Source: Planctomycetota bacterium
GTDB lineage: Bacteria; Planctomycetota; B15-G4; SIAN01
Length of the DNA: 64,000 nt
Assembly (NCBI GenBank): GCA_031409275.1
Contig: JANNXA010000049.1
Coordinates: 32,001-96,000 of the forward strand
Direction: 5' to 3'
Part shown: in pieces, positions 1-64,000 of the stretch
How positions within the stretch are numbered: position 1 is the stretch's first letter
How the letters are laid out: each line of letters opens with the position of its first letter
Position numbers and translations under genes: made by a program
The notes under the pieces: model-generated
Seen by the model: only the letters and a program-made list of their open reading frames with translations
The model's database searches: none
What the model was told of the DNA's origin: nothing

Positions 1-1172
1 AGCTGATCGGCGAGACCTTCTTCGCCGTCAGCGCGATCGCCGCGGTCGCCTTCGCGCTGCACTACTGGCTGCCGTTGCGACTGAAGGAACCCGCCTTCAT
101 CGCCATCTCGATCGGCGCGCTGCCTTTCCTGGTCGGGCCGACGGTGGCGCTGCTGCTGCTCGCCGTGGCGCTGGCGATCTTCGCGATCGGACGCGCCGAA
201 GGCTCGAACGCGATGCGGGCGGGCGGGCTGCTCCTGATCGGCGCGGCGTGTGTCGCCGGCCGGGTCGGCGCGCTGCCGTGGCTGCCGGAGGAGTTGTGGC
301 CGCTGCTCGGCTCGGTGTTCCTGTTCCGGTTGCCGATCTGGGCGTACGACCGCGCCCACCTGCGCGGGCGCCCGTCGCTGCGCGAGTACCTCACCTACTT
401 CTTCATGCTCCCCAATTGGGGATGCCTGCTGTTCCCGGTCGTCGATTTCCAGACGCAGCGCAAGAGCTTCCTCGCGCGCGATCAGAACGAAGTGGCGCAG
501 ACCGGCATCGCCTGGATGGCGCGCGGGCTGTTGCAGCTGGTGATCTACACCTGGCTCTACAACGCGCGGGAGTGGTTCCCGGATCCGCTCCTGATCGACG
601 ATCCGCTGGCGCTGCTGCTGTGCCTGGCGCGCGTCTATCTGCTCTACCTGCGCCTTTCGGGGACGTTCCACTTCGTGATCGGGCTGATGCACCTGTTCGG
701 CTACGACCTGCCCGAAACCCACCGTCGCTGGCTGCTCTCCTCGTCGCTCACCGACTTCTGGCGGAGGATCAACCTCTACTGGAAGGACTTCATGGTGAAG
801 CTGGTGTGGTTCCCGGCCTACTTCCGCTGGCGCAAACAGGGGGAGCGGCGCGCGCAGCTCGCCGCGACGGCGCTGGTCTTCGTGGCGACCTGGTTCCTGC
901 ACGCCGCGCAGACCTTCTTGGCGACCGGGACCTTCCTGTGGCGCGCCACCGATGCCGTCTTCTGGGCGATCCTCGGCGTGCTGGTGCTGGTGAACCTCGC
1001 CTTTGAGCTGCGGCCCGGGGCGGCCGCAAGAGCGGCGGCGCGCCCCGCGTGGTCGCGGGCGTTGCGAGTGGCGGCGACGCTGCTGCTCCTGATGGTGCTC
1101 TGGTCGATGTGGAACGCGCCGACCTTCGCCGAGTGGTTCGACCTGCTGACCTGGTGGAAGGTGGGTGGGTGA
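1..1172 (+). CDS. MBOAT-family membrane-bound O-acyltransferase (DltB/AlgI-like), 5'-truncated by the window edge
   Basis: The frame is open from position 3. The protein is polytopic and hydrophobic, with MBOAT-like segments 'LSSSLTDFWRRINLYWKDFM' and 'ATWFLHAAQ' (candidate catalytic His). It precedes ACP and adenylation genes. Confidence 0.8.
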   Translation, partial: LIGETFFAVSAIAAVAFALHYWLPLRLKEPAFIAISIGALPFLVGPTVALLLLAVALAIFAIGRAEGSNAMRAGGLLLIGAACVAGRVGALPWLPEELWPLLGSVFLFRLPIWAYDRAHLRGRPSLREYLTYFFMLPNWGCLLFPVVDFQTQRKSFLARDQNEVAQTGIAWMARGLLQLVIYTWLYNAREWFPDPLLIDDPLALLLCLARVYLLYLRLSGTFHFVIGLMHLFGYDLPETHRRWLLSSSLTDFWRRINLYWKDFMVKLVWFPAYFRWRKQGERRAQLAATALVFVATWFLHAAQTFLATGTFLWRATDAVFWAILGVLVLVNLAFELRPGAAARAAARPAWSRALRVAATLLLLMVLWSMWNAPTFAEWFDLLTWWKVGG

Positions 1173-1239
1173 ACCGTCGTCGCGACGCGTCGGCATCGCT
1201 CATTGCCGAGCGCCTTCGCAGGGAGCAGAATCGGCCGCC

Positions 1240-1491
1240 ATGGACGAGATCGCCAACGAACTTCGCCGCTTCCTTCTCGCCGAGTTCCTGCCCGGGGAGA
1301 GCGCGGCCAACCTGCGCGACGACACGCCGCTGCGGACGGGCGGCATCCTCGATTCGGTTTCGACCCTCAAGTTCGTGGCCTTCGTCGAGCAGCGCTTCGG
1401 CATCGAGATCGAAGCGCACGAGACTGGCGTCCGCGACTTCGACTGCATTGCCGACGTCGCCGCATTGGTACAGCGCAAGCGGGGGCGCTGA
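1240..1491 (+). CDS. Acyl/aminoacyl carrier protein (DltC-like)
   Basis: 83 aa, with phosphopantetheine motif 'GILDSVSTL' and 'FVEQRFGIEI'. ATG at 1240. Confidence 0.9.
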   Translation: MDEIANELRRFLLAEFLPGESAANLRDDTPLRTGGILDSVSTLKFVAFVEQRFGIEIEAHETGVRDFDCIADVAALVQRKRGR

Positions 1492-1495
1492 GGCG

Positions 1496-3121
1496 ATGGT
1501 GGCGAGCGGAGCCACCGCGCAGAGTCTCTGCGACCTGCTCGAAGCGTCGACGCGCCGCCACGGCGATCGGACCGCGCTGGTGTCGCCCGACGGCAGCGCG
1601 ACGAGCTACGCGCAACTCGAGCAGCACGCGAGCGCGATCGCGGCGTTCCTGCGCGAGAGCGGCGTGGAGCCGGGCGATCGCATCGGCTTGTGCCTGCCGA
1701 AAGGGGCGGCGAGCGTCGCGGTGCTCTGGGGCGCGATGAAGGCGCGTGCCGCCTACGTGCCCGTCGACTGGCAGGGACCGGCGGCCCGCAACGCGGCGAT
1801 CCAAAGGGACGCGGGGGTCCGTGTGCTCTTCCTCGGCGAAGCGCGCGCCGACGTGCTTCGCGAGTGGCCGCAAGCGACGGCGCTGCCGACGCTCGTGCGC
1901 GTGCCGATGGGACGGACGGGCGCCGCGGGTGCGTTCGCCGCGGTCGTCGCGCCGTTTCCGGCTGCCGCGATCGAGTGGAGCGCGGTGTTGCGCCACCCGC
2001 CGCTCGCGCCCGATGGAGCCGGCCCGCGCGGTCGCGAGCAGCTGGCCTACATCCTCTACACGTCCGGTTCGACCGGGGTGCCCAAGGGCGTCGCGCTCAC
2101 GCACGGCAACGCGCTCGCGTTCGTCGACTGGGCCAGCGAAGTGTTCGCGCCGACGCCGGACGACCGCTTCTCGAGCCACGCGCCGTTTCATTTCGACCTC
2201 TCCGTCTTCGACCTCTTCGTGGCGCTGAAGCACGGCGCGACGTTGGTGCTGATCGGCGAGGAGCTCGGCAAGGAACCGAAGGGGTTGGCGCGCTGCATCG
2301 CCGAGCAGAAGCTGACCTTCTGGTACTCGACCCCTTCGGCGTTGGCGCTGCTCGCGGAGTTCGGGCAGCTCGCGGCGCATGACCTTTCCGCGTTGCGCCA
2401 CGTCCTCTTCGCCGGCGAGGTCTTTCCGCTGCCGGCGCTGCGCCGCTTGACCGAGCAGTTGCCGCGGCCGGCGTTCTGGAACCTCTACGGGCCCACCGAG
2501 ACCAACGTCTGCACCTTCGCGCGCATCCCGCTGCCGATCGCGCCCGACCGTACGCGTCCGTTTCCGATCGGCCCACTTTGCGCGCATTGCGACGGGCTCG
2601 TCCTCGACGAGGCGCGGCGCGAAGTGGCGGTGGGTGGCGAGGGCCGGCTCCACATCGCCGGGCCGGCGCTCTTCGCGGGCTATTTCGGCCGTCCCGACCT
2701 CGATACGACGGTCTTCTTCGAGCGAGGAGGGCGGCGCTGGTACGACACCGGCGACGTCGTCCGCGAGGTCGCGGGCGAGGGGTTCCATTACCTCGGCCGG
2801 CGCGACCGCATGGTCAAGCGCCGCGGCTACCGCATCGAGCTCGGCGAGGTCGAGGCGGCGTTGCAGCGCCATCCCGAGCTGCGCGAGGCGGCGGTGGTGG
2901 CGCTGCCCGACGCGGCGTGCGGCGTGCGAATCGACGCCCATGTCGTGGCGGTCGCTGCGCCGCTGTCGTTGATCGCGCTGAAGCGTTTCTGTGCCGAGCA
3001 GCTGCCGGCGGCGATGAGCCCCGACCGTTTCGTCTTCCACCCGCAGCTCCCGCGCACTTCGACGGCGAAGGTCGACTACCCGGCACTCCTGCGCGTGTCT
3101 TCCGGCGGAGGCGCACCATGA
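1496..3121 (+). CDS. Stand-alone amino-acid adenylation enzyme (DltA-like)
   Basis: A-domain core motifs LAYILYTSGSTGVPKG, FDLSVFD, NLYGPTE, YDTGD, GRRDRMVKRRGYRIELGEVE, LPRTSTAKVD. Confidence 0.92.
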   Translation: MVASGATAQSLCDLLEASTRRHGDRTALVSPDGSATSYAQLEQHASAIAAFLRESGVEPGDRIGLCLPKGAASVAVLWGAMKARAAYVPVDWQGPAARNAAIQRDAGVRVLFLGEARADVLREWPQATALPTLVRVPMGRTGAAGAFAAVVAPFPAAAIEWSAVLRHPPLAPDGAGPRGREQLAYILYTSGSTGVPKGVALTHGNALAFVDWASEVFAPTPDDRFSSHAPFHFDLSVFDLFVALKHGATLVLIGEELGKEPKGLARCIAEQKLTFWYSTPSALALLAEFGQLAAHDLSALRHVLFAGEVFPLPALRRLTEQLPRPAFWNLYGPTETNVCTFARIPLPIAPDRTRPFPIGPLCAHCDGLVLDEARREVAVGGEGRLHIAGPALFAGYFGRPDLDTTVFFERGGRRWYDTGDVVREVAGEGFHYLGRRDRMVKRRGYRIELGEVEAALQRHPELREAAVVALPDAACGVRIDAHVVAVAAPLSLIALKRFCAEQLPAAMSPDRFVFHPQLPRTSTAKVDYPALLRVSSGGGAP

Positions 3122-4260
3122 CGCCGTTCGCCCGCTCGGCCGCGGCGACGGTGGCGCTGCTGGTCGCGCTGCTCGCTCTCGAGCGCGCGCATCCCTCGGT
3201 CGCTCCGAGCTGGGTGCCGCGTTGGCTGCGGGCGCAGGTGCGCGAGTGCGTCTACCACGGCCTGAACGAAGAGGACGAGCTCGGCTTGCTGGCCGGCTAC
3301 TACACCGAACTGCTCGACGCGAGCCGCGAATCGACGCGAAGCGGCGACCTCGACGACGTCTGGGAGAGGGCGCTCCATCGTGGCGCGATCCACGAGCGGC
3401 TGGACTCCTTCCTGCTCTATCGACCCAAGCCGTCGACCGGCGATCCGGGCGACCCGTCGGCCGCGCATCTCACCAATCGCGCCGGACTGTTCGATCGCGA
3501 CTACCCCGACGCGCGCACCCCGGGAGTGCGGCGCCTGGTGTGGGTCGGCGATTCGCTCTCGCGAGGGCTCGGCGCGCCGTTCGGGAAGGGGCTCGAGCCA
3601 CGACTCGAAGCGTGGCTGAACGAGCCGCGCGGTGACGGGACGGGTGTCGAGGTGCTGAACCTCGCCGTCGAGGGCTATCGCCTCACGCAGTTCATCAAGG
3701 TCGTGGACGAGGCGCTGCCGCGCTGGCATCCCGACGTCGTGGTCGTCGGCCTCTCCGACCTCTCGGTGGCGCGGATCTGGGGACACCACCTCGCCTGCCT
3801 CGTCCATGACGGCATCGACCTCGAGTACCCCTACCTGCGCGAGCTTGTCGTCCGCGCGCGGCTAGAGCGCAACGACCCGCCGCGCGTTTCCGACGCGAAG
3901 CTGGCGCCCTTCCGCGTCGAGTTCATCCGTTTCGCGTTGACCACGATCCGCGCGAGCTGCGCGTCGGCGGGCGCGCAAGTGGTGATCGCGCTGCTCCCCG
4001 CCGTCGGCGAGAGCGATCGACTCGAAGCGCGATTCCTCGAGGCGCGCGCGATCGCGCTCGAGCTCGAGCTGCCGGTGATCGACCTCGTCGAGACCTTTGC
4101 GGGGGTCAGCGACCTCGCCGATTGGCGCGTCAGCGACATCGATCACCATCCGAACGAAGCGGGCTACGGGCGCCTGCTCGCGGCATTCCAGTCAGCGCTC
4201 CGGGCCGCGCCGGCCACCTACGAACTCTTCGCCGGCCGTCCGCTGCCGGCGGGGGACTGA
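3118..4260 (+). CDS. Membrane-anchored SGNH/GDSL-family protein (DltD/AlgJ-like position)
   Basis: N-terminal hydrophobic helix, block I 'WVGDSLSRG' and C-terminal 'DHHPNEAG' (DxH). ATGA overlap with the upstream stop. Confidence 0.8.
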   Translation: MTPFARSAAATVALLVALLALERAHPSVAPSWVPRWLRAQVRECVYHGLNEEDELGLLAGYYTELLDASRESTRSGDLDDVWERALHRGAIHERLDSFLLYRPKPSTGDPGDPSAAHLTNRAGLFDRDYPDARTPGVRRLVWVGDSLSRGLGAPFGKGLEPRLEAWLNEPRGDGTGVEVLNLAVEGYRLTQFIKVVDEALPRWHPDVVVVGLSDLSVARIWGHHLACLVHDGIDLEYPYLRELVVRARLERNDPPRVSDAKLAPFRVEFIRFALTTIRASCASAGAQVVIALLPAVGESDRLEARFLEARAIALELELPVIDLVETFAGVSDLADWRVSDIDHHPNEAGYGRLLAAFQSALRAAPATYELFAGRPLPAGD

Positions 4261-4266
4261 GCGCGC

Positions 4267-5535
4267 GTGGTCGCACGCCTGCCGTCGTGGCGCGGACTGA
4301 CGGTGCTGCTTGGCGGCGAGGGCACGCAGCGCGGCCTGTCGTTCGTCGCGATCTGGTTGCTGACGCAGCGCATGACGCGCGAGCAGTACGCGCCGGTCGA
4401 GGTCGCGCTCGCCGCCTTGATGTTCGCCGCGCTCGTGGTCGAACTCGGCCTCCCGCTGCTGGGCGCGCGCGAGGTCGCGCGACAGCCGACGCACGCGCTG
4501 TCGCTCGTGCGTCCGGTCGTCGGGTTGCAACTGGTGACGGCGTTGGTGCTCGCGGGGCTCGCGTTCGTCGCGCGCGCAGCAGGCTGGATCGATGGAGTGC
4601 TTGCGCAGCTGCTGCCGGTCTACGCGCTCAGCCTGCTCTTGCTGCCGTGGCTCGTGCCGTGGCTCTTCCAGGGCCTTGGCGCGATGGCGTGGGTCGCGGC
4701 GCCCGGGGTCCTGCGCCAGGGGCTCTTCCTCGCGGGCGTCGCCGTCTGGGTGACCGATGGCGAGCGAATCGCCCGACTGCCGTGGATCGAAGTGGCCGCG
4801 GTTGGCGGCGCGGCAGCGCTTGCGCAGTTGGCATGGCGGAAGCGGACGGCGGCGCTGCGAGCGGTCGGCGCGATCGGCGCGATCGGCGAACCGCGGGCGC
4901 TGCCGTCGCGGTCGGCGCTGTTGCGTGAAGCGGCCCCCATGGGACTCTCGCAGTTCCTGTGGGCGCTGCGGATGTTCCTGGCGACGCTGCTGTTGTGGAA
5001 CCTTGTGGAACGGCCGGCGGTCGCCGATTACGGGGTCGCCCATCGGGTGATGATGATCCTGCAGGCCGTGATCACGATGTACTTCACGAATCTCTATCCG
5101 ACGCTCTCGCGCGCAGCGGTCGGGCCGCGTCCGGAGCTGGCGCGGTTGCTGGTTCGATCGCTGTCGATCGCGACCGGCGGCGCGCTGCTGCTCGCGGGCG
5201 GGATCGCGGTGGCGGCGCCGTGGCTGCTGCACACCCTCTTCCGGGCGGAGTTCGCCAACGCGCAGAGCATCCGTTGCCTGCGCCTGCTGATCTTCGTCAT
5301 TCCATTGCTGGCGCTGCGCGGCCACTTCCGAATGACGCTGCTGTCGATGGGCCGCGGGCGGCTCGAGCTGATGGTGTCGATCGGCGGGACGTTGCTGCTG
5401 GCGGCGCTGATCCCGTCGCTTGCGCGTGCGCAGGGGGCGAGCGGCGCGGCGCTCTCGCTGCTGATCGCGGAAGCGGCGGGGACGGCGGCGACGGCGATCG
5501 CGTTCTCGATGGCATGGCGGGAGCGGCGGGCATGA
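4267..5535 (+). CDS. Wzx/MOP-family oligosaccharide flippase
   Basis: About 12 hydrophobic segments, with 'ELGLPLLGAREVAR', 'WLFQGL' and 'LYPTLSR' motifs typical of polysaccharide flippases. Confidence 0.8.
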   Translation: MVARLPSWRGLTVLLGGEGTQRGLSFVAIWLLTQRMTREQYAPVEVALAALMFAALVVELGLPLLGAREVARQPTHALSLVRPVVGLQLVTALVLAGLAFVARAAGWIDGVLAQLLPVYALSLLLLPWLVPWLFQGLGAMAWVAAPGVLRQGLFLAGVAVWVTDGERIARLPWIEVAAVGGAAALAQLAWRKRTAALRAVGAIGAIGEPRALPSRSALLREAAPMGLSQFLWALRMFLATLLLWNLVERPAVADYGVAHRVMMILQAVITMYFTNLYPTLSRAAVGPRPELARLLVRSLSIATGGALLLAGGIAVAAPWLLHTLFRAEFANAQSIRCLRLLIFVIPLLALRGHFRMTLLSMGRGRLELMVSIGGTLLLAALIPSLARAQGASGAALSLLIAEAAGTAATAIAFSMAWRERRA

Positions 5536-6506
5536 GCGACGGGCTGGTCTTCGTGCTCGGTGCGCCGCGCAGCGGAACGACGCTGTTGCGCGCGATGCTG
5601 AATCGCCACTCGCGCGTCGGGCTGTGCGACGAGACCTTCTTCTTCTACTGGGTCGCGCAGCGCGAGCGGGTCTTCGGTGACCTCGCCGACCCGCGCCGTC
5701 GCGCGCGGGCGATCGACCGCTTCGTCGCGACGCGTCGCATCGAGCGGCTGCGTCTCGATCGCGCGGCGCTGCAGGCGTGCCTGCAGGAGGAGGCGACGAG
5801 CTATCCGGCCTTCTTCGCGTCGCTGCTCCGTTTCTATGCGCGCGCGCAGGGCAAGACGATCGGCGGCGAGAAGACGCCGCAGCACGCCTTGCACGCGGCC
5901 ACGTTGCGGCGCTGGTATCCCGACGCGCGGCTGATCCACCTGATCCGTGATCCGCGCGACGTCGCCGCGTCGCTGAAACGGATGCCGTGGGGCAGCGGCA
6001 GCGCGCTCTCCGATGCCACGTTGTGGCGCGACTGCGTCGAAGGCGCCGAGGCGCTGGCAGGAGATCCGCGGTTCGCACGCGTTCGCTACGAGACCCTCGT
6101 GGAGCAGCCGCAGCCGGAGCTCGAGCGGCTCTGCGCCTTCCTCGGGCTTGCGTTCGAGCCGGGCATGCTGCAAGGCGAGGCGAAGAAGAGCGACCGCTGG
6201 TGGTTCGACCGCGCGCAGGGAGCGCTCGAGAAGTCGCGCGTCGAGCGTTGGCGCAGCGAACTCGACGCCGATGAGGTCGCGATCGTGGAGCGCGTCGCGG
6301 GGCACCACCTTGCGGCGCACGGCTACGTCGCGGCGCAGCCGCCGGCGACGCCGCCGCAGTGGCGCGCGGCGCAGTGGCAGGCGAAGGTCGCCGGACTCAA
6401 GCGTCGCTGGCGCCACCTCCCGGCCACTTTCTGGCGGCTCGTTCGGCCCGATCTCCTGGCGCGCGAGGAACGTGCGATCGACGGCCCTGGCGACCCGATC
6501 GAGTGA
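5532..6506 (+). CDS. PAPS-dependent sulfotransferase (Sulfotransfer_3-like)
   Basis: 5'-PSB loop 'GAPRSGTTLL', 'GEKTPQH', 3'-PB 'IRDPRDVAAS', 'VRYETLVEQP'. ATGA overlap with the flippase. Confidence 0.92.
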   Translation: MSDGLVFVLGAPRSGTTLLRAMLNRHSRVGLCDETFFFYWVAQRERVFGDLADPRRRARAIDRFVATRRIERLRLDRAALQACLQEEATSYPAFFASLLRFYARAQGKTIGGEKTPQHALHAATLRRWYPDARLIHLIRDPRDVAASLKRMPWGSGSALSDATLWRDCVEGAEALAGDPRFARVRYETLVEQPQPELERLCAFLGLAFEPGMLQGEAKKSDRWWFDRAQGALEKSRVERWRSELDADEVAIVERVAGHHLAAHGYVAAQPPATPPQWRAAQWQAKVAGLKRRWRHLPATFWRLVRPDLLAREERAIDGPGDPIE

Positions 6507-6513
6507 GGCAAGC

Positions 6514-6549
6514 GAAGGGCCCGCGCGGCGGCTGCCGAGCGGGCCCTTC
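6514..6549. terminator. GC-rich hairpin between convergent genes (putative terminator)
   Basis: Inverted repeat GAAGGGCCCGC...GCGGGCCCTTC just after the sulfotransferase stop. There is no U-tract. Confidence 0.5.
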
Positions 6550-6590
6550 AGTGAATCACGGTCGTGGTCGTCGGGTCGAGCCGCGCTCGC

Positions 6591-7763
6591 TCAGGACGAG
6601 GAGGCCTTCAGCGCGAAGGCCGACTCATCGACGCGCAGCAGCGCCTTCTTGGTGCCCACGCAGACCTCGAAGTTGAGCGAGCCGCGCGTCTGGAAGATCT
6701 CGCAGGCGAGCTTGTTGCCCTTCGCGTCTTCGGAGGTGCCGGTGAGGCGCAGGTTGTCGGGGCGATTGACCGAGTCCTCGAGCACGATCTCGTTCTTCAC
6801 GAGCTGGCGCTGCGCCCGGGTCCGCAGCGGACCGACCTGCGCTTCCGCCTGCGCCCCGAACTGCTGGACGATCGCCTCGAACTGCTTCAGCGCGAGCTCG
6901 GTGGCGGCGTTCGACTGCTCCGCCTCCTCGCGCTCGCGGTTGCGCAGCAGCGCGACGATCTCGCTGCCCTGCTGCATCAAGTAGACGTTCATCGAGCAGT
7001 CGTCGCCCTCGATCTCGAGATCGATGGTGCCGACGATCATCGGCTTGGTGAGGTCGCTGTCGGCGGCCAACGAGCGCTGGTACCAGGTCGACTTGGCATC
7101 GTTGCCGTTCAGCTGCAGGTCGGCGTGGGTGACCGCCACCGCAGCGCAACCCGCGCTGAGCCGCAGCGGACCCCACGCGAGCGTGCACGTGGCGGTTTCG
7201 CCGCCGCCCGCGAGGTCGATGGTCATCAGCGGGACGATCTCGGGAGCATCGCCGACGAAGCGCGCGGCCACCTGATGCGCCGGCTCGTCGCCGATCATCG
7301 TCGGCGCCTGGTCGGCGTGCAGCGGCTCGTAGACGATGAAGCTCCAGGCGTTCTCGCCGGTGGCGATCAGGTTGAAGCCGTAGCGGCCCGGCTGGATCAG
7401 CTGGTCGCCGAAGAAGATCGGCGCGCCCTTCACGGTGATCGTGGAGATCTCGGCCGGCCCGGTGCCGGCGCCCATGCGCCACGGCTGGCCCGCCTGCGCG
7501 ATCTGCGCCATCTGGCCCAGGCGATCATCGCTCCATTCCGGCTGGCCATGCTCGACGGTCAACGTCGCTTCGCCCACCTTGGTGGTCGACGTGTGGCGCG
7601 TCGGGCCCTTCGGCGCCGCATCCTGCGTCGGCGCGCTCGCAGCGGGTGCGCCGGTCGCGGGCGGGGTGGCGGGAGCCGGGGTGGCTGGCTGTTGGGCATG
7701 GGCCGTTGCAGCAAGGACGAGAGTGGCCAGGCAAAGGGCACTCTGGGTGAGGCGCGCAGACAT
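6591..7763 (-). CDS. Secreted DUF2911-like domain protein with C-terminal extension
   Basis: Signal peptide ending AHA, Pro/Ala linker, then 'TLTVEHGQP...PWRMGAG...GDQLIQPGRY' resembling DUF2911. A GGAGG RBS lies upstream. Confidence 0.6.
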   Translation of the reverse strand: MSARLTQSALCLATLVLAATAHAQQPATPAPATPPATGAPAASAPTQDAAPKGPTRHTSTTKVGEATLTVEHGQPEWSDDRLGQMAQIAQAGQPWRMGAGTGPAEISTITVKGAPIFFGDQLIQPGRYGFNLIATGENAWSFIVYEPLHADQAPTMIGDEPAHQVAARFVGDAPEIVPLMTIDLAGGGETATCTLAWGPLRLSAGCAAVAVTHADLQLNGNDAKSTWYQRSLAADSDLTKPMIVGTIDLEIEGDDCSMNVYLMQQGSEIVALLRNREREEAEQSNAATELALKQFEAIVQQFGAQAEAQVGPLRTRAQRQLVKNEIVLEDSVNRPDNLRLTGTSEDAKGNKLACEIFQTRGSLNFEVCVGTKKALLRVDESAFALKASSS

Positions 7764-7873
7764 CGAATCCTCCTTCGAACGGAACGCTTGAGCGGCACCG
7801 CAGGGGGCTTCCGGACGCTTCCGGTCGCGGTGCCGGACGGGGCGCGAGAGTACCGAACACGAGCCGCGGGCGC

Positions 7874-8833
7874 TCAAGTTCCCGCGCTCTCGCCGTTCTG
7901 CCGCGGCGGCTGCAGGTCGGCCACCGTTCCGAGGCGCGCTTCGCACACTTGCTGGAAGAAGCAGCGGCGACATTCGTGGACGTCGGTGGTCGGCGGGAAG
8001 TCCTCGATGCGGGCGCTGTTGGCGGCGCGATCGACGAGCCGCTCCCGCATCGCCTCGGCGCTGGCGCGAACCTTCTCGGCGGCCCCGTCGAGCGCGGTGG
8101 CGCTGATCGGCACCTCGATCACGGTGCCGCTTTGGAGCATCACGTCGAATGCGCGCAGGCGCGTCGGATCGAGTCCCCACTTGGCGCGCGCGAAATGGGC
8201 GTAGGCGAGCAGCTGGAACGCGTGGTCGTTGCGCTCGCCGCCGGTCTTCCAGTCGAGCAGCCAGGTCTCACCGTCGCGGTCGAAGGCGAAGTCGGGGGCG
8301 ACGAAGCACGGCACGCATCCGATCGGCGCGACCTCGAGCTCGTCGATCGAGCGCCAGTGCGCCGGCCCGACCCGCTCGATGTCGCGTGCCAGCTCGCTGT
8401 CGAGGTGGTGGCGCACGCAGGCGACGGCGTGGTCGCGCAGCGCGGTCAGTTCGCTTGGCGCGATGGACAGCGCGAAGTAGTGCTCGAAGAGAGGCGGCGC
8501 CTGCTTGGGGCCGACGGTGCGCCAGCGCTCCTGCTTCGACGCGACCCACGCATCGTTCATGCGCTGGCGCAGCTGCTCGTACGGAGGGGTCGGCGTACGG
8601 CCGGCGGCGCGCGCGCGCAACAGGTCGGCAAGCGTGGCGTGGACCGCCGTGCCCGCCATCATCTTCAGCGTCGCCATCTTGCTGAAGAAGTAGGCGCGTT
8701 GCGCGAGCTCGGGCGCGCCGCGCGACCAGCCGCCCCAGAAAGCGTAGTAGCGCAGCCAGTAGCGCCGCTGGCAGGTCGCGAAGGTCTGCGCGCGCGAGAA
8801 CGACCAGGTGAACTCGTTCTTCAGCTCGGCCAT
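7874..8833 (-). CDS. PD-(D/E)XK nuclease (RecB/AddB/Cas4-like) with Cys cluster
   Basis: 'WSFSRAQTFATCQRRY', 'GTAVH', 'APDF...LLDWKTG', 'QLLAY', C-terminal 'CRRCFFQQVC'. Confidence 0.85.
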   Translation of the reverse strand: MAELKNEFTWSFSRAQTFATCQRRYWLRYYAFWGGWSRGAPELAQRAYFFSKMATLKMMAGTAVHATLADLLRARAAGRTPTPPYEQLRQRMNDAWVASKQERWRTVGPKQAPPLFEHYFALSIAPSELTALRDHAVACVRHHLDSELARDIERVGPAHWRSIDELEVAPIGCVPCFVAPDFAFDRDGETWLLDWKTGGERNDHAFQLLAYAHFARAKWGLDPTRLRAFDVMLQSGTVIEVPISATALDGAAEKVRASAEAMRERLVDRAANSARIEDFPPTTDVHECRRCFFQQVCEARLGTVADLQPPRQNGESAGT

Positions 8834-8879
8834 GGCGGGAACTGTAGCGCGATCGAAGCGCGCGTCGCGGAGCGCGCGG

Positions 8880-11800
8880 TCATGGCGAGGACAGCGGAAT
8901 GCGCAGCTCCGGCTCGCCCTTCAGCGTGATCGAGCGATCGATCGGCTGGCCGCGCAGCGATCCGTGCACGCGATAGGTCCCCGGCGCGAAGCGGCCAAGT
9001 CGCACGGCGTTCTGCTGCCACGGCGCGTTCAGCGCCTCGCTCAGTTCACCGAGTCCGAACAGCGTCAGTGGCAGCGGCCCTTGCGGACCGTCGATGGTGA
9101 GGGAAAGCGTGGCGAGATCGGCGAACTCGATGTCGCCGAGCAGCGCGAAAACCTCGGTGCCGCCGGTCAGTTCGAGTCGCACTCGGGCGATCTGTCCGAC
9201 GCTGGCGCGAACCGCGCGAGCCGTCGCCGTCGCGTGGCCGGCGGCGCGTGCGACCACGTCCCAGCTGCCCTCCGGCACGCCGCTGTACTCAAAGGCGCCC
9301 TCGCTGTCGCTCGAGACGCTCGACCACTCCTCCAGGAATCCTCCGCTGGCCGGATTGCGCAGGAAGAGCGATCCGTTCGCCACCGGCTTGCCCGCGCTGT
9401 CGACGAGCGTGCCGGCGATGGTCGCGGCGCGTGGCAGGCGGATCTCGCCGAGATCGACCGTGCCGGTCGCCGGCGCTTGCGCCGGAGTTGCCGCGAGCGC
9501 GTGGTCGCGTGAACGATTGGAGAGCAGATCGCCGCCGCCGGCGATCACTCGGCAGGCGCCGGCCGGGACCCGCGGCAGCGTGAAGCGGCCGTCCGCATTG
9601 GTGCGCACGGCCATCGTGCGGCGCATGGCCATTTCCATCGCGTTGGCCGATCCGCCGTCGGTCGCGGCGGCGAGGTAGATGGCGATCCCGGCCAACGGGA
9701 CGCCGCTTTCCGCATCGACCACCGCGCCGGTGAGGGCGCCTGCGGGCACGTCGATCGTGACATCGACGGTCGAGCCTTCCTTGAGCAGGACCGGAACCAG
9801 CGCGGCGTTCATGTCGCCGGCCGCGAAGTCACCGCCATGGACCTGCACGAAGGCGCGACCGGCCTGCAGAGCGTCGAATCGAAACGACCCGTCCGCCTCG
9901 GTGGTGGCCGCGGCCACGCCGCTCGAGCGTCCCTCTTCTCCCGATCCGATCACCTGAACCATCGCACCCGCGAACGGGCGTCCGCCGCTGGTGACGCGGC
10001 CCTCGAGCGCAGCGTGCCCTTGCGTCTGCGCGCCGAAGTCGACGCGCAGCTGCTCACCGGGCTTCAGGCGGACCGACTGCGTCTCGATCTGCCCCTGCAT
10101 CTCCTTCATGAAGTCGTCGCCGCCGATGGCGAGGTTCGACGGCATGCGCGTCAGCGCGAAGTTACCGGCGGCGAGCCCCTCGATGCGGTAGGCGCCGTTG
10201 GCGTCGCTCTTGGTCGACTGCATCGAGAAGCGCGTGAGGTCCTGGCACATGATGCTGGCGCCGGCGATCGGTGCCCGGTCGCTGCCGCGCACCTCGCCGA
10301 AGATCACGGCACCCGCGTCGAGTTCGACCTGGAGCTCCGCGGACGTCTCGCCCGCGGCGAGTGGCGGCGCCGTGAGCTCCACTTCGACGAATCCTTCGGC
10401 TCGAACGGCGATGCGATGGGCGCCGGCGCCGAGGCCGCCGATGCGGAATCGTCCGTCGCCGTCGCTCTTGGCGCCGACCGGCTGCAGCATGCGCGAGACC
10501 ATCTGCTGCAACATCGCCTGGTCGGCCTGGAGCTGGCGCACGCTCGCGCCGACGACCGGACGACCGTCTACGGCGGCGACCACGCGACCGAGCAGGACCG
10601 CCTCCGCTTGCAGCGAAGCGATGACGCCGCGCTTGGTCGCCCCCTCTTCAAGCGTGAACCACTCGCTGCGCCAGTCGCCGTGACCTTCGGCCGCGATCGT
10701 GAGGCGCAGGTCGCCCGGCTCGACGCCGGCGACGCGGAACTTGCCGTTCTCGGTCGCGAACGGCAGCGCGAGCTGTTGCAGCCCCTGGAAAGAGGATGCA
10801 TCGAACATGGAAGTCGGTTCAGCGGCACGCCGCTCGATTCGGAGCTCGAAGCTCTTCAGCGCTTTTCCGGTCACTCGCGAGAGGGCGATTCCCTCGATGG
10901 CACCGCGCGTGGCGAGCCGCAGTTCGACTGCCGTGGCGTTCGCCGCAGCCTCCGTCTTCGCCTCCTGATAGCCCGCGGCGCGCGCGACGACTTCGAGCTT
11001 GAAGTCGACGAGCCCGGTCAGCACGAAGGCGCCGTCGGCGTCGCATTCCGCGAAGCGGCGGCCGGCACCGGTGGCGGCGCGCATGACATTGGCGAGCGAA
11101 CTCGGCTCGCTGGCGGAGACGCGCGCGCCGCCGATGGGGGTGCCGTCCTTGGCGAGCACGTGGCCGCGCAGCTCGCGGCCTTTGGCGAGCTGCAGTTCGA
11201 CCGCGATCTCGGGTGCGGAGAGATCGACCACGACTTCGCGTCGGCACTCGACCCATGGCGGGAGATCGACGCGGACGTAGTAGCGGCCGGCGGCGATCCC
11301 GACGAAACGCGTCTGGCCTTCGGCGTCAAGCCGCTTGCGCACGCCGCGCACCGCGTCGCCCTGCGCCGTCATCTCGTCGAGCTTCAGGTCGGCGCGCTCG
11401 AGGCGGCAGAGCGCTGTGGCGACCGGCGCGCCGACGGCGTCGCGTGCGGTGACGGCGATCGTCGCGCCGCGCGACAGCGAGAGCTCGACTTCAGCGGTGC
11501 GTCCGGCGACGGTCGCCACCGTGACCGTCGGCGAACTCGCGAAGCCGTTGGCGTGCGCCGCGACGTGGAGCTCGAGTCCACCGGGGACGCCCGCCAGCGC
11601 GAACGCGCCGCTCGCGTCGCTGATGGCGCTCGCGGGTTTGCGCAGATCGAGTCCTTGCGCCGAGAACATGGCGAATGGATCGAAGTGCGTGCCGGCGACG
11701 ACGCGCGCGCCGGCGAAAGGGACCCCGTCGGGATCGAGGACGCGACCGCGGACGCTCGCCCCGTCGATCAGCAGGAGCTCGATCGGCGCCGGCTCCGCTT

Positions 11801-12395
11801 CCTTGCCGAGGTCGACGACGACGGGCTTCACGCACTCGGCCAATTCGGCGACCGCGTCGATCGTGAGTCGAATCGAATCGGCGATCGGCAATTCGAAGCG
11901 GCCGTCGGCGTCGGTGCGCGTTTGCGCGGTGGGATCGGAGCGCTCCTCGGTGTCGTCGCGCTCTTCGGTGGGAAGAGCGTCCTGTTCCGGCCAGGGCATG
12001 GCGCCCAGCGAGTCGAGGTCGTGCTGCGCCGCCGCCGGACGCGAGCTTCCGCGCGCGTCGGCGAGTCCCCGCTCGATTGACTGGCGTGCGAGTGGCGCCT
12101 GGCCGCGATGGGCGCGGACGAGCGCGTCAGCGGCGGGGCGGCCATCGGCGGCGAAGTGGACGACGCCGCGGATCGTATGACGCGCGGTGGCGGTCGCCGC
12201 TCGACTCGCCGTATCACGCTGCGCCGCGACTCCGACGTCGCTGCTGGCGGCGTCGGCGAGCGCGCTGCTGCCGTCGGCGCGCTTCGCCGCCGCGGGCGCC
12301 GCTCCGAGCTTCGGTCCCGTGGCGCGCTGGTTCCAGAAGGCAAGTCCGGCAAGGAGCAACGCGGCGATGAGCAGCCACGGGGCGGCGCGTTTCAT
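8880..12395 (-). CDS. Large membrane-anchored protein with tandem carboxypeptidase-regulatory-like (prealbumin-like) repeats
   Basis: N-terminal TM helix followed by about 9 repeats of 'GxVxDxxGxPxAGAxV...T/SDADGxF'. Confidence 0.85.
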   Translation of the reverse strand: MKRAAPWLLIAALLLAGLAFWNQRATGPKLGAAPAAAKRADGSSALADAASSDVGVAAQRDTASRAATATARHTIRGVVHFAADGRPAADALVRAHRGQAPLARQSIERGLADARGSSRPAAAQHDLDSLGAMPWPEQDALPTEERDDTEERSDPTAQTRTDADGRFELPIADSIRLTIDAVAELAECVKPVVVDLGKEAEPAPIELLLIDGASVRGRVLDPDGVPFAGARVVAGTHFDPFAMFSAQGLDLRKPASAISDASGAFALAGVPGGLELHVAAHANGFASSPTVTVATVAGRTAEVELSLSRGATIAVTARDAVGAPVATALCRLERADLKLDEMTAQGDAVRGVRKRLDAEGQTRFVGIAAGRYYVRVDLPPWVECRREVVVDLSAPEIAVELQLAKGRELRGHVLAKDGTPIGGARVSASEPSSLANVMRAATGAGRRFAECDADGAFVLTGLVDFKLEVVARAAGYQEAKTEAAANATAVELRLATRGAIEGIALSRVTGKALKSFELRIERRAAEPTSMFDASSFQGLQQLALPFATENGKFRVAGVEPGDLRLTIAAEGHGDWRSEWFTLEEGATKRGVIASLQAEAVLLGRVVAAVDGRPVVGASVRQLQADQAMLQQMVSRMLQPVGAKSDGDGRFRIGGLGAGAHRIAVRAEGFVEVELTAPPLAAGETSAELQVELDAGAVIFGEVRGSDRAPIAGASIMCQDLTRFSMQSTKSDANGAYRIEGLAAGNFALTRMPSNLAIGGDDFMKEMQGQIETQSVRLKPGEQLRVDFGAQTQGHAALEGRVTSGGRPFAGAMVQVIGSGEEGRSSGVAAATTEADGSFRFDALQAGRAFVQVHGGDFAAGDMNAALVPVLLKEGSTVDVTIDVPAGALTGAVVDAESGVPLAGIAIYLAAATDGGSANAMEMAMRRTMAVRTNADGRFTLPRVPAGACRVIAGGGDLLSNRSRDHALAATPAQAPATGTVDLGEIRLPRAATIAGTLVDSAGKPVANGSLFLRNPASGGFLEEWSSVSSDSEGAFEYSGVPEGSWDVVARAAGHATATARAVRASVGQIARVRLELTGGTEVFALLGDIEFADLATLSLTIDGPQGPLPLTLFGLGELSEALNAPWQQNAVRLGRFAPGTYRVHGSLRGQPIDRSITLKGEPELRIPLSSP

Positions 12396-12655
12396 GGATC
12401 GAGCTCCAGTGGAAAGGGGGCGACAGGAGCAAACGTAGGTCCCCGAGCTCCGTCCCAGCGCTGCGCGCACGTCGGACGGCGAAGGCCGGTCACCAACGTG
12501 GCGTCGGTGTGCCGATTCGACTCAGTTCGAATCGGGGCGCCTCCGCTTTACTCTCCCGCCCGTTCCGCTCGAAACAGCAACGATCGCGGCCATCGCAACG
12601 GCCGCTCGTCCACGCACGCCGGCCGTTCGTTCGGCCGACCCAGGAGCCCGCTGAC

Positions 12656-15118
12656 ATGAGGACTGCTCGTTGGATGGCGACCGCGTTGGTCGCGACGGCC
12701 ACGCTCACGACGGCTGCGCTGGCGATGTTGCCGCGCGCCAACGCGACGATCGCGAACGCTTCCCCGATCGGCGCGGCGGTCGCGACGTCACTGGTGGTCG
12801 CGCCGCCGACGGTGGCGTCGGATGCCGGCCCGCGGGTGGTCCTGCTGGGCTTCGACGGCGCCTCGCACCACCTCGCGGAACAGTTCATCGCCGAGGGGCG
12901 GATGCCGTGGGCGAAGAAGTTGATGGAGCAGGGCGCCTTCCTGCCGCTCGGTTCCGCCAACCCGTCCGAATCGCCGGTGGCGTGGGCGTCCGTCAACAGC
13001 GGCCAGAACCCGGGCAAGACCAACATCTTCGGTTTCATCCGCCGCACGTTCCGGTGGTCCGAGCTCACCGACGAGAAGGGGCAGCCGAAGCTCGTCGGCA
13101 GCGTGATCCCGACGATCGGCTACAGCCGCGGCGCCGACCTCGCGTTCCGCGACGGCTTCACCATGCCGTCGCATCAGAACGACTTGTCGGTGAAGAACTT
13201 CTGGGACCTGCTCGACGACGCCAAGCTCTCCTCGCGAGTGCTGCAGGCGGCGTGCAACTACCCGGCGACCGGCGGTCCGAACACCAAGCTGCTGGCAGGC
13301 CTCTCCGTGCCCGACGTGCGCGGCGGCCCCGGCACCTACCTCGTCTACACCAACAGCGAATGGGAGTTCAACCGCTCGACCGGCAACGGCGGGCAGGTGC
13401 TGAAGTACAAGGTCATCTGCCCGAAGTGCAAGAACAAGAGCTTCTCCTTCACCAAGGGCTGCGCGAAGTGCGCGGACGGCAACAAGGTCGGCTACTTCGA
13501 GACCAAGCTCTCGGGGCCGGAGAACTTCGTCGAAGCGCAGAAGTGGGCGCGCAAGATCGCCGAGCTGCAGAAGGCGTTCGATGCGGCGAAAGAAGGGGCG
13601 CCCGAGAAGCAGCAGCTGACCAAGGACCTGAACACGGCGAAGAATGACCGCAAGAAGTGGGAGGCGGACAAGGGCAACGCCTCGGTGCCGCTGTCCGGCC
13701 TCGTCGACAAGGCGGCCGGAACCATCAAGTTCACGCTGTCGGGCCAGGACGTCTTGCTGAAGGAGGGCGAGTGGTCGCCCTACATCCCGGTGACGTTCGA
13801 CGTCGAGGGTGCGTTCGCAGTGAAGGCGACGGCGCACCTGCACGTGTCGCAGTGCAATGCGACGGCAGAGGACGTGAAGTTCTATCTGCCGGCGATCACG
13901 GCGGCCGCCGACGCCACGCCGCCGAACATGCCGATCACCTCGCCGCGCGAGTTCGGGGCGGAGCTGGTGAAGGACGTCGGCTACTTCGACACGATCGGCT
14001 GGTCGTGCCAGACGCACGCGCTGAAGGATGACGAGATCGGCGACCTCTCGTTCATGTCGGCCATCTGGGACACGATCCAGTGGCGCCGCAAGATGCTGAT
14101 CGCGCAACTCGACAAGAATGACTGGCGGACGCTGTTCCAGGTCTTCGGCGAGACCGATCGCGTCTGCCACATGATGTACCGCTTCTTCGACCCCAAGCAC
14201 CCGCAGTACAAGGCCGAGGATGCCGCGAAGATGGTCCGCTTCGGTCCGCGCGAGATCGCGGCAAAGGACGCCATCCCGGCGATCTACGAGGAAGTCGACA
14301 AGACCATCGGCATCGTGATGGAGCGGCTCGAAGCGGGCAAGCTCGGCGACTGCACGCTGATGGTCTGCTCGGACCACGGGTTCAGCTCGTTCCGCGAGGA
14401 GGTCGAGCTCAACGCTTGGCTCGTCGACCAGGGCTTCATGACGCTGAAGACCGAGCCCGACGGCAAGCCGACCACCAACAAGTCGTTCCTCGGCTACGTC
14501 GACTGGGCGAAGACGAAGGCCTACTCCGTCGGCATCGGGACGATCTACCTGAACGTGAAGGGGCGCGAGCCCAATGGCAGCGTCGACCCGGCCGACTACG
14601 ACAAGGTCTGCGATGAGCTGATCGCGAAGATGCTGGCCTACCGCAATCCGAACAAGGAATCGCCCAACGATCCGCAGGTCTTCAAGGGCGCGTGGAAGCG
14701 CAGCGAGTACCTCGCGGGACCGTTTGCCACCGACCTGCGCGACGCCAAGGGGCGCTGCACGGAAGGGGCGGCCGACGTCCAGGTTGGTTTCAACGTCGGC
14801 TACCGCGTCGGCTGGGGCACGGCGATGGGCGACCGCAGCAAGGACGCCATCATCTTCCCGAACAAGAACCGCTGGTCGGGCGACCACACCTCGGTCCATC
14901 CGTACCTCGTGCGCGGGATCTTCTTCTGCAGCAAGAAGGTGGCGCCCGGTTCGGCTCCGCACCTGCAGGACCTCGCGCCGACGATCCTCGCCCTCCACGG
15001 CGTGCCGGTGCCGGCCGACATGGATGGCCACCTGATCGCGCTGCCGGGTCTCGAGGAGTTGGCGAAGAAGCACGTCGGCGGCAGCGCCAATCGCGAGTCG
15101 CTGATTCCGCCGAACTGA
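12656..15118 (+). CDS. AlkP-superfamily (NPP/phosphodiesterase-type) protein 1, Sec signal, with CxxC..CxxC insert
   Basis: 'LLGFDGA', 'NPSESPVAWASVNSG', 'ETDRVCH', 'CSDHGF', 'WSGDH', 'DLAPTIL'. AGGAG RBS upstream. Confidence 0.88.
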   Translation: MRTARWMATALVATATLTTAALAMLPRANATIANASPIGAAVATSLVVAPPTVASDAGPRVVLLGFDGASHHLAEQFIAEGRMPWAKKLMEQGAFLPLGSANPSESPVAWASVNSGQNPGKTNIFGFIRRTFRWSELTDEKGQPKLVGSVIPTIGYSRGADLAFRDGFTMPSHQNDLSVKNFWDLLDDAKLSSRVLQAACNYPATGGPNTKLLAGLSVPDVRGGPGTYLVYTNSEWEFNRSTGNGGQVLKYKVICPKCKNKSFSFTKGCAKCADGNKVGYFETKLSGPENFVEAQKWARKIAELQKAFDAAKEGAPEKQQLTKDLNTAKNDRKKWEADKGNASVPLSGLVDKAAGTIKFTLSGQDVLLKEGEWSPYIPVTFDVEGAFAVKATAHLHVSQCNATAEDVKFYLPAITAAADATPPNMPITSPREFGAELVKDVGYFDTIGWSCQTHALKDDEIGDLSFMSAIWDTIQWRRKMLIAQLDKNDWRTLFQVFGETDRVCHMMYRFFDPKHPQYKAEDAAKMVRFGPREIAAKDAIPAIYEEVDKTIGIVMERLEAGKLGDCTLMVCSDHGFSSFREEVELNAWLVDQGFMTLKTEPDGKPTTNKSFLGYVDWAKTKAYSVGIGTIYLNVKGREPNGSVDPADYDKVCDELIAKMLAYRNPNKESPNDPQVFKGAWKRSEYLAGPFATDLRDAKGRCTEGAADVQVGFNVGYRVGWGTAMGDRSKDAIIFPNKNRWSGDHTSVHPYLVRGIFFCSKKVAPGSAPHLQDLAPTILALHGVPVPADMDGHLIALPGLEELAKKHVGGSANRESLIPPN

Positions 15119-15249
15119 AGGCGCGTCGCGCGACGAAGCCCATGAATGCAGCGCGGGCGGCTCGGGAGATCCCGGGCCGCCCGCGTCGTTTCCGTTCGAG
15201 TCATCGCCGGCCATCGCCGGTCGGTGGCGTCACGCGTTCGTGCGCGCGA

Positions 15250-15831
15250 TCACTGCTGCGCGCCCGTCTCCTCCTCGTCCTCGCCTTCAGCGCCGAGATA
15301 GCCGAGCGCCTTCAGCTGGTCGAGCGCGCCCGAGTCGCCCGCCTCCATGAACTTCTGCTCGCAGAACTTCGCGACGCGCTTCAGCTTTTTCATCACGACC
15401 GCGTCGGTCCCGAACTTCTTCTTCGCCACCTCGAGCAGGTCCAGCGCAACCTTCGGGTGATCGCTCTCCGCGAGGCCGATCCCGAGCGAGGCGTACTGCT
15501 CCGCCGTCAGCACCGCGGTCGACGCGGCCATCTGTTGCACCGCCGCCTTGCCGGCGTCGTCACCGTTGCCGCGCGCGGACGCGGTGATCTTGTCGCTCCA
15601 CGCCTGCGCCTTCTCTTCGGCGGTCGCCTTGGAGTCGGCAAGCGCCGCGTCGAGCGCCACAAGGGCCGCCTTCCACTCCTCCTTGGCGGCGGCGCTAGTC
15701 GCGTCGTCGAGGAGTTCGCTTGCGCTCTTGCCGGAGGTTGGCGCTCCACCGGAGTCGGTCGGCTTCTGGTCGCCGCATGCCGCGACGAGTGAGAGAGCGA
15801 TCAGGGCGGTGAGCAGGTGCGTGGGGCGCAT
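15250..15831 (-). CDS. Helical (TPR-like) lipoprotein with C-terminal LKALGYL motif
   Basis: Lipobox 'LVAAC', Ala/Lys-rich helices, ending 'ALDQLKALGYLGAEGEDEEE'. Confidence 0.75.
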   Translation of the reverse strand: MRPTHLLTALIALSLVAACGDQKPTDSGGAPTSGKSASELLDDATSAAAKEEWKAALVALDAALADSKATAEEKAQAWSDKITASARGNGDDAGKAAVQQMAASTAVLTAEQYASLGIGLAESDHPKVALDLLEVAKKKFGTDAVVMKKLKRVAKFCEQKFMEAGDSGALDQLKALGYLGAEGEDEEETGAQQ

Positions 15832-15990
15832 GAATTCAAAGTGCTCCGTAGCGGAAGTAGGGGGGGCGAGAGCGTAGCGGCGAAAGTGTCTTTGGCCGCG
15901 GAGGCCGCCGTGCTGCTTGGACGGCGGTCGCCCGCTCGCGTCGATGGTCGGCGCGGGACCCTACCTCGCCTCCGCGCCGCCGGCACCGCC

Positions 15991-16063
15991 TTGACGAGCC
16001 GCAAAGCGAAGGTATCTATTCCGCCTCCAATGAGAGTGCGATCGGAGTGCGATTGGAGTGCGA
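15991..16063 (+). promoter_or_regulatory. Putative promoter/operator: TTGACG -35-like box plus three GAGTGCGA direct repeats at 11-bp period
   Basis: TTGACG at 15991 and an AT-rich TATCTATT at 16013 (poor -10 match). GAGTGCGA occurs at 16034, 16045 and 16056. Inverted CTCCAAT/ATTGGAG at 16025/16052. Confidence 0.55.
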
Positions 16064-16116
16064 CCGCTTCGGAGGCGGGCGCTGCCGTTGCCCGATCTCG
16101 CCGTCTTGAGGGCCCG

Positions 16117-16362
16117 ATGCGCGAAAGCAAGGTGACGGTCAAGATCCCGCGGCCGCTCTACCGCAAGATCCAGCTCGTCATCGAGAACTCCGGCTTCTCG
16201 TCGCCAACCGATTTTGTCGTCTTCGTGCTCCGCGATCTCCTCGGCGAGGCCGAGCGCAAGAGTGCCGAGCCGACGGCGGCCGCAGCTGCGACCGCGGACG
16301 ACTTTTCCGCGCACGACCTCGAGGCAGTGAAGCACAAGCTGAAGAACCTGGGATACCTGTGA
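16117..16362 (+). CDS. CopG/ribbon-helix-helix protein with C-terminal LxxLGY tail
   Basis: 'VTVKIPRPLYRKIQ...GFSSPTDFVVFVLR' is the RHH strand-helix-helix pattern. It ends 'KHKLKNLGYL'. Confidence 0.85.
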   Translation: MRESKVTVKIPRPLYRKIQLVIENSGFSSPTDFVVFVLRDLLGEAERKSAEPTAAAAATADDFSAHDLEAVKHKLKNLGYL

Positions 16363-16416
16363 CGCGCCGGTCGGCCGCGGCTTCGCAGCCGCCGGCGCGC
16401 GCGCGTTCTTGAACCG

Positions 16417-16458
16417 CGTTTCTGACACCGTTTCTGAAGACACCGTTTCTGAAGACAC
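16417..16458 (+). repeat. Tandem direct repeat CGTTTCTGA(AGA)CAC x3 immediately upstream of the sat RBS
   Basis: Copies at 16417 (12 nt), 16429 and 16444 (15 nt each), followed by GAGGA and the ATG at 16470. Confidence 0.85.
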
Positions 16459-16469
16459 AGAGGAATTCG

Positions 16470-17624
16470 ATGATCGCTCCGCATGGTGGACGGCTGGTGA
16501 ACCGGATGGTCGAGGGCGGCGAGCGCGATCGCCTGCTCGCTTCGGCTCCGAAGCTCCCGAAGGTGGTCCTGAACGCGCGCGAGATGGCCGACGTCGACAT
16601 GATCGCCGTCGGTGCCATGAGCCCGCTGCAGGGCTTCATGGGCAAGGCGGACTACGACGCCGTGCTCGCGACGCGCCGACTGAACAACGGCCTGCCGTGG
16701 ACGATCCCGATCGTGCTCGCCGTCAAGCCCGGCACGAGCGCCGAGGCGTACAAGGAGGGCAGCGATGTCGCCCTCGAGACGACCGACGGGCAGCTGCTCG
16801 CCATCCTCCACCTCGACTCGAAGTGGAAGATGGACAAGGGTGACGAGGCGCGGAAGGTGCTGCGCACGGACGACAAGGCGCACCCTGGCGTCGGCTACCT
16901 CGAGTCGATCGGCGACACCTACCTCGGCGGCACGCTGTCGGTGGTCAACCGCCTGAAGTACGACAAGTACAACAACCGCCGCCTCGACCCGGTCGAGACG
17001 CGGACGCTCTTCAAGAGCAAGGGCTGGAACACGATCGTCGCGTTCCAGACGCGCAACCCGATCCATCGCGCGCACGAGTACCTCACCAAGGTCGCGCTCG
17101 AAGTCGTCGACGGCCTGATGCTCCACCCGCTGATGGGCGAGACCAAGAGCGACGACGTCCCGGCCGACGTGCGCATGAAGTGCTACGAAGCGCTCCTCGC
17201 CGGCTACTACCCGAAGGAGCGCACGGCGCTCGCCGTCTATCCGCAGGCGATGCGCTACGGCGGGCCAAGCGAGGCCGTTCTCCACGCGATCTGCCGCAAG
17301 AACTACGGCTGCACCCACTTCATCGTCGGTCGCGACCACGCCGGCGTCGGCAGCTACTACGGCAGCTACGACGCGCAGAAGATCTTCGAGGAGTACGCCC
17401 CCGGCGAAGTCGGGATCAACCTCCTCAAGTTCGAGAACTCGTTCTGGTGCAAGCGCACCAACGGCATGGCCTCGACCAAGTCGAGCCCGGCCACGCCGGA
17501 AGAGCGCATCAACCTCTCGGGCACGCAGGTGCGCGAGATGCTGCGCGCCGGCACCATCCCGCCGGTCGAGTTCACGCGCCCGGAGATCGCGAAGATCCTG
17601 ATCGACGCGCTCAAGGCGACCTGA
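16470..17624 (+). CDS. sat: Sulfate adenylyltransferase (ATP sulfurylase, Sat type)
   Basis: 'PHGGRLVN', 'AFQTRNPIHRAHEY', 'RKNYGCTHFIVGRDHAGVG', 'LSGTQVREML'. Confidence 0.97.
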   Translation: MIAPHGGRLVNRMVEGGERDRLLASAPKLPKVVLNAREMADVDMIAVGAMSPLQGFMGKADYDAVLATRRLNNGLPWTIPIVLAVKPGTSAEAYKEGSDVALETTDGQLLAILHLDSKWKMDKGDEARKVLRTDDKAHPGVGYLESIGDTYLGGTLSVVNRLKYDKYNNRRLDPVETRTLFKSKGWNTIVAFQTRNPIHRAHEYLTKVALEVVDGLMLHPLMGETKSDDVPADVRMKCYEALLAGYYPKERTALAVYPQAMRYGGPSEAVLHAICRKNYGCTHFIVGRDHAGVGSYYGSYDAQKIFEEYAPGEVGINLLKFENSFWCKRTNGMASTKSSPATPEERINLSGTQVREMLRAGTIPPVEFTRPEIAKILIDALKAT

Positions 17625-17684
17625 TCGCGCGTCCGCCGCGATTCCTCCCTAACTCCCCCAAAGACTCAAGGAAACGGACGACCC

Positions 17685-18284
17685 ATGGAAGGTTTCACGC
17701 TCTGGTTCACCGGGCTCTCGGGCTCGGGCAAGTCGACGCTCGCGGAACGGATCAAGAACGAGCTGATCGAGCGCGGCATGAAGGTCGAGCTGCTCGACGG
17801 CGACGAGTTCCGCACGACGCTCAGCAAGGGGCTCGGCTTCAGCAAGGAAGACCGCGACACCAACATCCGCCGCATCGGTTACGTGGCGAAGCTGCTGTCG
17901 CGCAACGGCGTCGTGGCGATCACCGCCGCGATCTCGCCCTATCGCGATACGCGCAACGAGCAGCGCCAGAAGATCGGGCGCTTCTTCGAGGTCTACACCG
18001 AATGCGATCTCGACACCCTCGAGGCGCGCGACGTGAAGGGGCTCTACAAGAAGGCGCGCGCCGGCCAGATCAAGAACTTCACCGGCGTCGATGACCCGTA
18101 CGAGCCGCCGACCAGCCCCGAGGTCCACTGCAACACGGCGAAGGAGGAGCAGGACGCCTGCTTCGACCGCATCCTCACCGCGCTCGAAGCGCGCGGCTGG
18201 GTGGCGAAGCCCGCCGGCGATGGCATCGACCAGGCGACCGAGGCCGCTGCGATGCGCTCGCTCAAGGCGAAGGGTTTCATCTGA
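17685..18284 (+). CDS. cysC: Adenylyl-sulfate kinase with extra C-terminal tail
   Basis: '[12 protein letters not shown]', 'LDGDEFR', '[16 protein letters not shown]', '[13 protein letters not shown]', '[11 protein letters not shown]'. Confidence 0.97.
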
Positions 18285-18356
18285 CGATTGCCGGCACCTC
18301 CGGCGTGGACGGCACGACGGCAACTCCGTCCAAGTCGTCACGTCGGAGGTGCAGCG

Positions 18357-18620
18357 ATGGCGGATCTCTTCAGCGTCCTGGCCTACATCGGGCCGGGAAT
18401 CGGTCATTCCTCCCCGTGGTCGACCTGGCTCGACCAGGCGTGCGTCAGTGTCGTGATGACGATCGTGGTCGGCGCGCTCCTCGGCCTTGCCGGCGCGCTG
18501 CCTGGGGCGCTTTGGATCGGCTGGTATTCCGCGCGCATGGCGCCGCGGCGGTTCGCACGCCGGGTCACGCTTCGGATCGGGTCGACTTTTCCCGACGCGC
18601 TGGCCGATCACCCGCGTTGA
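18357..18620 (+). CDS. Small single-pass membrane protein with AYIGPG motif
   Basis: GGAGGT RBS 6 nt before the ATG. Sequence 'MADLFSVLAYIGPGIG', then a TM helix and an Arg-rich tail. The motif is shared with the next gene. Confidence 0.6.
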   Translation: MADLFSVLAYIGPGIGHSSPWSTWLDQACVSVVMTIVVGALLGLAGALPGALWIGWYSARMAPRRFARRVTLRIGSTFPDALADHPR

Positions 18621-18731
18621 GGAAGGCTTGCCTCGCACCACGATGGCGCCTCAAGCTCGGGGGCTATACCTGTCGTACCTTTCGCGATCGAAGCGGCGGC
18701 CCGCGCGCCGCCGTCATGGTTTGAGGTCTGC

Positions 18732-20920
<2,189 letters not shown>

Positions 20921-20924
<4 letters not shown>

Positions 20925-22957
20925 GCCGAAAGGACGCCTCCGTGACCTTGCAGAGCCACCGTTTCCCGATCGCCGCGCTGCTGCTCGGCGCGCTTGCGCT
21001 CGCGGCGCCCTCCTGTAGCCGCTCCTACGGCGTCAGCGGCAAGAAGCTCGTCGTGCTCGGCATCGACGGCATGGACCCGAACCTGCTGCGCGAGTACATG
21101 GACGCCGGCCTGCTGCCGAACTTCAAGGAGTTGGCCGACTCCGGCACCTTCCTGCCGCTTGGCACCAGCAACCCGCCGCAGTCGCCGGTCGCGTGGTCGA
21201 ACTTCATCACCGGGATGGATCCTGGCGGCCACGGCGTCTACGACTTCCTCCATCGCGATCCGCAGACCTACCTGCCCGTGAGTTCGACGCAGATCACCGA
21301 AGGCGAACCGACGACGTTCTCGCTGCCGGGCGACTATCAGCTCGAGCTGCCAGCCGACAGCCGCCCGGTTCGTCAGGGTGCCGCGTTCTGGGACCTGCTC
21401 GGCGAGGCGGGGATTCGCTGCGACGTCTATCGCATGCCCGCCGCCTATCCGATCCAGGCCAGCGATCAGCTGACGCTCTCCGACATGGGGACGCCCGACC
21501 TGCAAGGCGGCATCGACGGGATGTACGCCTACTACACCAGCGACGTCCCGGACAACTTCGACAAGGTGCACGGCGGGATCTGGAAGCAGGTGAAGCTGCA
21601 GAAGGGGCGCGCTGACGCGAAGCTCTACGGACCGCCGAGCCCCTTCAAGACGCCGCCCGAGGGCAAGCACGAGGTCGCGAAGTCGGAGCAGCCGTTCACG
21701 ATCTTCGTCGACCCGACCGAAGAGGTCGTCCACATCGCGATCGAGGGTGGCGACGCCTGCGTGCTCGAGAAGGGGCAGTGGAGCGACTGGCTGCGCTGCT
21801 CGTTCGACCTCGGCCTGAAGCAGTCGATGGGCGGCATGGTGAAGTTCTACGTGCAGCAGGTGCGCCCGAACCTGCGCCTCTACTGCTCGCCGGTGAACAT
21901 CGACCCGCGTGCGCCGTGCATGCCGATCTCGACGCCCGACGACGCCGCCGTGATCGACCTCGCCGCCTCGATCGGCCCGTTCTACACGCAGGGTCTTGCC
22001 GAGGAGACCAAGGCGCTGCAGGAAGGGACGATCGACGACCGCGAGTTCATCGAGCAGTGCAACGACATCCATCACGAGCGCATGCGCATGCTCGACCACG
22101 CGCTCGCGCATTTCGACGACGGGCTGCTCTTCTTCTATTTCTCCACCGTCGACCTGCGCAGTCACATGATGTGGCGCCACATCGCGGCCGGTCACCCGGC
22201 GCGCGACGAGAAGATCGCGGCGCAGTACGCCCGCTCGATCGAGGATTCCTACGTCCTCATGGACCAGGCGCTCGGTCACCTGCGCGAGAAGATCGGCGAG
22301 GCGACGCCGCTGATGGTCCTCTCCGACCACGGCTTCTCGCCCTTCACGCGCCGCGTCAACTTGAACAACTGGCTGCTGAAGGAGGGCTACCTCGTCCTCA
22401 CCGAGAAGGCGGCGCAGGACCCGAAGGGGGTCTACTCGCTCGCCGAGGGCGGCGGTGTCGACCGCTCGAAGTCGCGCGCCTATGCGGTCGGATTCAACGG
22501 CATCTACCTGAACCAGAAGGGGCGCGAGAAAGAGGGCGTTGTCGAACCGGCCGCGCGCGACGCGCTGCTGGCCGAGATCCGCGGCAAGCTGCTCGCGCTG
22601 CGCGACGAGTCGAAGGGTGGCGCCAAGGTGGTCTTCCGCGCCGATCTGCGCGACGAGATCTACCACGGTGATCAGCTCGACCACGCACCCGACCTCGTCG
22701 TCGGCTACGACCGCGGATTTGGCGCTTCCGACACCACGGCGCTTGGCCAGGTGCAGCCGCGCGACGCCTTCGTCGAGGACAACAAGGACCTCTGGAGCGG
22801 CAACCACTTGATGGCGCCCGATGTGGTGCCGGGCATCTTCCTCACCAACCGCAAGATCGATCCGAAGGACCCCTGCCTGTACGACCTCACGGTGACGATG
22901 CTCGCCTACTTCGGCGTCAGCAAACCCGCCGTGATGCGCGGCAAGAGCCTGTTCTGA
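20921..22957 (+). CDS. AlkP-superfamily (NPP-type) protein 3, probable lipoprotein
   Basis: Hydrophobic stretch ending 'LAAPSC', then 'LGIDGMD', 'NPPQSPVAWSNFITG', 'DLRSH', 'LSDHGF', 'WSGNH'. ATGA overlap with the previous gene. Confidence 0.92.
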
Positions 22958-23053
22958 ATCGAGCCGGATCGCCGCGCTCGCGACTCGTGACCTGAACCAA
23001 CCACGACCCAACGACCCGCGCCTGCGCTGCAGGCGCTTCCGACGGAGCAACCC

Positions 23054-23254
23054 ATGTTCGGTGGCAACAAGGTCAAGCTCGAGAAGGATGTCTTCGAGAA
23101 GCTGAAGAAGTTCGCGGCCGCGGCCGGCTACAGCTCGCTCGACGAGTTCGTGAACCACATCCTCGAGCGCGAGCTGCAGTCGATGGACACTGGCGGCAGC
23201 GAGGACCCCGAGGCGATGCGCGAGAAGCTGCGCGGCCTCGGCTACATCTCCTGA
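23054..23254 (+). CDS. Second small RHH-like protein with LRGLGYIS tail
   Basis: 'KVKLEKDVFEKLKKFAAAAGYSSLDEFVNHILE' resembles the 16117 protein. GGAG RBS upstream. Confidence 0.85.
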   Translation: MFGGNKVKLEKDVFEKLKKFAAAAGYSSLDEFVNHILERELQSMDTGGSEDPEAMREKLRGLGYIS

Positions 23255-23346
23255 TCGCAGCCACCACGACGAACGCATGAGGCGCCCGCCGCCTGCCCCC
23301 GACTCCGGGGTGCGGGACGGCGCGGCGTGCGGAGCACGGAGCGAAG

Positions 23347-24192
23347 ATGGATGCGGTGAATCGCGCGATGAAGTCGACGTTCGACGTCCTGTGGACGCCG
23401 TTCGCTTCGGCCCCGTTGTGGGTCGGAGTGCTGGTGCTTGGCGTCGCCTTCGGCGTCCTCGCGCTGATCGCGATGAAGTACACGACCAATCCCAAGCGCG
23501 TCAGCCACTACAAGGACCGCTACCAGGGGCACATCCTCGCCATCAAGCTGTTCCGCGACAGCTTCTCGGTGGTGATCAGTTCGCTCGGGCGGACGCTGGC
23601 CTGGGTCGGCGCCTACCTCACCGAGCAGTTCAAGCCGATGCTGGTGATGCTCATCCCGTTCATGCTGCTCTTCGCGCAGATGCAGATGCGGCTTGGCTAT
23701 CGGCCGCTCGACGTCGGTGCGCCGGTGCTGTTGACGGTCGACCTCGCTCCCGGCCAGTCGGTCGAGGCGATGGCGCTGTCGCTGCAGATGCCGGAAGGTC
23801 TCGAGTCACGCACGAAGATGGTGCGCGAGCCCGGCGAGAACCGCGTCGTGATGTCGATCGCCGCGAAGTCCGCCGGCGCCCACGTGCTCAAGCTGACCTG
23901 CGCGGGCGAGACGGTCGAGAAGACGATCCACGCGGGCGCGCTCGCGGGCGCGCCGATGGTCTTCCCGGTGCGCTCGAACGACTTCGTCGACCAGCTGCTC
24001 TATCCGGGGGAGGACTCCTTCGGCGCGACCTCGCACTTCCGCCGCATCTCGCTCGCCTATCCGGTGCGCCCGATCGACTGCTTCGGCTTCGACTTGAGCT
24101 TCGGCAGCGAGATCGGCATGGCGATGACGTTCGTCCTCATCACGATCGTCGCGGCCTTCGGGTTGAAGGGCGTCTTCGGCGTCACCATCTGA
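23347..24192 (+). CDS. Membrane protein, DUF106/EMC3/TMCO1 (Oxa1 superfamily)-like, with inserted soluble beta domain
   Basis: TM1, a charged helical hairpin, 'QFKPMLVMLIPFMLLF' (TM2), a beta-rich domain and a C-terminal TM. The family call rests on remembered motif resemblance only. Confidence 0.55.
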   Translation: MDAVNRAMKSTFDVLWTPFASAPLWVGVLVLGVAFGVLALIAMKYTTNPKRVSHYKDRYQGHILAIKLFRDSFSVVISSLGRTLAWVGAYLTEQFKPMLVMLIPFMLLFAQMQMRLGYRPLDVGAPVLLTVDLAPGQSVEAMALSLQMPEGLESRTKMVREPGENRVVMSIAAKSAGAHVLKLTCAGETVEKTIHAGALAGAPMVFPVRSNDFVDQLLYPGEDSFGATSHFRRISLAYPVRPIDCFGFDLSFGSEIGMAMTFVLITIVAAFGLKGVFGVTI

Positions 24193-24215
24193 CGCCCCCG
24201 CCGTCGACGCCACCG

Positions 24216-24779
24216 ATGCCCCGTTCCGAGCAGAGCTACGACCCGCAGGTCGAACGCGCGATCGCCCTGGCGCTGCGCGCGCATGCGGGGCAGGAGCGCA
24301 AGGGGCAGGTCGGCGTTCCCTACGTCGTCCACCCGCTGCACGTCGGGATGCTCCTGGCACGCCACGGCTTCGAACCCGAGGTGGTGGCGGCGGGCATCCT
24401 CCACGACGTGGTGGAGGACTGCGACATCGGGCTTCCCGAGCTCGCGCTGCGTTTCACGCCGCGGGTCGTCGCGCTGGTGGCCGAGGTGAGCGAGTCGAAA
24501 GAGAAGAGCTGGGAGCAGAGGAAGCAGCACACGATCGACGCGATCCCCGGAATGAGCGATGGGGCGCGCGCCGTGACGGCGGCCGACAAGGTGCACAACC
24601 TCGCCGACCTCGAGCGACTGCTCGGCGAGCGCGGCGAAGAGGTGTGGAAGCTCTTCCGGCGCGGGCGCGGCCCGACGCTCGACTACTACGAGCGGGTCCA
24701 CGCGCAGCTGGCTCGCCACTTCGCCCACGCGCTCACCGACGAGCTTCGGCTGCGCTTCGACGCCGTCGCGCAGCGCTGA
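24216..24779 (+). CDS. Stand-alone HD-domain (p)ppGpp hydrolase-like protein (Mesh1/SAH type)
   Basis: 'AHAGQERKG...PYVVHP', 'GILHDVVED', 'ADKVHN'. Confidence 0.85.
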   Translation: MPRSEQSYDPQVERAIALALRAHAGQERKGQVGVPYVVHPLHVGMLLARHGFEPEVVAAGILHDVVEDCDIGLPELALRFTPRVVALVAEVSESKEKSWEQRKQHTIDAIPGMSDGARAVTAADKVHNLADLERLLGERGEEVWKLFRRGRGPTLDYYERVHAQLARHFAHALTDELRLRFDAVAQR

Positions 24780-24806
24780 CCGAGCGCACGGCCGGAGCGA
24801 AAGAAC

Positions 24807-24841
24807 GCGACCCCGGCACGCGCGAGGCGGGCCGGGGTCGC
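24807..24841 (-). terminator. Putative intrinsic terminator of the ferredoxin gene
   Basis: Stem GCGACCCCGGC/GCCGGGGTCGC, followed on the minus strand by GTTCTTT. It lies between convergent genes. Confidence 0.55.
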
Positions 24842-24870
24842 TTCGAAGTCACGAACTGCGGGGCGGTCGA

Positions 24871-25170
24871 TCAACCGCCGGCGAGGCCCGCGTCCCAGCT
24901 CGGGCCGTGGGTCACCTGGTCCTTCTTGGTGCGCTTCTTGTCCTCGGGGAACGGTCCTGCCGCGTTCAGCGCGGTGTACTCCGCGTCGGCGCGATCGCCC
25001 GACGTGATCGCCTGCGGCGGGCAGACCGGTTCGCACGCGCTGCAATCGATGCAGGTGTTCGGGTCGATGATCAGGAGCGTCTCGGTCTCGAAGAAGCACT
25101 CGACGGGGCACACCTCGACGCAGTCCCCGTACTTGCAAAGAACGCACGGCTTGCCGACGACATAGGCCAC
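24871..25170 (-). CDS. fdxA: 7Fe-type ferredoxin (FdxA family)
   Basis: GTG start with GAGGAG RBS. 'YVVGKPCVLCKYGDCVEVCPVECF...IDPNTCIDCSACEPVCP'. Confidence 0.9.
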   Translation of the reverse strand: MAYVVGKPCVLCKYGDCVEVCPVECFFETETLLIIDPNTCIDCSACEPVCPPQAITSGDRADAEYTALNAAGPFPEDKKRTKKDQVTHGPSWDAGLAGG

Positions 25171-25271
25171 GGACGTTTCTCCTCGGCTTTGGGGATTCGG
25201 CGCCCGCGTGAGCGGCGGCGCGATGAACGAAGGTCGGCGGATGATACTGACGAGCTGAAGCGACTTAAAGC

Positions 25272-26297
25272 TCACCAGACGTCGCTGTCGCCGATCGTGT
25301 AGTAGCACTGATCCAGCGCCTCCTCGCGGGTCGGCCGCTCGACGAAGAGGTTCATGCAGAGGACATAGAGCCCCGGTTCGGTACGGAATCCAGCGGCGAG
25401 CGCGTGGGCGAACGTTGGATGGCGCTCCGGCAGCCATGCCTCGATGCGCGCATGTTCGGTGGCTCGGGCGATCTGCGTGGCGGTCCGCAGCGCCAGCGCG
25501 AGGCCTGCCGCGTCATCGGGGGCGCCAAACCAGTCGGTCAGCGCGAGGATCGGCAGCTTCTGCCAGCGAGGCCGCAGCACGAACCACGCGCGCAGCTCAC
25601 CGCTGCCCTTCTCGCGCACCAGGAACCGACGGTAGGGGAGCCACGGACAGCGGTCGTAGCGCCAGGCGAGGTAGGCGTGGTCGCGGACGTGCGCCAGCGG
25701 GTAGCGCGGCGCGAGCCGCTGCCAGAGCCGGTCGACTTCCGCCGGGAAGCGCTCGACCTCGACGACGTCCGCGGAGCCGACATGGTCGCGACCGACCTGC
25801 TCGTCGTCGCCGTCCTGGAAGAAGTTGCGGAAGAGCACCGGCACCGGCGCGATGAAGGGGTTGTACTTCAGCAGGCGCCGGCCGATCGGATAGACGCGGC
25901 GGTTCGGGAATCCGTAGTGCACCGCGCATTCGGGGAGCTGCTCGTAGCCGGCGAAGAAGGCCTTCGCGGTGCGCAGGAAGATCCCCTCCTTCTGCAGGCC
26001 GCGGCGCCAGTCGGGGTGCACCATCGAGTCGACCATCTGCGCCGACACGTGCACCTGCGACCCGATCTGGATGCGGGCCGGGAGCCCGCCGTAGTGCGAG
26101 ATGATCCGCCCGCCCGGCTCGACGCCGACCATGATGCGGCGACCCATCGGGTTCTCGTCCCACAGCCAGCGCCACTGCGCCAGCGTGCGCTGCTCGAAGG
26201 CGGGATCGCCCTCGCCGAAGACGACGTTGAAGAGCTCGACGAGCCCTTCTTCGTCGCCAGGCCGGTAGGGGCGCACCTCGCAGCTGGTTTCGCTCAT
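25272..26297 (-). CDS. GNAT-family N-acetyltransferase
   Basis: 'VRPYRPGDEEGL', 'DSMVHPDWRRG', 'YGFPN', C-terminal 'GDSDVW'. Confidence 0.8.
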   Translation of the reverse strand: MSETSCEVRPYRPGDEEGLVELFNVVFGEGDPAFEQRTLAQWRWLWDENPMGRRIMVGVEPGGRIISHYGGLPARIQIGSQVHVSAQMVDSMVHPDWRRGLQKEGIFLRTAKAFFAGYEQLPECAVHYGFPNRRVYPIGRRLLKYNPFIAPVPVLFRNFFQDGDDEQVGRDHVGSADVVEVERFPAEVDRLWQRLAPRYPLAHVRDHAYLAWRYDRCPWLPYRRFLVREKGSGELRAWFVLRPRWQKLPILALTDWFGAPDDAAGLALALRTATQIARATEHARIEAWLPERHPTFAHALAAGFRTEPGLYVLCMNLFVERPTREEALDQCYYTIGDSDVW

Positions 26298-26335
26298 GGA
26301 CGCGGCTTCCTCGATGCCGCACCATATCGGCCGTC

Positions 26336-28042
26336 ATGGACGCCCCGCTGCTGCCTCTGTTGCGCGAACGCTTCGGACTGACCGCCTTCCGCGGCAGCCA
26401 GGAGCGCGTCGTGCGTCATCTGCTGGCGGGCGGCGACGCGCTGGTGGCGTGGCCGACCGGCAGCGGCAAGTCGCTGGTCTACCAGCTGCCCGCGCTGCTC
26501 CTCTCGGCGCCGACCGTGGTCCTCTCGCCGCTGATCGCGCTGATGGAGGACCAGGTGGCGGCGTTGCGTGCGCGTGGCATCGCGGCCACCTTCATCAACT
26601 CGACGCTCGACCGCCCCGAGCGCGAGCGCCGCGCCGCGGCCTTCGCGGCCGGCCGCCATCCGCTGCTCTACGTCACGCCGGAGCGCTTCCGCGACCCGAC
26701 CTTCCTGGCCGCGGTGGCCGCGCGCCCGCCCGGCCTGCTCGCCGTCGACGAAGCGCATTGCATCAGCACCTGGGGCCACGACTTCCGCCCCGAGTATGGA
26801 CGCGTCGGTCGCTTGCGTGCGCTGCTTGGCCAGCCACCGACCGTCGCGCTCACCGCCACGGCGACGCCCGCCGTGCTGGCCGAGATCGAGCAGCGACTCG
26901 AGCTGCGCGCGCCGCTGATCGAGCGTTCAGGGCTCGAGCGCGAGAACCTCTTCCTGGCGGCGAGCGAGCCCGCCGACGAGGTGCAGAAGTGGTTGCGGGT
27001 GGCGCAGCTCCTCGCGCGCATCGGCGGCGCCGGAATCGTCTATGGCGCGCTGATCCGCGACCTCCACCGGCTCGAGGACGAGCTGGCGCGCGGCGGTCAG
27101 CGCTTGCTGATCTATCACGGCGACCTGTCGCGCGAAGAGCGGCGCGCGATGCATCGCCGCTTCCAGGCGCCGGGCGATGCGCGCGTGCTGGCGACCCGCG
27201 CCTTCGGCATGGGGATCGACAAGCCCGACCTGCGTCTGCTGCTGCACCATCAGCTGCCCGGCTCGATCGAGGAGCTGTGGCAGGAGATCGGGCGCGCGGG
27301 CCGCGACGGCAAACCCTCCTACTGCGAGCTGCTCTACTCCTCCGACGACCTCGCGATCCAGATGCAGTTCGTGCGCGCCGCCAATCCCGACCGCCGCCTT
27401 TTCCGCGAGGTGGTGCAGCGCCTCTCCGAATGGAGCGCGCGCGGAGAGGCGTTCGATCGCGAGTCGCTGCGCCTCGCCGTGACCGGCAAGTCGGCGGCGG
27501 ATGGTCGCGTCGACACCTGCGTCGCCTGGCTGGTCGCGCTCGGCGCGCTGGAAGGGGACCTCGATCGCGGCCGCGCGCGCCTGGTGCGTGCGCTCGATCC
27601 CGACGACGAGCCGGCGGAGCTCGGGGCCGACAAGCAGAAGCGCGATCTCGAGCGGCTCGCCAAGGTGGTGGAGTACGTGCGCACGCGCGCCTGCCGGCGC
27701 CTCTACCTGCACGACTACTTCGGGCTACCCGCACCGCCGGCCCATTGCGACGCATGCGACGTCTGCGTCGATCGGGACGAGTGGATCGAGGCGAACCTCG
27801 CCCGACCGGTGGCCGCCACCACGAGCGCCACGGCCGCCGCGGCGCCGCTCGACGGCGCACCGCCGGTGCGCGAGCTGCCCGCACGCGGCGACTTCGTGCG
27901 CGTCGATGGCCAGTGGATCGGTCGCGTCGTGCGGGTGAGCGGTCGCGGCCGCGATGCGCAGGTCGAAGTCGAGCTGGCGACTACGCTCGAGACGCGCCGC
28001 TTCCCGGTTCGCCGCCATCGCATCGAACGGCTCGACGCTTGA
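26336..28042 (+). CDS. recQ: RecQ-family ATP-dependent DNA helicase
   Basis: 'PTGSGKSLVYQLP', 'VDEAHCISTWGHDFRP', 'ALTATAT', 'AFGMGIDKPD', 'QEIGRAGRDG', Zn module 'CRR...CDACDVC'. Confidence 0.93.
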   Translation: MDAPLLPLLRERFGLTAFRGSQERVVRHLLAGGDALVAWPTGSGKSLVYQLPALLLSAPTVVLSPLIALMEDQVAALRARGIAATFINSTLDRPERERRAAAFAAGRHPLLYVTPERFRDPTFLAAVAARPPGLLAVDEAHCISTWGHDFRPEYGRVGRLRALLGQPPTVALTATATPAVLAEIEQRLELRAPLIERSGLERENLFLAASEPADEVQKWLRVAQLLARIGGAGIVYGALIRDLHRLEDELARGGQRLLIYHGDLSREERRAMHRRFQAPGDARVLATRAFGMGIDKPDLRLLLHHQLPGSIEELWQEIGRAGRDGKPSYCELLYSSDDLAIQMQFVRAANPDRRLFREVVQRLSEWSARGEAFDRESLRLAVTGKSAADGRVDTCVAWLVALGALEGDLDRGRARLVRALDPDDEPAELGADKQKRDLERLAKVVEYVRTRACRRLYLHDYFGLPAPPAHCDACDVCVDRDEWIEANLARPVAATTSATAAAAPLDGAPPVRELPARGDFVRVDGQWIGRVVRVSGRGRDAQVEVELATTLETRRFPVRRHRIERLDA

Positions 28043-28046
28043 ACCG

Positions 28047-29273
28047 CTACTGCGATGCCGGCTCGACCAGCGCCGCATGGGCGCGCCCGAGCGCGAGCGC
28101 GGCGAACGCGGTCGCGTACGGCTTCGTGTAGTCGGAGAAGTAGTAGTCCCAGCAGGCGCCGTCGTCGCCCTGCGTCTTCAGGACCTCGAACGCGAGCTTG
28201 CCGGCGGTGTCGCGCCGCAGCGCCGGCGGCAGTTCGGGAAGCAGCTCCCCCAGGTAGCAGTGGCCGAAGAAATAGAAGTAGCCCGAGTTCAAGTGATAGG
28301 CCTCGTGCGGGGTCGGTCGCATGCGCGCGCAGTCGAGGTAGGCGTGATGGCGGAAGAAGAGGTCGACGCCGCGTGCCAGCGTCGTCGCATTGGCCGGCAT
28401 GCCGCCGCGACGCAACGCCAGCTCGCAGACCGGAATGCGGCAAAGCGAGCCGCGCGGATCGTTGATCCCCTCGGGACCGTCGGGTTCCGGCAGGGCCATC
28501 ACGTCGTAGGTGAAGGCTCCGCTCGGCAACCGGCAACGTGCCACGGCACGCACCGCGCCCGCGTAGCGGTGGTCATCGAAGGCATGTCCCGCCGCGCGCG
28601 CCGCGTCGATCGCCAGCACCATCGCCGCGGTCGTGAAGGAGGTCGACCACTGCGGCCGCCACGCGTCGATCTGATCGGCGTAGTAGGCGTAGCCGCCATT
28701 GGGCGATTGATAGGCGGCGATGCGCTCCAGCAGGCGGTCGAGCGCCGCGTCGATTGGCGCGCGACGGGATCCCTCGGCAAACCAAGGATGGAGCACCGCC
28801 ACCGCCAGCGCGTGCGTCCCGTAGAGCATTCCCCACACCTGGTCGGTGTCCCAGTCGTCGCAGCGGCGCAGGTCGTGATTCGCCACCAGGTAATCGACCG
28901 CGCGTTCGACCTGCGTCCTGCATGCAGCATCGTTGCCGCCGTGGCGCAGCAGCGCCATGACCGCCAACCCGGTCGTCGCCACCGTCCAGCCGCGATGCGC
29001 TTCGAAGTTCGCCCACGTCTCGTGCGCGAACATGTTGCCGCTGCCGCCGAATGCGCCGCTCTCCTTCTGCGCACCGCGCAGGTAGGCGATCGCGCGCTCG
29101 AGTCCCGCGGCGACCGCGTCGGCGCTCGGTGCGGCGCTGCGGATCGCGAGCGGCGGCACCGCTCGACCGCGCGCGACTTCTCGAGTGGCCGTGGGCCCGG
29201 CCGGCGACTGCGCGCCTGCCTGGTTCGCCGCGCACGCGGCCAGCAACGCGAGCGCGCAGCCGCGCCGAATCAC
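28047..29273 (-). CDS. Secreted prenyltransferase/squalene-oxidase-repeat (alpha/alpha barrel) protein
   Basis: GTG start overlapping the upstream stop. QW-like repeats 'AIAYLRGAQKESGAF', 'AYQSPNGGYAY', 'KTQGDDGACW'. Confidence 0.75.
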   Translation of the reverse strand: MIRRGCALALLAACAANQAGAQSPAGPTATREVARGRAVPPLAIRSAAPSADAVAAGLERAIAYLRGAQKESGAFGGSGNMFAHETWANFEAHRGWTVATTGLAVMALLRHGGNDAACRTQVERAVDYLVANHDLRRCDDWDTDQVWGMLYGTHALAVAVLHPWFAEGSRRAPIDAALDRLLERIAAYQSPNGGYAYYADQIDAWRPQWSTSFTTAAMVLAIDAARAAGHAFDDHRYAGAVRAVARCRLPSGAFTYDVMALPEPDGPEGINDPRGSLCRIPVCELALRRGGMPANATTLARGVDLFFRHHAYLDCARMRPTPHEAYHLNSGYFYFFGHCYLGELLPELPPALRRDTAGKLAFEVLKTQGDDGACWDYYFSDYTKPYATAFAALALGRAHAALVEPASQ

Positions 29274-29959
29274 GATTCGTCCGTGGCGGCTTCGGCCAGC
29301 GCTTCCTGCGCGTCGAGCAGCGCGTGCTCCGCCTGCAGCCGCTCGATCTGCTTGGCGTTCCATTCGACGCGCGCGTCGCGGCGAGCGGTGGCGAGCGCCC
29401 GCTCCTTCTCGGCGACTGTCGCGGCGAGCGCCTCGTTCTCGGCCGGCTGCTCCGCTTCGACCAGCAGCGCGAGGGCGCGGCGGGCGATGTCGAGTTCGGC
29501 GCGTGCCTGCGCGAGGCGGCGTTCGCTGCGCGCGATCACCATCTCGCGCGTCTGGTCGGCGAGGTCCTGTTCGGCGTACATGAGCTTCAGCTGACTGAGT
29601 TCCTCTTCGACCTCGTGCACCTGCGTCTCCTGGCCGCGCAACTCGAGTTCCGCCGTCGAGCGCGCAAGCGGCGCGGCGCGGTCGACGTGGATCGACAGGG
29701 CGCGAGTCGCGGCCGCCAGTTCGGTCTCGGCCGCGGCGATCTCCGCAGCGCTCGCCTCTTGCGCCGCTCGGTTCGCGAGTTCGACCTGCGCGAGTTGTTG
29801 CTTCGCGAGCTCGACCGCGCGCGCGAGAGCCGCGTGGCCCGACTCCGCTTTCGTCTCGGTTCCGGTGTCCTCCTCCGCCCGGTCTGGAATCGTCGGCGAG
29901 GCGCATCCCGCGAGGGCGCAAATCAAGACGAGGGCGGTGGATCGGCAGGGGCGATGCAT
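29270..29959 (-). CDS. Coiled-coil lipoprotein (HlyD-hairpin-like)
   Basis: Lipobox 'LAGC', long Ala/Glu/Leu heptads, GAGG RBS. Confidence 0.7.
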   Translation of the reverse strand: MHRPCRSTALVLICALAGCASPTIPDRAEEDTGTETKAESGHAALARAVELAKQQLAQVELANRAAQEASAAEIAAAETELAAATRALSIHVDRAAPLARSTAELELRGQETQVHEVEEELSQLKLMYAEQDLADQTREMVIARSERRLAQARAELDIARRALALLVEAEQPAENEALAATVAEKERALATARRDARVEWNAKQIERLQAEHALLDAQEALAEAATDES

Positions 29960-30270
29960 GAGGACCTCTCGTGGGGTGAAGCTGCGGCGAGTCGAGCCGT
30001 CGAACCGATGCGGGAGCGTAACCGCTGCAAGTCGTCGATGAGCTCGACCGCCTGGGCTGCGGCTTGTCCGATCAACTGCCCGAGCTCGGGATCGCCCTGG
30101 CGGTCCCGCAGTCGTGCGAGAGTCGCGTGCGCAAGGCGAAGCGCGCGGTCGACCTCTGCGGGCCGGAGCGCGCGCCGGCAGCCGGGATGGGTGGTGATCC
30201 CCTGGCGCGCGCGCCGCGCGCCGAGCGGCTTGGCGCAGATCGAGCAGTGGGAGGCATCGGGGAGCCGCAT
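29923..30270 (-). CDS. Hypothetical protein with CxxC...HxxC putative Zn site
   Basis: 'HCSICAKPL...THPGC' followed by a helical region. It fills the gap between co-oriented genes but overlaps the next gene by 37 bp. Confidence 0.4.
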   Translation of the reverse strand: MRLPDASHCSICAKPLGARRARQGITTHPGCRRALRPAEVDRALRLAHATLARLRDRQGDPELGQLIGQAAAQAVELIDDLQRLRSRIGSTARLAAASPHERSSCIAPADPPPSS

Positions 30271-30284
30271 CGTCTGCGCCGCGG

Positions 30285-30851
30285 TCAGGAAGCCAGCATC
30301 GGTGCCGCGACCGCCGCTGCCTTTTCCGCGCCGCACAACGCCTTCACGACGGCGAGCGCGAACTCGAGCGCGGTGCCGGGGCCGCGACTCGTCAGCACGC
30401 GGCCGTCGTGGACCACTCGCTCCTCGCGGTAGCGCGCGCGCGGCAACTCCTGCTGCACGGCCGGGTGGCTCGTGTAGGTGGCGTCGTGCAGTACTCCCGC
30501 GGCGAGCAGCGCGACGGGGGCGGCGCAGATCGCCGCGAGCAGGCAGCTGGCCGCATCGCCCTCTCGCAGCAGTCGCTGCGCGTCGCCATCGCTCGCCAGC
30601 GTTCGCGCGTTGCGCATGCCGCCCGGCAGCACCAGGGCGGCGAAGTCGCCACCACGCAGGCCGGCGAGCTTGCCGTCGCTCTCGATGCGCAGGTCGTGGG
30701 CACCGGTCAGCGTGGTGCCGCCGGGGCTCGCCAGCAGGACGGCAAGGCCGGCGCGTCGCAACACGTCGACGACGGTCACCATCTCGATCTCTTCGAAACC
30801 GTCGGCGCAAAGGACGAGGACGCGCGGCGCGGTGGGAGCGGGCGAGTTCAT
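30285..30851 (-). CDS. DJ-1/YajL/ThiJ family protein
   Basis: 'ADGFEEIE...VDVLRRAG', 'LPGG', 'AAICAAP', 'TSRGPGTA'. Confidence 0.92.
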   Translation of the reverse strand: MNSPAPTAPRVLVLCADGFEEIEMVTVVDVLRRAGLAVLLASPGGTTLTGAHDLRIESDGKLAGLRGGDFAALVLPGGMRNARTLASDGDAQRLLREGDAASCLLAAICAAPVALLAAGVLHDATYTSHPAVQQELPRARYREERVVHDGRVLTSRGPGTALEFALAVVKALCGAEKAAAVAAPMLAS

Positions 30852-31098
30852 GGTGGCGCTTCATACTGCGCTGCGGGCAGCGCGTGCAACGCGCGCGAGC
30901 GAGTCGTGGACAACTTGCGCGCAAGATCGCTGCGTCGCGCGCGCATCAGCGCCGCGTCGGCAACTGCCCTCTTTCCCTCGCCGAACGCGTCGCTAAGACA
31001 CCGCGCCGCTGCACGCGGACCGAGCCGCGCCCGATGGCGGTCGCGCCTCGGTCCGCGCCGCAGCGACCTGTTCTGCCACCCCCTTCGCGGGCTGCTCC

Positions 31099-32265
31099 AT
31101 GCGAGTGCGCGCCTCCGGTACGTTCCGCCGCTACTACGTCGACTTGCGCGGCTTCGAGGGCGGTGCCAGACGGTTGCGCGATGACGGCGAGGCGCTCGAG
31201 AAACGGCTCCAGGCGCAACGTTTCCGTTCGATCGATCAGGCCGGCAGCGAGGTCAACTCGGTCGGCTGGTGTCGCGGCGACGGCACCACGCCGCGCGGCT
31301 TCGTGGCCGAGGATCAGTGGCTCGGCAAGGTCTTCGGCGCCACCCTTCGCATCGATCAGAAGAAGCTCCCGGCCGGCGCGCTGCGCGTGCGCCGCATGGA
31401 GGCGGAGGCCGCCGAGCGCCGTGAGGCGGGGGAGCGGATCCCTCCGGCCCGCCGCCGCGAGATCGTCGAGAAGCTCGAAGCGGAGCTGATGGCGCGGATG
31501 GTGCCATCGACAGCGCTCTATTCGATGTACTGGCTGCCCGAGCGCGGCCAGCTCCTGCTGAACGCCTCTGCCGACGCGGCCAACGTCGCCTTCCGCGCCC
31601 TCTTCCGCGAGACGTTCGAGCTCGCACCCGAACCGGTGCCGACCGCGACCCTCGCCGGACAGCTCATCTCGGCGAAGAAACTCGCCGATCTTGCTCCCGC
31701 GATCTTCGTCGATGGCGGCGTCGCGATCGTCGGCGACTCGGCCGCCTTTCTCGGCGGCGAGTTCCTGCTGTGGCTCTGGTACCAGTGCGAGACCGCGGGC
31801 GGCAAATTCGAGCTGCCCGAACTCGGCGAAGTGGGGGTCGCCTTCGACGCGCTGCTCGAGTTCGGCGGCGCCGAGGAGGGCGGCAAGGTGATCGTGCGCG
31901 GCGACGCGCCGACCCGCTCGACGGAAGCCGCTTCGGCGTTGTTGGCCGGTCGCATGCCGCAGCGCGCGCGCCTGGCGTTGGCGCGTGGCGACATGACCTT
32001 CGAAGTGAGCCTGTCGGGCGCGGCGCTCGACCTCGAGTCGATGAAGGTCGCCGCCGAGGCCGAAGAGATCACCGACGAGAACCTGCGCGCAGGCGACGAG
32101 CAGCGCGCCGGCTGGCTGTTCGAGTTGTGCGACCTGGTCGACGGCCTCTTCGCGGCGTTCCTGCGCGTGCGCGTTGCGCCAGCGTTCGAGGAGAAGCTCG
32201 TGCCGTCGATGCGCGACTGGATCGTCACGCGCGCCCGTCCGCGTGCGCGCGCCGCGAGCCGCTGA
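31099..32265 (+). CDS. rdgC: RdgC-like recombination-associated protein
   Basis: 'FRSID...SVGW', 'LRIDQKKLP', 'FRETF', 'FLGGEFLLWLWY'. Confidence 0.7.
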   Translation: MRVRASGTFRRYYVDLRGFEGGARRLRDDGEALEKRLQAQRFRSIDQAGSEVNSVGWCRGDGTTPRGFVAEDQWLGKVFGATLRIDQKKLPAGALRVRRMEAEAAERREAGERIPPARRREIVEKLEAELMARMVPSTALYSMYWLPERGQLLLNASADAANVAFRALFRETFELAPEPVPTATLAGQLISAKKLADLAPAIFVDGGVAIVGDSAAFLGGEFLLWLWYQCETAGGKFELPELGEVGVAFDALLEFGGAEEGGKVIVRGDAPTRSTEAASALLAGRMPQRARLALARGDMTFEVSLSGAALDLESMKVAAEAEEITDENLRAGDEQRAGWLFELCDLVDGLFAAFLRVRVAPAFEEKLVPSMRDWIVTRARPRARAASR

Positions 32266-32307
32266 ATCGCCGAGTCGAGCGCGCGCGCGATCGCGCGATC
32301 GCTCGAT

Positions 32308-33909
32308 TCAACCGGTCGTCAGCTCGCGGAACTCGAAGAAGGCGAACAGGAAGTGGACGAAGAGCGTCCACAGCGACGCGCCGATCACGGTGCGGGTCAC
32401 CGCCTGGCTCACGGCGTCGGCTGCCAGCTTCTCGCGCGATCCGATGAACCAGGCGACCGCGGCGATGCCGAACGCGCACGCTTCGGTCTTGGCGATGACC
32501 CAGTTCCAGCCCCAATGGAGCGGGAAGTCTTCGTTCACCAGGCCGCGCTCGAACGCGCGCTGCCAGAAGAAGAAATTGTGGTCGGGATGGGTGAAGAGGA
32601 AGACGGCGAGGCTCGCGAGCTTGGCGGCCCACCACATCGTCCAGACCAGGAACGGCATCGCGATCATCAGCGACCAGAGGCCGGCGGTGAGCAGGTAGCG
32701 CGACGGCTCCACGCCGAAGGAGCGCAGCGCATCGAACTGGCGCGCGTAGACCTTGCCGCCCACGTCGGCCGCGAAGGCGGCGCCGGTGCGCGCCGCGACC
32801 AGCAGCGTCACCAGCAGCGGCGCCAGCACTCGGAAGGTCATGAATCCGAGCGCTGACAGGACGTCGTCGACGAAGAGCGGCTCGGTGAAGCCGCGGCGCG
32901 GCATCTTCTCGAAGGCGAAGTAGGTGGCCACGAACCCGAGCAGCAGCCCGGCAACGCCGACGTAGGCGAAGGCGCCAGGCGAAGCGGCGATGCGCAGGTA
33001 GTGCAGCAGGTAGCGCGCTCCGTAGCGCGCGCGCGGCCACCAGGGAACGAGTCGCGCGACCGCAGTCGCGACCCCGCGCAGCGCTTCGCCGGTGCGCTCC
33101 AGGATCCGCGCGACCAGCGGGAGCGGCGGCTGATCGTCGCTCGAGGAGCGGTCGGTGGTCACGAGCTGCGTTGCGCGCAGCAGCGCGGTCTCGAGCGGCA
33201 GTCGCAGGAGCGTCCGCTCGTCCGGGTCGATCCACAGCACTTCGCGGGCGAGGCCGCGGAACGCGTCGAGGTCATGCGTCACCACGACGGTGGTGCGAGG
33301 CCGCTTCGCGTGGGTCGCCGCGATGGTGTCGGCGACGCGACGCGCATTCGCCGGATCGAGGCCGGTGGTCGGCTCGTCGTAGAGCAGGAGGTCGGGATCG
33401 AGTGCGAGGGTCCGGGCGAGGGCGACGCGCTGCAGCTGGCCGCCGCTCAGGTGATGCAGCCGGCCGACGCGCGCGACGCCGAAGTCTGCCAGCAGCGCGC
33501 GCGCCGCCGCGCGCTCGTCCGAGGCGCGAGTTTCGGCGGGCCGACGAGCGCGGTGGCGCAACGCGAAGAGGACGTTCTCCTCGGGCGATAGCTCATCGAA
33601 GAGCGCGTGATTCTGGAACAGGACGCCGACCTGGCCGGCGGGCGGCGGTTCGCGCAGCAGTTGGGTCGTTTCGAAGCGCAGCTTGCCGCTCGCGCTGAAG
33701 CCGCCGACGCCGTCGCGCAGCACGCCGGCGAGCAGCTTGAGCAGCACCGTCTTGCCCGACCCCGATGGACCGCACAGCAGCACCAGCTCGCCGCGCCGCA
33801 CGAAGAAGCTCGACCGGTCGAGCAGCTTCATGCCACCGAGACGGATCGTCAGTTCCTCCGCCTCGATCGCCGGAGAGGGCAGCACTTCGAGCGGCTCGTC
33901 ACGATTCAT
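32308..33909 (-). CDS. ABC ATPase (MlaF-like) fused to MlaE-like permease
   Basis: Walker A GPSGSGKT, 'LSGGQLQRVALAR', 'YDEPTTGLDP', then 'LAPLLVTLLVAARTGAAFAADVG...QFDALRSFGVEPSRYL' (MlaE). Confidence 0.88.
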   Translation of the reverse strand: MNRDEPLEVLPSPAIEAEELTIRLGGMKLLDRSSFFVRRGELVLLCGPSGSGKTVLLKLLAGVLRDGVGGFSASGKLRFETTQLLREPPPAGQVGVLFQNHALFDELSPEENVLFALRHRARRPAETRASDERAAARALLADFGVARVGRLHHLSGGQLQRVALARTLALDPDLLLYDEPTTGLDPANARRVADTIAATHAKRPRTTVVVTHDLDAFRGLAREVLWIDPDERTLLRLPLETALLRATQLVTTDRSSSDDQPPLPLVARILERTGEALRGVATAVARLVPWWPRARYGARYLLHYLRIAASPGAFAYVGVAGLLLGFVATYFAFEKMPRRGFTEPLFVDDVLSALGFMTFRVLAPLLVTLLVAARTGAAFAADVGGKVYARQFDALRSFGVEPSRYLLTAGLWSLMIAMPFLVWTMWWAAKLASLAVFLFTHPDHNFFFWQRAFERGLVNEDFPLHWGWNWVIAKTEACAFGIAAVAWFIGSREKLAADAVSQAVTRTVIGASLWTLFVHFLFAFFEFRELTTG

Positions 33910-35182
33910 GGCGGCCCTCGATCTCGCTGCCGGGCGCCAACGCTTCGCCGCCGCCGCCTTCCAGGTGGATCACCTGCGCATCGCGCCGAAGCAGGAGCAG
34001 GCGGATCAGCCAGGCGAGCTCGGGATTGATGCCTTCCCCGGTCGCGTCGAGGAAGAGCAGGTCGCCGAGCGGATCGAGGAACTCCTGCAGCTGGCTCGAC
34101 AGCCGATCGAAGCGGTCGCGCATCCGCGGGTCGTTGCGCAGCTGGTTCAGCCACCGCGTGAGGTGGGGGTTCTTGGCGATCAGCTCTTCGAGGAGTTGCG
34201 GCACGAGCGACTTCACGAGCGGGTCGTCGCGCACCTGTTCGAAGATGCGGCGCACCCCGTTGCGCAATTCCGGATCGGCGGCGGCATCACGCGCCATGGC
34301 GGCGATCGCCGCCTCCATCTCGCCGCGATGCTCGCGCAGCACCGGCAGCGCCTCTTCGTCGAGGAAGCGCTGCCAGCGTTCCTCGACGCGGACCGGCCGA
34401 TCCTCGAGCACGCGATCGGCCGCCGCTCGCAGCGCGAAGCTCATCAGCGGCAGCTTGTCCCACAGCAGTCGGCCGATCTGCTCGGCCGGCGCTGCGGCGT
34501 GGCGTTCGACGATCGGCAGCAGTTCGGCCGCGAGCAGTTCGCTGGCAGGCGTTCCCGCGAGCTCGCCGCGCAGCCGTTCGGACAAGAGGTCGATCTCGCG
34601 CTGGTGGCGGGCGAGCGCGGCCGGCAGCTCGGCGGAGATCGCCTGCAATGCGCCTTGCATCAGTTCCTGCGCGAGGGGTTCGAGCTCGCGCGCGAGCTCG
34701 GCGGCATGGCGCGCGCGGAAGCGATCCCACTCGCTGCGAATCTGCTCGAGGCGAGCCGCCGGGATCAGGGTGCGAACGGCGAAGAGGAATGAGTTGCCTT
34801 GCGAGCGCCGCACGCCGACGACACCGGCCCGAGGCCTGAATTCGGCGGCATGGACGCGGCGATCGTCGAGGGCGACGGTGACCACGACCTGCGGCGGCGC
34901 TGAGTCGCGTCGCACCCGGACGACCTCGCCGACCCGTTCGAGCTGGCCGTCCACGACGGCGACCACGCCGTTGCCGCGCTCGATCGCGGTGCCGCCGACG
35001 AATCGGATGGTGTAGGTCGGTGCCGGCTCGAGCAGCGCGCGCCACATCTCGACCTTGACGTGCTCGATCCGTCCGCGCTGCGCCGGCGAGAACGCGCCGA
35101 GGGCCACCGTCGTGGCGACTGCCAGCGCGATCCAGAAGGCGGCACCCAGCGACATCTGCTTCATTCGGGTCGATGGACTCAT
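33899..35182 (-). CDS. Membrane-anchored protein with small beta domain and long helical region (MlaD-like position)
   Basis: N-terminal TM, 'ERVGEVVRV', then extended amphipathic helices. Its stop overlaps the start of the MlaF-MlaE gene. The start codon is uncertain. Confidence 0.55.
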   Translation of the reverse strand: MSPSTRMKQMSLGAAFWIALAVATTVALGAFSPAQRGRIEHVKVEMWRALLEPAPTYTIRFVGGTAIERGNGVVAVVDGQLERVGEVVRVRRDSAPPQVVVTVALDDRRVHAAEFRPRAGVVGVRRSQGNSFLFAVRTLIPAARLEQIRSEWDRFRARHAAELARELEPLAQELMQGALQAISAELPAALARHQREIDLLSERLRGELAGTPASELLAAELLPIVERHAAAPAEQIGRLLWDKLPLMSFALRAAADRVLEDRPVRVEERWQRFLDEEALPVLREHRGEMEAAIAAMARDAAADPELRNGVRRIFEQVRDDPLVKSLVPQLLEELIAKNPHLTRWLNQLRNDPRMRDRFDRLSSQLQEFLDPLGDLLFLDATGEGINPELAWLIRLLLLRRDAQVIHLEGGGGEALAPGSEIEGRHES

Positions 35183-35260
35183 CACGGGCGATGGTACCGA
35201 CGCGTCGCGGCGCCCGTTCGCTCCCGGCGCTATCGTCGCGCCACCTGGACAGGGGGCGTC

Positions 35261-36304
35261 ATGCCGGATCGTTCGATGAACCAGCGCTTGTCGCCGCGGC
35301 GGCTCGTGATGCTCGCGACCCTCGTCGCGGCGCTCTTCGTCGCGGCGGCGCGTCCCGACGACCCCGTCCTCGCCATCCGAGGACTCGTCGACCAGCGTCG
35401 TTTCGTCGAGGCCGCGCAGGCGGGCGAACGGCTCGTCAAGGAGCGGCCCGAGGATGCCGACGCGTGGCTCCTGCTGGCGCAGGTCCATCTCGTGCCCGAC
35501 TGGGCGTTTCGTCGCGATGCGCGCGCCGCTTCGGCCGCCACGCGGGCGCTCAAGATCGCGGGGCGCCGTCCCGACATCGTCGCGGCGCTGGCCTTCGCGC
35601 GCGCGCGCCTGACCGAGTACGACGAGGCGCTCAAGCTGATCGCCGAGGTCTGCGATAGCGAGCCGCCGCGAGTCGCCGGCGAGGTGCTCTCCGAGCTGCT
35701 CGTGTTGCGGGCCGACCTGAGCCTCAAGCGGGACGGGGCGGCGGGCCAGGCGGCGGCGCTGCTCGACCTCGAGCGGGCGATTGCCGCGGCGCCGCGGGCG
35801 AGCCAGCCCCGCGTGATGCGCGCCGAGGCGCTGATGAACGGCGATCGCCACGCCGAAGCGATCGCCGACCTGCTGATCGCCATCGACTCCGCGCCGGGCA
35901 ACAAGCAGGCGCACGCGGCGTTGCGCGGCGCCTACAGTCGCCTTGGCCAGCGCGAAGAGGCGCGCCAGCACTACGAGATCTGGAAGCGGCTGAACCGCTT
36001 GACGGACAGCGTGGCGTCGACGAGCGCGCCCGACCCGCAGGAGCGCCGGAACATCTTGCGCGAACTCGCGACGCTGAATCCTCGAGACGTCGACCGGCGG
36101 CTCGAACTCGTGCAGGTCGAGGCGCAGCTGAACGACCTTCCGGCCGCACTCGCCGCTTGCGATGCGCTGCTCGAGGTCGCGCCGACCTTTGCGCCCGCGC
36201 GCTACCTGCGCGAGCAGTTGCTGCAGGCGAAGGCCGGACGTCGGCCGGCACCGGAGGGCGCGGCTCCAGTGGGCGATGGGGCGGGTGGTGGGGGCGGAGC
36301 GTGA
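35261..36304 (+). CDS. Secreted/anchored TPR protein
   Basis: Hydrophobic N-terminus and repeated TPR-like motifs ('PEDADAWLLLAQ', 'APGNKQAHAAL'). Confidence 0.75.
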   Translation: MPDRSMNQRLSPRRLVMLATLVAALFVAAARPDDPVLAIRGLVDQRRFVEAAQAGERLVKERPEDADAWLLLAQVHLVPDWAFRRDARAASAATRALKIAGRRPDIVAALAFARARLTEYDEALKLIAEVCDSEPPRVAGEVLSELLVLRADLSLKRDGAAGQAAALLDLERAIAAAPRASQPRVMRAEALMNGDRHAEAIADLLIAIDSAPGNKQAHAALRGAYSRLGQREEARQHYEIWKRLNRLTDSVASTSAPDPQERRNILRELATLNPRDVDRRLELVQVEAQLNDLPAALAACDALLEVAPTFAPARYLREQLLQAKAGRRPAPEGAAPVGDGAGGGGGA

Positions 36305-38007
36305 GCATGATCAAAGCGCTGGCCCTTGCGACCGCTCTTGCCCAGATCGACGATCGACCCGTCTTCGTCGAGCGGCGCGACTGCGGCATCGACTTCGTGC
36401 ATCGCCGGTTCCAGACCGAGTCGAAGAAGTACCTCGTCGAGACCGCCGGTTCCGGCGTCGCGTTGATCGACTACGACGGTGACGGTCGCCTCGACGTCTA
36501 CTGCGTGCAGGGCTGCCCGTTGCCGGGTTACACCGGCCACGACGAAGCGCCGCCCGATCGCCTCTACCGCAATCTCGGGGGCTTTCGCTTCGCGCCCGTT
36601 CCCGAGCTCGTCCCCGTTTCGGTGAAGCAGGCGGACGGCACCACGCTGACCGTCGAGAAGCCGCTCGGACTCGGCGATCGGCGCTACGGGATGGGCGTCA
36701 CGTGTCCTGACATCGACAACGACGGTGATGCCGACCTCTTCGTCACCAACGTCGGGCGCGACGCGCTCTATCGCAACGAAGGGGACGGCACCTTCACCGA
36801 CGTCACCGTCGAATCAGGCGTCGTCGACGACTACTGGAGCACCGCGGCCGGCTGGGCCGACCTCGATGGCGACGGCGACCTCGACCTCTACCTCGCCAAC
36901 TACGCGCGCATCGACTACGCGACCTACAAGCCGTGCACGACGAAGGAGATCATCAGCTACTGCCATCCCGACACGCTGCCATCGGCGCCCGATCGCCTGT
37001 TCCGCAACGACGGTGGCTTCAAGTTCACCGAAGTGACGCAGCAAGCGGGGATCATCGAGCCCGACGAAGGCGGCAAGGGGCTCGCCGTCATCCCGTTCGA
37101 CCAGGACGGCGACGGCCGCCTCGACCTCTTCATCGCGAACGACGCTGACGAGAACTACCTCTGGATGAATCGCGGCGGGATGCGCTTCGAGGAGGAGGCG
37201 GGCGTCTGGTGCGTCGACGTCAGCGGTCGCGGCGCGTCGCAGAGCTGCATGGGCAGCGACCTTGCCGACATCGACGGCGACCTCGACTTCGATCTCTTCT
37301 CCGCCAACTTCGGCAAGGAGCCGAACGTCCTCTACGTGCGCGGCAAGGACGGCTACTACGACGACCGCAGCTATCCGAGCGGGCTTGGCGAGCCGAGCTA
37401 CCTGTCGACCGGTTTCGGCGCACGCTTCTTCGATTACGACCGCGACGCCGACGTCGACCTGATGGTCGTGAACGGTCACATCGTCGACAACGCCGAGCAG
37501 TTCGACCCGAGCCAGACGTTCAAGCAGCTGCCGCATCTCTACGCCAACAAAGGCAACGGCACCTTCGAGCAGATCGGTCCGCGCCTCTCGCCGTTCTTCA
37601 AGGCGCGCATCGTCGGCCGTGGCCTCGCCACCGGCGATCTCGACGACGACGGCGATCTCGATGTCGTCGTGCTGGAGAACGACGGGCCACTCGCCGTCCT
37701 CGAGAACGTCGGCGACTTCCCCGGTCGCTGGATCGGCTTCCAGTTGGTGGGAACCAAGAGCCCGCGTGATGCGATCGGCGCCGTGGTCACCATCGAGTGC
37801 GCTGGCAAGCAGCAGGCTCAGCCGTTGGTCGGCACGAGCTCCTACCTCAGCTGGGGTGACCTGCGTCTCTACTTCGGCCTCGGGACTGTGCCCCCCGATG
37901 CGACGGTGAACGCCACCATTCGCTGGCCGTCCGGCACCGTCCAGTCGCTCTCGCCGCTCGTCGCGAGCCGCTACCACCGCGTCGAAGAGCCCCCGCCCAC
38001 GAAGTAG
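36301..38007 (+). CDS. CRTAC1-family protein (FG-GAP/VCBS repeats + ASPIC/UnbV)
   Basis: Repeated DxDGDGxxDL motifs and C-terminal 'DAIGAVV...SYLS...LYFGLG...IRWPSG'. Confidence 0.92.
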   Translation: MSMIKALALATALAQIDDRPVFVERRDCGIDFVHRRFQTESKKYLVETAGSGVALIDYDGDGRLDVYCVQGCPLPGYTGHDEAPPDRLYRNLGGFRFAPVPELVPVSVKQADGTTLTVEKPLGLGDRRYGMGVTCPDIDNDGDADLFVTNVGRDALYRNEGDGTFTDVTVESGVVDDYWSTAAGWADLDGDGDLDLYLANYARIDYATYKPCTTKEIISYCHPDTLPSAPDRLFRNDGGFKFTEVTQQAGIIEPDEGGKGLAVIPFDQDGDGRLDLFIANDADENYLWMNRGGMRFEEEAGVWCVDVSGRGASQSCMGSDLADIDGDLDFDLFSANFGKEPNVLYVRGKDGYYDDRSYPSGLGEPSYLSTGFGARFFDYDRDADVDLMVVNGHIVDNAEQFDPSQTFKQLPHLYANKGNGTFEQIGPRLSPFFKARIVGRGLATGDLDDDGDLDVVVLENDGPLAVLENVGDFPGRWIGFQLVGTKSPRDAIGAVVTIECAGKQQAQPLVGTSSYLSWGDLRLYFGLGTVPPDATVNATIRWPSGTVQSLSPLVASRYHRVEEPPPTK

Positions 38008-38077
38008 CCTCGCCTCGTCGAAGCAGCTCTCCCTCGCCGTCTCTCTTCACTCTTCCGAGCCGTCGCGCCCCCTCTCG

Positions 38078-38188
38078 CCGCGCGCTGCGTACCCGCAGCC
38101 GCGCCCCTCTCGCCTCTCGCCGCGCGCTGCGTACCCGCAGCCGCGCGCCGCACCCCCTTCACCGCGCGCTGCGTACCCGCAGCCGCGC
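38078..38188. repeat. Three 27-bp palindromic direct repeats at 42-bp period
   Basis: CCGCGCGCTGCGTACCCGCAGCCGCGC at 38078, 38120 and 38162, separated by different 15-bp spacers. Confidence 0.9.
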
Positions 38189-38215
38189 GTCACGCACCGC
38201 GCGCCGCGCCCCGTT

Positions 38216-38395
38216 GGGCTTCAGCTGCGAAGCCGCGCGCAGCGCCGCTTCGTCAGCTGCAAGCCCCGAGAGGCGAGCTGCGCACCGCGCAGCCTCGCCG
38301 GCGCGGGCGTTCAGCTGCAAAGGCGCCGTGCCGTCGCACTGCCGCGCTCGATCCCTGCACGCGGCGCCTTTGTCAGCTGCAACGCCTAGTTGAGC
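38216..38395 (-). repeat. Two attC-like imperfect hairpins (degenerate) separated by a third hairpin
   Basis: Minus strand: GCTCAAC-TAGGC-GTTGCAGC-TGAC...GCA-GCTGAAC-GCCCGC-GCCGGCG (38395-38296) and CTTGCAGCTGAC...GCAGCTGAAG (38266-38216). Confidence 0.55.
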
Positions 38396-39240
38396 CCCAT
38401 GTCCGTCAACCCGTCCTCGTCCCAGCTCAAGTGGTGCCCGATCTCGTGCAGCAGCGTGATCTTCATCTCTTCGCGCAGTTCGTCCTTGTCGGAGACGACG
38501 CGTTCCACGTTGCGCTGGAAGATCTCGATGCGATCGAGGTCGCCATGCGGGAGATCGCCGGTCTTCTCGAGGAGGTTGATCCCGCGGTAGAGGCCGAGCA
38601 CCAGCGGATCGACGTCAGGGCTCGCGTGCAGGCGCGGGTCCGGAAGCGGCAGCAGGCTCAGGTCGACGTTCTTCAGTGCCCGGCGCACATCGCGCGGCAG
38701 CGCGGCGATGACCTCTTCGAGCAGCGCCTGCACCTCGTCGGCGGGAAGGCGCACCGGCTCGGGATAGTCATCGGCGTTCTCCTTGGCCGCTTTGGCAAAG
38801 AGCGCGTCGGCAGCCGCGTGGTCGCCACGGAAGTCGGCCAGCAGCGCCTGGTAGTAGAGATGGCCGGCGCGCGTGGCGGGCTTGGGCTTGTGCCGCGCGA
38901 GCATCTGCGCGGCCTCGTCGAAGCGCCAGGCGTGGAACAAGGCCCGCGCTTCCCAGAAGTCGATCTCGGGGTCCTTGCCGTCGAGCACGCGGATCTGCTG
39001 GAGCTCGCGCAACGAGGCCGCGATCTCGCCGAGTTCGAAATGACTCGCCGCCAGCAGGTAGAGCGTGTCGATCTGGAGGTCGACGTCGCTTTTCTTCAGT
39101 TCCTCGTGGCGATCGAGCAGCTTCTGCGCCTGAAGTGCGAGCTCGAGCGCCTCGTCGGCGTGGCCCTCGTCGAGCCGCGCGTCGACCTCGTCGAGCAGCG
39201 CCGCGATGCGCTCGTAGATTTCCCGGCTCTCGTCGTCCAT
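38386..39240 (-). CDS. TPR + minimal zincin (Zincin_1/DUF1025-like) metallopeptidase
   Basis: N-terminal TPRs, 'LGLYRG', 'RIEIFQRN', 'ITLLHEIGHH'. Confidence 0.88.
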   Translation of the reverse strand: MDDESREIYERIAALLDEVDARLDEGHADEALELALQAQKLLDRHEELKKSDVDLQIDTLYLLAASHFELGEIAASLRELQQIRVLDGKDPEIDFWEARALFHAWRFDEAAQMLARHKPKPATRAGHLYYQALLADFRGDHAAADALFAKAAKENADDYPEPVRLPADEVQALLEEVIAALPRDVRRALKNVDLSLLPLPDPRLHASPDVDPLVLGLYRGINLLEKTGDLPHGDLDRIEIFQRNVERVVSDKDELREEMKITLLHEIGHHLSWDEDGLTDMGLN

Positions 39241-39370
39241 CGCTGATCCTGCTGGGGCCCGCCGCGAAACCGACGGTGCGGCATCGTAGCCGCGAGGATG
39301 CAGCTAAAGGCGAAGGCGTCCGGCGGGCGAAGTCATCCGTCGTGGAGTTCCCTCGGAACGGGAGACGACC

Positions 39371-40516
39371 GTGGCCCGCAGCGCTCGTTGGCGAGAACTC
39401 GATCCGCAGAAGTTGAGCCCCGAGGCCAAGCGCCTCCGGGATGGCCTGCTCGCGCGCGTCGTGGGACAGGAACCGGCGATCGACTCGCTGACCACGATCC
39501 ACCAGATCTGGCGCTCGGGACTTTCCGATCCCAACCGTCCGATCGCGAGCTTCCTGCTGCTCGGCCCGACCGGCACGGGAAAGACGCGCCTCGTCGAGTC
39601 GCTGGCCGAACTGCTCTTCAGCGACCGGCGCGCGATGATGAAGATCGACTGCGCCGAGTTCAGCCACAGCCACGAGATCGCGCGGCTCATCGGATCGCCG
39701 CCGGGCTACCTCGGGCACCGCGACACGCCGCCGTTCCTGAGCCAGGAGAACGTGGATCGGCACCAGACGCGCGAGCACCCGGTGACGTTGATCCTGTTCG
39801 ACGAGATCGAGAAGGCCAACGACGCGCTGTGGATGCTGCTGCTCGGCATCCTCGACAAGGGCACGTTGACGCTCGGCACGAACGAACAGGTCGATCTCAC
39901 GCGCTGCCTGATCTTCCTGACCAGCAACGTCGGCGCCGATCACTTCGACAAGCTGCACGATTCGCCGATGGGCTTCCGTACGACCTTGCCCTACATCGCT
40001 CCCGACATGAGCCAGGTGAGCGAGAGCGTGCACGAGGCGACGCGGCGCATCTTCAGTCCCGAGTTCCTGAACCGCATCGATCGCCGGATCGTCTTCAACA
40101 GCCTCGGCGAGGAGCAGTTCAAGCGGATCCTCGACCTCGAACTCAGCTACGTGCGCACGCGCGTCCGCAAGCGGCTCGACGTCGACCTGCGATGCACACC
40201 GGCGGGGCGGCGCTACCTGCTCGAGAAGGGGACCAACCCGCGTTACGGCGCGCGCCCGTTGCGCAGCCTGCTCGAGAGCGAGGTGCTGTTCGCGGTCGCC
40301 AACCTGATCGGCTCCGGACAGGTCGGCGAGGGCGACGTCGTGCAGATCGACGCCAAGCGCGATGGCGGCGGGCTCACCTTCCGCGCACAGCGCGAAAGCG
40401 CGGCGGCGGCGGCATCGGGCGGCGGTTCGTCGTCGATCAGCGTCGCGCCGGTCGAGTCGGTCGAGACGCTGCGCGAGGCGGCTTCCCGCGAACTGCTGCC
40501 GGCGGGGCGGGGCTGA
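39371..40516 (+). CDS. Single-domain Clp/Hsp100 AAA+ ATPase (ClpA/B/C D2 module only)
   Basis: 'VVGQEPAI', 'GPTGTGKT', 'RLIGSPPGYLG', 'LFDEIEKA', 'LTSNVG', 'FSPEFLNRID', 'YGARPLR'. Confidence 0.9.
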   Translation: MARSARWRELDPQKLSPEAKRLRDGLLARVVGQEPAIDSLTTIHQIWRSGLSDPNRPIASFLLLGPTGTGKTRLVESLAELLFSDRRAMMKIDCAEFSHSHEIARLIGSPPGYLGHRDTPPFLSQENVDRHQTREHPVTLILFDEIEKANDALWMLLLGILDKGTLTLGTNEQVDLTRCLIFLTSNVGADHFDKLHDSPMGFRTTLPYIAPDMSQVSESVHEATRRIFSPEFLNRIDRRIVFNSLGEEQFKRILDLELSYVRTRVRKRLDVDLRCTPAGRRYLLEKGTNPRYGARPLRSLLESEVLFAVANLIGSGQVGEGDVVQIDAKRDGGGLTFRAQRESAAAAASGGGSSSISVAPVESVETLREAASRELLPAGRG

Positions 40517-40574
40517 CCGCCGCGCACGCTAGGATCTCGCCCCGTTTCCAATCTCAGGAACAGGAGCGAGAGTC

Positions 40575-41222
40575 ATGAAGTCGTTTGCGCGCATCGTCGC
40601 GACGGCCGCCGTTGCGGTCGTTGCCATCTCGGGGGCGGCGTTCGCCTGGTCCCGCGTTCAGGCTGCGCCGGCCGCGTCCGCGGCCCCGGCTGCCGCCAAG
40701 CAGGAAGCGAAGGCCGAGGTCGTGGTGCCGTTCATCGGCAACGCCACCTGCCCGATGCAGGCGGGCAAGGCGGTCAACAAGACGAAGTTCGTCGAATCGG
40801 AAGGCCAGCGCGTCTACTTCTGCTGCGGCAAGTGCGCGGCTGCGGCGAAGGCGGACCCGAAGGCGGCGGTCGCGTCGGCCTACAAAGAGTCGAAGGCGGT
40901 CGCCAACAAGACCTGCCCGGTCTCCGGCCACGCCATCGAGGCGGGCAAGGCGAAGACGGTCACGTTCATGGGCCACTCGCTCGAACTCTGCTGCGCGGAC
41001 TGCGAAGCGGGCTTCAAGAAGAACGCCATGGCGATGACCATCGCCGCGATCTACGGCGTCGAGGATGCGAAGAACGCCAAGTGCCCCGTGATGGACGAGG
41101 ATTCGAACACCGAAGACTTCGTGATCTACAAGGGCAAGCTCGTCCACCTCTGCTGCGGCGACTGCACGGAAGAGTTCAAGAAGGACGCCGACAAGTTCCT
41201 GGCCAAGGCCACGGGCAAGTGA
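40575..41222 (+). CDS. Secreted protein with three YHS/TRASH-like Cys repeats (metal binding)
   Basis: Signal peptide, then three copies of 'NxxCP(M/V)...(F/L)CCxxC'. Confidence 0.85.
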   Translation: MKSFARIVATAAVAVVAISGAAFAWSRVQAAPAASAAPAAAKQEAKAEVVVPFIGNATCPMQAGKAVNKTKFVESEGQRVYFCCGKCAAAAKADPKAAVASAYKESKAVANKTCPVSGHAIEAGKAKTVTFMGHSLELCCADCEAGFKKNAMAMTIAAIYGVEDAKNAKCPVMDEDSNTEDFVIYKGKLVHLCCGDCTEEFKKDADKFLAKATGK

Positions 41223-41250
41223 CCGCGCGGCTCGGCGCCTCGCCCTTCGC

Positions 41251-42153
41251 GTGAGCACGCGTGAGGCGATCGAGTCTTACCGCGCTCCGATCGACGGGTT
41301 GCGCTGCCTGCGCAGCCCGGGTCGGTTGCGTCGTCTGAAAATGCCGCTGCCGGCGGATCCGCCTCAGGACGGTCCGCCGGCTGCTTGTTTTCTCTGCCAC
41401 CCCGAACGCGATCGTTTCGATCTCGGGCCTTGGCCGCGCGACGGCGGGGCGCAGCGAGTGGTGGGCAACGCGCATCCGTTCGCGGCGCGCGCGCTGCTGG
41501 TCGCGCCCGCGCTGGAGTCGCATCACGCGCTCACGCCCGCCACGCTTCCGATCGATCGGCTCGCGGAGTGGCTGCAGTGGCCGACGTCGCCGGAATTCCT
41601 TGCCGCGTTCGAGCTCGACCAAAGGACCACCGTCGCCTTCGTCAACGTCGGCCGCCGCGCCGCGCAGTCGCGCCGCCATCCGCATCTGCAAGTCGTCGCG
41701 TTTGGCGGTGACTGCGGCAAGCTGCAGGACGACGACGCCGCCGCCATCGCCGCTGACCTCGCGAGCGCCGCGAGCGAGTCGCGCGAGCTCTGCCTCTCCT
41801 CCGGCGCCAAAGTCGTGGTGCCGCGCCAGCCATCGCAAACCGCGGAGCTCTGGCTGCCGCTGCCCGCTGCGGACGTTGGCGCTGCCGATTGGAAGGGCGC
41901 CGCGGCGGCGCTCGCGGAGCTCTGCGGCGCTGGCGAGCGATCGCTGAGCGGCGACTACAACCTGGTGTGGCGGCTCGCCGCACCGGCGTTGGTGCGTTGG
42001 ATCCCGCGCGGCCTGTCGGAGCGCGCCGGACTCGAGTTCGCGGCGCCGGCGCTGTTGGCCGGGGTCGTCGCCGTCTCGGTGCGCGAGAGTTTCCTGTTGT
42101 GGTCGGCCGCACTCGCGCTCCCGCCGGCGCCCGGCGCGCCCAACTCCGACTGA
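41251..42153 (+). CDS. GalT/HIT-superfamily nucleotidyltransferase-like protein
   Basis: 'CFLC', 'VVGNAHPF', 'NVGRRAAQSRRHPHLQ' (HxHxQ). Confidence 0.6.
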   Translation: MSTREAIESYRAPIDGLRCLRSPGRLRRLKMPLPADPPQDGPPAACFLCHPERDRFDLGPWPRDGGAQRVVGNAHPFAARALLVAPALESHHALTPATLPIDRLAEWLQWPTSPEFLAAFELDQRTTVAFVNVGRRAAQSRRHPHLQVVAFGGDCGKLQDDDAAAIAADLASAASESRELCLSSGAKVVVPRQPSQTAELWLPLPAADVGAADWKGAAAALAELCGAGERSLSGDYNLVWRLAAPALVRWIPRGLSERAGLEFAAPALLAGVVAVSVRESFLLWSAALALPPAPGAPNSD

Positions 42154-42231
42154 GACGCCGCGACCGGCGGTCGCCTGGAGATTCGCTATGACGCAGCGCG
42201 TCACTACGCCTTTCACCAGGATCGAGCTCTC

Positions 42232-43107
42232 GTGTCACCGGGAAGAACCCTCCGGCGTCTGCTAGGCGTCTGCGCCTTCGCCACCTACGCGACCACCGCC
42301 GCATTCGCGCATGACGGGGCGGCGGAGCGTTTGGCCCGCCTCTCACCGCGCCTGGAAGCGGCGCACGCGCGCGGGGACGCCTCGCTCGTCGCCGCGCTGC
42401 TCCTCGAGCGCGCGGAGCTGCACCGGATCGAGCGGAGCTGGCGCGCGGCGCTGCTCGACCTCGCCGAGGCGCAGCGACGCGACGCCTCGCTCCATCGCGT
42501 CGATCTGGCGCGCGCACGCGTCTACTTCGACTCTGGCGATGACCGTCGCGCGAGCGCGGCGGCGCGAACCTACCTTGGCGTCGAGACCGACGACGTCGCG
42601 GGCCACGCGCTCCTGGCGCAGGCACTCGCTCGCAGCGGCGACCACGCCGGCGCGATCGCGGCATTCGACGCTGCGCTCCTCCGCTCGCCGCGCGACCCCA
42701 ACCTCCATTTCGCGCGCGCGCAGCAGTCCTTCGCGCTTGGAGGAGACGATCGGCAGCGAGCGATCGACGGGCTCGATCGCGGCACGACCGCCTGTGGCGG
42801 CGCCCTGCAGCTCGAGGAACTCGCCGTGCGGTTCGAGACGGAGCTCGGCGCGACCGATGCGGCGTTGCGACGCGTGGCTCGGCTCGAGTCGGGCTCGCCG
42901 CGGCCGGAGCTGTGGCGGGCGCGCGCCGTGACGCTGCTCGAGCGGTCGGGACGATTTGCGGAGTCGCGTGAGGCGGCCGTGGCGCTGCTCGCCTCGATCG
43001 ATCGGCTGCCGGCCGCGACGCGCGCCCAGTTCGCGATGCAGCGGCTTCGCCGCGAAGTTGCCGCCGCGCTGGTCCGGTTGGGTGCGCCACCGCGGGAGCG
43101 AGCGTGA
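42232..43107 (+). CDS. Secreted TPR protein
   Basis: Signal peptide ending 'AFA|HDG', then helical TPR-like repeats. Translationally coupled to the phosphatase gene. Confidence 0.7.
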   Translation: MSPGRTLRRLLGVCAFATYATTAAFAHDGAAERLARLSPRLEAAHARGDASLVAALLLERAELHRIERSWRAALLDLAEAQRRDASLHRVDLARARVYFDSGDDRRASAAARTYLGVETDDVAGHALLAQALARSGDHAGAIAAFDAALLRSPRDPNLHFARAQQSFALGGDDRQRAIDGLDRGTTACGGALQLEELAVRFETELGATDAALRRVARLESGSPRPELWRARAVTLLERSGRFAESREAAVALLASIDRLPAATRAQFAMQRLRREVAAALVRLGAPPRERA

Positions 43108-45395
43108 TGGGTGCGGATGCGCCGATCGACGCCCTGCGGAAGCTCGCCCTTGGCGTGGCCCTGATCCTGGTGATCGCGCCGCTCGGCGCGGCGCAGACGG
43201 TGACGCGCGGTCCCTACCTCCAGTCCGGTGCGCACGACCGCATCACCGTGTGCTGGCGCACCAGCGTCGCGTGCAACTCGCGCGTCGCGTTCGGCGCGCA
43301 GCCGGGGCAGCTTTGGTCGCAGGTCGATGACCCGGCGGCGGTCGTCGACCATGCGGTGACGCTGACCGGTCTTGGGGTCGACGCGCGCTACTACTACTCC
43401 ATCGGCACTTCGAGCGTGGTGCTGGCCGGCGACGACCTCGAGCACACCTTCCGCACGGCGCCACCGCCCGGTCGTGCCCGCGCCGGCCGCGTCTGGGTGC
43501 TCGGCGATTCGGGCACCAAGGACGCCAATGCACGTGCCGTGCGCGACGCCTTCTTCGCTCGCAACGGCGCGCGTCCGCTCGACTTCTTCCTGATGCTGGG
43601 CGACAACGCCTACGACGCCGGCAAGGACAGCGAGTACCAGGACGCGGTGTTCCAGAACATGTACGAGGCGCGCCTGATCGACAGCGTCCTGTGGCCGACC
43701 TACGGCAACCACGATGCGGCTTCGGCCGACTCCTCGACGCAGAGCGGCGTCTACTACGACATCTTCCATCTGCCGACGGCGGCCGAGTGCGGCGGCGTGC
43801 CGTCGGGCACCGAGGCCTACTGGTCGTTCGACTGGGGCAACGCCCACTTCGTCTGCCTCGACTCGATGGAGAGCGATCCGCTGATCGGCGGGCCGATGCT
43901 GACCTGGCTCGACCTCGACCTGCAGGCGAACACGCGCGACTGGTTGATCGCGTTCTGGCACCATCCGCCCTATTCGAAAGGGTCGCACGATTCCGACAGC
44001 CAGAGCGAGCTGATCGACATGCGCCAGAACGCTGTCGAGCTGCTGGAGCAGTACGGCGTCGACCTCGTCCTGTCGGGCCACAGCCACAGCTACGAGCGCT
44101 CCTACCTCATCGACGGCCATCGCGGGAAGGCGGCGTCGTTCGATCCGCTCGTGCACGGCAAGGACCTCGGTGATGGCGAGATCGGCGGCGGCGGCGCCTA
44201 TCGCAAGGCGGGCGCCGGGGTCACTCCTCACCAGGGGGCGGTCTACGTCGTGGCGGGTGCGTCGGGCAAGCATGCGCCGGGCCCGTTCGACCATCCGGCG
44301 ATGCACGTCGCGATCGAGACGCTCGGGTCGTTCGCCTTCGATCTCCACGGCGCCCAGCTCGATGCCTGGTACCTCGACTCGAACGCGGCGCTGCAGGACC
44401 ACTTCACGCTGGTGAAGGGCGGTGCGACGCCGATCGACGCGGGCAACCACGCCGCGCTCGCCGCGCTCTCCGATTGGCGCTATTTCGACCGCGGTTTCGA
44501 GCCGGCAAGCGACTGGGAGAGCGACGGTTTCGACGATTCGAGCTGGGCCGAAGGTCCGGGCGCGCTCGGCTACGGCGAGAGCTACATCGCGACGACGGTG
44601 AGCGACGGCGGCAGCGCGAGCCAGAAGTACGTCACCACCTATCTGCGCACGAACTTCGACCTGTCGGCCGAACCGCTCGACCTCACCGGCCTGCGCTTGC
44701 GCGCCTCCTACGACGACGGATTCGTCGTCTACGTCAACGGAGTCGAGGCGGCGCGTCGGTCGCTGCCGTCGGGCGTGATCCTCGACTCGACGTTGGCCAC
44801 GAGCCATGAGGGCGGGGTCTACGAGATGATCGACCTCACGGCGGCGGTCGCGTCGCTGCGGCGCGGCACCAACGTGCTGGCCGTCGAGCTGCACCAGACG
44901 ACGCGCAGTTCGAGCGACCTCGTCTTCGATGCGTCACTCGAATACGACGGCTTCACGCCGCTGCTTGGCCGTGGTGCCGAAGGAGTCCTCGACCTGCAGG
45001 GCGGCGTGCCCTTCGATGCGCTGCGCGTGAATGGGTCGACCGGCGGACTCGGCCGCAGCGTCGAGGTCGCCGACGGGGGATCCATCACCATCGATCTCGA
45101 GGTCTCGCCCGGCCGTACCAGCGCCGACTTCGTGCTCTTCGGCTGGTTCGACGTCCCCGGCCTCGACGACGCGGTCGATCTCGGCGACATCGGCCGCCTG
45201 GTGGTGCCGCCGATCTACTGGTTCGCCCACACCTTTCCGTTCGGGCCGCCCCCGCTACTGCCGTCCTACGCGGCGCCATGGAGCTACTTCGAGCCCACGG
45301 TGGACGCTCCGATCGACATCGCGCTGCAGGCGGTGATCCAGGACGCGCAGGGCGACCTGAAGTGCACGAACGCGGTCCTCATCCGCGTTCGTTGA
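43107..45395 (+). CDS. Secreted purple-acid-phosphatase-like metallophosphoesterase with C-terminal beta domains
   Basis: 'TRGPYLQ' FN3-like domain, 'GDSG', 'GDNAY', 'GNHD', 'HHPPY', 'SGHSHSYERS', then a 'YDDGFVVYVNG...NVLAVELHQ' domain. Confidence 0.9.
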   Translation: MGADAPIDALRKLALGVALILVIAPLGAAQTVTRGPYLQSGAHDRITVCWRTSVACNSRVAFGAQPGQLWSQVDDPAAVVDHAVTLTGLGVDARYYYSIGTSSVVLAGDDLEHTFRTAPPPGRARAGRVWVLGDSGTKDANARAVRDAFFARNGARPLDFFLMLGDNAYDAGKDSEYQDAVFQNMYEARLIDSVLWPTYGNHDAASADSSTQSGVYYDIFHLPTAAECGGVPSGTEAYWSFDWGNAHFVCLDSMESDPLIGGPMLTWLDLDLQANTRDWLIAFWHHPPYSKGSHDSDSQSELIDMRQNAVELLEQYGVDLVLSGHSHSYERSYLIDGHRGKAASFDPLVHGKDLGDGEIGGGGAYRKAGAGVTPHQGAVYVVAGASGKHAPGPFDHPAMHVAIETLGSFAFDLHGAQLDAWYLDSNAALQDHFTLVKGGATPIDAGNHAALAALSDWRYFDRGFEPASDWESDGFDDSSWAEGPGALGYGESYIATTVSDGGSASQKYVTTYLRTNFDLSAEPLDLTGLRLRASYDDGFVVYVNGVEAARRSLPSGVILDSTLATSHEGGVYEMIDLTAAVASLRRGTNVLAVELHQTTRSSSDLVFDASLEYDGFTPLLGRGAEGVLDLQGGVPFDALRVNGSTGGLGRSVEVADGGSITIDLEVSPGRTSADFVLFGWFDVPGLDDAVDLGDIGRLVVPPIYWFAHTFPFGPPPLLPSYAAPWSYFEPTVDAPIDIALQAVIQDAQGDLKCTNAVLIRVR

Positions 45396-46746
45396 GTTGC
45401 GCCAGCAGCGTCCGCAGGAACGCAAGGCCGCCTTCGACGTCTCCGAATGCGCCGTCGAGCTGCGCCTCGTAGCAGCGGTCGAGCAGCGCCTTGAACTCCT
45501 TGCCGGGGGCGCGGCCGAGCTCGATCAGGTGGCGTCCTTGGACGAGGGGGCGCGGCGCCGCGTCGGCGGCGGCGAGCGCCTCGGCGCGTTCGAGCAGCCA
45601 GCGGCCGGCCTCGAACTCGACCACCGGTCGTGGCGGTCGACCGGCGTCGTCATGCCGCGCCACCCGCACGAGCCAACGCAGGTTCACCTTGGTGGCGAGG
45701 CGGCGGATCGCGCCGTCGCCGGGCTGCGCCTTCCAGAACTCCTGCGGCTTCAAGTGCTGCAGCACCAGCGCGACCACCGCTTCGACGACCTCCTCCTGCG
45801 CGGTGATGCGCGCCAGCAGCGTGCGCGTCGGCGCGGCGCCCGCTTCGGAGTGGCCCGGGGAGCGCCACACGCCGCTGTCGTTCACGGTGGTGGCCGGCTT
45901 GCCCAGATCGTGGCAGAGCAGCGCGAGGCCGACGATCCAGTCGGAGGCGTCGCCGACGCGCGCGCCCGCGAAATGGTCGAGCACATGGCCGGTGTGGACG
46001 AAGACGTCGCCTTCGGGATGCCACTCGGGGTGCTGCGGACAGCCGTCGAGCGGCAGGAGCTCGGGGAAGAAGCGCAACGCGCCGCAATCGCGCAGGAAGG
46101 CGAGGCCGCGCGACGGCACGCATCCCTGCAGCAGCAGCTTCTTCCACTCCTCCTCGATCCGTTCGCGCGGCAGCTCGCCGAGATCGATGGTGCGCGACAG
46201 CTCGACCGTCTCCGGTGCGACGCTGAAGTCGAAGCGCGCGGCGAACTGCATCACCCGCAGCACGCGCAACGGATCCTCGACGAAGCGCGGCGAGGCGTGG
46301 CGCAGCACGCGCGCCGCGAGATCGGCCTGGCCCGCGAGCGGATCGGCGATCTCGCCGCTCAGAGGATCCTCGTAGATCGCGTTGACCGTGAGGTCGCGGC
46401 GCTCCGCGGCGCTGCGCAGGTCGAGGAACGGGTCGGTGTCGATCGCGAAGCCCTTGTGGCCGCGCGCCACCTTCGTCTCGCGGCGCGGCAGCGCGATGTC
46501 GATCGGCAGTCCGGCCAGCTTCAACACTCCGAAGGCGCGGCCCACGTCGATCACGTCGTGCTCGCGCATCAGAAGCGCTTCGAGAACGGCCGGTGCGAGG
46601 CCATAGACCTCGAGGTCGAAGTCCTTGCGGGGCTGTCCCAGAAGCCGGTCGCGCACGCCGCCGCCGACCAGCCACGCGCGCCCGCCCGCGGCCGCGACTG
46701 CGCGCGCCACATCACGCACCACCTGCTCTGGATCGCGCCTCTGCAT
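45379..46746 (-). CDS. CCA-adding/poly(A) polymerase-family nucleotidyltransferase with HD domain
   Basis: 'LVGGGVRD', 'KDFDLEV', 'RRDLTVNAI', 'EDPLRVLR', 'ERIEEEWKK', 'HPEGDV...CHDLGK'. Confidence 0.92.
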   Translation of the reverse strand: MQRRDPEQVVRDVARAVAAAGGRAWLVGGGVRDRLLGQPRKDFDLEVYGLAPAVLEALLMREHDVIDVGRAFGVLKLAGLPIDIALPRRETKVARGHKGFAIDTDPFLDLRSAAERRDLTVNAIYEDPLSGEIADPLAGQADLAARVLRHASPRFVEDPLRVLRVMQFAARFDFSVAPETVELSRTIDLGELPRERIEEEWKKLLLQGCVPSRGLAFLRDCGALRFFPELLPLDGCPQHPEWHPEGDVFVHTGHVLDHFAGARVGDASDWIVGLALLCHDLGKPATTVNDSGVWRSPGHSEAGAAPTRTLLARITAQEEVVEAVVALVLQHLKPQEFWKAQPGDGAIRRLATKVNLRWLVRVARHDDAGRPPRPVVEFEAGRWLLERAEALAAADAAPRPLVQGRHLIELGRAPGKEFKALLDRCYEAQLDGAFGDVEGGLAFLRTLLAQLNERG

Positions 46747-46755
46747 GGCGCGACG

Positions 46756-47634
46756 TTACCCCGTCTCGTCGAGCGGCTGGTTCAGCGCGCCCGGCGCGGC
46801 GCGGTCGCGCACTCCGGTGACGGCGAGCGCTGCGATCGTGGCGGCGTAGGGGAGCGCGCGCAGCAGGAAGACGGTGGCGCCGCCGTCGCTCGCGGCTGCG
46901 GCGCCCAGCCGCAGTTCCAGCGTGAAGAGCGCCGCGACGAAGAGGCCGGCGATCAACGCACCCAGCGGCCGCCAGCGGGCGAAGAGCACGAGCGCGAGCG
47001 CGAGGAAGCCGCGGCCGGCCGACATTCCCTCGACGAAGGTGCCCGAGAGGACGGTGGTGAGGCTCGCTCCCGCGAGACCAGCGAGCGCGCCGGCGACCAG
47101 CAATCCGAGGGTGCGCGCCCGTTCCGGCGAACCACCCGCGGCGCGCAGCGCCATCGGGCTTTCGCCGGCGGCGCGCACCGCGAGGCCCGCGCGCGTGCGA
47201 TCGAGGAAGAGGAAGGTCGCGCCGACCAGCAGCACGCTGACGACGTACGGGAGCGCGGCCACCGATGGGGAGAGCTCGGCGAAGGTGGTGACGCCAGCGC
47301 TGCCGCGGGCGCGCTCGAAGAGGAGTCCGGTCGCGCCGAGGCAGGCGAAGTGAAGCGCGGTGCCGGCCACGATCGGCGACGCGCGCAGCTTCACGACCAG
47401 CAGCGCGAACAGCGCCGCCAGCGCGACGCCCGTCAGCAGCGCCACCAAGAGCGCCGGTCCCAGCGCCGCTGCGCCGCCACCCGCCGCCACCAGCCACGCC
47501 GCCAGCGCACCCGCGAGGATCATTCCTTCGAGCGCGAGGTTCACCACTCCGGCGCGTTCGGCGACGACTTCCGAAGTGGTCGCCAGCACCAGCGGCAGGG
47601 CGAGGCGCAGCCATTGGGCGAGGAGTTCGTTCAT
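46756..47634 (-). CDS. Nucleoside/sugar-type ABC permease
   Basis: 'ERAGVVNLALEGMIL', 'GLAVRAAGESP', 'GRGFLALA'. Confidence 0.9.
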   Translation of the reverse strand: MNELLAQWLRLALPLVLATTSEVVAERAGVVNLALEGMILAGALAAWLVAAGGGAAALGPALLVALLTGVALAALFALLVVKLRASPIVAGTALHFACLGATGLLFERARGSAGVTTFAELSPSVAALPYVVSVLLVGATFLFLDRTRAGLAVRAAGESPMALRAAGGSPERARTLGLLVAGALAGLAGASLTTVLSGTFVEGMSAGRGFLALALVLFARWRPLGALIAGLFVAALFTLELRLGAAAASDGGATVFLLRALPYAATIAALAVTGVRDRAAPGALNQPLDETG

Positions 47635-48644
47635 GGCGGCGTGCCAACGCGGCGGGTGCCGCCGGCTGCGACCAGGACGGCGACGATCGCGACTCCTTGC
47701 AGGAGCAGCCCGAAGCGATCGACTCCAGGCAGGTTCTCGGCCCACTGCAGCGCCGCCGTCCCGCTTTGCAATGCCGCGAAGAGGAGCGCAGCGGGCGCGA
47801 GCCACGCGAAGCGCAGCCCGGCGAGCAGCGCGGCGGCGACAGCGGCGTAGCCGAGTCCCTGCGCCAGCGAGCGATCGGCCGCGCGCGCCACGCCGGCGAC
47901 GTCACTCGCGCCTGCAAGGCCCGCCAGCGCGCCGGCGACGCTGAACACCACCACGCGCGCGCGGTCGAGCGGGAAGGCGCACGCCTTCGCCAACAGCGGC
48001 GCCTCGGCGCCTGCACGTAGCAGCAATCCAGCGCGCGTCCGTGCCAGGAAGAGGCCGCCGCCGGCCGTCGCGAGGAGCGCGAGCGGAAGCCCCAGATGCA
48101 GCGCGCCGGTGCGACTGAGCGTGAACTCGGGGAGCCATGCCGTCGTCGGCAGCGTCGCGGTCTGCGGGAACTGATGGGTCGGTTCCTGCAGCGGCCCGGT
48201 CACCAGCCAGCGCAGCAGTTCGAGCGCGATGCTGTTCAGCATCAGCGTGGAGAGAACCTCGGGCACGCCGCGGCGCACGCGCAGCAGCGCCGGCACGGCG
48301 GCCCAGATCGCACCGGCGAGCGCGCCGGCGAGCAGCGCCGGCAGCCAGTGGCCGCTCGCCGAACCGGCCCATGCGGCGGCGAGCCCGCCGACCAGCAGCT
48401 GTCCTTCGGCGCCGATGTTCCACAGCCCGCAGCGAAACGCGAGCGCGACGCCGGCCGCGCACAGCAGCAGCGGGGTCGCCACGCGCGCGGTCGTGCTCCA
48501 GGCGTCGCGATCGCCCATCGCGCCACCGATCAGCAACTGCGCCGCGCGCAGCGGCGGCAACCCTTGAAGGGCGAGCAGCAGGAGCGCGAGCGCGATCGCG
48601 CCGGCGGCCACAACCCACGGTCGCCACCGAATCTGGAAGCTCAT
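47631..48644 (-). CDS. Nucleoside/sugar-type ABC permease
   Basis: 'GLWNIGAEGQ', 'EVLSTLMLN'. Confidence 0.9.
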   Translation of the reverse strand: MSFQIRWRPWVVAAGAIALALLLLALQGLPPLRAAQLLIGGAMGDRDAWSTTARVATPLLLCAAGVALAFRCGLWNIGAEGQLLVGGLAAAWAGSASGHWLPALLAGALAGAIWAAVPALLRVRRGVPEVLSTLMLNSIALELLRWLVTGPLQEPTHQFPQTATLPTTAWLPEFTLSRTGALHLGLPLALLATAGGGLFLARTRAGLLLRAGAEAPLLAKACAFPLDRARVVVFSVAGALAGLAGASDVAGVARAADRSLAQGLGYAAVAAALLAGLRFAWLAPAALLFAALQSGTAALQWAENLPGVDRFGLLLQGVAIVAVLVAAGGTRRVGTPP

Positions 48645-50083
48645 GCGGTTTGCGCGGCGGCGGCCGCGAGCGAAGCGAGCCGTTCTGCGACCGCGTCGCG
48701 CGACACGGCGCACTCGTGCAGCTCGCCACGAAAGAGCACGAAGAGGCGCGTCGCCAGCGCGAGCGCCTCGTCGAGGTCGGTGGTGGCGAGCAGCAGCGCC
48801 GCGCCGCTCTCGACGGCCGTCCGCAGCTGTGCATGCACGAAGGCGGTCGCCTGCAAGTCGAGGCCGCGGGTCGGATTCTCGGCGAGGAGCACTTGCGGCG
48901 CGCCAGCGAGCTCGCGCGCGAGGACGACCTTCTGCTGGTTGCCGCCCGAAAGCTCGGCGGCCGGCTGCCATGGCGATTCGGCGCGCACGTCGAAGCGCGC
49001 GAGACGCGGCGCGGCGGCTTCGAGCAGTTGCGATCGGGTGAACCACTGGCGTGCGAAGGTCGCCGGCGCGAGCGCGACGTTCTCGGCGATCGAGAGCGAC
49101 AGCGCGAGACCGTGGCGGCGTCGATCGCCGCTGACGAAGGCGCGCGGTCCCGCGGCGACTTCACAGCGGCCGCGTGGCGCGCGCACCACGCCGGCGATCG
49201 TCTCGAGCAGCTCCGCCTGACCCTGGCCATCGACGCCGGTCAGCACCACCGCCTCGCCGCCGCGGACTTCGAGGTCGATTGGCCCGAAGCGCTCGCCCGC
49301 GAGGCCGCGGCAGGTGATCCGCACCGGTCCCGCGCCACTGGATGGAACGGCGTCGGGAACGGCGGCGGCGGCGCCACCAAACAGCGCGCGGGTGACATCG
49401 GCGGCGTCGACCGAGGCGCGCGCTCCGGCGAGCGTGACGCGCCCCTGACGCAGCACCGTGATCCGTTGCGCCACCCGCAGCGCGTCTTCGAGGCGATGGG
49501 TGATGAGCGCGATGGCGAGGCCGCGGCTGCGCAGCTCCTCGAGTTCGACGAAGAGGCGCGTCGCTTCGCCGGGGGTGAGCAGCGCGGTGGGCTCGTCGAG
49601 CAGGAGGACTCGGCGCGCCTGCGCCAGCGCTTTGGCGATCTCGAGACGTTGGCGCATGCCGACCGGCAGGTCGCCGACGCGCGCCGCGGGGTCGACTTCG
49701 AGGCCCGCGCTCTGAAGCTTTGCGCGCGCGGTCGCTTCGAACGATCGTCGCCGCCACGTGCGCGGTGCGTCGGCGAGCCGCAGGTTCTCCGCGACGGTGA
49801 GTCCTTCCGCGAGGGCGAAGTGCTGGTGCACCATCCCGATGCCGAGCGCGCGCGCCACGGCCGGCGTCGGGATCGGCGTCGCGACGCCGTCGATCTGCAC
49901 TTCCCCGACATCGGGCGACACGAGGCCGAGCGCCATGCGGACCAGCGTGGTCTTGCCGGCGCCGTTCTCGCCGAGCAGCGCGTGGATCTCGCCGGCGCGC
50001 AGCTCGACGTCGACCTGCTCCAGCACGGTACGCGTGCCGAAGCGCTTGCCGACGCCGACGAACGCGAGGGCGGCGTTCGTCAT
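48641..50083 (-). CDS. Dual-domain ABC ATP-binding protein (CUT2 type)
   Basis: 'GENGAGKTT', 'GMVHQHF', 'LDEPTA', 'LSGGNQQK', 'NPTRGLD'. Confidence 0.93.
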   Translation of the reverse strand: MTNAALAFVGVGKRFGTRTVLEQVDVELRAGEIHALLGENGAGKTTLVRMALGLVSPDVGEVQIDGVATPIPTPAVARALGIGMVHQHFALAEGLTVAENLRLADAPRTWRRRSFEATARAKLQSAGLEVDPAARVGDLPVGMRQRLEIAKALAQARRVLLLDEPTALLTPGEATRLFVELEELRSRGLAIALITHRLEDALRVAQRITVLRQGRVTLAGARASVDAADVTRALFGGAAAAVPDAVPSSGAGPVRITCRGLAGERFGPIDLEVRGGEAVVLTGVDGQGQAELLETIAGVVRAPRGRCEVAAGPRAFVSGDRRRHGLALSLSIAENVALAPATFARQWFTRSQLLEAAAPRLARFDVRAESPWQPAAELSGGNQQKVVLARELAGAPQVLLAENPTRGLDLQATAFVHAQLRTAVESGAALLLATTDLDEALALATRLFVLFRGELHECAVSRDAVAERLASLAAAAAQTA

Positions 50084-50111
50084 GGGGCGCGGCCTGTCGG
50101 CGGCGCGTCCG

Positions 50112-51107
50112 TCACGGTGCCCCGACCACGAGTTTGCCGCTCACGATCGCCGCCGCCGCGGTCTCCATCGCGGCGCGCGCTGCAGCGGGGACGCGATCGG
50201 CGAGCGCGGGATTGAAGGCGATGCGCACGTCCCCTTCGGCCAGTCCGAAGCTGCGTGCCCCGCCGTGGAACCGGCCGGCGCGCGCTTCGGTCGCCAACTC
50301 GATCATCAGCTTGGGGATCTCGGCGACCGCGCTGGCCACGACCACATCGGGCGCCTTCGCGGTCTGGTCGCGGTTGCAGCCGAACGCGAGCGCGCCCTTG
50401 GTCCGGCACGCCTCGAAGATGCCGGCGCCGGCGGCATCGGCGTTCTGGAAGAAGACGTCGGCGCCCGCTGCCGCATGCGCCAGCGCCTTCTCCTTGGCCA
50501 GCACCGCGTCTTCCCAGCTGCCGAGGTACTCCTCGAGGATGCGCACGTCCGCGCGCACCGAACGCGCGCCGCTCGCGAACGCCGCTGCGACGCGCTTCAC
50601 CGGTTCGAACGCTTCGCCGTGCAGCGAGCTCAGCACGCCGCTGCGCGTGAGGTGACCCGCGAGGACGCCGAGCTGGTAGGAGGCCTCCTCGTTGCGCAGG
50701 ACGAGCGTGGCGAGGTTCGCGGCCGTCGCGGTGCCGCCGGTCGTCGCGAAGCTCACTTCGGGGAACGCGGCAGCCGCCTTGGCGGCCGGGGCGTTGAACT
50801 CGAAGCCGTGGCCGAAGACCAGCGTGAAGCCATTCTTCGCCGCGGCGGCCAGCGCCTGGTCGATCTCGGTGGCGTTGGTGGCGGTGACCTTGCGCACCGT
50901 GGCGCCGAGTTCGCGCTCGATCCGCTGCAGCCCCTCGAACGCCGACTGGTTCCACCCTTCGTCGTTCTCGGGGCCGGCCAGCAACAGCGCGACGCGAAAC
51001 GCCGCAGGTTCCGTTCTCAAGTCGCGATCGCCGCAGCTGACGAGCATCACCATCGGCAGCAGGCCACGGGCGACGCGGGCGATGCGGGCGAGCGAGGAGA
51101 GGTTCAT
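50112..51107 (-). CDS. BMP-family substrate-binding lipoprotein
   Basis: Lipobox 'LVSC', 'NDEGWNQSAFEGL', 'FGHGFEF', 'GADV...NAD'. Confidence 0.9.
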   Translation of the reverse strand: MNLSSLARIARVARGLLPMVMLVSCGDRDLRTEPAAFRVALLLAGPENDEGWNQSAFEGLQRIERELGATVRKVTATNATEIDQALAAAAKNGFTLVFGHGFEFNAPAAKAAAAFPEVSFATTGGTATAANLATLVLRNEEASYQLGVLAGHLTRSGVLSSLHGEAFEPVKRVAAAFASGARSVRADVRILEEYLGSWEDAVLAKEKALAHAAAGADVFFQNADAAGAGIFEACRTKGALAFGCNRDQTAKAPDVVVASAVAEIPKLMIELATEARAGRFHGGARSFGLAEGDVRIAFNPALADRVPAAARAAMETAAAAIVSGKLVVGAP

Positions 51108-51138
51108 GGCGCCAGCTTGCGGGCCGGCGCCGAAGCGA

Positions 51139-53199
51139 TCAAGGGCGGCCATCGGCCCCGACGAACGAGGGCACCTCGGCGACGACGCACAGCAATCCGC
51201 GATCGATCAAGCGGCACACGCGCTCGCGCGCATGCTCGAAGCGTCCGGAGAGCGCGCCGAGGATCGCGGCCGTCGTGCGCTGGCCATCGGCGAGGCTCAC
51301 GATCGCCGACTCCACCTCTTCGAGCGAGTAGCACAGGCCGGTCTTCTCGTTGTGGGCGACGTGCGCCGGCATCGCGAAGCCCGCCTCGTCGAGCGCGAAG
51401 GCGTTGAAGCGGAAGCGGCTCAGGCTGACGCCGTCGGTCAGCGCGAGGCGACGGCGGTCGATGTCGGCGACATCCTTGCTCATCGGCCCGGAACGGCCGG
51501 CCGAGGTGATCTGGTGCTGCAGGTCCTGGCGATGCGTCGCGTAGAGCAGGTAGCCGCCGTGATTCAGCAGCGGCAGGTCGCCGCGCGCGCGGAAGGCGAG
51601 GTCGAGTTCGCTGCGGTCGTAGTGCTGCGAGCCGTCCTTCATCTCGTAGTCGACCGAGCCGTCCTCGCGTTCGAGGATCTTGACGCCGAAGCGGTCGGGG
51701 TTGGTGAAGACGAGCGTGTCACGGCCGAGGAAGAAGGTGCCGGTGTAGACCGACATGCCGATGCGATCGGCGCGCTGCGTGACGAAGTCGTAGGTGTGGA
51801 CGTCATCGTCCGGCGTCGCGGTCGGGAAGCCGATGAACCACGACAGCCCCGCCTTGATGCCGTTGCGCTTCATCAGCTCGAGGATGACGTCGACGCGCTC
51901 GAGGTCGTTGCCCTTGTCGATCAGGTCGAGCACGCGCTGCTTGGCCGATTCGAAGCCGAATTGCAGGAAGCGGCAGCCGCCCTTGGCGAGTGTCTCCATC
52001 AGCTGCGGATTGGCGTAGGGCTTCTCGAACTTGGTCTCGGCGAACCAGTAGATCGGGTCGCCGTTCGCGGCGATCTGCTGGGCGACGTGTTTCAGCGTCT
52101 TCGGCGGCGCCAGCGAATCCCAGAACAGGAAGTGGTCGACGCCGCAATCGACGTGGATCTGCTTGATGTCGGCGTAGACGCGGTCGGGGGCGCGCATCCG
52201 GAAGTTGCGCCGGAAGCCGTCGCCGCAGAAGGTGCACTTGCCGTAGTAGCAGCCGCGCGAGGTCTGCAGGTTGGCGACCTTCGCCGGCGTCAGGTAGAGG
52301 TCGAAGGCGATGCCGCTGAAGTCAGGGGACGGAAACTCGTTCAGGTCGGGGACGTCGGGAGGCAGCGTCGAACGCTTCACTTCGCCGCCTTCGAACCACC
52401 AGAGGTTGGGCACCTGCTCGAAGCCGCTGCCCTGTTCCAGCGCCGCCGCCAGCGCCACGATCGCCCGCTCGCCTTCGCCCGCCACGCCGAAGTCGATGTA
52501 GGGCGCGAGGTCGGCGCTCGCGAACAGGCGGTAGGCGTAGTCGTTCACCGTCGGCCCGCCGATCACGATCTTGATGTGCGGCGCGCGCTGCTTGATCGCC
52601 TTGGCGAGTTTCAGCATCTCGAAGAACTGGAAGTTGAACGGCAGCGTGAAGCCGATCAGCTGCGGCTGCTCGGCCAGCAGCGAATCGACGATGCCGTTGG
52701 CGTAGGCGTCCGAGATCGGATCGCCGGACGGTTGCGCCAGCGCGTTCAGCGTCTGCTGCAGGAAGAAGCGGTTCTCGGGGTCGAAGATCGGGTTGGCGGC
52801 CGATGCCAGCCGGATCATCGTCTGCAGCGAATCGAAGGCGCGGTTGAACTGCTTGGGGTCATAGAAGCGGGCCGGGTCGCGCATGATGCGCGCCGCCTCG
52901 GGTGCGAAGAGGAACGATTCGCGCGGCGCCGCCATCAGCGGGGCGAGGAAGCGGTAGATGCCGCGCTCATTGGCGTCGAGCACCGGCTTCTGTTCCAACG
53001 CCGCGAGCTGGCCGCGCGCGTAGTCGTGGTAGCCCTGCAGCCGCTCGCGCTGGTTCAGCCACGCGAAGGTCTCGGCGTTGACGTCGCGGACCGAAACCGT
53101 GTGACCGGCGTGCTTGAGCACCGCCGCGAGTTGCGCGAGGCTCGAGTACGGGATCATCGGCGGCGTGCGGTCGGGCGGATAGGCGAGCAGAACCTTCAT
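51139..53199 (-). CDS. Cobalamin-binding radical SAM protein with C-terminal winged-helix (PqqD/RRE-like) domain
   Basis: N-terminal B12-binding features ('IVIGGP', 'GEGE'), 'SRGCYYGKCTFC', 'GFES', 'IGFPT', C-terminal 'SLADGQRTTAAI...LIDRGLL'. Confidence 0.9.
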   Translation of the reverse strand: MKVLLAYPPDRTPPMIPYSSLAQLAAVLKHAGHTVSVRDVNAETFAWLNQRERLQGYHDYARGQLAALEQKPVLDANERGIYRFLAPLMAAPRESFLFAPEAARIMRDPARFYDPKQFNRAFDSLQTMIRLASAANPIFDPENRFFLQQTLNALAQPSGDPISDAYANGIVDSLLAEQPQLIGFTLPFNFQFFEMLKLAKAIKQRAPHIKIVIGGPTVNDYAYRLFASADLAPYIDFGVAGEGERAIVALAAALEQGSGFEQVPNLWWFEGGEVKRSTLPPDVPDLNEFPSPDFSGIAFDLYLTPAKVANLQTSRGCYYGKCTFCGDGFRRNFRMRAPDRVYADIKQIHVDCGVDHFLFWDSLAPPKTLKHVAQQIAANGDPIYWFAETKFEKPYANPQLMETLAKGGCRFLQFGFESAKQRVLDLIDKGNDLERVDVILELMKRNGIKAGLSWFIGFPTATPDDDVHTYDFVTQRADRIGMSVYTGTFFLGRDTLVFTNPDRFGVKILEREDGSVDYEMKDGSQHYDRSELDLAFRARGDLPLLNHGGYLLYATHRQDLQHQITSAGRSGPMSKDVADIDRRRLALTDGVSLSRFRFNAFALDEAGFAMPAHVAHNEKTGLCYSLEEVESAIVSLADGQRTTAAILGALSGRFEHARERVCRLIDRGLLCVVAEVPSFVGADGRP

Positions 53200-53257
53200 G
53201 GGGGTCGATCACCGGAAGTGGGGGTCTGCGGCCGCGAGTCCCAACAGCGCGCGGGAA

Positions 53258-55252
53258 CTATAGCCCTCCGTTCCCGGCTGGGGCGGCGGGCGTTGCGGCC
53301 GCTTTTTCCCGGCCCGCTTCGATATCGGCCCGCAGCTGCTCGAACTTCTGGCGGTCCGCATGCCCCTCGGGGAGCTCCACGAGGAACCGCGCGCACGCCT
53401 TGGCCGCTTCGTCATAGAGCGCGAGCCGTTGCAGGCGCGCGGCGACCGGGAGCGAATCGGCTTCGATCCGGGCCAGCGAGGCCAGATTGGCCATCGCTTC
53501 CGGCGAGTTCGAGTCGCCTTCGAGGGCGCAGCGGAAGCTCTCGAGCGCGCGCAGTCGGAGGACCCGCGCCTGCTCCGGGTCGCGCATGGCGCCCATCCGC
53601 CGCATCAGCAGCAGGCCGAGGTTGTAGTGCGCCTTGCTGCGTTGGAAGTCGAGTTCGATCGCCGTGCGCAGGTGCTTCTCCGCTTCGTCCCAGTCGGCGG
53701 GTTTGCGGCCGGCGATGAGCACGGCGCCGAGCATCTCGTGGGCGAACATCGACTTCGGCATCTGCTCGCACACGACGCGCAGCGGCTTCGCGGCGCGCTC
53801 CATGTCGCCTTCGGCGAACGCGGTGATGACCGTTTCGAGCATGAAGACGATCTCGGGATGGTCCTCGGGATCCTCGAGCGCGGCGAAGTCCGGCCGCGTG
53901 CCGAAATCGCGGACGGAGGCGTTGACGTAGCCAAGCGCCATCAACTCCGCGCGGCGAGCATCGTCGAGCGTCACGCCGTGGGCGTCGAGCGGCTGCGCCG
54001 GTTCGGCGGCCTGCCGGTCGAGCCGCGCCGCGAGGCCGCGCGCGCGTGCATCCTCGGCCGTGAAGAGGTTGGTCTGCTCGCCGCCGCCGCCGGGGCGTCG
54101 GTCGTAGAGCCGTTCGCGCCGCGAGCGGACGTACTTGAAGCCGTCCTGCACGCACGCCTCCATCGGCGCGAAGCCGAAGCTCGACCACCCGTACCACGAC
54201 TCCATCGACACCGCGCGGCCGGAGATCTCCTCGGCGCCGTCGCGCACCAAGGGCGCGAGGCTCTCGCCGTCGAAGCGCAAGTCGGGGCGCGCGATGCCGA
54301 GCAGGTCGAGCAGCGTCGGCATCACGTCGATCAGCGAGACCGAAGTGTCGATGTGGCGTGGCTTCCCGCCAGGAAAACGGATCAGCAGCGGGATGCGCAT
54401 GGTGACGTCGTAGACGAACCAGCCGTGAGTCGGCTCGATGCCGTCGAGCAGGCTTTCGCCGTGGTCAGCGGCGACGACGACGATCGTCTCGTCCCAACCG
54501 GGGAGCAAGCGCAGGGCGTCGAGGAAGCGCCCGATCTGGCGGTCAAGCCAGGCGATCTGCTCGTAGTAGAGGCGGCGCCGATCGACCTGCGCCTCCGCTT
54601 CGGTGGTGGCCGGCCGCGGCTGGCTGCCCGGAGCGTCGTACGGGTAGTGCGCGTCGAACAAGTGCAGCCAATAGAAGTACGGCGAGCGGGTGGGCAGGTC
54701 GCGCAGCGCTTGATCGACCATGGCGTCGCCACGCATCTCGCCGATGAAGACGCGCTGGCGGGCCGGGTCGCGCGGCGGATCGCGATAGACCTCGAAACCC
54801 TGGGCGAGGCCATAGCTCGCGTCGAGGACGATCGCTGCGACTCCGGCCGCGGTGCGATAGCCCGCCTCTTTCAGGACCTCGGCGAGAGTCGCGGCCGCCG
54901 CGGGCAACGCCGCCACCGAGTTGTCCCGCAGGTGGTGGCTCGCGGGGTGGAGCCCCGTGAGGAGGGAGGCGTGCGCGGGCAGCGTCAGCGGTGTCACTGT
55001 GTAAGCGTCGGTGAAGACGGCACTCTCCGCCGCGAGCGCATCGAGGTTCGGGGTGATCGAGGGGCTGCGCCCGAGGAATCCTATGGCATCGCGCCGCGTC
55101 GTATCGAGCGTGATGATCACCACGTTCCTGGACGGGGCGGCGGAAGATGGGGCCGCGGTGGCGGGATTTTGCGGCGGAGCAGGCGTCGACGGTGCGCACG
55201 CGCTGGCGAGCAGCGCCGTCGTGATCATGATCGAAGCGGAGGGTCGACGCAT
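53258..55252 (-). CDS. Sulfatase-like (AlkP superfamily) lipoprotein fused to TPRs
   Basis: 'NVVIITLDTTRRD', 'TPNLDALA', 'TLPAHASLLTG', 'HLFDAHYPY', 'ADHGE', internal 'ELMALGYV', C-terminal TPRs. The start could be 55228. Confidence 0.9.
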   Translation of the reverse strand: MRRPSASIMITTALLASACAPSTPAPPQNPATAAPSSAAPSRNVVIITLDTTRRDAIGFLGRSPSITPNLDALAAESAVFTDAYTVTPLTLPAHASLLTGLHPASHHLRDNSVAALPAAAATLAEVLKEAGYRTAAGVAAIVLDASYGLAQGFEVYRDPPRDPARQRVFIGEMRGDAMVDQALRDLPTRSPYFYWLHLFDAHYPYDAPGSQPRPATTEAEAQVDRRRLYYEQIAWLDRQIGRFLDALRLLPGWDETIVVVAADHGESLLDGIEPTHGWFVYDVTMRIPLLIRFPGGKPRHIDTSVSLIDVMPTLLDLLGIARPDLRFDGESLAPLVRDGAEEISGRAVSMESWYGWSSFGFAPMEACVQDGFKYVRSRRERLYDRRPGGGGEQTNLFTAEDARARGLAARLDRQAAEPAQPLDAHGVTLDDARRAELMALGYVNASVRDFGTRPDFAALEDPEDHPEIVFMLETVITAFAEGDMERAAKPLRVVCEQMPKSMFAHEMLGAVLIAGRKPADWDEAEKHLRTAIELDFQRSKAHYNLGLLLMRRMGAMRDPEQARVLRLRALESFRCALEGDSNSPEAMANLASLARIEADSLPVAARLQRLALYDEAAKACARFLVELPEGHADRQKFEQLRADIEAGREKAAATPAAPAGNGGL

Positions 55253-55982
55253 GAATGGGCTTCGCACCTGGCTTGCGGGGAGAGGAATCGTTGGCGCGGC
55301 GCTCTTTGCCGCGACGGCGTCTTCACAGGAGTCCGGGTCGCCGGAGGAACCGGAAGATAGCCCGATCCGCCTTGCGGTGGCGCAGCCACGCGTCGCGCTC
55401 GCGGCGGCCGCCGTGCCCGCCTGCGACCTCGGCGGCGAACTAGGCGAGCTCTGGCAGGGCACGCCCGTCGAGGTGCTCGAGGATGGCGCGCGCAGCGACG
55501 GACTGGTGCACGTGCGGATCGAGGGCTGGCTGCCGCGCGCGACGCTGTCCGATTCGTTGCCGGTGCGACCGGTCGGACGCGAGCGCCACGGCGAGTCGCG
55601 CGGTGCGCCGGTGGCCAACCTGGCGCGAGCGCACCATGTGGCGGTGCGGCCCGAGCTGATCGTGATGGAGCGGCGGCGCGTGGTGCGGCTCGAGGTCGAA
55701 CTCGAGACGTTCGACGGAAGGCCCATCGTCGTCAGCGGCAGTCGGCTGCCGGGTCGGCTCGGGATCTCGCCGCAGCGCAAGATCGCCGGCGGCCACGCGC
55801 GCGGTGCCGAGCTGGTCGCGCGCGAGTTCGAATTCGTCGACGGGCGCGCGACGATCGAGCTGCCGCTCGCCGAACTCGGCGATCCCGCGCCGGCGCTCGC
55901 GATCTTCTCGGTGCGAGCGGAGCTCGGGGCCGGCGTCGAGCTGGTGGGGGCCGCCGCCGCGGTGGCGTTGCCGGCGCGCTAG
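55251..55982 (+). CDS. Hypothetical secreted protein (SH3-like N-terminal part)
   Basis: Signal-like N-terminus, 'GELWQGTPVEVLE...VHVRIEGWLP'. Confidence 0.55.
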   Translation: MNGLRTWLAGRGIVGAALFAATASSQESGSPEEPEDSPIRLAVAQPRVALAAAAVPACDLGGELGELWQGTPVEVLEDGARSDGLVHVRIEGWLPRATLSDSLPVRPVGRERHGESRGAPVANLARAHHVAVRPELIVMERRRVVRLEVELETFDGRPIVVSGSRLPGRLGISPQRKIAGGHARGAELVAREFEFVDGRATIELPLAELGDPAPALAIFSVRAELGAGVELVGAAAAVALPAR

Positions 55983-56177
55983 CGCGACCTGAGAGCCTTG
56001 CGGCGGGAAACCGCGCGATGGGAAGAGGATTCCTGCTCCGAATCGGATGCATCGGGTAGCCGCCGCCGCCATGCGGAGTACATTCCGCTGCCTTCGACTT
56101 CAGTCCCACTGCGCTCCCGTCGCGGTTCTGCCCCCCGCTCCTGTCCGCGCAACCCCACCCCCCTTCGGAGATCGTGC

Positions 56178-56354
56178 GTGAAGCCCTACCTCGAGACTGG
56201 CCGGCCCCTCGACGCAGTGCGCAACGTCACGGTGCTCTTCTGCGGACGCTGCGAGCGCGAGTTCCTCGCCAAGCTCAAGGAAGGGCAGGACAACCCGACC
56301 TACGAATGCCCCAAGTGCAAGAGCGCCAATCGCTTCCAGATCATCTGGCGCTGA
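56178..56354 (+). CDS. Small zinc-ribbon protein
   Basis: GGAG RBS and GTG start, with 'CGRC...CPKC'. 58 aa. Confidence 0.7.
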   Translation: MKPYLETGRPLDAVRNVTVLFCGRCEREFLAKLKEGQDNPTYECPKCKSANRFQIIWR

Positions 56355-56412
56355 CCGACCCGACCTCCGACCGACCTCCGACCGACCGACCTGACTCCGA
56401 CCGACCTGTTCC
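56352..56412. repeat. Degenerate (CCGA)n / CCGACCGACCT short tandem repeat
   Basis: 'gaccgacccgacctccgaccgacctccgaccgaccgacctgactccgaccgacctg' directly after the zinc-ribbon stop. Confidence 0.75.
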
Positions 56413-56538
56413 GTCCGGTCCTCCCCGCAACGCCGCAGGCCCGATCCGAGCTGGCAAATGCCGCTTGGGTCGGGCCTGCGCGTTGGAGCTGGACCTCGGA
56501 TCGCGGCGTCGTTTCGCCGGCGACCGATCGGTGCCAGG

Positions 56539-56736
56539 TCAGTGGTTGTGGTGGTGCGCCTTCGCCTGGCGCGCGTCGTACCAGAGCACGTAGCCGACGA
56601 ACGCGAACATCGGAACCAGGCAGCACAAGGTGAGCGCCCAGAAGCCGTAGTCCTGAACGAAGCCCTCGAGGAAGGCGATGTTCTTGTTCGAGTCCAGCAA
56701 GAGCAGAGTCGACTGCAGCATTCGAGGCTCCTTCAT
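56539..56736 (-). CDS. Small membrane protein with His-rich C-terminus
   Basis: One TM 'FWALTLCCLVPMFAFVGYVLW', ending 'KAHHHNH'. GGAGAGG upstream. Confidence 0.55.
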   Translation of the reverse strand: MKEPRMLQSTLLLLDSNKNIAFLEGFVQDYGFWALTLCCLVPMFAFVGYVLWYDARQAKAHHHNH

Positions 56737-56837
56737 GCGCCTCTCCGCGGCGCGAGGGAAACCTTGTAGCGGCTCGCTCCGAACCGCTCAAGCGCTCCAC
56801 CGTGGGTCGCGATCGCGGTGCGCTCTCAGACGAGTCG

Positions 56838-58544
56838 TCAGTCGATCCACACGCGAGCCGCCGCCGACACTCCTTGGATGTGGGCGAGGTCGTTGGGATC
56901 GAACGTCACGAAGCCGAAGTCGAGCGCGCTGCCTTCGAACGCGTGGGGCGGCAGGTCGACCGACGCGGTGGCGAAGCCGGCGCCGTCGAGCGTGCCCTGG
57001 AACCCCAGGAAGAAGGGGTTGCTCGGCGCGATCAGCACGTAGTCGAACAGCCAATCCTCGTTGAGAGGAAACACGCGCACGTCGAGCGGGTCGTAGTCGG
57101 CGAGCGCGAATCCCGGCGTCCGCCCGCTGAAGCTCGGGAAGAGGAAATAGAGGTCGTTGGCATCCGCCGAAGAGTCGAGCGCCAGCGTGAAGGTGCCGCC
57201 GTCCTGCACGCGCGGCACCGAAGCGAGCAGCGAGACGGAAAGATCGAGCGCGTGGTCGCCGTGCAGGCGGCCCCAGCCGAACTCTTCGTCGAAGCCGGCC
57301 GTCCCGAAGTCTTCGGCGCTGTAGCAGAGCGTGAGTTCGACGCCCTCGCGATCGAGGTTCGGGTTCAGCTTGCGCATCAACGCCGCGACGCCGGCGACGT
57401 GCGGCGCGGCGAAGGAGGTGCCGGTGACCGTGGTCGTGCCGCCCCCGTTGCGCAGGGTGAGGACGCTGACGCCCGGCGCCGCGAGGTCGCACCAGGTTCC
57501 GAACGTCGAGCCGCTCCAACGAGCGTCGCTGCTGTCGGTGGCGATGGCCGCCAGCACCCCGACGTACGCGGCCGGGTACTGGCGCGTGCGATCGCCCTGA
57601 TTGCCTGCCGCAGCGACTTGCACGACGTCGGCCGCGCGCGCGTAGTCGACGGCGGCTCGCAAGGTGGCGTCATCGGTCGGCGTCTCGAAGCTCATGTTGG
57701 CGACGCGCGCGCCCTCGTCGACCGCGTAGATGATCCCTTCGGCGATCTGGTCGAACGTGCCGAAGCCGGTGGCGTCGAGCACCTTGCAGGTCATCACTTC
57801 GGCCTTCCAGCAGACGCCGCACGTTCCGATCGCGTTGTCGCCGACGGCCGCGAGCACGCCGGCCACTTCGGTGCCGTGGCCAAAATCGTCCGCGGGGTCG
57901 CCATCGTCGTTGACGAAGTCGTTGCCGAAGCGGTCGTCGACGTAGCCATTGCCGTCGTCGTCGATGCCGTTGCCAGCGATCTCGCCGAAGTTGATCCAGC
58001 GATTGCTGCGGAAGTCGGAGTGGCCCAGGTCGGCGCCGCTGTCGAGCACCGCCAGGGTCACTCCGCTGGCGTCCGTGACACGGTTCCATGCCTTCTGCAT
58101 GTCGAGCTTGGCCGATTGCAGCGGCCACTGGCTGTTCCAGAGCGGGTCGTTGGGCGTCTTCGCGGCCTGCGCGCCGCCGGCGAGATCGACGCGCTCGACT
58201 TCGGGACAGCGGGCGAGCTCGGCACGGATGCGCTCGCGATCGGTCGGCGGGACTTCGAGGCGGACGATGCGATCGAGGCCGAGGGCTGCGAACGCGTCAG
58301 CCTGGAGGCGCGGGGTCTTGCGAGCGGGCACCAGCGGTCGCAACGTCTCGACGCCGAGCGCAAGGCAGGCGCGATCGAAGGAGGCGAGCGCCGTGGCGCC
58401 GAGCTCTGCCCGGGCCGGCGGAGCGCGCAGCCGCACCACCAGTCGCCCGTCGGTGGCTCCGTCTGCCGCGACCGCCGGGCCCGCCATCGCGCACCAGGAA
58501 ACGGCAAGGAGGAGCAGCAGCGCGAGATGGCGGTGTCGCGACAT
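56838..58544 (-). CDS. Secreted S8 (subtilisin-like) serine peptidase with C-terminal domain
   Basis: Catalytic triad motifs 'AVLDSG', 'GHGTEVAG', 'GTSFAAPHVAG', plus 'AAGN'. Confidence 0.95.
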   Translation of the reverse strand: MSRHRHLALLLLLAVSWCAMAGPAVAADGATDGRLVVRLRAPPARAELGATALASFDRACLALGVETLRPLVPARKTPRLQADAFAALGLDRIVRLEVPPTDRERIRAELARCPEVERVDLAGGAQAAKTPNDPLWNSQWPLQSAKLDMQKAWNRVTDASGVTLAVLDSGADLGHSDFRSNRWINFGEIAGNGIDDDGNGYVDDRFGNDFVNDDGDPADDFGHGTEVAGVLAAVGDNAIGTCGVCWKAEVMTCKVLDATGFGTFDQIAEGIIYAVDEGARVANMSFETPTDDATLRAAVDYARAADVVQVAAAGNQGDRTRQYPAAYVGVLAAIATDSSDARWSGSTFGTWCDLAAPGVSVLTLRNGGGTTTVTGTSFAAPHVAGVAALMRKLNPNLDREGVELTLCYSAEDFGTAGFDEEFGWGRLHGDHALDLSVSLLASVPRVQDGGTFTLALDSSADANDLYFLFPSFSGRTPGFALADYDPLDVRVFPLNEDWLFDYVLIAPSNPFFLGFQGTLDGAGFATASVDLPPHAFEGSALDFGFVTFDPNDLAHIQGVSAAARVWID

Positions 58545-58603
58545 CGGAGAAACTCCGGAACCCGAGGTGAAGCAAAAGGTTTAGCACGCTTTATCGTCCG
58601 CGC

Positions 58604-59989
58604 ATGGCCTCGCTCTCCTTCCATGGCGCCGCTGGCACGGTCACCGGCTCCCGCTTCCTCCTTGAGGCGCACGATCGGCGGCTGCTGATCGATGCCGGGC
58701 TCTTCCAGGGCCTGAAGCCGCTGCGGCTTCGCAACTGGGAGCCGCCCTCGTTCGATCCGGCGGCGCTCGCGGCGGTGGTGCTGACCCATGCCCACATCGA
58801 TCACTCGGGCTGGTTGCCGCGCCTCGAGCGCCTCGGCTTCCGCGGGCCGGTCTGGTGCACGCCAGCGACGGCCGACCTCGCGCGGTTGCTGCTGCGCGAT
58901 TCGGCGGCGCTCCAGGAAGAAGATGCGGAGTACGCCAACCGGAAGGGCTATTCGAAGCACCATCCGGCGTTGCCGCTCTACACCGTCGCCGACGCCGAGG
59001 CGGTCTCGCGGCGACTGCGGACGTTCGACTACGGCGTCTGGTTCGAGCCGCTGCGCGGGGTGAGCTGCCGGTTCCACCAGGCGGGCCACATCATCGGCTC
59101 GGCGCAGGTCGAGTGCGTGGTCGACGAAGGTCACGGCAAGCGCAGGCTCCTCTTCTCCGGTGACGTCGGCCGTTACAACGCGCCGCTCGTCCCCGATCCG
59201 GAGGTGCCGCCCGCCTGCGATCTGCTGATCGTCGAATCGACCTATGGCGACCGTTTGCACCCGACCGAGGGGCCCGGACCCTCCTTCGCGCAGATCCTCC
59301 ACCGCGCGGTCGAGCGGCGCGGAGTCGTCCTCATCCCGGCGTTCGCCGTCGGCCGTGCGCAGCAGTTGATGGTCATCCTGCGCGAGTTGATGCGCAGCGG
59401 TCAGGCCCCCGAACTCGCGATCCACCTCGACAGCCCGATGGCGGTCGAGGCGACGCGCATCTACCAGACCTTCGCCGAGGAGTCGGGCCTCGAAGCGGTC
59501 GAGTTCTCGAAGGCGAGCGGCCCGCTGTTCGGCAGCGGCGTCTACCTGCATTCGACGCGCGACGAGTCGATGCGGCTCAACTCGCTGGCGGGTCCTCGGA
59601 TCATCATCTCGAGCAGCGGCATGCTGGCGGGCGGGCGCGTGCTGCACCATCTGCGTCGACTGCTGCCCGATCCCGCCAACGCCATCGTGATCTCCGGCTA
59701 CCAGGCCGATGGCACGCGCGGGCGGCTGCTCAAGAACGGCGCGCGGACGCTGCGCATGCATGGCCAGGACATTCCGGTGCTGGCCCGCGTCGAGGAGGTG
59801 CCGGGGTTGTCGGGCCACGCCGACTCCGACGAGCTGATCCGGTGGCTGCGCGGAATGCCGGCGCCGCCGCAGCAGAGTTTTGTCGTGCATGGCGAATCGG
59901 CCTCCGCGAGCGCGTTCGTGAAGCGGCTCGAAACGGAGCTCCATTTCCCGGCCCACGCGGCCGTTCATCTCGAGCGAGTGGAGTGGTGA
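58604..59989 (+). CDS. MBL-fold beta-CASP ribonuclease
   Basis: 'LTHAHIDHSG', 'AGHIIGS', 'FSGDVG', 'ESTYGDR', 'SGHAD', 'VHGE'. Confidence 0.95.
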   Translation: MASLSFHGAAGTVTGSRFLLEAHDRRLLIDAGLFQGLKPLRLRNWEPPSFDPAALAAVVLTHAHIDHSGWLPRLERLGFRGPVWCTPATADLARLLLRDSAALQEEDAEYANRKGYSKHHPALPLYTVADAEAVSRRLRTFDYGVWFEPLRGVSCRFHQAGHIIGSAQVECVVDEGHGKRRLLFSGDVGRYNAPLVPDPEVPPACDLLIVESTYGDRLHPTEGPGPSFAQILHRAVERRGVVLIPAFAVGRAQQLMVILRELMRSGQAPELAIHLDSPMAVEATRIYQTFAEESGLEAVEFSKASGPLFGSGVYLHSTRDESMRLNSLAGPRIIISSSGMLAGGRVLHHLRRLLPDPANAIVISGYQADGTRGRLLKNGARTLRMHGQDIPVLARVEEVPGLSGHADSDELIRWLRGMPAPPQQSFVVHGESASASAFVKRLETELHFPAHAAVHLERVEW

Positions 59990-61149
59990 CCGTGCTTTCG
60001 AAGAACGCGCTGCGCTTGCACCTCCGTGCCTTCGCCGTGGCGATGCTCGGCCTCCTCGCCGCGCCTCGCGCGCCGGCCCAGGAAGACACTTCGCCCGCGC
60101 AGGACGTCGTCTCGATCCAGGACCGCGAAGGCTACGTCGCGGCGGTGCAGGCGATCGCCGCGGGCAAGGAGCGCGACGGGCTCGCCGTGCTGGCCGAGCT
60201 TGCGGTGCGATTCGCCGACGATCCCGACCTCTATCTGCTGCACTACAACGCGGCGTGCGGTCACGCGCGCGTGGGGGAGCTCGATGCCGGGTTCGCGGCG
60301 CTCGACCAGGCGGTCACGTGCGGCTACACGGTCCATCCGCAGCGCCTGCAGAACCTGCTGTCCGATCCCGACCTCGACCGGCTGCGCGCCGATCCTCGCT
60401 TCGTGCCGCTGCGCGATCGCGCGATCACGCTGCACGAAGCGCTGCGCGATTCCTATCCGGAGCTGATCGCGCCGTACGAGTTCATCCCGCCGCCTCCGGC
60501 CGATCCGGCGGCCGCCGCCACCTCGAGGCCGCTGCTGATCGTCCTTCATCCCTACGGTGCGGAGCGGGCCGACTACGCCCGCCGCTACTTCGAGCCGTTC
60601 TGCGCGGCGCATGGCTTCGCGCTCTTCGCGCCAGGCGGCCCGCAGATGATCGCGCCCGAACGTTTCGCGTTCTTCGGCAGTCCGGCCGACTTCGTCGACG
60701 GATTCCGGATGGCGCAGCGAAAGATCGTGCTGCCGCTCGATGACTTCCGCAGGCGTGCCAACGTCGATCCGCAGCGCATCTACGTGACGGGTTCCGGTCA
60801 GGGGGCCGGACTCGGCTTCGCGATCGCGATGCGCAACCCGCAGTGGGTGCGCGGCGCCGTGTTGTTCGAGGGCGGGTATGCGCCGGCCACTTTGAAGGAC
60901 TGGACGGCGAACGCCGTGAAGTTCGGACGCCGAGTCGCGCTGGTCCATGGCGATGGCGACCCGCGCTATCCTCTCGCCCCGCTCGAGTCGTTCGTCGAGC
61001 AGCTCGAGTCGCAAGGAATCGCGGTGCGGCTGTTCGCTGAAGCCGGCCCGGGAACGTTGACGCCAGAGTCGGTCACCGCGGCGCTGGCCCGCCACCTGGC
61101 CTGGGTCGACGAAGCGCCCTTTGAGCGCCCCGCCGCGCCCGGCCGATGA
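59986..61149 (+). CDS. Secreted TPR + alpha/beta-hydrolase-fold protein, probably catalytically degenerate
   Basis: Signal peptide, 'YNAACGHAR...DPDLDRLR', 'PLLIVLHPYG', 'VDPQRIYVTGSGQGA', 'VHGDGD'. Confidence 0.7.
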   Translation: MTVLSKNALRLHLRAFAVAMLGLLAAPRAPAQEDTSPAQDVVSIQDREGYVAAVQAIAAGKERDGLAVLAELAVRFADDPDLYLLHYNAACGHARVGELDAGFAALDQAVTCGYTVHPQRLQNLLSDPDLDRLRADPRFVPLRDRAITLHEALRDSYPELIAPYEFIPPPPADPAAAATSRPLLIVLHPYGAERADYARRYFEPFCAAHGFALFAPGGPQMIAPERFAFFGSPADFVDGFRMAQRKIVLPLDDFRRRANVDPQRIYVTGSGQGAGLGFAIAMRNPQWVRGAVLFEGGYAPATLKDWTANAVKFGRRVALVHGDGDPRYPLAPLESFVEQLESQGIAVRLFAEAGPGTLTPESVTAALARHLAWVDEAPFERPAAPGR

Positions 61150-61213
61150 GCGTCACTCGGCGGCGCGCGGCGCCCGCAGTTCCTTCACCTCTTTCGGATC
61201 ACCGCTCCCCGCG

Positions 61214-62113
61214 ATGCCATCGTTCCTGACCAGCGCTTTCCGCTTCCCCGCCGTGGCCATTCGGCATGCCGACCTCGTGCGCGCCTTCGTGCGGCGCGAT
61301 CTGGCGGCGCGCTACGAAGGGTCGCTGCTCGGCAAGCTCTGGCCGCTGCTCCATCCGGCGCTGCTGCTCGCGGTCTACGGGCTGGTCTTCTCGAAGATGC
61401 TCGGTGTCCACCTGCGCACCGCCGAAGCGGCGGCCGTCCCGGGCGCGATCGGTGAGGGGTGGGTCGCCACGATCTTCATGGCGTCCGGGATCCTACCGTG
61501 GATCTGCACGGTCGACGCGCTGAACCGCTGCACGCCGGTCGTGGTCGAGAACAACAACCTCATCAAGAAGGTCGCCTTCCCGTCCGAGTTGCTGCCGACC
61601 TACACGACGCTGGTCAGCTTCTTCCAGATGGCGATCGGGCTGCTGCTGCTGGTGCCGCTCTATGCGTGCGTGATGCTCTTCGCATCGGGCACGCCGGTCG
61701 AGCAGAACTGGCATTGGCTGCGCTACCTGGTCTGGTTGCCGGTGCCCGTGGTGCTGCAGTGGATCTTCGTGACCGGCCTCGGGATGTTGCTGGCGGCGGT
61801 CAACGTCTTCGTGCGCGACGTCGGACAGGTGATCCCGCTCGCGACCCTGGTGTGGATGTTCTTCACGCCGGTCTTCTACAAGATCGAGACGATCGCACGG
61901 CAGACGACGGACGTGCCGTGGGTCGCGTCGGCGATCCAATGGAACCCGCTCTACCACCTGCTCGCGATTTATCGCGGCTGCTTCCCCTACGAGCTCGGCG
62001 AGTCCTTCCCGCTACGTTCGGTCGCGATCTTCGCGGCGATCGCGGTCGCGACCTTCATCCTCGGCCATGGCTGCTTCCATCGTTGGAAGGGCCACTTCGC
62101 GGACGAGGTCTGA
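61214..62113 (+). CDS. wzm: ABC-2 polysaccharide export permease
   Basis: 'RDLAARYEGSLLGKLW', 'LIKKVAFP', 'RDVGQ', 'TPVFY', 'WNPL'. Confidence 0.93.
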   Translation: MPSFLTSAFRFPAVAIRHADLVRAFVRRDLAARYEGSLLGKLWPLLHPALLLAVYGLVFSKMLGVHLRTAEAAAVPGAIGEGWVATIFMASGILPWICTVDALNRCTPVVVENNNLIKKVAFPSELLPTYTTLVSFFQMAIGLLLLVPLYACVMLFASGTPVEQNWHWLRYLVWLPVPVVLQWIFVTGLGMLLAAVNVFVRDVGQVIPLATLVWMFFTPVFYKIETIARQTTDVPWVASAIQWNPLYHLLAIYRGCFPYELGESFPLRSVAIFAAIAVATFILGHGCFHRWKGHFADEV

Positions 62114-62117
62114 CGCG

Positions 62118-63548
62118 ATGGCTGCCGATCGCCGCAAGCCCGCGAGCTCCGCCGCTGCCGACGCTGTCGTGACCGCCGACCCCGACTTCGCGTTGCGCGC
62201 CGACCACCTCACCAAGACCTACCGCCTCTACAACCGGCCCTTCGATCGCGTGAAGGAGGTCTTGCTGCGCAAGAAGCTCCACCGCGAGGTCCGTGGCCTC
62301 GTCGATGTCTCCTTCTCGGTGAAGAAGGGCAGCACGCTCGGTGTCGTCGGCAGCAATGGCGCCGGCAAGTCGACGCTGCTCAAGGTGCTGGCCGGGACCA
62401 CGCTGCAGAGCAGCGGCGAGTTCACCACGAACGGCCGCGTCGCGAGCCTGCTCGAGCTCGGCACCGGCTTCTATCCCGGCTTCAGCGGCCGCCAGAACAT
62501 CGTGCTGAACGGCATCGTGAACGGCTACCCGCGCGCCGAGATCGAGGCGAAGGTCGCCGAGATCATCGAGTTCAGCGAGCTCGGCAAGTTCATCGACCAG
62601 CCGATCCGCACCTACTCGTCGGGCATGGTGATGCGGCTCGGCTTCTCGGTCGCCACCGCGATCGACCCCGACATCCTGATCATCGACGAGATCCTCGCGG
62701 TCGGTGACCTGCACTTCCAGAAGCGCTGCGTCGACCGCATCGTCAGCTTCAAGGCGCGCGGCAAGACGATCCTCTTCTGCTCGCACTCGATGTTCCACGT
62801 CGAGGAGATCTGCGAGCGCGCGCTATGGGTGAAGGACGGTCGCATCGAGGTCGAGGCGCCGTCGCGCGACGTGGTGCTGGCCTACTCGAACTTCGAGCGG
62901 GGGCGCCGCTCGACCCACAGCGTGCTCGGTCGCGCCGAGGGGTACGAGGCGCTGCGCGCCGAGTCGGCGGCGCGCCAGGCGGGCGCGGCTCCGGCCGCCG
63001 GCGGCGCCGATGACGCCGAGAGCCTGCCGCCGCCCGATGCGATGCCGGTGATCCTCGGTTCGAGGTTGCGCGACCCGCATACCGGCATCGAAGTCGCGCG
63101 CGCCCAGCTGCTGAAGGACGTCGTGGTCGAGATCGACTACGAGCTGCCGCAGGACCTGCCCGGCATCACGGTCGGCTGCTCGATCGACCGCCTCGACCAG
63201 ATCATGGTCTGCGGGATCGGGAGCACGCTGTCGGGCTTCGCGGCACCGTGCAAGCGCGGGCGCTGGCGGGTGCAGATCGCGCTGCAGCGCCTGCCGTTGC
63301 TGGCGGCGGAGTATTCGCTGACCGCCTACCTGACCGACGAGCGCGCGCTGCACGTCTACCACTCGCAGTCGCTCGGGACGCGCTTCGAGATCGCGCAGCA
63401 CGAGCGACGCGTCGGCATGATCCACATCGACCACACCTTCACTTCCGAGCCGTTGCCGTGGCCGACACGGGCCGAGCGCGCGGCGGAGCTGAAGGCGATG
63501 GGACTCGACCACGCCTCCGGCCCGCCGCCGGGGCTCATTCCGGGCTGA
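62118..63548 (+). CDS. wzt: Polysaccharide export ATPase with Wzt C-terminal domain
   Basis: 'GSNGAGKSTLL', 'LLELGTGF', 'YSSGMVMRLGF', 'IDEILAVGD', then a C-terminal Ig-like domain. Confidence 0.95.
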   Translation: MAADRRKPASSAAADAVVTADPDFALRADHLTKTYRLYNRPFDRVKEVLLRKKLHREVRGLVDVSFSVKKGSTLGVVGSNGAGKSTLLKVLAGTTLQSSGEFTTNGRVASLLELGTGFYPGFSGRQNIVLNGIVNGYPRAEIEAKVAEIIEFSELGKFIDQPIRTYSSGMVMRLGFSVATAIDPDILIIDEILAVGDLHFQKRCVDRIVSFKARGKTILFCSHSMFHVEEICERALWVKDGRIEVEAPSRDVVLAYSNFERGRRSTHSVLGRAEGYEALRAESAARQAGAAPAAGGADDAESLPPPDAMPVILGSRLRDPHTGIEVARAQLLKDVVVEIDYELPQDLPGITVGCSIDRLDQIMVCGIGSTLSGFAAPCKRGRWRVQIALQRLPLLAAEYSLTAYLTDERALHVYHSQSLGTRFEIAQHERRVGMIHIDHTFTSEPLPWPTRAERAAELKAMGLDHASGPPPGLIPG

Positions 63549-63561
63549 GCGGAGCGCCTCC

Positions 63562-64000
63562 TTGCCTGACCTCTCCGCGATCATCGTCAACTACAACACC
63601 GGGGCCTACCTGCAGACGCTGGTCGATGGCCTCGCGCGCGAGAAGGTGACCCGGCGCGATGGCGGCGCCGCGACGATCGAGGTGATCGTCGTCGAGAACC
63701 AGAGCCCGAGCGACCAGGAGCCGTGGCTCAAGCCGCTCGAGGCGCAGGGCGTCACGGTGGTGCGCTCGCCGGTGAACGGCGGCTTCGGCGGCGGCTGCAA
63801 CCTCGGCACCCGCCACGCGCGCGGCCGCCAGCTGCTCTACCTGAATCCCGATGTGCTGATCGTCCCGGGCTGCGTGGCGGCGCTGTCGCATCATCTCGAC
63901 TCCCATCCGCGCGCCGGCCAGGTCGGTCCGCGCGGCTGGTTCGATGCGCACCGCTTCTTCTTCCTGCCGCGCATCGAGCTGCCGACCCTGTCGATGCACT
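63562..64000 (+). CDS. GT2-family glycosyltransferase, 3'-truncated by the window edge
   Basis: TTG start after GGAG. My translation gives 'MPDLSAIIVNYNT...EVIVVENQS...NGGFGGGCNLG...LYLNPD'. It is absent from the supplied ORF track because there is no stop. Confidence 0.9.
   Translation, partial: MPDLSAIIVNYNTGAYLQTLVDGLAREKVTRRDGGAATIEVIVVENQSPSDQEPWLKPLEAQGVTVVRSPVNGGFGGGCNLGTRHARGRQLLYLNPDVLIVPGCVAALSHHLDSHPRAGQVGPRGWFDAHRFFFLPRIELPTLSMH

Follow-up and report, generated by a model that had tools for sequence, protein, structure and literature searches.

A widely conserved and previously undescribed membrane module is encoded in the window, which is the whole 64,000-nucleotide stretch of planctomycete DNA analysed here; a literature search found no description of it. 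Its core consists of four genes, encoding two enzymes of the nucleotide pyrophosphatase/phosphodiesterase (NPP) fold (AlkP2 and AlkP3), a 66-aa protein (RHH2) and a protein with three transmembrane (TM) helices (Memb), and in this lineage the gene order indicates that the module forms a single operon with the genes for a second small protein (RHH1), ATP sulfurylase (Sat) and APS kinase (CysC). Together, the genes for PAPS synthesis and the phosphatase-fold module probably form a sulfate-related route to the cell envelope. Our preferred reading, to which we give slightly less than an even chance, is that the window carries the planctomycete form of a widespread module that handles a membrane-bound intermediate of an envelope component, either derived from PAPS or sulfated.

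Gene content of the cluster

Positions 12656–24192 of the window encode AlkP1, a lipoprotein with an LGY tail, RHH1, Sat, CysC, AlkP2, AlkP3, RHH2 and the 3-TM membrane protein. Profile matches to Pfam and NCBIfam models were used to identify the genes, and the sat and cysC genes, three AlkP paralogs, two ribbon-helix-helix (RHH) proteins and membrane protein described in the first-pass annotation were all found where it had placed them. The + strand carries AlkP1, an exported SPVAW-type PF01663 paralog (12656–15118; 88 bits against a family cut-off of 23 bits); RHH1, an RHH-like protein of 81 aa ending in KLKNLGYL (16117–16362; weak RHH_8 match, E 0.003, under the cut-off); Sat (16470–17624; PF01747, E 3e-92; PF14306; NF003166, 519 bits); CysC (17685–18284; PF01583, E 1.3e-62); AlkP2 (18732–20924; PF01663, 117 bits); AlkP3, a core paralog with a signal peptide (20921–22957; PF01663, 114 bits); RHH2, ending in KLRGLGYIS (23054–23254; 89 orthologs aligned); and Memb (23347–24192; weak EMC3/TMCO1 match, E 7e-4). 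A divergent gene on the − strand (15250–15831), unnamed in the first reading, is also part of the cluster: its 193-aa lipoprotein-like product, Lipo193, shows in translation a signal peptide followed by VAAC, and a C-terminal region with LKALGYL.

A ‘YIGPG peptide’ had also been listed as a component. The corresponding + strand ORF of 88 aa (18354–18620, with LAYIGPGIG) is conserved in no relative, its best translated match in 113 related loci, same-genus loci included, being no better than E 0.07, and DNA-level likeness of the spacer is seen in its 3′ half alone, in one same-genus locus; it is probably not a gene. Further upstream lie a Wzx-type polysaccharide flippase (Polysacc_synt; 4267–5535, + strand; PF01943, E 2.6e-18), a canonical P-loop sulfotransferase that adjoins it (Sulfotransfer_3/1; ∼5400–6506, + strand, start codon uncertain; PF13469, E 2.6e-35, domain ∼5547–6161), and a 1196-aa exported protein with eight CarboxypepD_reg repeats (8880–12470, − strand; PF13620, E 1.8e-83), which is syntenic in family f1 only and adjoins AlkP1 in loci L014–L018.

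Conservation of the module and its link to PAPS synthesis

All four core genes are present in 66 of 80 related loci, which come from Planctomycetota, Myxococcota, Acidobacteriota, Binatota, Dadabacteria and others, and 12 of the 14 incomplete loci end no more than 2.7 kb past AlkP2. In the two closest families the run RHH1–Sat–(X)–CysC–AlkP2 is found in every Sat locus (6/6 in f1 and 13/13 in f4) and goes on through AlkP3–RHH2–Memb wherever the contig continues; since it is found again in all 19 loci, the arrangement is not a product of chance. Gene X, located between Sat and CysC in those Planctomycetota loci that were inspected, encodes a cytoplasmic member of the sulfatase family. A lack of conserved linkage to sat/cysC had been named beforehand as a possible refutation of the original proposal, and neighbourhood analysis found that the linkage holds in Planctomycetota but in no locus labelled as another phylum: Sat/CysC lies within 10 kb of the module in 13 of 30 loci labelled as Planctomycetota, compared with 0 of 40 labelled as other phyla. 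Overall, Sat or CysC is found within 10 kb in 17 of the 80 loci, and CysC lies within 3 kb of the AlkP2 ortholog in 20 of the 42 Planctomycetota genomes that have one.

Across 301 Planctomycetota genomes, APS kinase is present in all 42 with an AlkP2 ortholog and in 165 of the 259 others, a comparison of two tables made by eye; this is weak evidence, because APS kinase is common regardless (207/301) and the genomes are related. APS kinase was also found in 10/10 checked module genomes whose module locus has no Sat/CysC close by. In 50 of the 80 loci, all 12 from Acidobacteriota included, the fetched stretch shows no gene that makes or uses PAPS, which counts against the preferred reading, and no acceptor-building gene is conserved beside the module in the loci inspected.

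In the genome from which the window derives, profile searches gave a single match for Sat, whilst neither a PAPS/APS reductase (PF01507, which also covers CysD) nor a sulfite reductase (PF01077) was found; with the genome at 92.9% completeness, the absence of these reduction genes is not proven. These findings support the earlier suggestion that the cluster does not serve sulfate assimilation, and with no PAPS or sulfite reductase visible, PAPS would therefore be made for sulfation. CysC itself carries a C-terminal extension of ∼25 aa that ends in LKAKGFI, an LGY-like tail; families f1, f4 and f3 keep this tail, as does locus L094.

The AlkP enzymes and the membrane protein

Although the genome contains 70 PF01663 matches, the SPVAW loop in an AlkP setting occurs, among reading frames of at least 300 aa, only in AlkP1, AlkP2 and AlkP3. 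Of the motifs said to be common to the three, S-PVAW, SDHG and WSG(D/N)H were recovered by pattern search and D-x3-H from the translations. AlkP1 (SESPVAW, SDHG, WSGDH) is present in L014–L018, copies 34–40% identical to it occur in L039 and L042, and AlkP1-like genes adjoin sST–Sat in two f2 genomes; it is an f1-specific addition outside the conserved core. AlkP2 consists of a segment resembling a signal peptide, AxA|YIGPGAG, a single TM helix and a stretch rich in R/K, followed by an NPP-fold catalytic domain, with a beta-rich insert at approximately residues 148–352. The nucleophile and metal motifs (S126, SDHG, WSGDH and DxxDxxxH) are intact in 97/97 orthologs and YIGPG(A/S)G is found in 89/97. 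AlkP3 has a signal peptide, and the N-termini of some orthologs are lipoprotein-like; QSPVAW and SDHG are kept in 79–80 of 80 orthologs. From the sequences, AlkP2 is predicted to be anchored in the inner membrane with a cytoplasmic catalytic domain, and AlkP3 to be periplasmic, making a two-sided layout, AlkP2 inside and AlkP3 outside, plausible.

The AlphaFold2 model of AlkP2 (pLDDT 86.8) found its best fold matches (Foldseek) in Xac NPP, the ENPPs, PafA and PhnA. Bimetallo NPP sites are tuned to phosphoryl rather than sulfuryl transfer, a point against the preferred reading. These folds also bear on a second explanation, which we consider distinctly unlikely, namely that AlkP2–RHH2 is an NPP-type hydrolase of APS, PAPS or PAP that controls the pool of activated sulfate at the membrane, with AlkP3 and AlkP1 acting as ordinary exported phosphodiesterases or phosphatases and canonical sulfotransferases carrying out the sulfation. 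The closest folds are indeed nucleotide pyrophosphatases/phosphodiesterases (Xac NPP and ENPP1/3), NPPs can take APS and PAPS as substrates, the linkage of the module to CysC is tight, and the 70 PF01663 matches fit an expansion of hydrolases. However, PAP removal is already covered by two CysQ/SuhB-type (PF00459) genes of the genome, and such housekeeping would not account for the conserved exported paralog, for Memb, for the periplasmic YIGPGAG stub, which is invariant, or for the LGY lipoprotein.

The first-pass annotation went further, proposing that the AlkP enzymes carry out the transfer as non-canonical sulfuryl or phosphosulfo transferases. In a strict form of this proposal, Ser126 of AlkP2 would take the group from APS/PAPS and pass it to a membrane carrier, and AlkP3 and AlkP1 would then move it to an envelope acceptor on the far side of the membrane. 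The SPVAW nucleophile loop aligns with the C-x-P-x-R position of sulfatases, the catalytic motifs are present in every AlkP2 ortholog, and the tail of CysC, shared with RHH2, would bring PAPS synthesis next to AlkP2, the predicted partner of RHH2. In f1, f4 and this genome, moreover, the module is fused to Sat/CysC without the small sulfotransferase found elsewhere. That conserved P-loop enzyme (190–210 aa) is the immediate neighbour of the module in 13 other loci, from other phyla, and adjoins Sat in four f2 loci, a further link to PAPS in favour of the preferred reading; counting against that reading, searches for it gave nothing in this genome and a copy in just two of five other module genomes. 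The claim that no P-loop sulfotransferase lies inside the cluster stands for the range it covered, but one occurs in the window ∼6 kb upstream, the best of five PF13469 matches in the genome and syntenic in the same-genus loci L015 and L016. With canonical sulfotransferases at hand here and in the 13 other loci, it therefore does not follow that the AlkP enzymes must be transferases, and we know of no AlkP-fold enzyme that uses PAPS as donor; we regard the proposal as unlikely, though it is the strongest of the alternatives.

The AF2 model of Memb (pLDDT 94.4) has three TM helices; TM1 and TM2 are linked by a cytoplasmic coiled-coil hairpin, and the TM2–TM3 loop contains an Ig-like domain on the periplasmic side. 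The protein is possibly of the Oxa1/DUF106 type, a weak kinship: the copy in the window scores 19.9 bits against the EMC3/TMCO1 Pfam model (cut-off 27.1), and PF01956 matches 5 of 54 orthologs (best E 3.8e-7).

RHH2, the LGY tails and a proposed mechanism

Complex modelling of the components, suggested in the first-pass annotation, was run for AlkP2 and RHH2 on analyst-built alignments and predicted a pairing with a score of 0.62 (best control 0.00); the mark used is reached by 116/157 solved complexes and by 2/215 mismatched pairs. Three runs share at least 83% of contacts, with a partner pLDDT of at least 73. In the predicted complex RHH2 sits on the catalytic domain of AlkP2 through residues 24–28, 31–32, 35 and 55–65, which are its invariant residues and include the LGY tail; on this model RHH2 therefore looks like an enzyme subunit of AlkP2 and not a regulator. 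RHH2 homologs form 353 clusters at E ≤ 1e-10. It is very unlikely that RHH1 and RHH2 are instead ordinary ribbon-helix-helix repressors of their operons and that shared regulation or location is all that connects the AlkP genes to sat and cysC, the two sets of genes serving separate pathways. In favour of this, both sequences can be read as beta-alpha-alpha, RHH1 has its weak RHH_8 match, and both genes occupy operon positions where small regulators often occur. Against this, neither protein matches a Pfam RHH model above its cut-off, RHH2 is ∼50% identical across phyla (100% in the same-genus genome G004, locus L014) with its invariant residues on the predicted AlkP2 interface, the same tail is found on enzymes and exported proteins, and one in-frame AlkP2–RHH2 fusion (P0104) exists.

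LGY tails are carried by RHH1, RHH2, CysC, the lipoprotein and 13 other PF01663 paralogs of the genome. RHH1 always precedes Sat, and its 29 aligned homologs all end in LGYL; a divergent upstream ORF of at least 100 aa with an LGY tail was found in 46 of 92 loci having room for one, suggesting that the core is often accompanied by such a lipoprotein. The tail tyrosine could itself be O-sulfated or O-phosphorylated, serving as a protein-borne carrier or AlkP substrate rather than a passive docking tag. In an alignment of 47 RHH2 sequences neither Y64 nor the adjoining G-L-G varies, the predicted interface includes the tail and places it near residues flanking the catalytic motifs of AlkP2 (e.g. 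W648 of WSGDH), and PF13469 is the family to which tyrosylprotein sulfotransferases belong. Nevertheless, S126, D499/H500 and H652 are absent from the confident contact list, and the frequent phenylalanine in CysC tails (LKAKGFI, LNFI) argues against an obligatory hydroxyl, leaving this the slimmest of the possibilities weighed here.

The analysis establishes the gene content and its conservation, the linkage to PAPS genes, the intactness of the catalytic motifs, the NPP fold and a complex prediction for AlkP2–RHH2 that passes its controls. Returning to the preferred reading of a module that handles an envelope intermediate, we infer the topology, the substrate, the crossing step and an AlkP reaction that may be either transfer or hydrolysis. 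The substrate would be the PAPS-derived or sulfated, membrane-bound intermediate; AlkP2–RHH2 would act on it at the cytoplasmic face, Memb would let it cross the membrane, and AlkP3, perhaps with the LGY lipoprotein, would transfer or trim it outside. The LGY tails of RHH1, RHH2, CysC and the lipoprotein may be docking tags that hold the parts together.

Comparison with known systems

Memb shares its three TM helices and the cytoplasmic coiled-coil hairpin between TM1 and TM2 with archaeal Ylp1/MJ0480 (DUF106) and eukaryotic EMC3, TMCO1 and GET1 of the Oxa1 superfamily. That family is described as archaeal and eukaryotic (PMC5868721), whereas Memb is bacterial, has an Ig-like domain in its TM2–TM3 loop and, in the window copy, falls under the Pfam cut-off.

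AlkP2 has its Pfam family, core fold and bimetallo motifs with a Ser/Thr nucleophile in common with its PF01663 relatives (Xac NPP 2gsn/7n1s, ENPP1/3/6/7, PafA and PhnA), with Foldseek E 1e-9 and a TM-score on target of 0.61–0.64 at a sequence identity of only 10–13%. It differs from them in placing its Ser nucleophile in an S-PVAW loop, and in its ∼200-residue beta-rich insert, membrane tether, predicted cytoplasmic catalytic domain and dedicated small subunit. LtaS, EptA/MCR-1 and OpgB, also of the AlkP superfamily, work through a covalent Thr/Ser intermediate to transfer a phospho-alcohol group to acceptors in the envelope; they belong to PF00884 and have a five-helix membrane domain, an extracytoplasmic catalytic domain and lipid donors. 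They offer a mechanistic analogy for AlkP3, although the AlkP proteins of the window are PF01663 members with a single TM helix or a signal peptide and are predicted to form a pair on opposite membrane faces.

Dedicated sulfation clusters supplied with PAPS are known in rhizobia (NodP/NodQ with NodH) and in Xanthomonas (RaxP/RaxQ with RaxST and RaxX). Unlike these, the operon in the window has neither a sulfotransferase nor an acceptor-building gene, and in most other phyla its core of two NPP-fold enzymes, the tailed RHH2 and the 3-TM Memb is not accompanied by sat and cysC. The likeness lies in an ATP sulfurylase and an APS kinase of their own, encoded together with the genes that use the product, and here also in a genome without visible PAPS reduction and in canonical sulfotransferases encoded a short distance away or, in other phyla, within the module itself.

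Gene content of the cluster

Genes in the window (G+C 70%) were chosen by third-position G+C together with family searches. The cluster is built around a plus-strand run (16117-24192) with short gaps or overlaps, in the order RHH1, Sat, CysC, AlkP2, AlkP3, RHH2 and Memb, in which RHH1 and RHH2 are small RHH-like proteins, AlkP2 and AlkP3 are PF01663 proteins and Memb is a membrane protein with three TMs. The identities of Sat (PF01747, E 3e-92) and CysC (PF01583, E 1e-62) are unambiguous. Just upstream of this run lie AlkP1, a further PF01663 protein (12656-15118, plus strand), and Lipo193, a divergent 193-aa lipoprotein-like gene on the minus strand (15250-15831). After Memb follows a plus-strand frame (24200-24779) whose translation contains the motifs HPLHV and HDVVED, and which resembles a putative HD-domain (RelA/SpoT-type) hydrolase. 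Specific models for AlkP1-3, RHH1, RHH2, Memb and the lipoprotein are absent from NCBIfam, and in Pfam and NCBIfam together the parts of the module AlkP2-AlkP3-RHH2-Memb have none beyond PF01663.

The first-pass annotation had listed the genes of the cluster apart from Lipo193, the motifs common to the three AlkPs and a YIGPG peptide; the genes are present and the motifs are indeed common, but the peptide, an 88-aa ORF at 18354-18620, has no conserved counterpart in any of 113 related loci and was rejected as a component. In the genome under study (G000) the YIGPG motif is confined to this ORF and AlkP2, and an origin of the ORF by partial duplication of the 5' end of AlkP2 was discarded, short matches being found at chance level only. 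That no sulfotransferase lies inside the cluster holds for 12656-24192, but a canonical PF13469 gene is found elsewhere in the window: a P-loop sulfotransferase at ~5400-6506 (E 2.6e-35), which adjoins a Wzx-type flippase, is the top of five PF13469 matches in G000 and is the nearest to the cluster, with three minus-strand genes between. Ahead of the flippase and sulfotransferase, the plus strand (1049-4260) encodes an AMP-binding enzyme of the acyl-adenylate-forming kind and a GDSL-type hydrolase-like protein, and these genes together might be a small cassette devoted to a glycan or lipid that is modified and sulfated.

The AlkP enzymes and their predicted location

All three AlkPs match PF01663 far above its cut-off of 23 bits (AlkP1 88, AlkP2 117, AlkP3 114), and all contain S-PVAW, SDHG and WSG(D/N)H by pattern search and D-x3-H when the translations are read by eye, motifs expected to provide a Ser/Thr nucleophile and the Asp/His ligands for two metal sites. 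They belong to a large paralog family, with 70 PF01663 matches in G000; among reading frames of at least 300 aa in this genome, the SPVAW loop in an AlkP setting is restricted to AlkP1-3. AlkP2 orthologs are ~50% identical across phyla, and S126 in SPVAW, DxxDxxxH, SDHG and WSGDH are kept in 97/97 AlkP2 sequences. The AlphaFold model of AlkP2 (pLDDT 86.8, pTM 0.85, from a 51-row alignment) has an NPP-type core, for which the best Foldseek match is Xac NPP (E 1e-9, TM on target 0.61-0.64, 10-11% identity), with SPAP, ENPP1/3/6/7, PafA and PhnA among the other top matches (range E 1e-9 to 4e-7); a beta-rich insert at residues ~148-352 lies outside the coverage of these matches. In a sequence search with AlkP2, solved structures gave marginal sulfatase/NPP matches only (E 8e-5 to 2e-3). 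Judged by profile and motifs, AlkP1-3 are members of the NPP/alkaline-phosphatase superfamily, with the fold taken from the AlkP2 model and a phosphodiesterase or pyrophosphatase activity predicted.

The N-terminus of AlkP2 consists, in order, of a signal-peptide-like helix, AxA, YIGPGAG, one TM helix and an R/K-rich stretch; YIGPG(A/S)G is found in 89/97 orthologs, with AxA ahead of it in 67. By the positive-inside rule, the catalytic domain of AlkP2 is expected on the cytoplasmic side, with an invariant stub of ~8 residues remaining outside. AlkP3, in which SPVAW and SDHG are kept among orthologs, should be located outside, because the orthologs begin with signal peptides; a lipobox-like cysteine was found in 25/80 of them using a simple pattern.

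RHH2 as a predicted subunit of AlkP2, and the LGY tail

RHH2 is highly conserved (89 sequences), and always ends in (K/R)L(R/K/Q/E)GLGY(I/L)(S/E). RHH1 (29 sequences) is a paralog of RHH2 that is always 5' of Sat and ends in KLxNLGYL. These proteins could be plain regulators that share no pathway with the enzymes; RHH1 does score 18.1 bits against RHH_8, under the cut-off of 25.4, and RHH2 has no RHH profile match in Pfam, so that neither reaches the above-threshold match required of the CopG/Arc/MetJ RHH transcription factors. The regulator reading, which we consider very unlikely, is also opposed by the complex prediction, which puts RHH2 on AlkP2. When AlkP2(76-705) and RHH2 were both entered as alignments, the predicted complex had a median score of 0.62 vs 0.00 for the best control, a score reached by 116/157 solved complexes and 2/215 mismatched pairs, counts that are rough because the alignments for this prediction were our own. 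Three runs share at least 83% of contacts, with a partner pLDDT of at least 73. The confident contacts on RHH2 (22, 24-28, 31-32, 35, 46-48, 52 and 55-65) include H35, which is nearly invariant, and the invariant G25, Y26, E31, F32, L59 and G61-Y64; on AlkP2 they include 135-141, just past the nucleophile loop, 388-393 and W648 of WSGDH, and the catalytic residues are not among them.

The RHH2 profile was also searched against 1.84 billion representatives, giving 353 clusters at E<=1e-10. One of these clusters, P0104 (817 aa), is a complete AlkP2 ortholog with RHH2 fused in frame. Because of the complex prediction, the invariant interface residues and this fusion, RHH2 is likely to be a subunit of AlkP2, as modelled here, rather than a repressor. 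A second candidate fusion, P0021, looks like a frameshifted AlkP3-RHH2 read-through. Other arrangements in the library were a tandem duplicate of RHH2 (P0001, 113 aa) and an RHH2 fusion with a multi-TM domain in front (P0032, 323 aa).

The LGY-type peptide is shared with further proteins. CysC of the window's family (f1), of two other families in the same order (f3 and f4) and of locus L094 has a 25-aa extension ending in such a peptide, and the divergent lipoprotein Lipo193 also bears the tail; a divergent upstream ORF of at least 100 aa with an LGY tail is found in 46/92 loci having room for one. The pattern L[KRQ]x[LM]GY[ILVM] occurs in 21 reading frames of G000, 13 of which are PF01663 paralogs, and by this pattern the tail is a general feature of the AlkP superfamily in this organism, beyond the cluster. 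On these 13 paralogs it is mostly at or near the C-terminus (for example C51:123512, C10:68678 and C55:440789). AlkP2 and AlkP3 are without the tail, and it may be supplied to them in trans. An alternative role for the peptide, in which its tyrosine is a modified residue, seems to us most improbable.

The membrane protein

The model of Memb (pLDDT 94.4, 54-row alignment; helices 24-46, 49-68, 73-117 and 255-277) comprises an N-terminal helix, TM1, a long coiled-coil hairpin, TM2, an Ig-like beta domain (126-236) and TM3, and the coiled coil between TM1 and TM2 is predicted to face the cytoplasm. Oxa1, DUF106, EMC3 and TMCO1 likewise have three TMs and a coiled coil between TM1 and TM2, to which Memb adds a domain inserted in the outer loop. 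The profile PF01956 (EMC3/TMCO1) scores 19.9 bits against the window's Memb, under the cut-off of 27.1, and matches 5/54 Memb orthologs at E<=0.01 (best E 3.8e-7). Structural comparison using VIA wide returned generic helical hairpins only (Z<=8.1), the Get1 cytoplasmic domain 8cqz_B being placed at rank 37 (Z 7.2, rmsd 2.5 over 63 residues), and Foldseek returned Ig-like domains only (E>2e-3). DUF106 has been described as a family of archaea and eukaryotes (PMC5868721). YidC is reported to be both an insertase and a lipid scramblase (PMC11997395), which is the reason why a crossing step is proposed for Memb.

Conservation of the module and its link to PAPS synthesis

An alignment of AlkP2 orthologs, searched against one genome per species (185,579 species genomes), gave at least 594 related loci, the best 80 of which were examined (47-59% identical to AlkP2). 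AlkP2, AlkP3, RHH2 and Memb occur together in 66 of these best 80, and 12 of the 14 incomplete loci end no more than 2.7 kb past AlkP2. By record title, 30 loci are Planctomycetota, 40 belong to other groups and 10 are unlabelled, although some MAG labels are clearly unreliable; the other labels are Acidobacteriota (12), 'Pseudomonadota' (8), Thermodesulfobacteriota/Dadabacteria (6), Myxococcota (4), 'delta proteobacterium' (3), Binatota (2), Spirochaetota (2) and three more groups with one each. Sat or CysC is found within the stretch in 13/30 Planctomycetota loci, 4/10 unlabelled loci and 0/40 loci from other groups, a distribution of labels which indicates that the four-gene module is an ancient unit and its fusion to PAPS synthesis a planctomycete trait. 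Further tandem AlkP-superfamily genes lie directly 5' of the module in one locus (L048:1367-7585), where three frames have LGY-type tails, one of them matching AlkP3. In two Dadabacteria-type loci (L073 and L088, ~6300-9900) a 686-aa PF00884 protein, an AlkP2-like gene and a subtilase are found 5' of the module.

Closer relatives, from within the order, were covered by 33 Sat loci, each taken with as much as 20 kb of surrounding sequence and searched with the window proteins. The arrangement RHH1-Sat-CysC-AlkP2 is found in 6/6 loci of f1 and 13/13 of f4, and AlkP3-RHH2-Memb comes next wherever the contig goes on. The linkage of the AlkP genes to sat/cysC, raised in the first-pass annotation, thus stands in 19/19 f1/f4 loci but in 0/40 loci labelled as other phyla. 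In family f2, 3/9 loci have the module on the opposite strand, 1 to 8 kb away from Sat-CysC, and no module was found near Sat in f3 (one locus) or f5 (four loci). AlkP1 and a large CarboxypepD_reg protein are confined to f1, and AlkP1-like genes (34-40% identity) adjoin Sat in two f2 genomes. The f4 loci have an additional gene, X, between Sat and CysC, which encodes a sulfatase-family protein of ~318 aa without a signal peptide (PF00884 E 8e-7 to 2e-9) and is not present in the window or its family. It was seen in this position in the inspected Planctomycetota loci L019, L025, L030, L043, L095, L099, L101 and L108, with the motifs DS(C/L)RYDSF and ELFGE.GYFGHGPIMHEK.

Of 301 Planctomycetota genomes that are at least 85% complete, 42 have an AlkP2 ortholog (E<=1e-150). 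APS kinase is present in 42/42 of these vs 165/259 others, two tables being compared by eye, and by listed coordinates CysC is within 3 kb of AlkP2 in 20/42. All ten module genomes examined from loci without Sat or CysC near the module have APS kinase elsewhere. This co-occurrence is supportive and not strong, since APS kinase is widespread and the genomes share ancestry.

Sulfotransferases and the fate of PAPS

Among 92 proteins that flank the module in 17 loci without nearby Sat/CysC, Pfam annotation revealed a small sulfotransferase (190-210 aa, PF13469/PF00685, 47-81% identical between loci) directly 3' of Memb or 5' of AlkP2, and apart from sulfatase-family or PF01663 genes no other family recurs among these proteins. 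In a translated search it lies beside the module in 13/80 loci, none labelled Planctomycetota, and it is also found divergent beside Sat in four f2 loci. Judged by these neighbourhoods, it is a second, independent tie to PAPS. As a universal partner it was rejected: it was found in 2/5 other module genomes searched and not in G000. Taken together, a PAPS-making or PAPS-using gene adjoins the module in 30/80 loci, with none seen in 50/80. In two f2 genomes a sulfotransferase that shares 34-35% identity with the Sulfotransfer_3 gene upstream in the window lies ~1 kb 3' of Sat-CysC (L040:8725-9540 and L041:12248-13060), so the larger type is also tied to PAPS synthesis. A reading in which the AlkP enzymes themselves are the sulfotransferases, as first proposed for this cluster, is in our judgement unlikely.

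The assembly (5.59 Mb, 92.9% complete), in which the window lies within contig 49, has a single copy of Sat. No match to PF01507 (PAPS/APS reductase, CysD) or PF01077 (sulfite reductase) was found, which at this completeness does not prove absence; the control searches were positive in all 14 and in 11 of the 14 reference genomes. This agrees with the earlier claim that the genes do not serve sulfate assimilation. Since there is one Sat and neither reductase was matched, PAPS is most likely made here as a sulfate donor. The AlkP enzymes might be hydrolases that control APS, PAPS or PAP, a reading we regard as distinctly unlikely; for one form of it, replacement of a PAP phosphatase by the AlkP genes, the likelihood is low because two CysQ/SuhB-type (PF00459) genes exist in G000. 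Should the module be merely a set of hydrolases, it would still be a large family annotated in databases only as 'alkaline phosphatase family'.

Interpretation

The reading we tentatively favour, at somewhat less than an even chance, is that of an envelope module which is two-sided and tied to sulfation, with LGY tails probably keeping its parts together. A bolder proposal, to which we give little credence, is that the AlkP/NPP-fold enzymes are a new class of PAPS- or APS-dependent sulfuryl transferases working as a complete relay. CysC would be docked to AlkP2-RHH2 by LGY tails, and on the cytoplasmic side AlkP2-RHH2 would charge a carrier in the membrane with activated sulfate. The carrier would cross by way of a bacterial protein of the DUF106/Oxa1 type, and AlkP3 with the LGY lipoprotein would deliver sulfate to an envelope acceptor. 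If true, this would be the first extracytoplasmic sulfation route that still starts from PAPS. To our knowledge, bacterial sulfation of envelope components outside the cytoplasm is largely unexplained, because PAPS does not leave the cell.

The combination is unusual in its paired phosphatase-fold enzymes, predicted on both membrane faces, in a membrane protein that may belong to a family so far described from archaea and eukaryotes only, and in a common peptide tail that seems to join the parts. It recurs in many little-studied phyla (at least 594 loci, 353 RHH2 clusters) and offers candidates for a new pair of enzyme and subunit, for a chemistry of sulfotransfer that may be new and for a bacterial protein of the Oxa1/DUF106 type. 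No description of the module was found in the literature searched, which had subscription journals outside its coverage and yielded only general Oxa1/DUF106 papers.

Comparison with known systems

Type I (formylglycine) sulfatases carry C/S-x-P-x-R at the nucleophile, whereas the loop of AlkP1-3 is S-P-V-A-W, and PF00884 scores 16-18 bits against the AlkPs, under its cut-off of 25. Assimilatory sulfate reduction (cys genes) requires a PAPS/APS reductase and a sulfite reductase, neither of which was matched in G000 at 92.9% completeness. Systems of the NodPQ-NodH or RaxPQ-RaxST type have a sulfotransferase in the cluster, unlike 12656-24192, and acceptor-building or export genes, none of which is conserved beside the module across the 17 loci surveyed; in the window itself, a Wzx flippase and a GDSL hydrolase-like gene are found upstream. 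Within the cluster, these systems also encode an ATP sulfurylase and an APS kinase of their own, as the window operon does with Sat and CysC.
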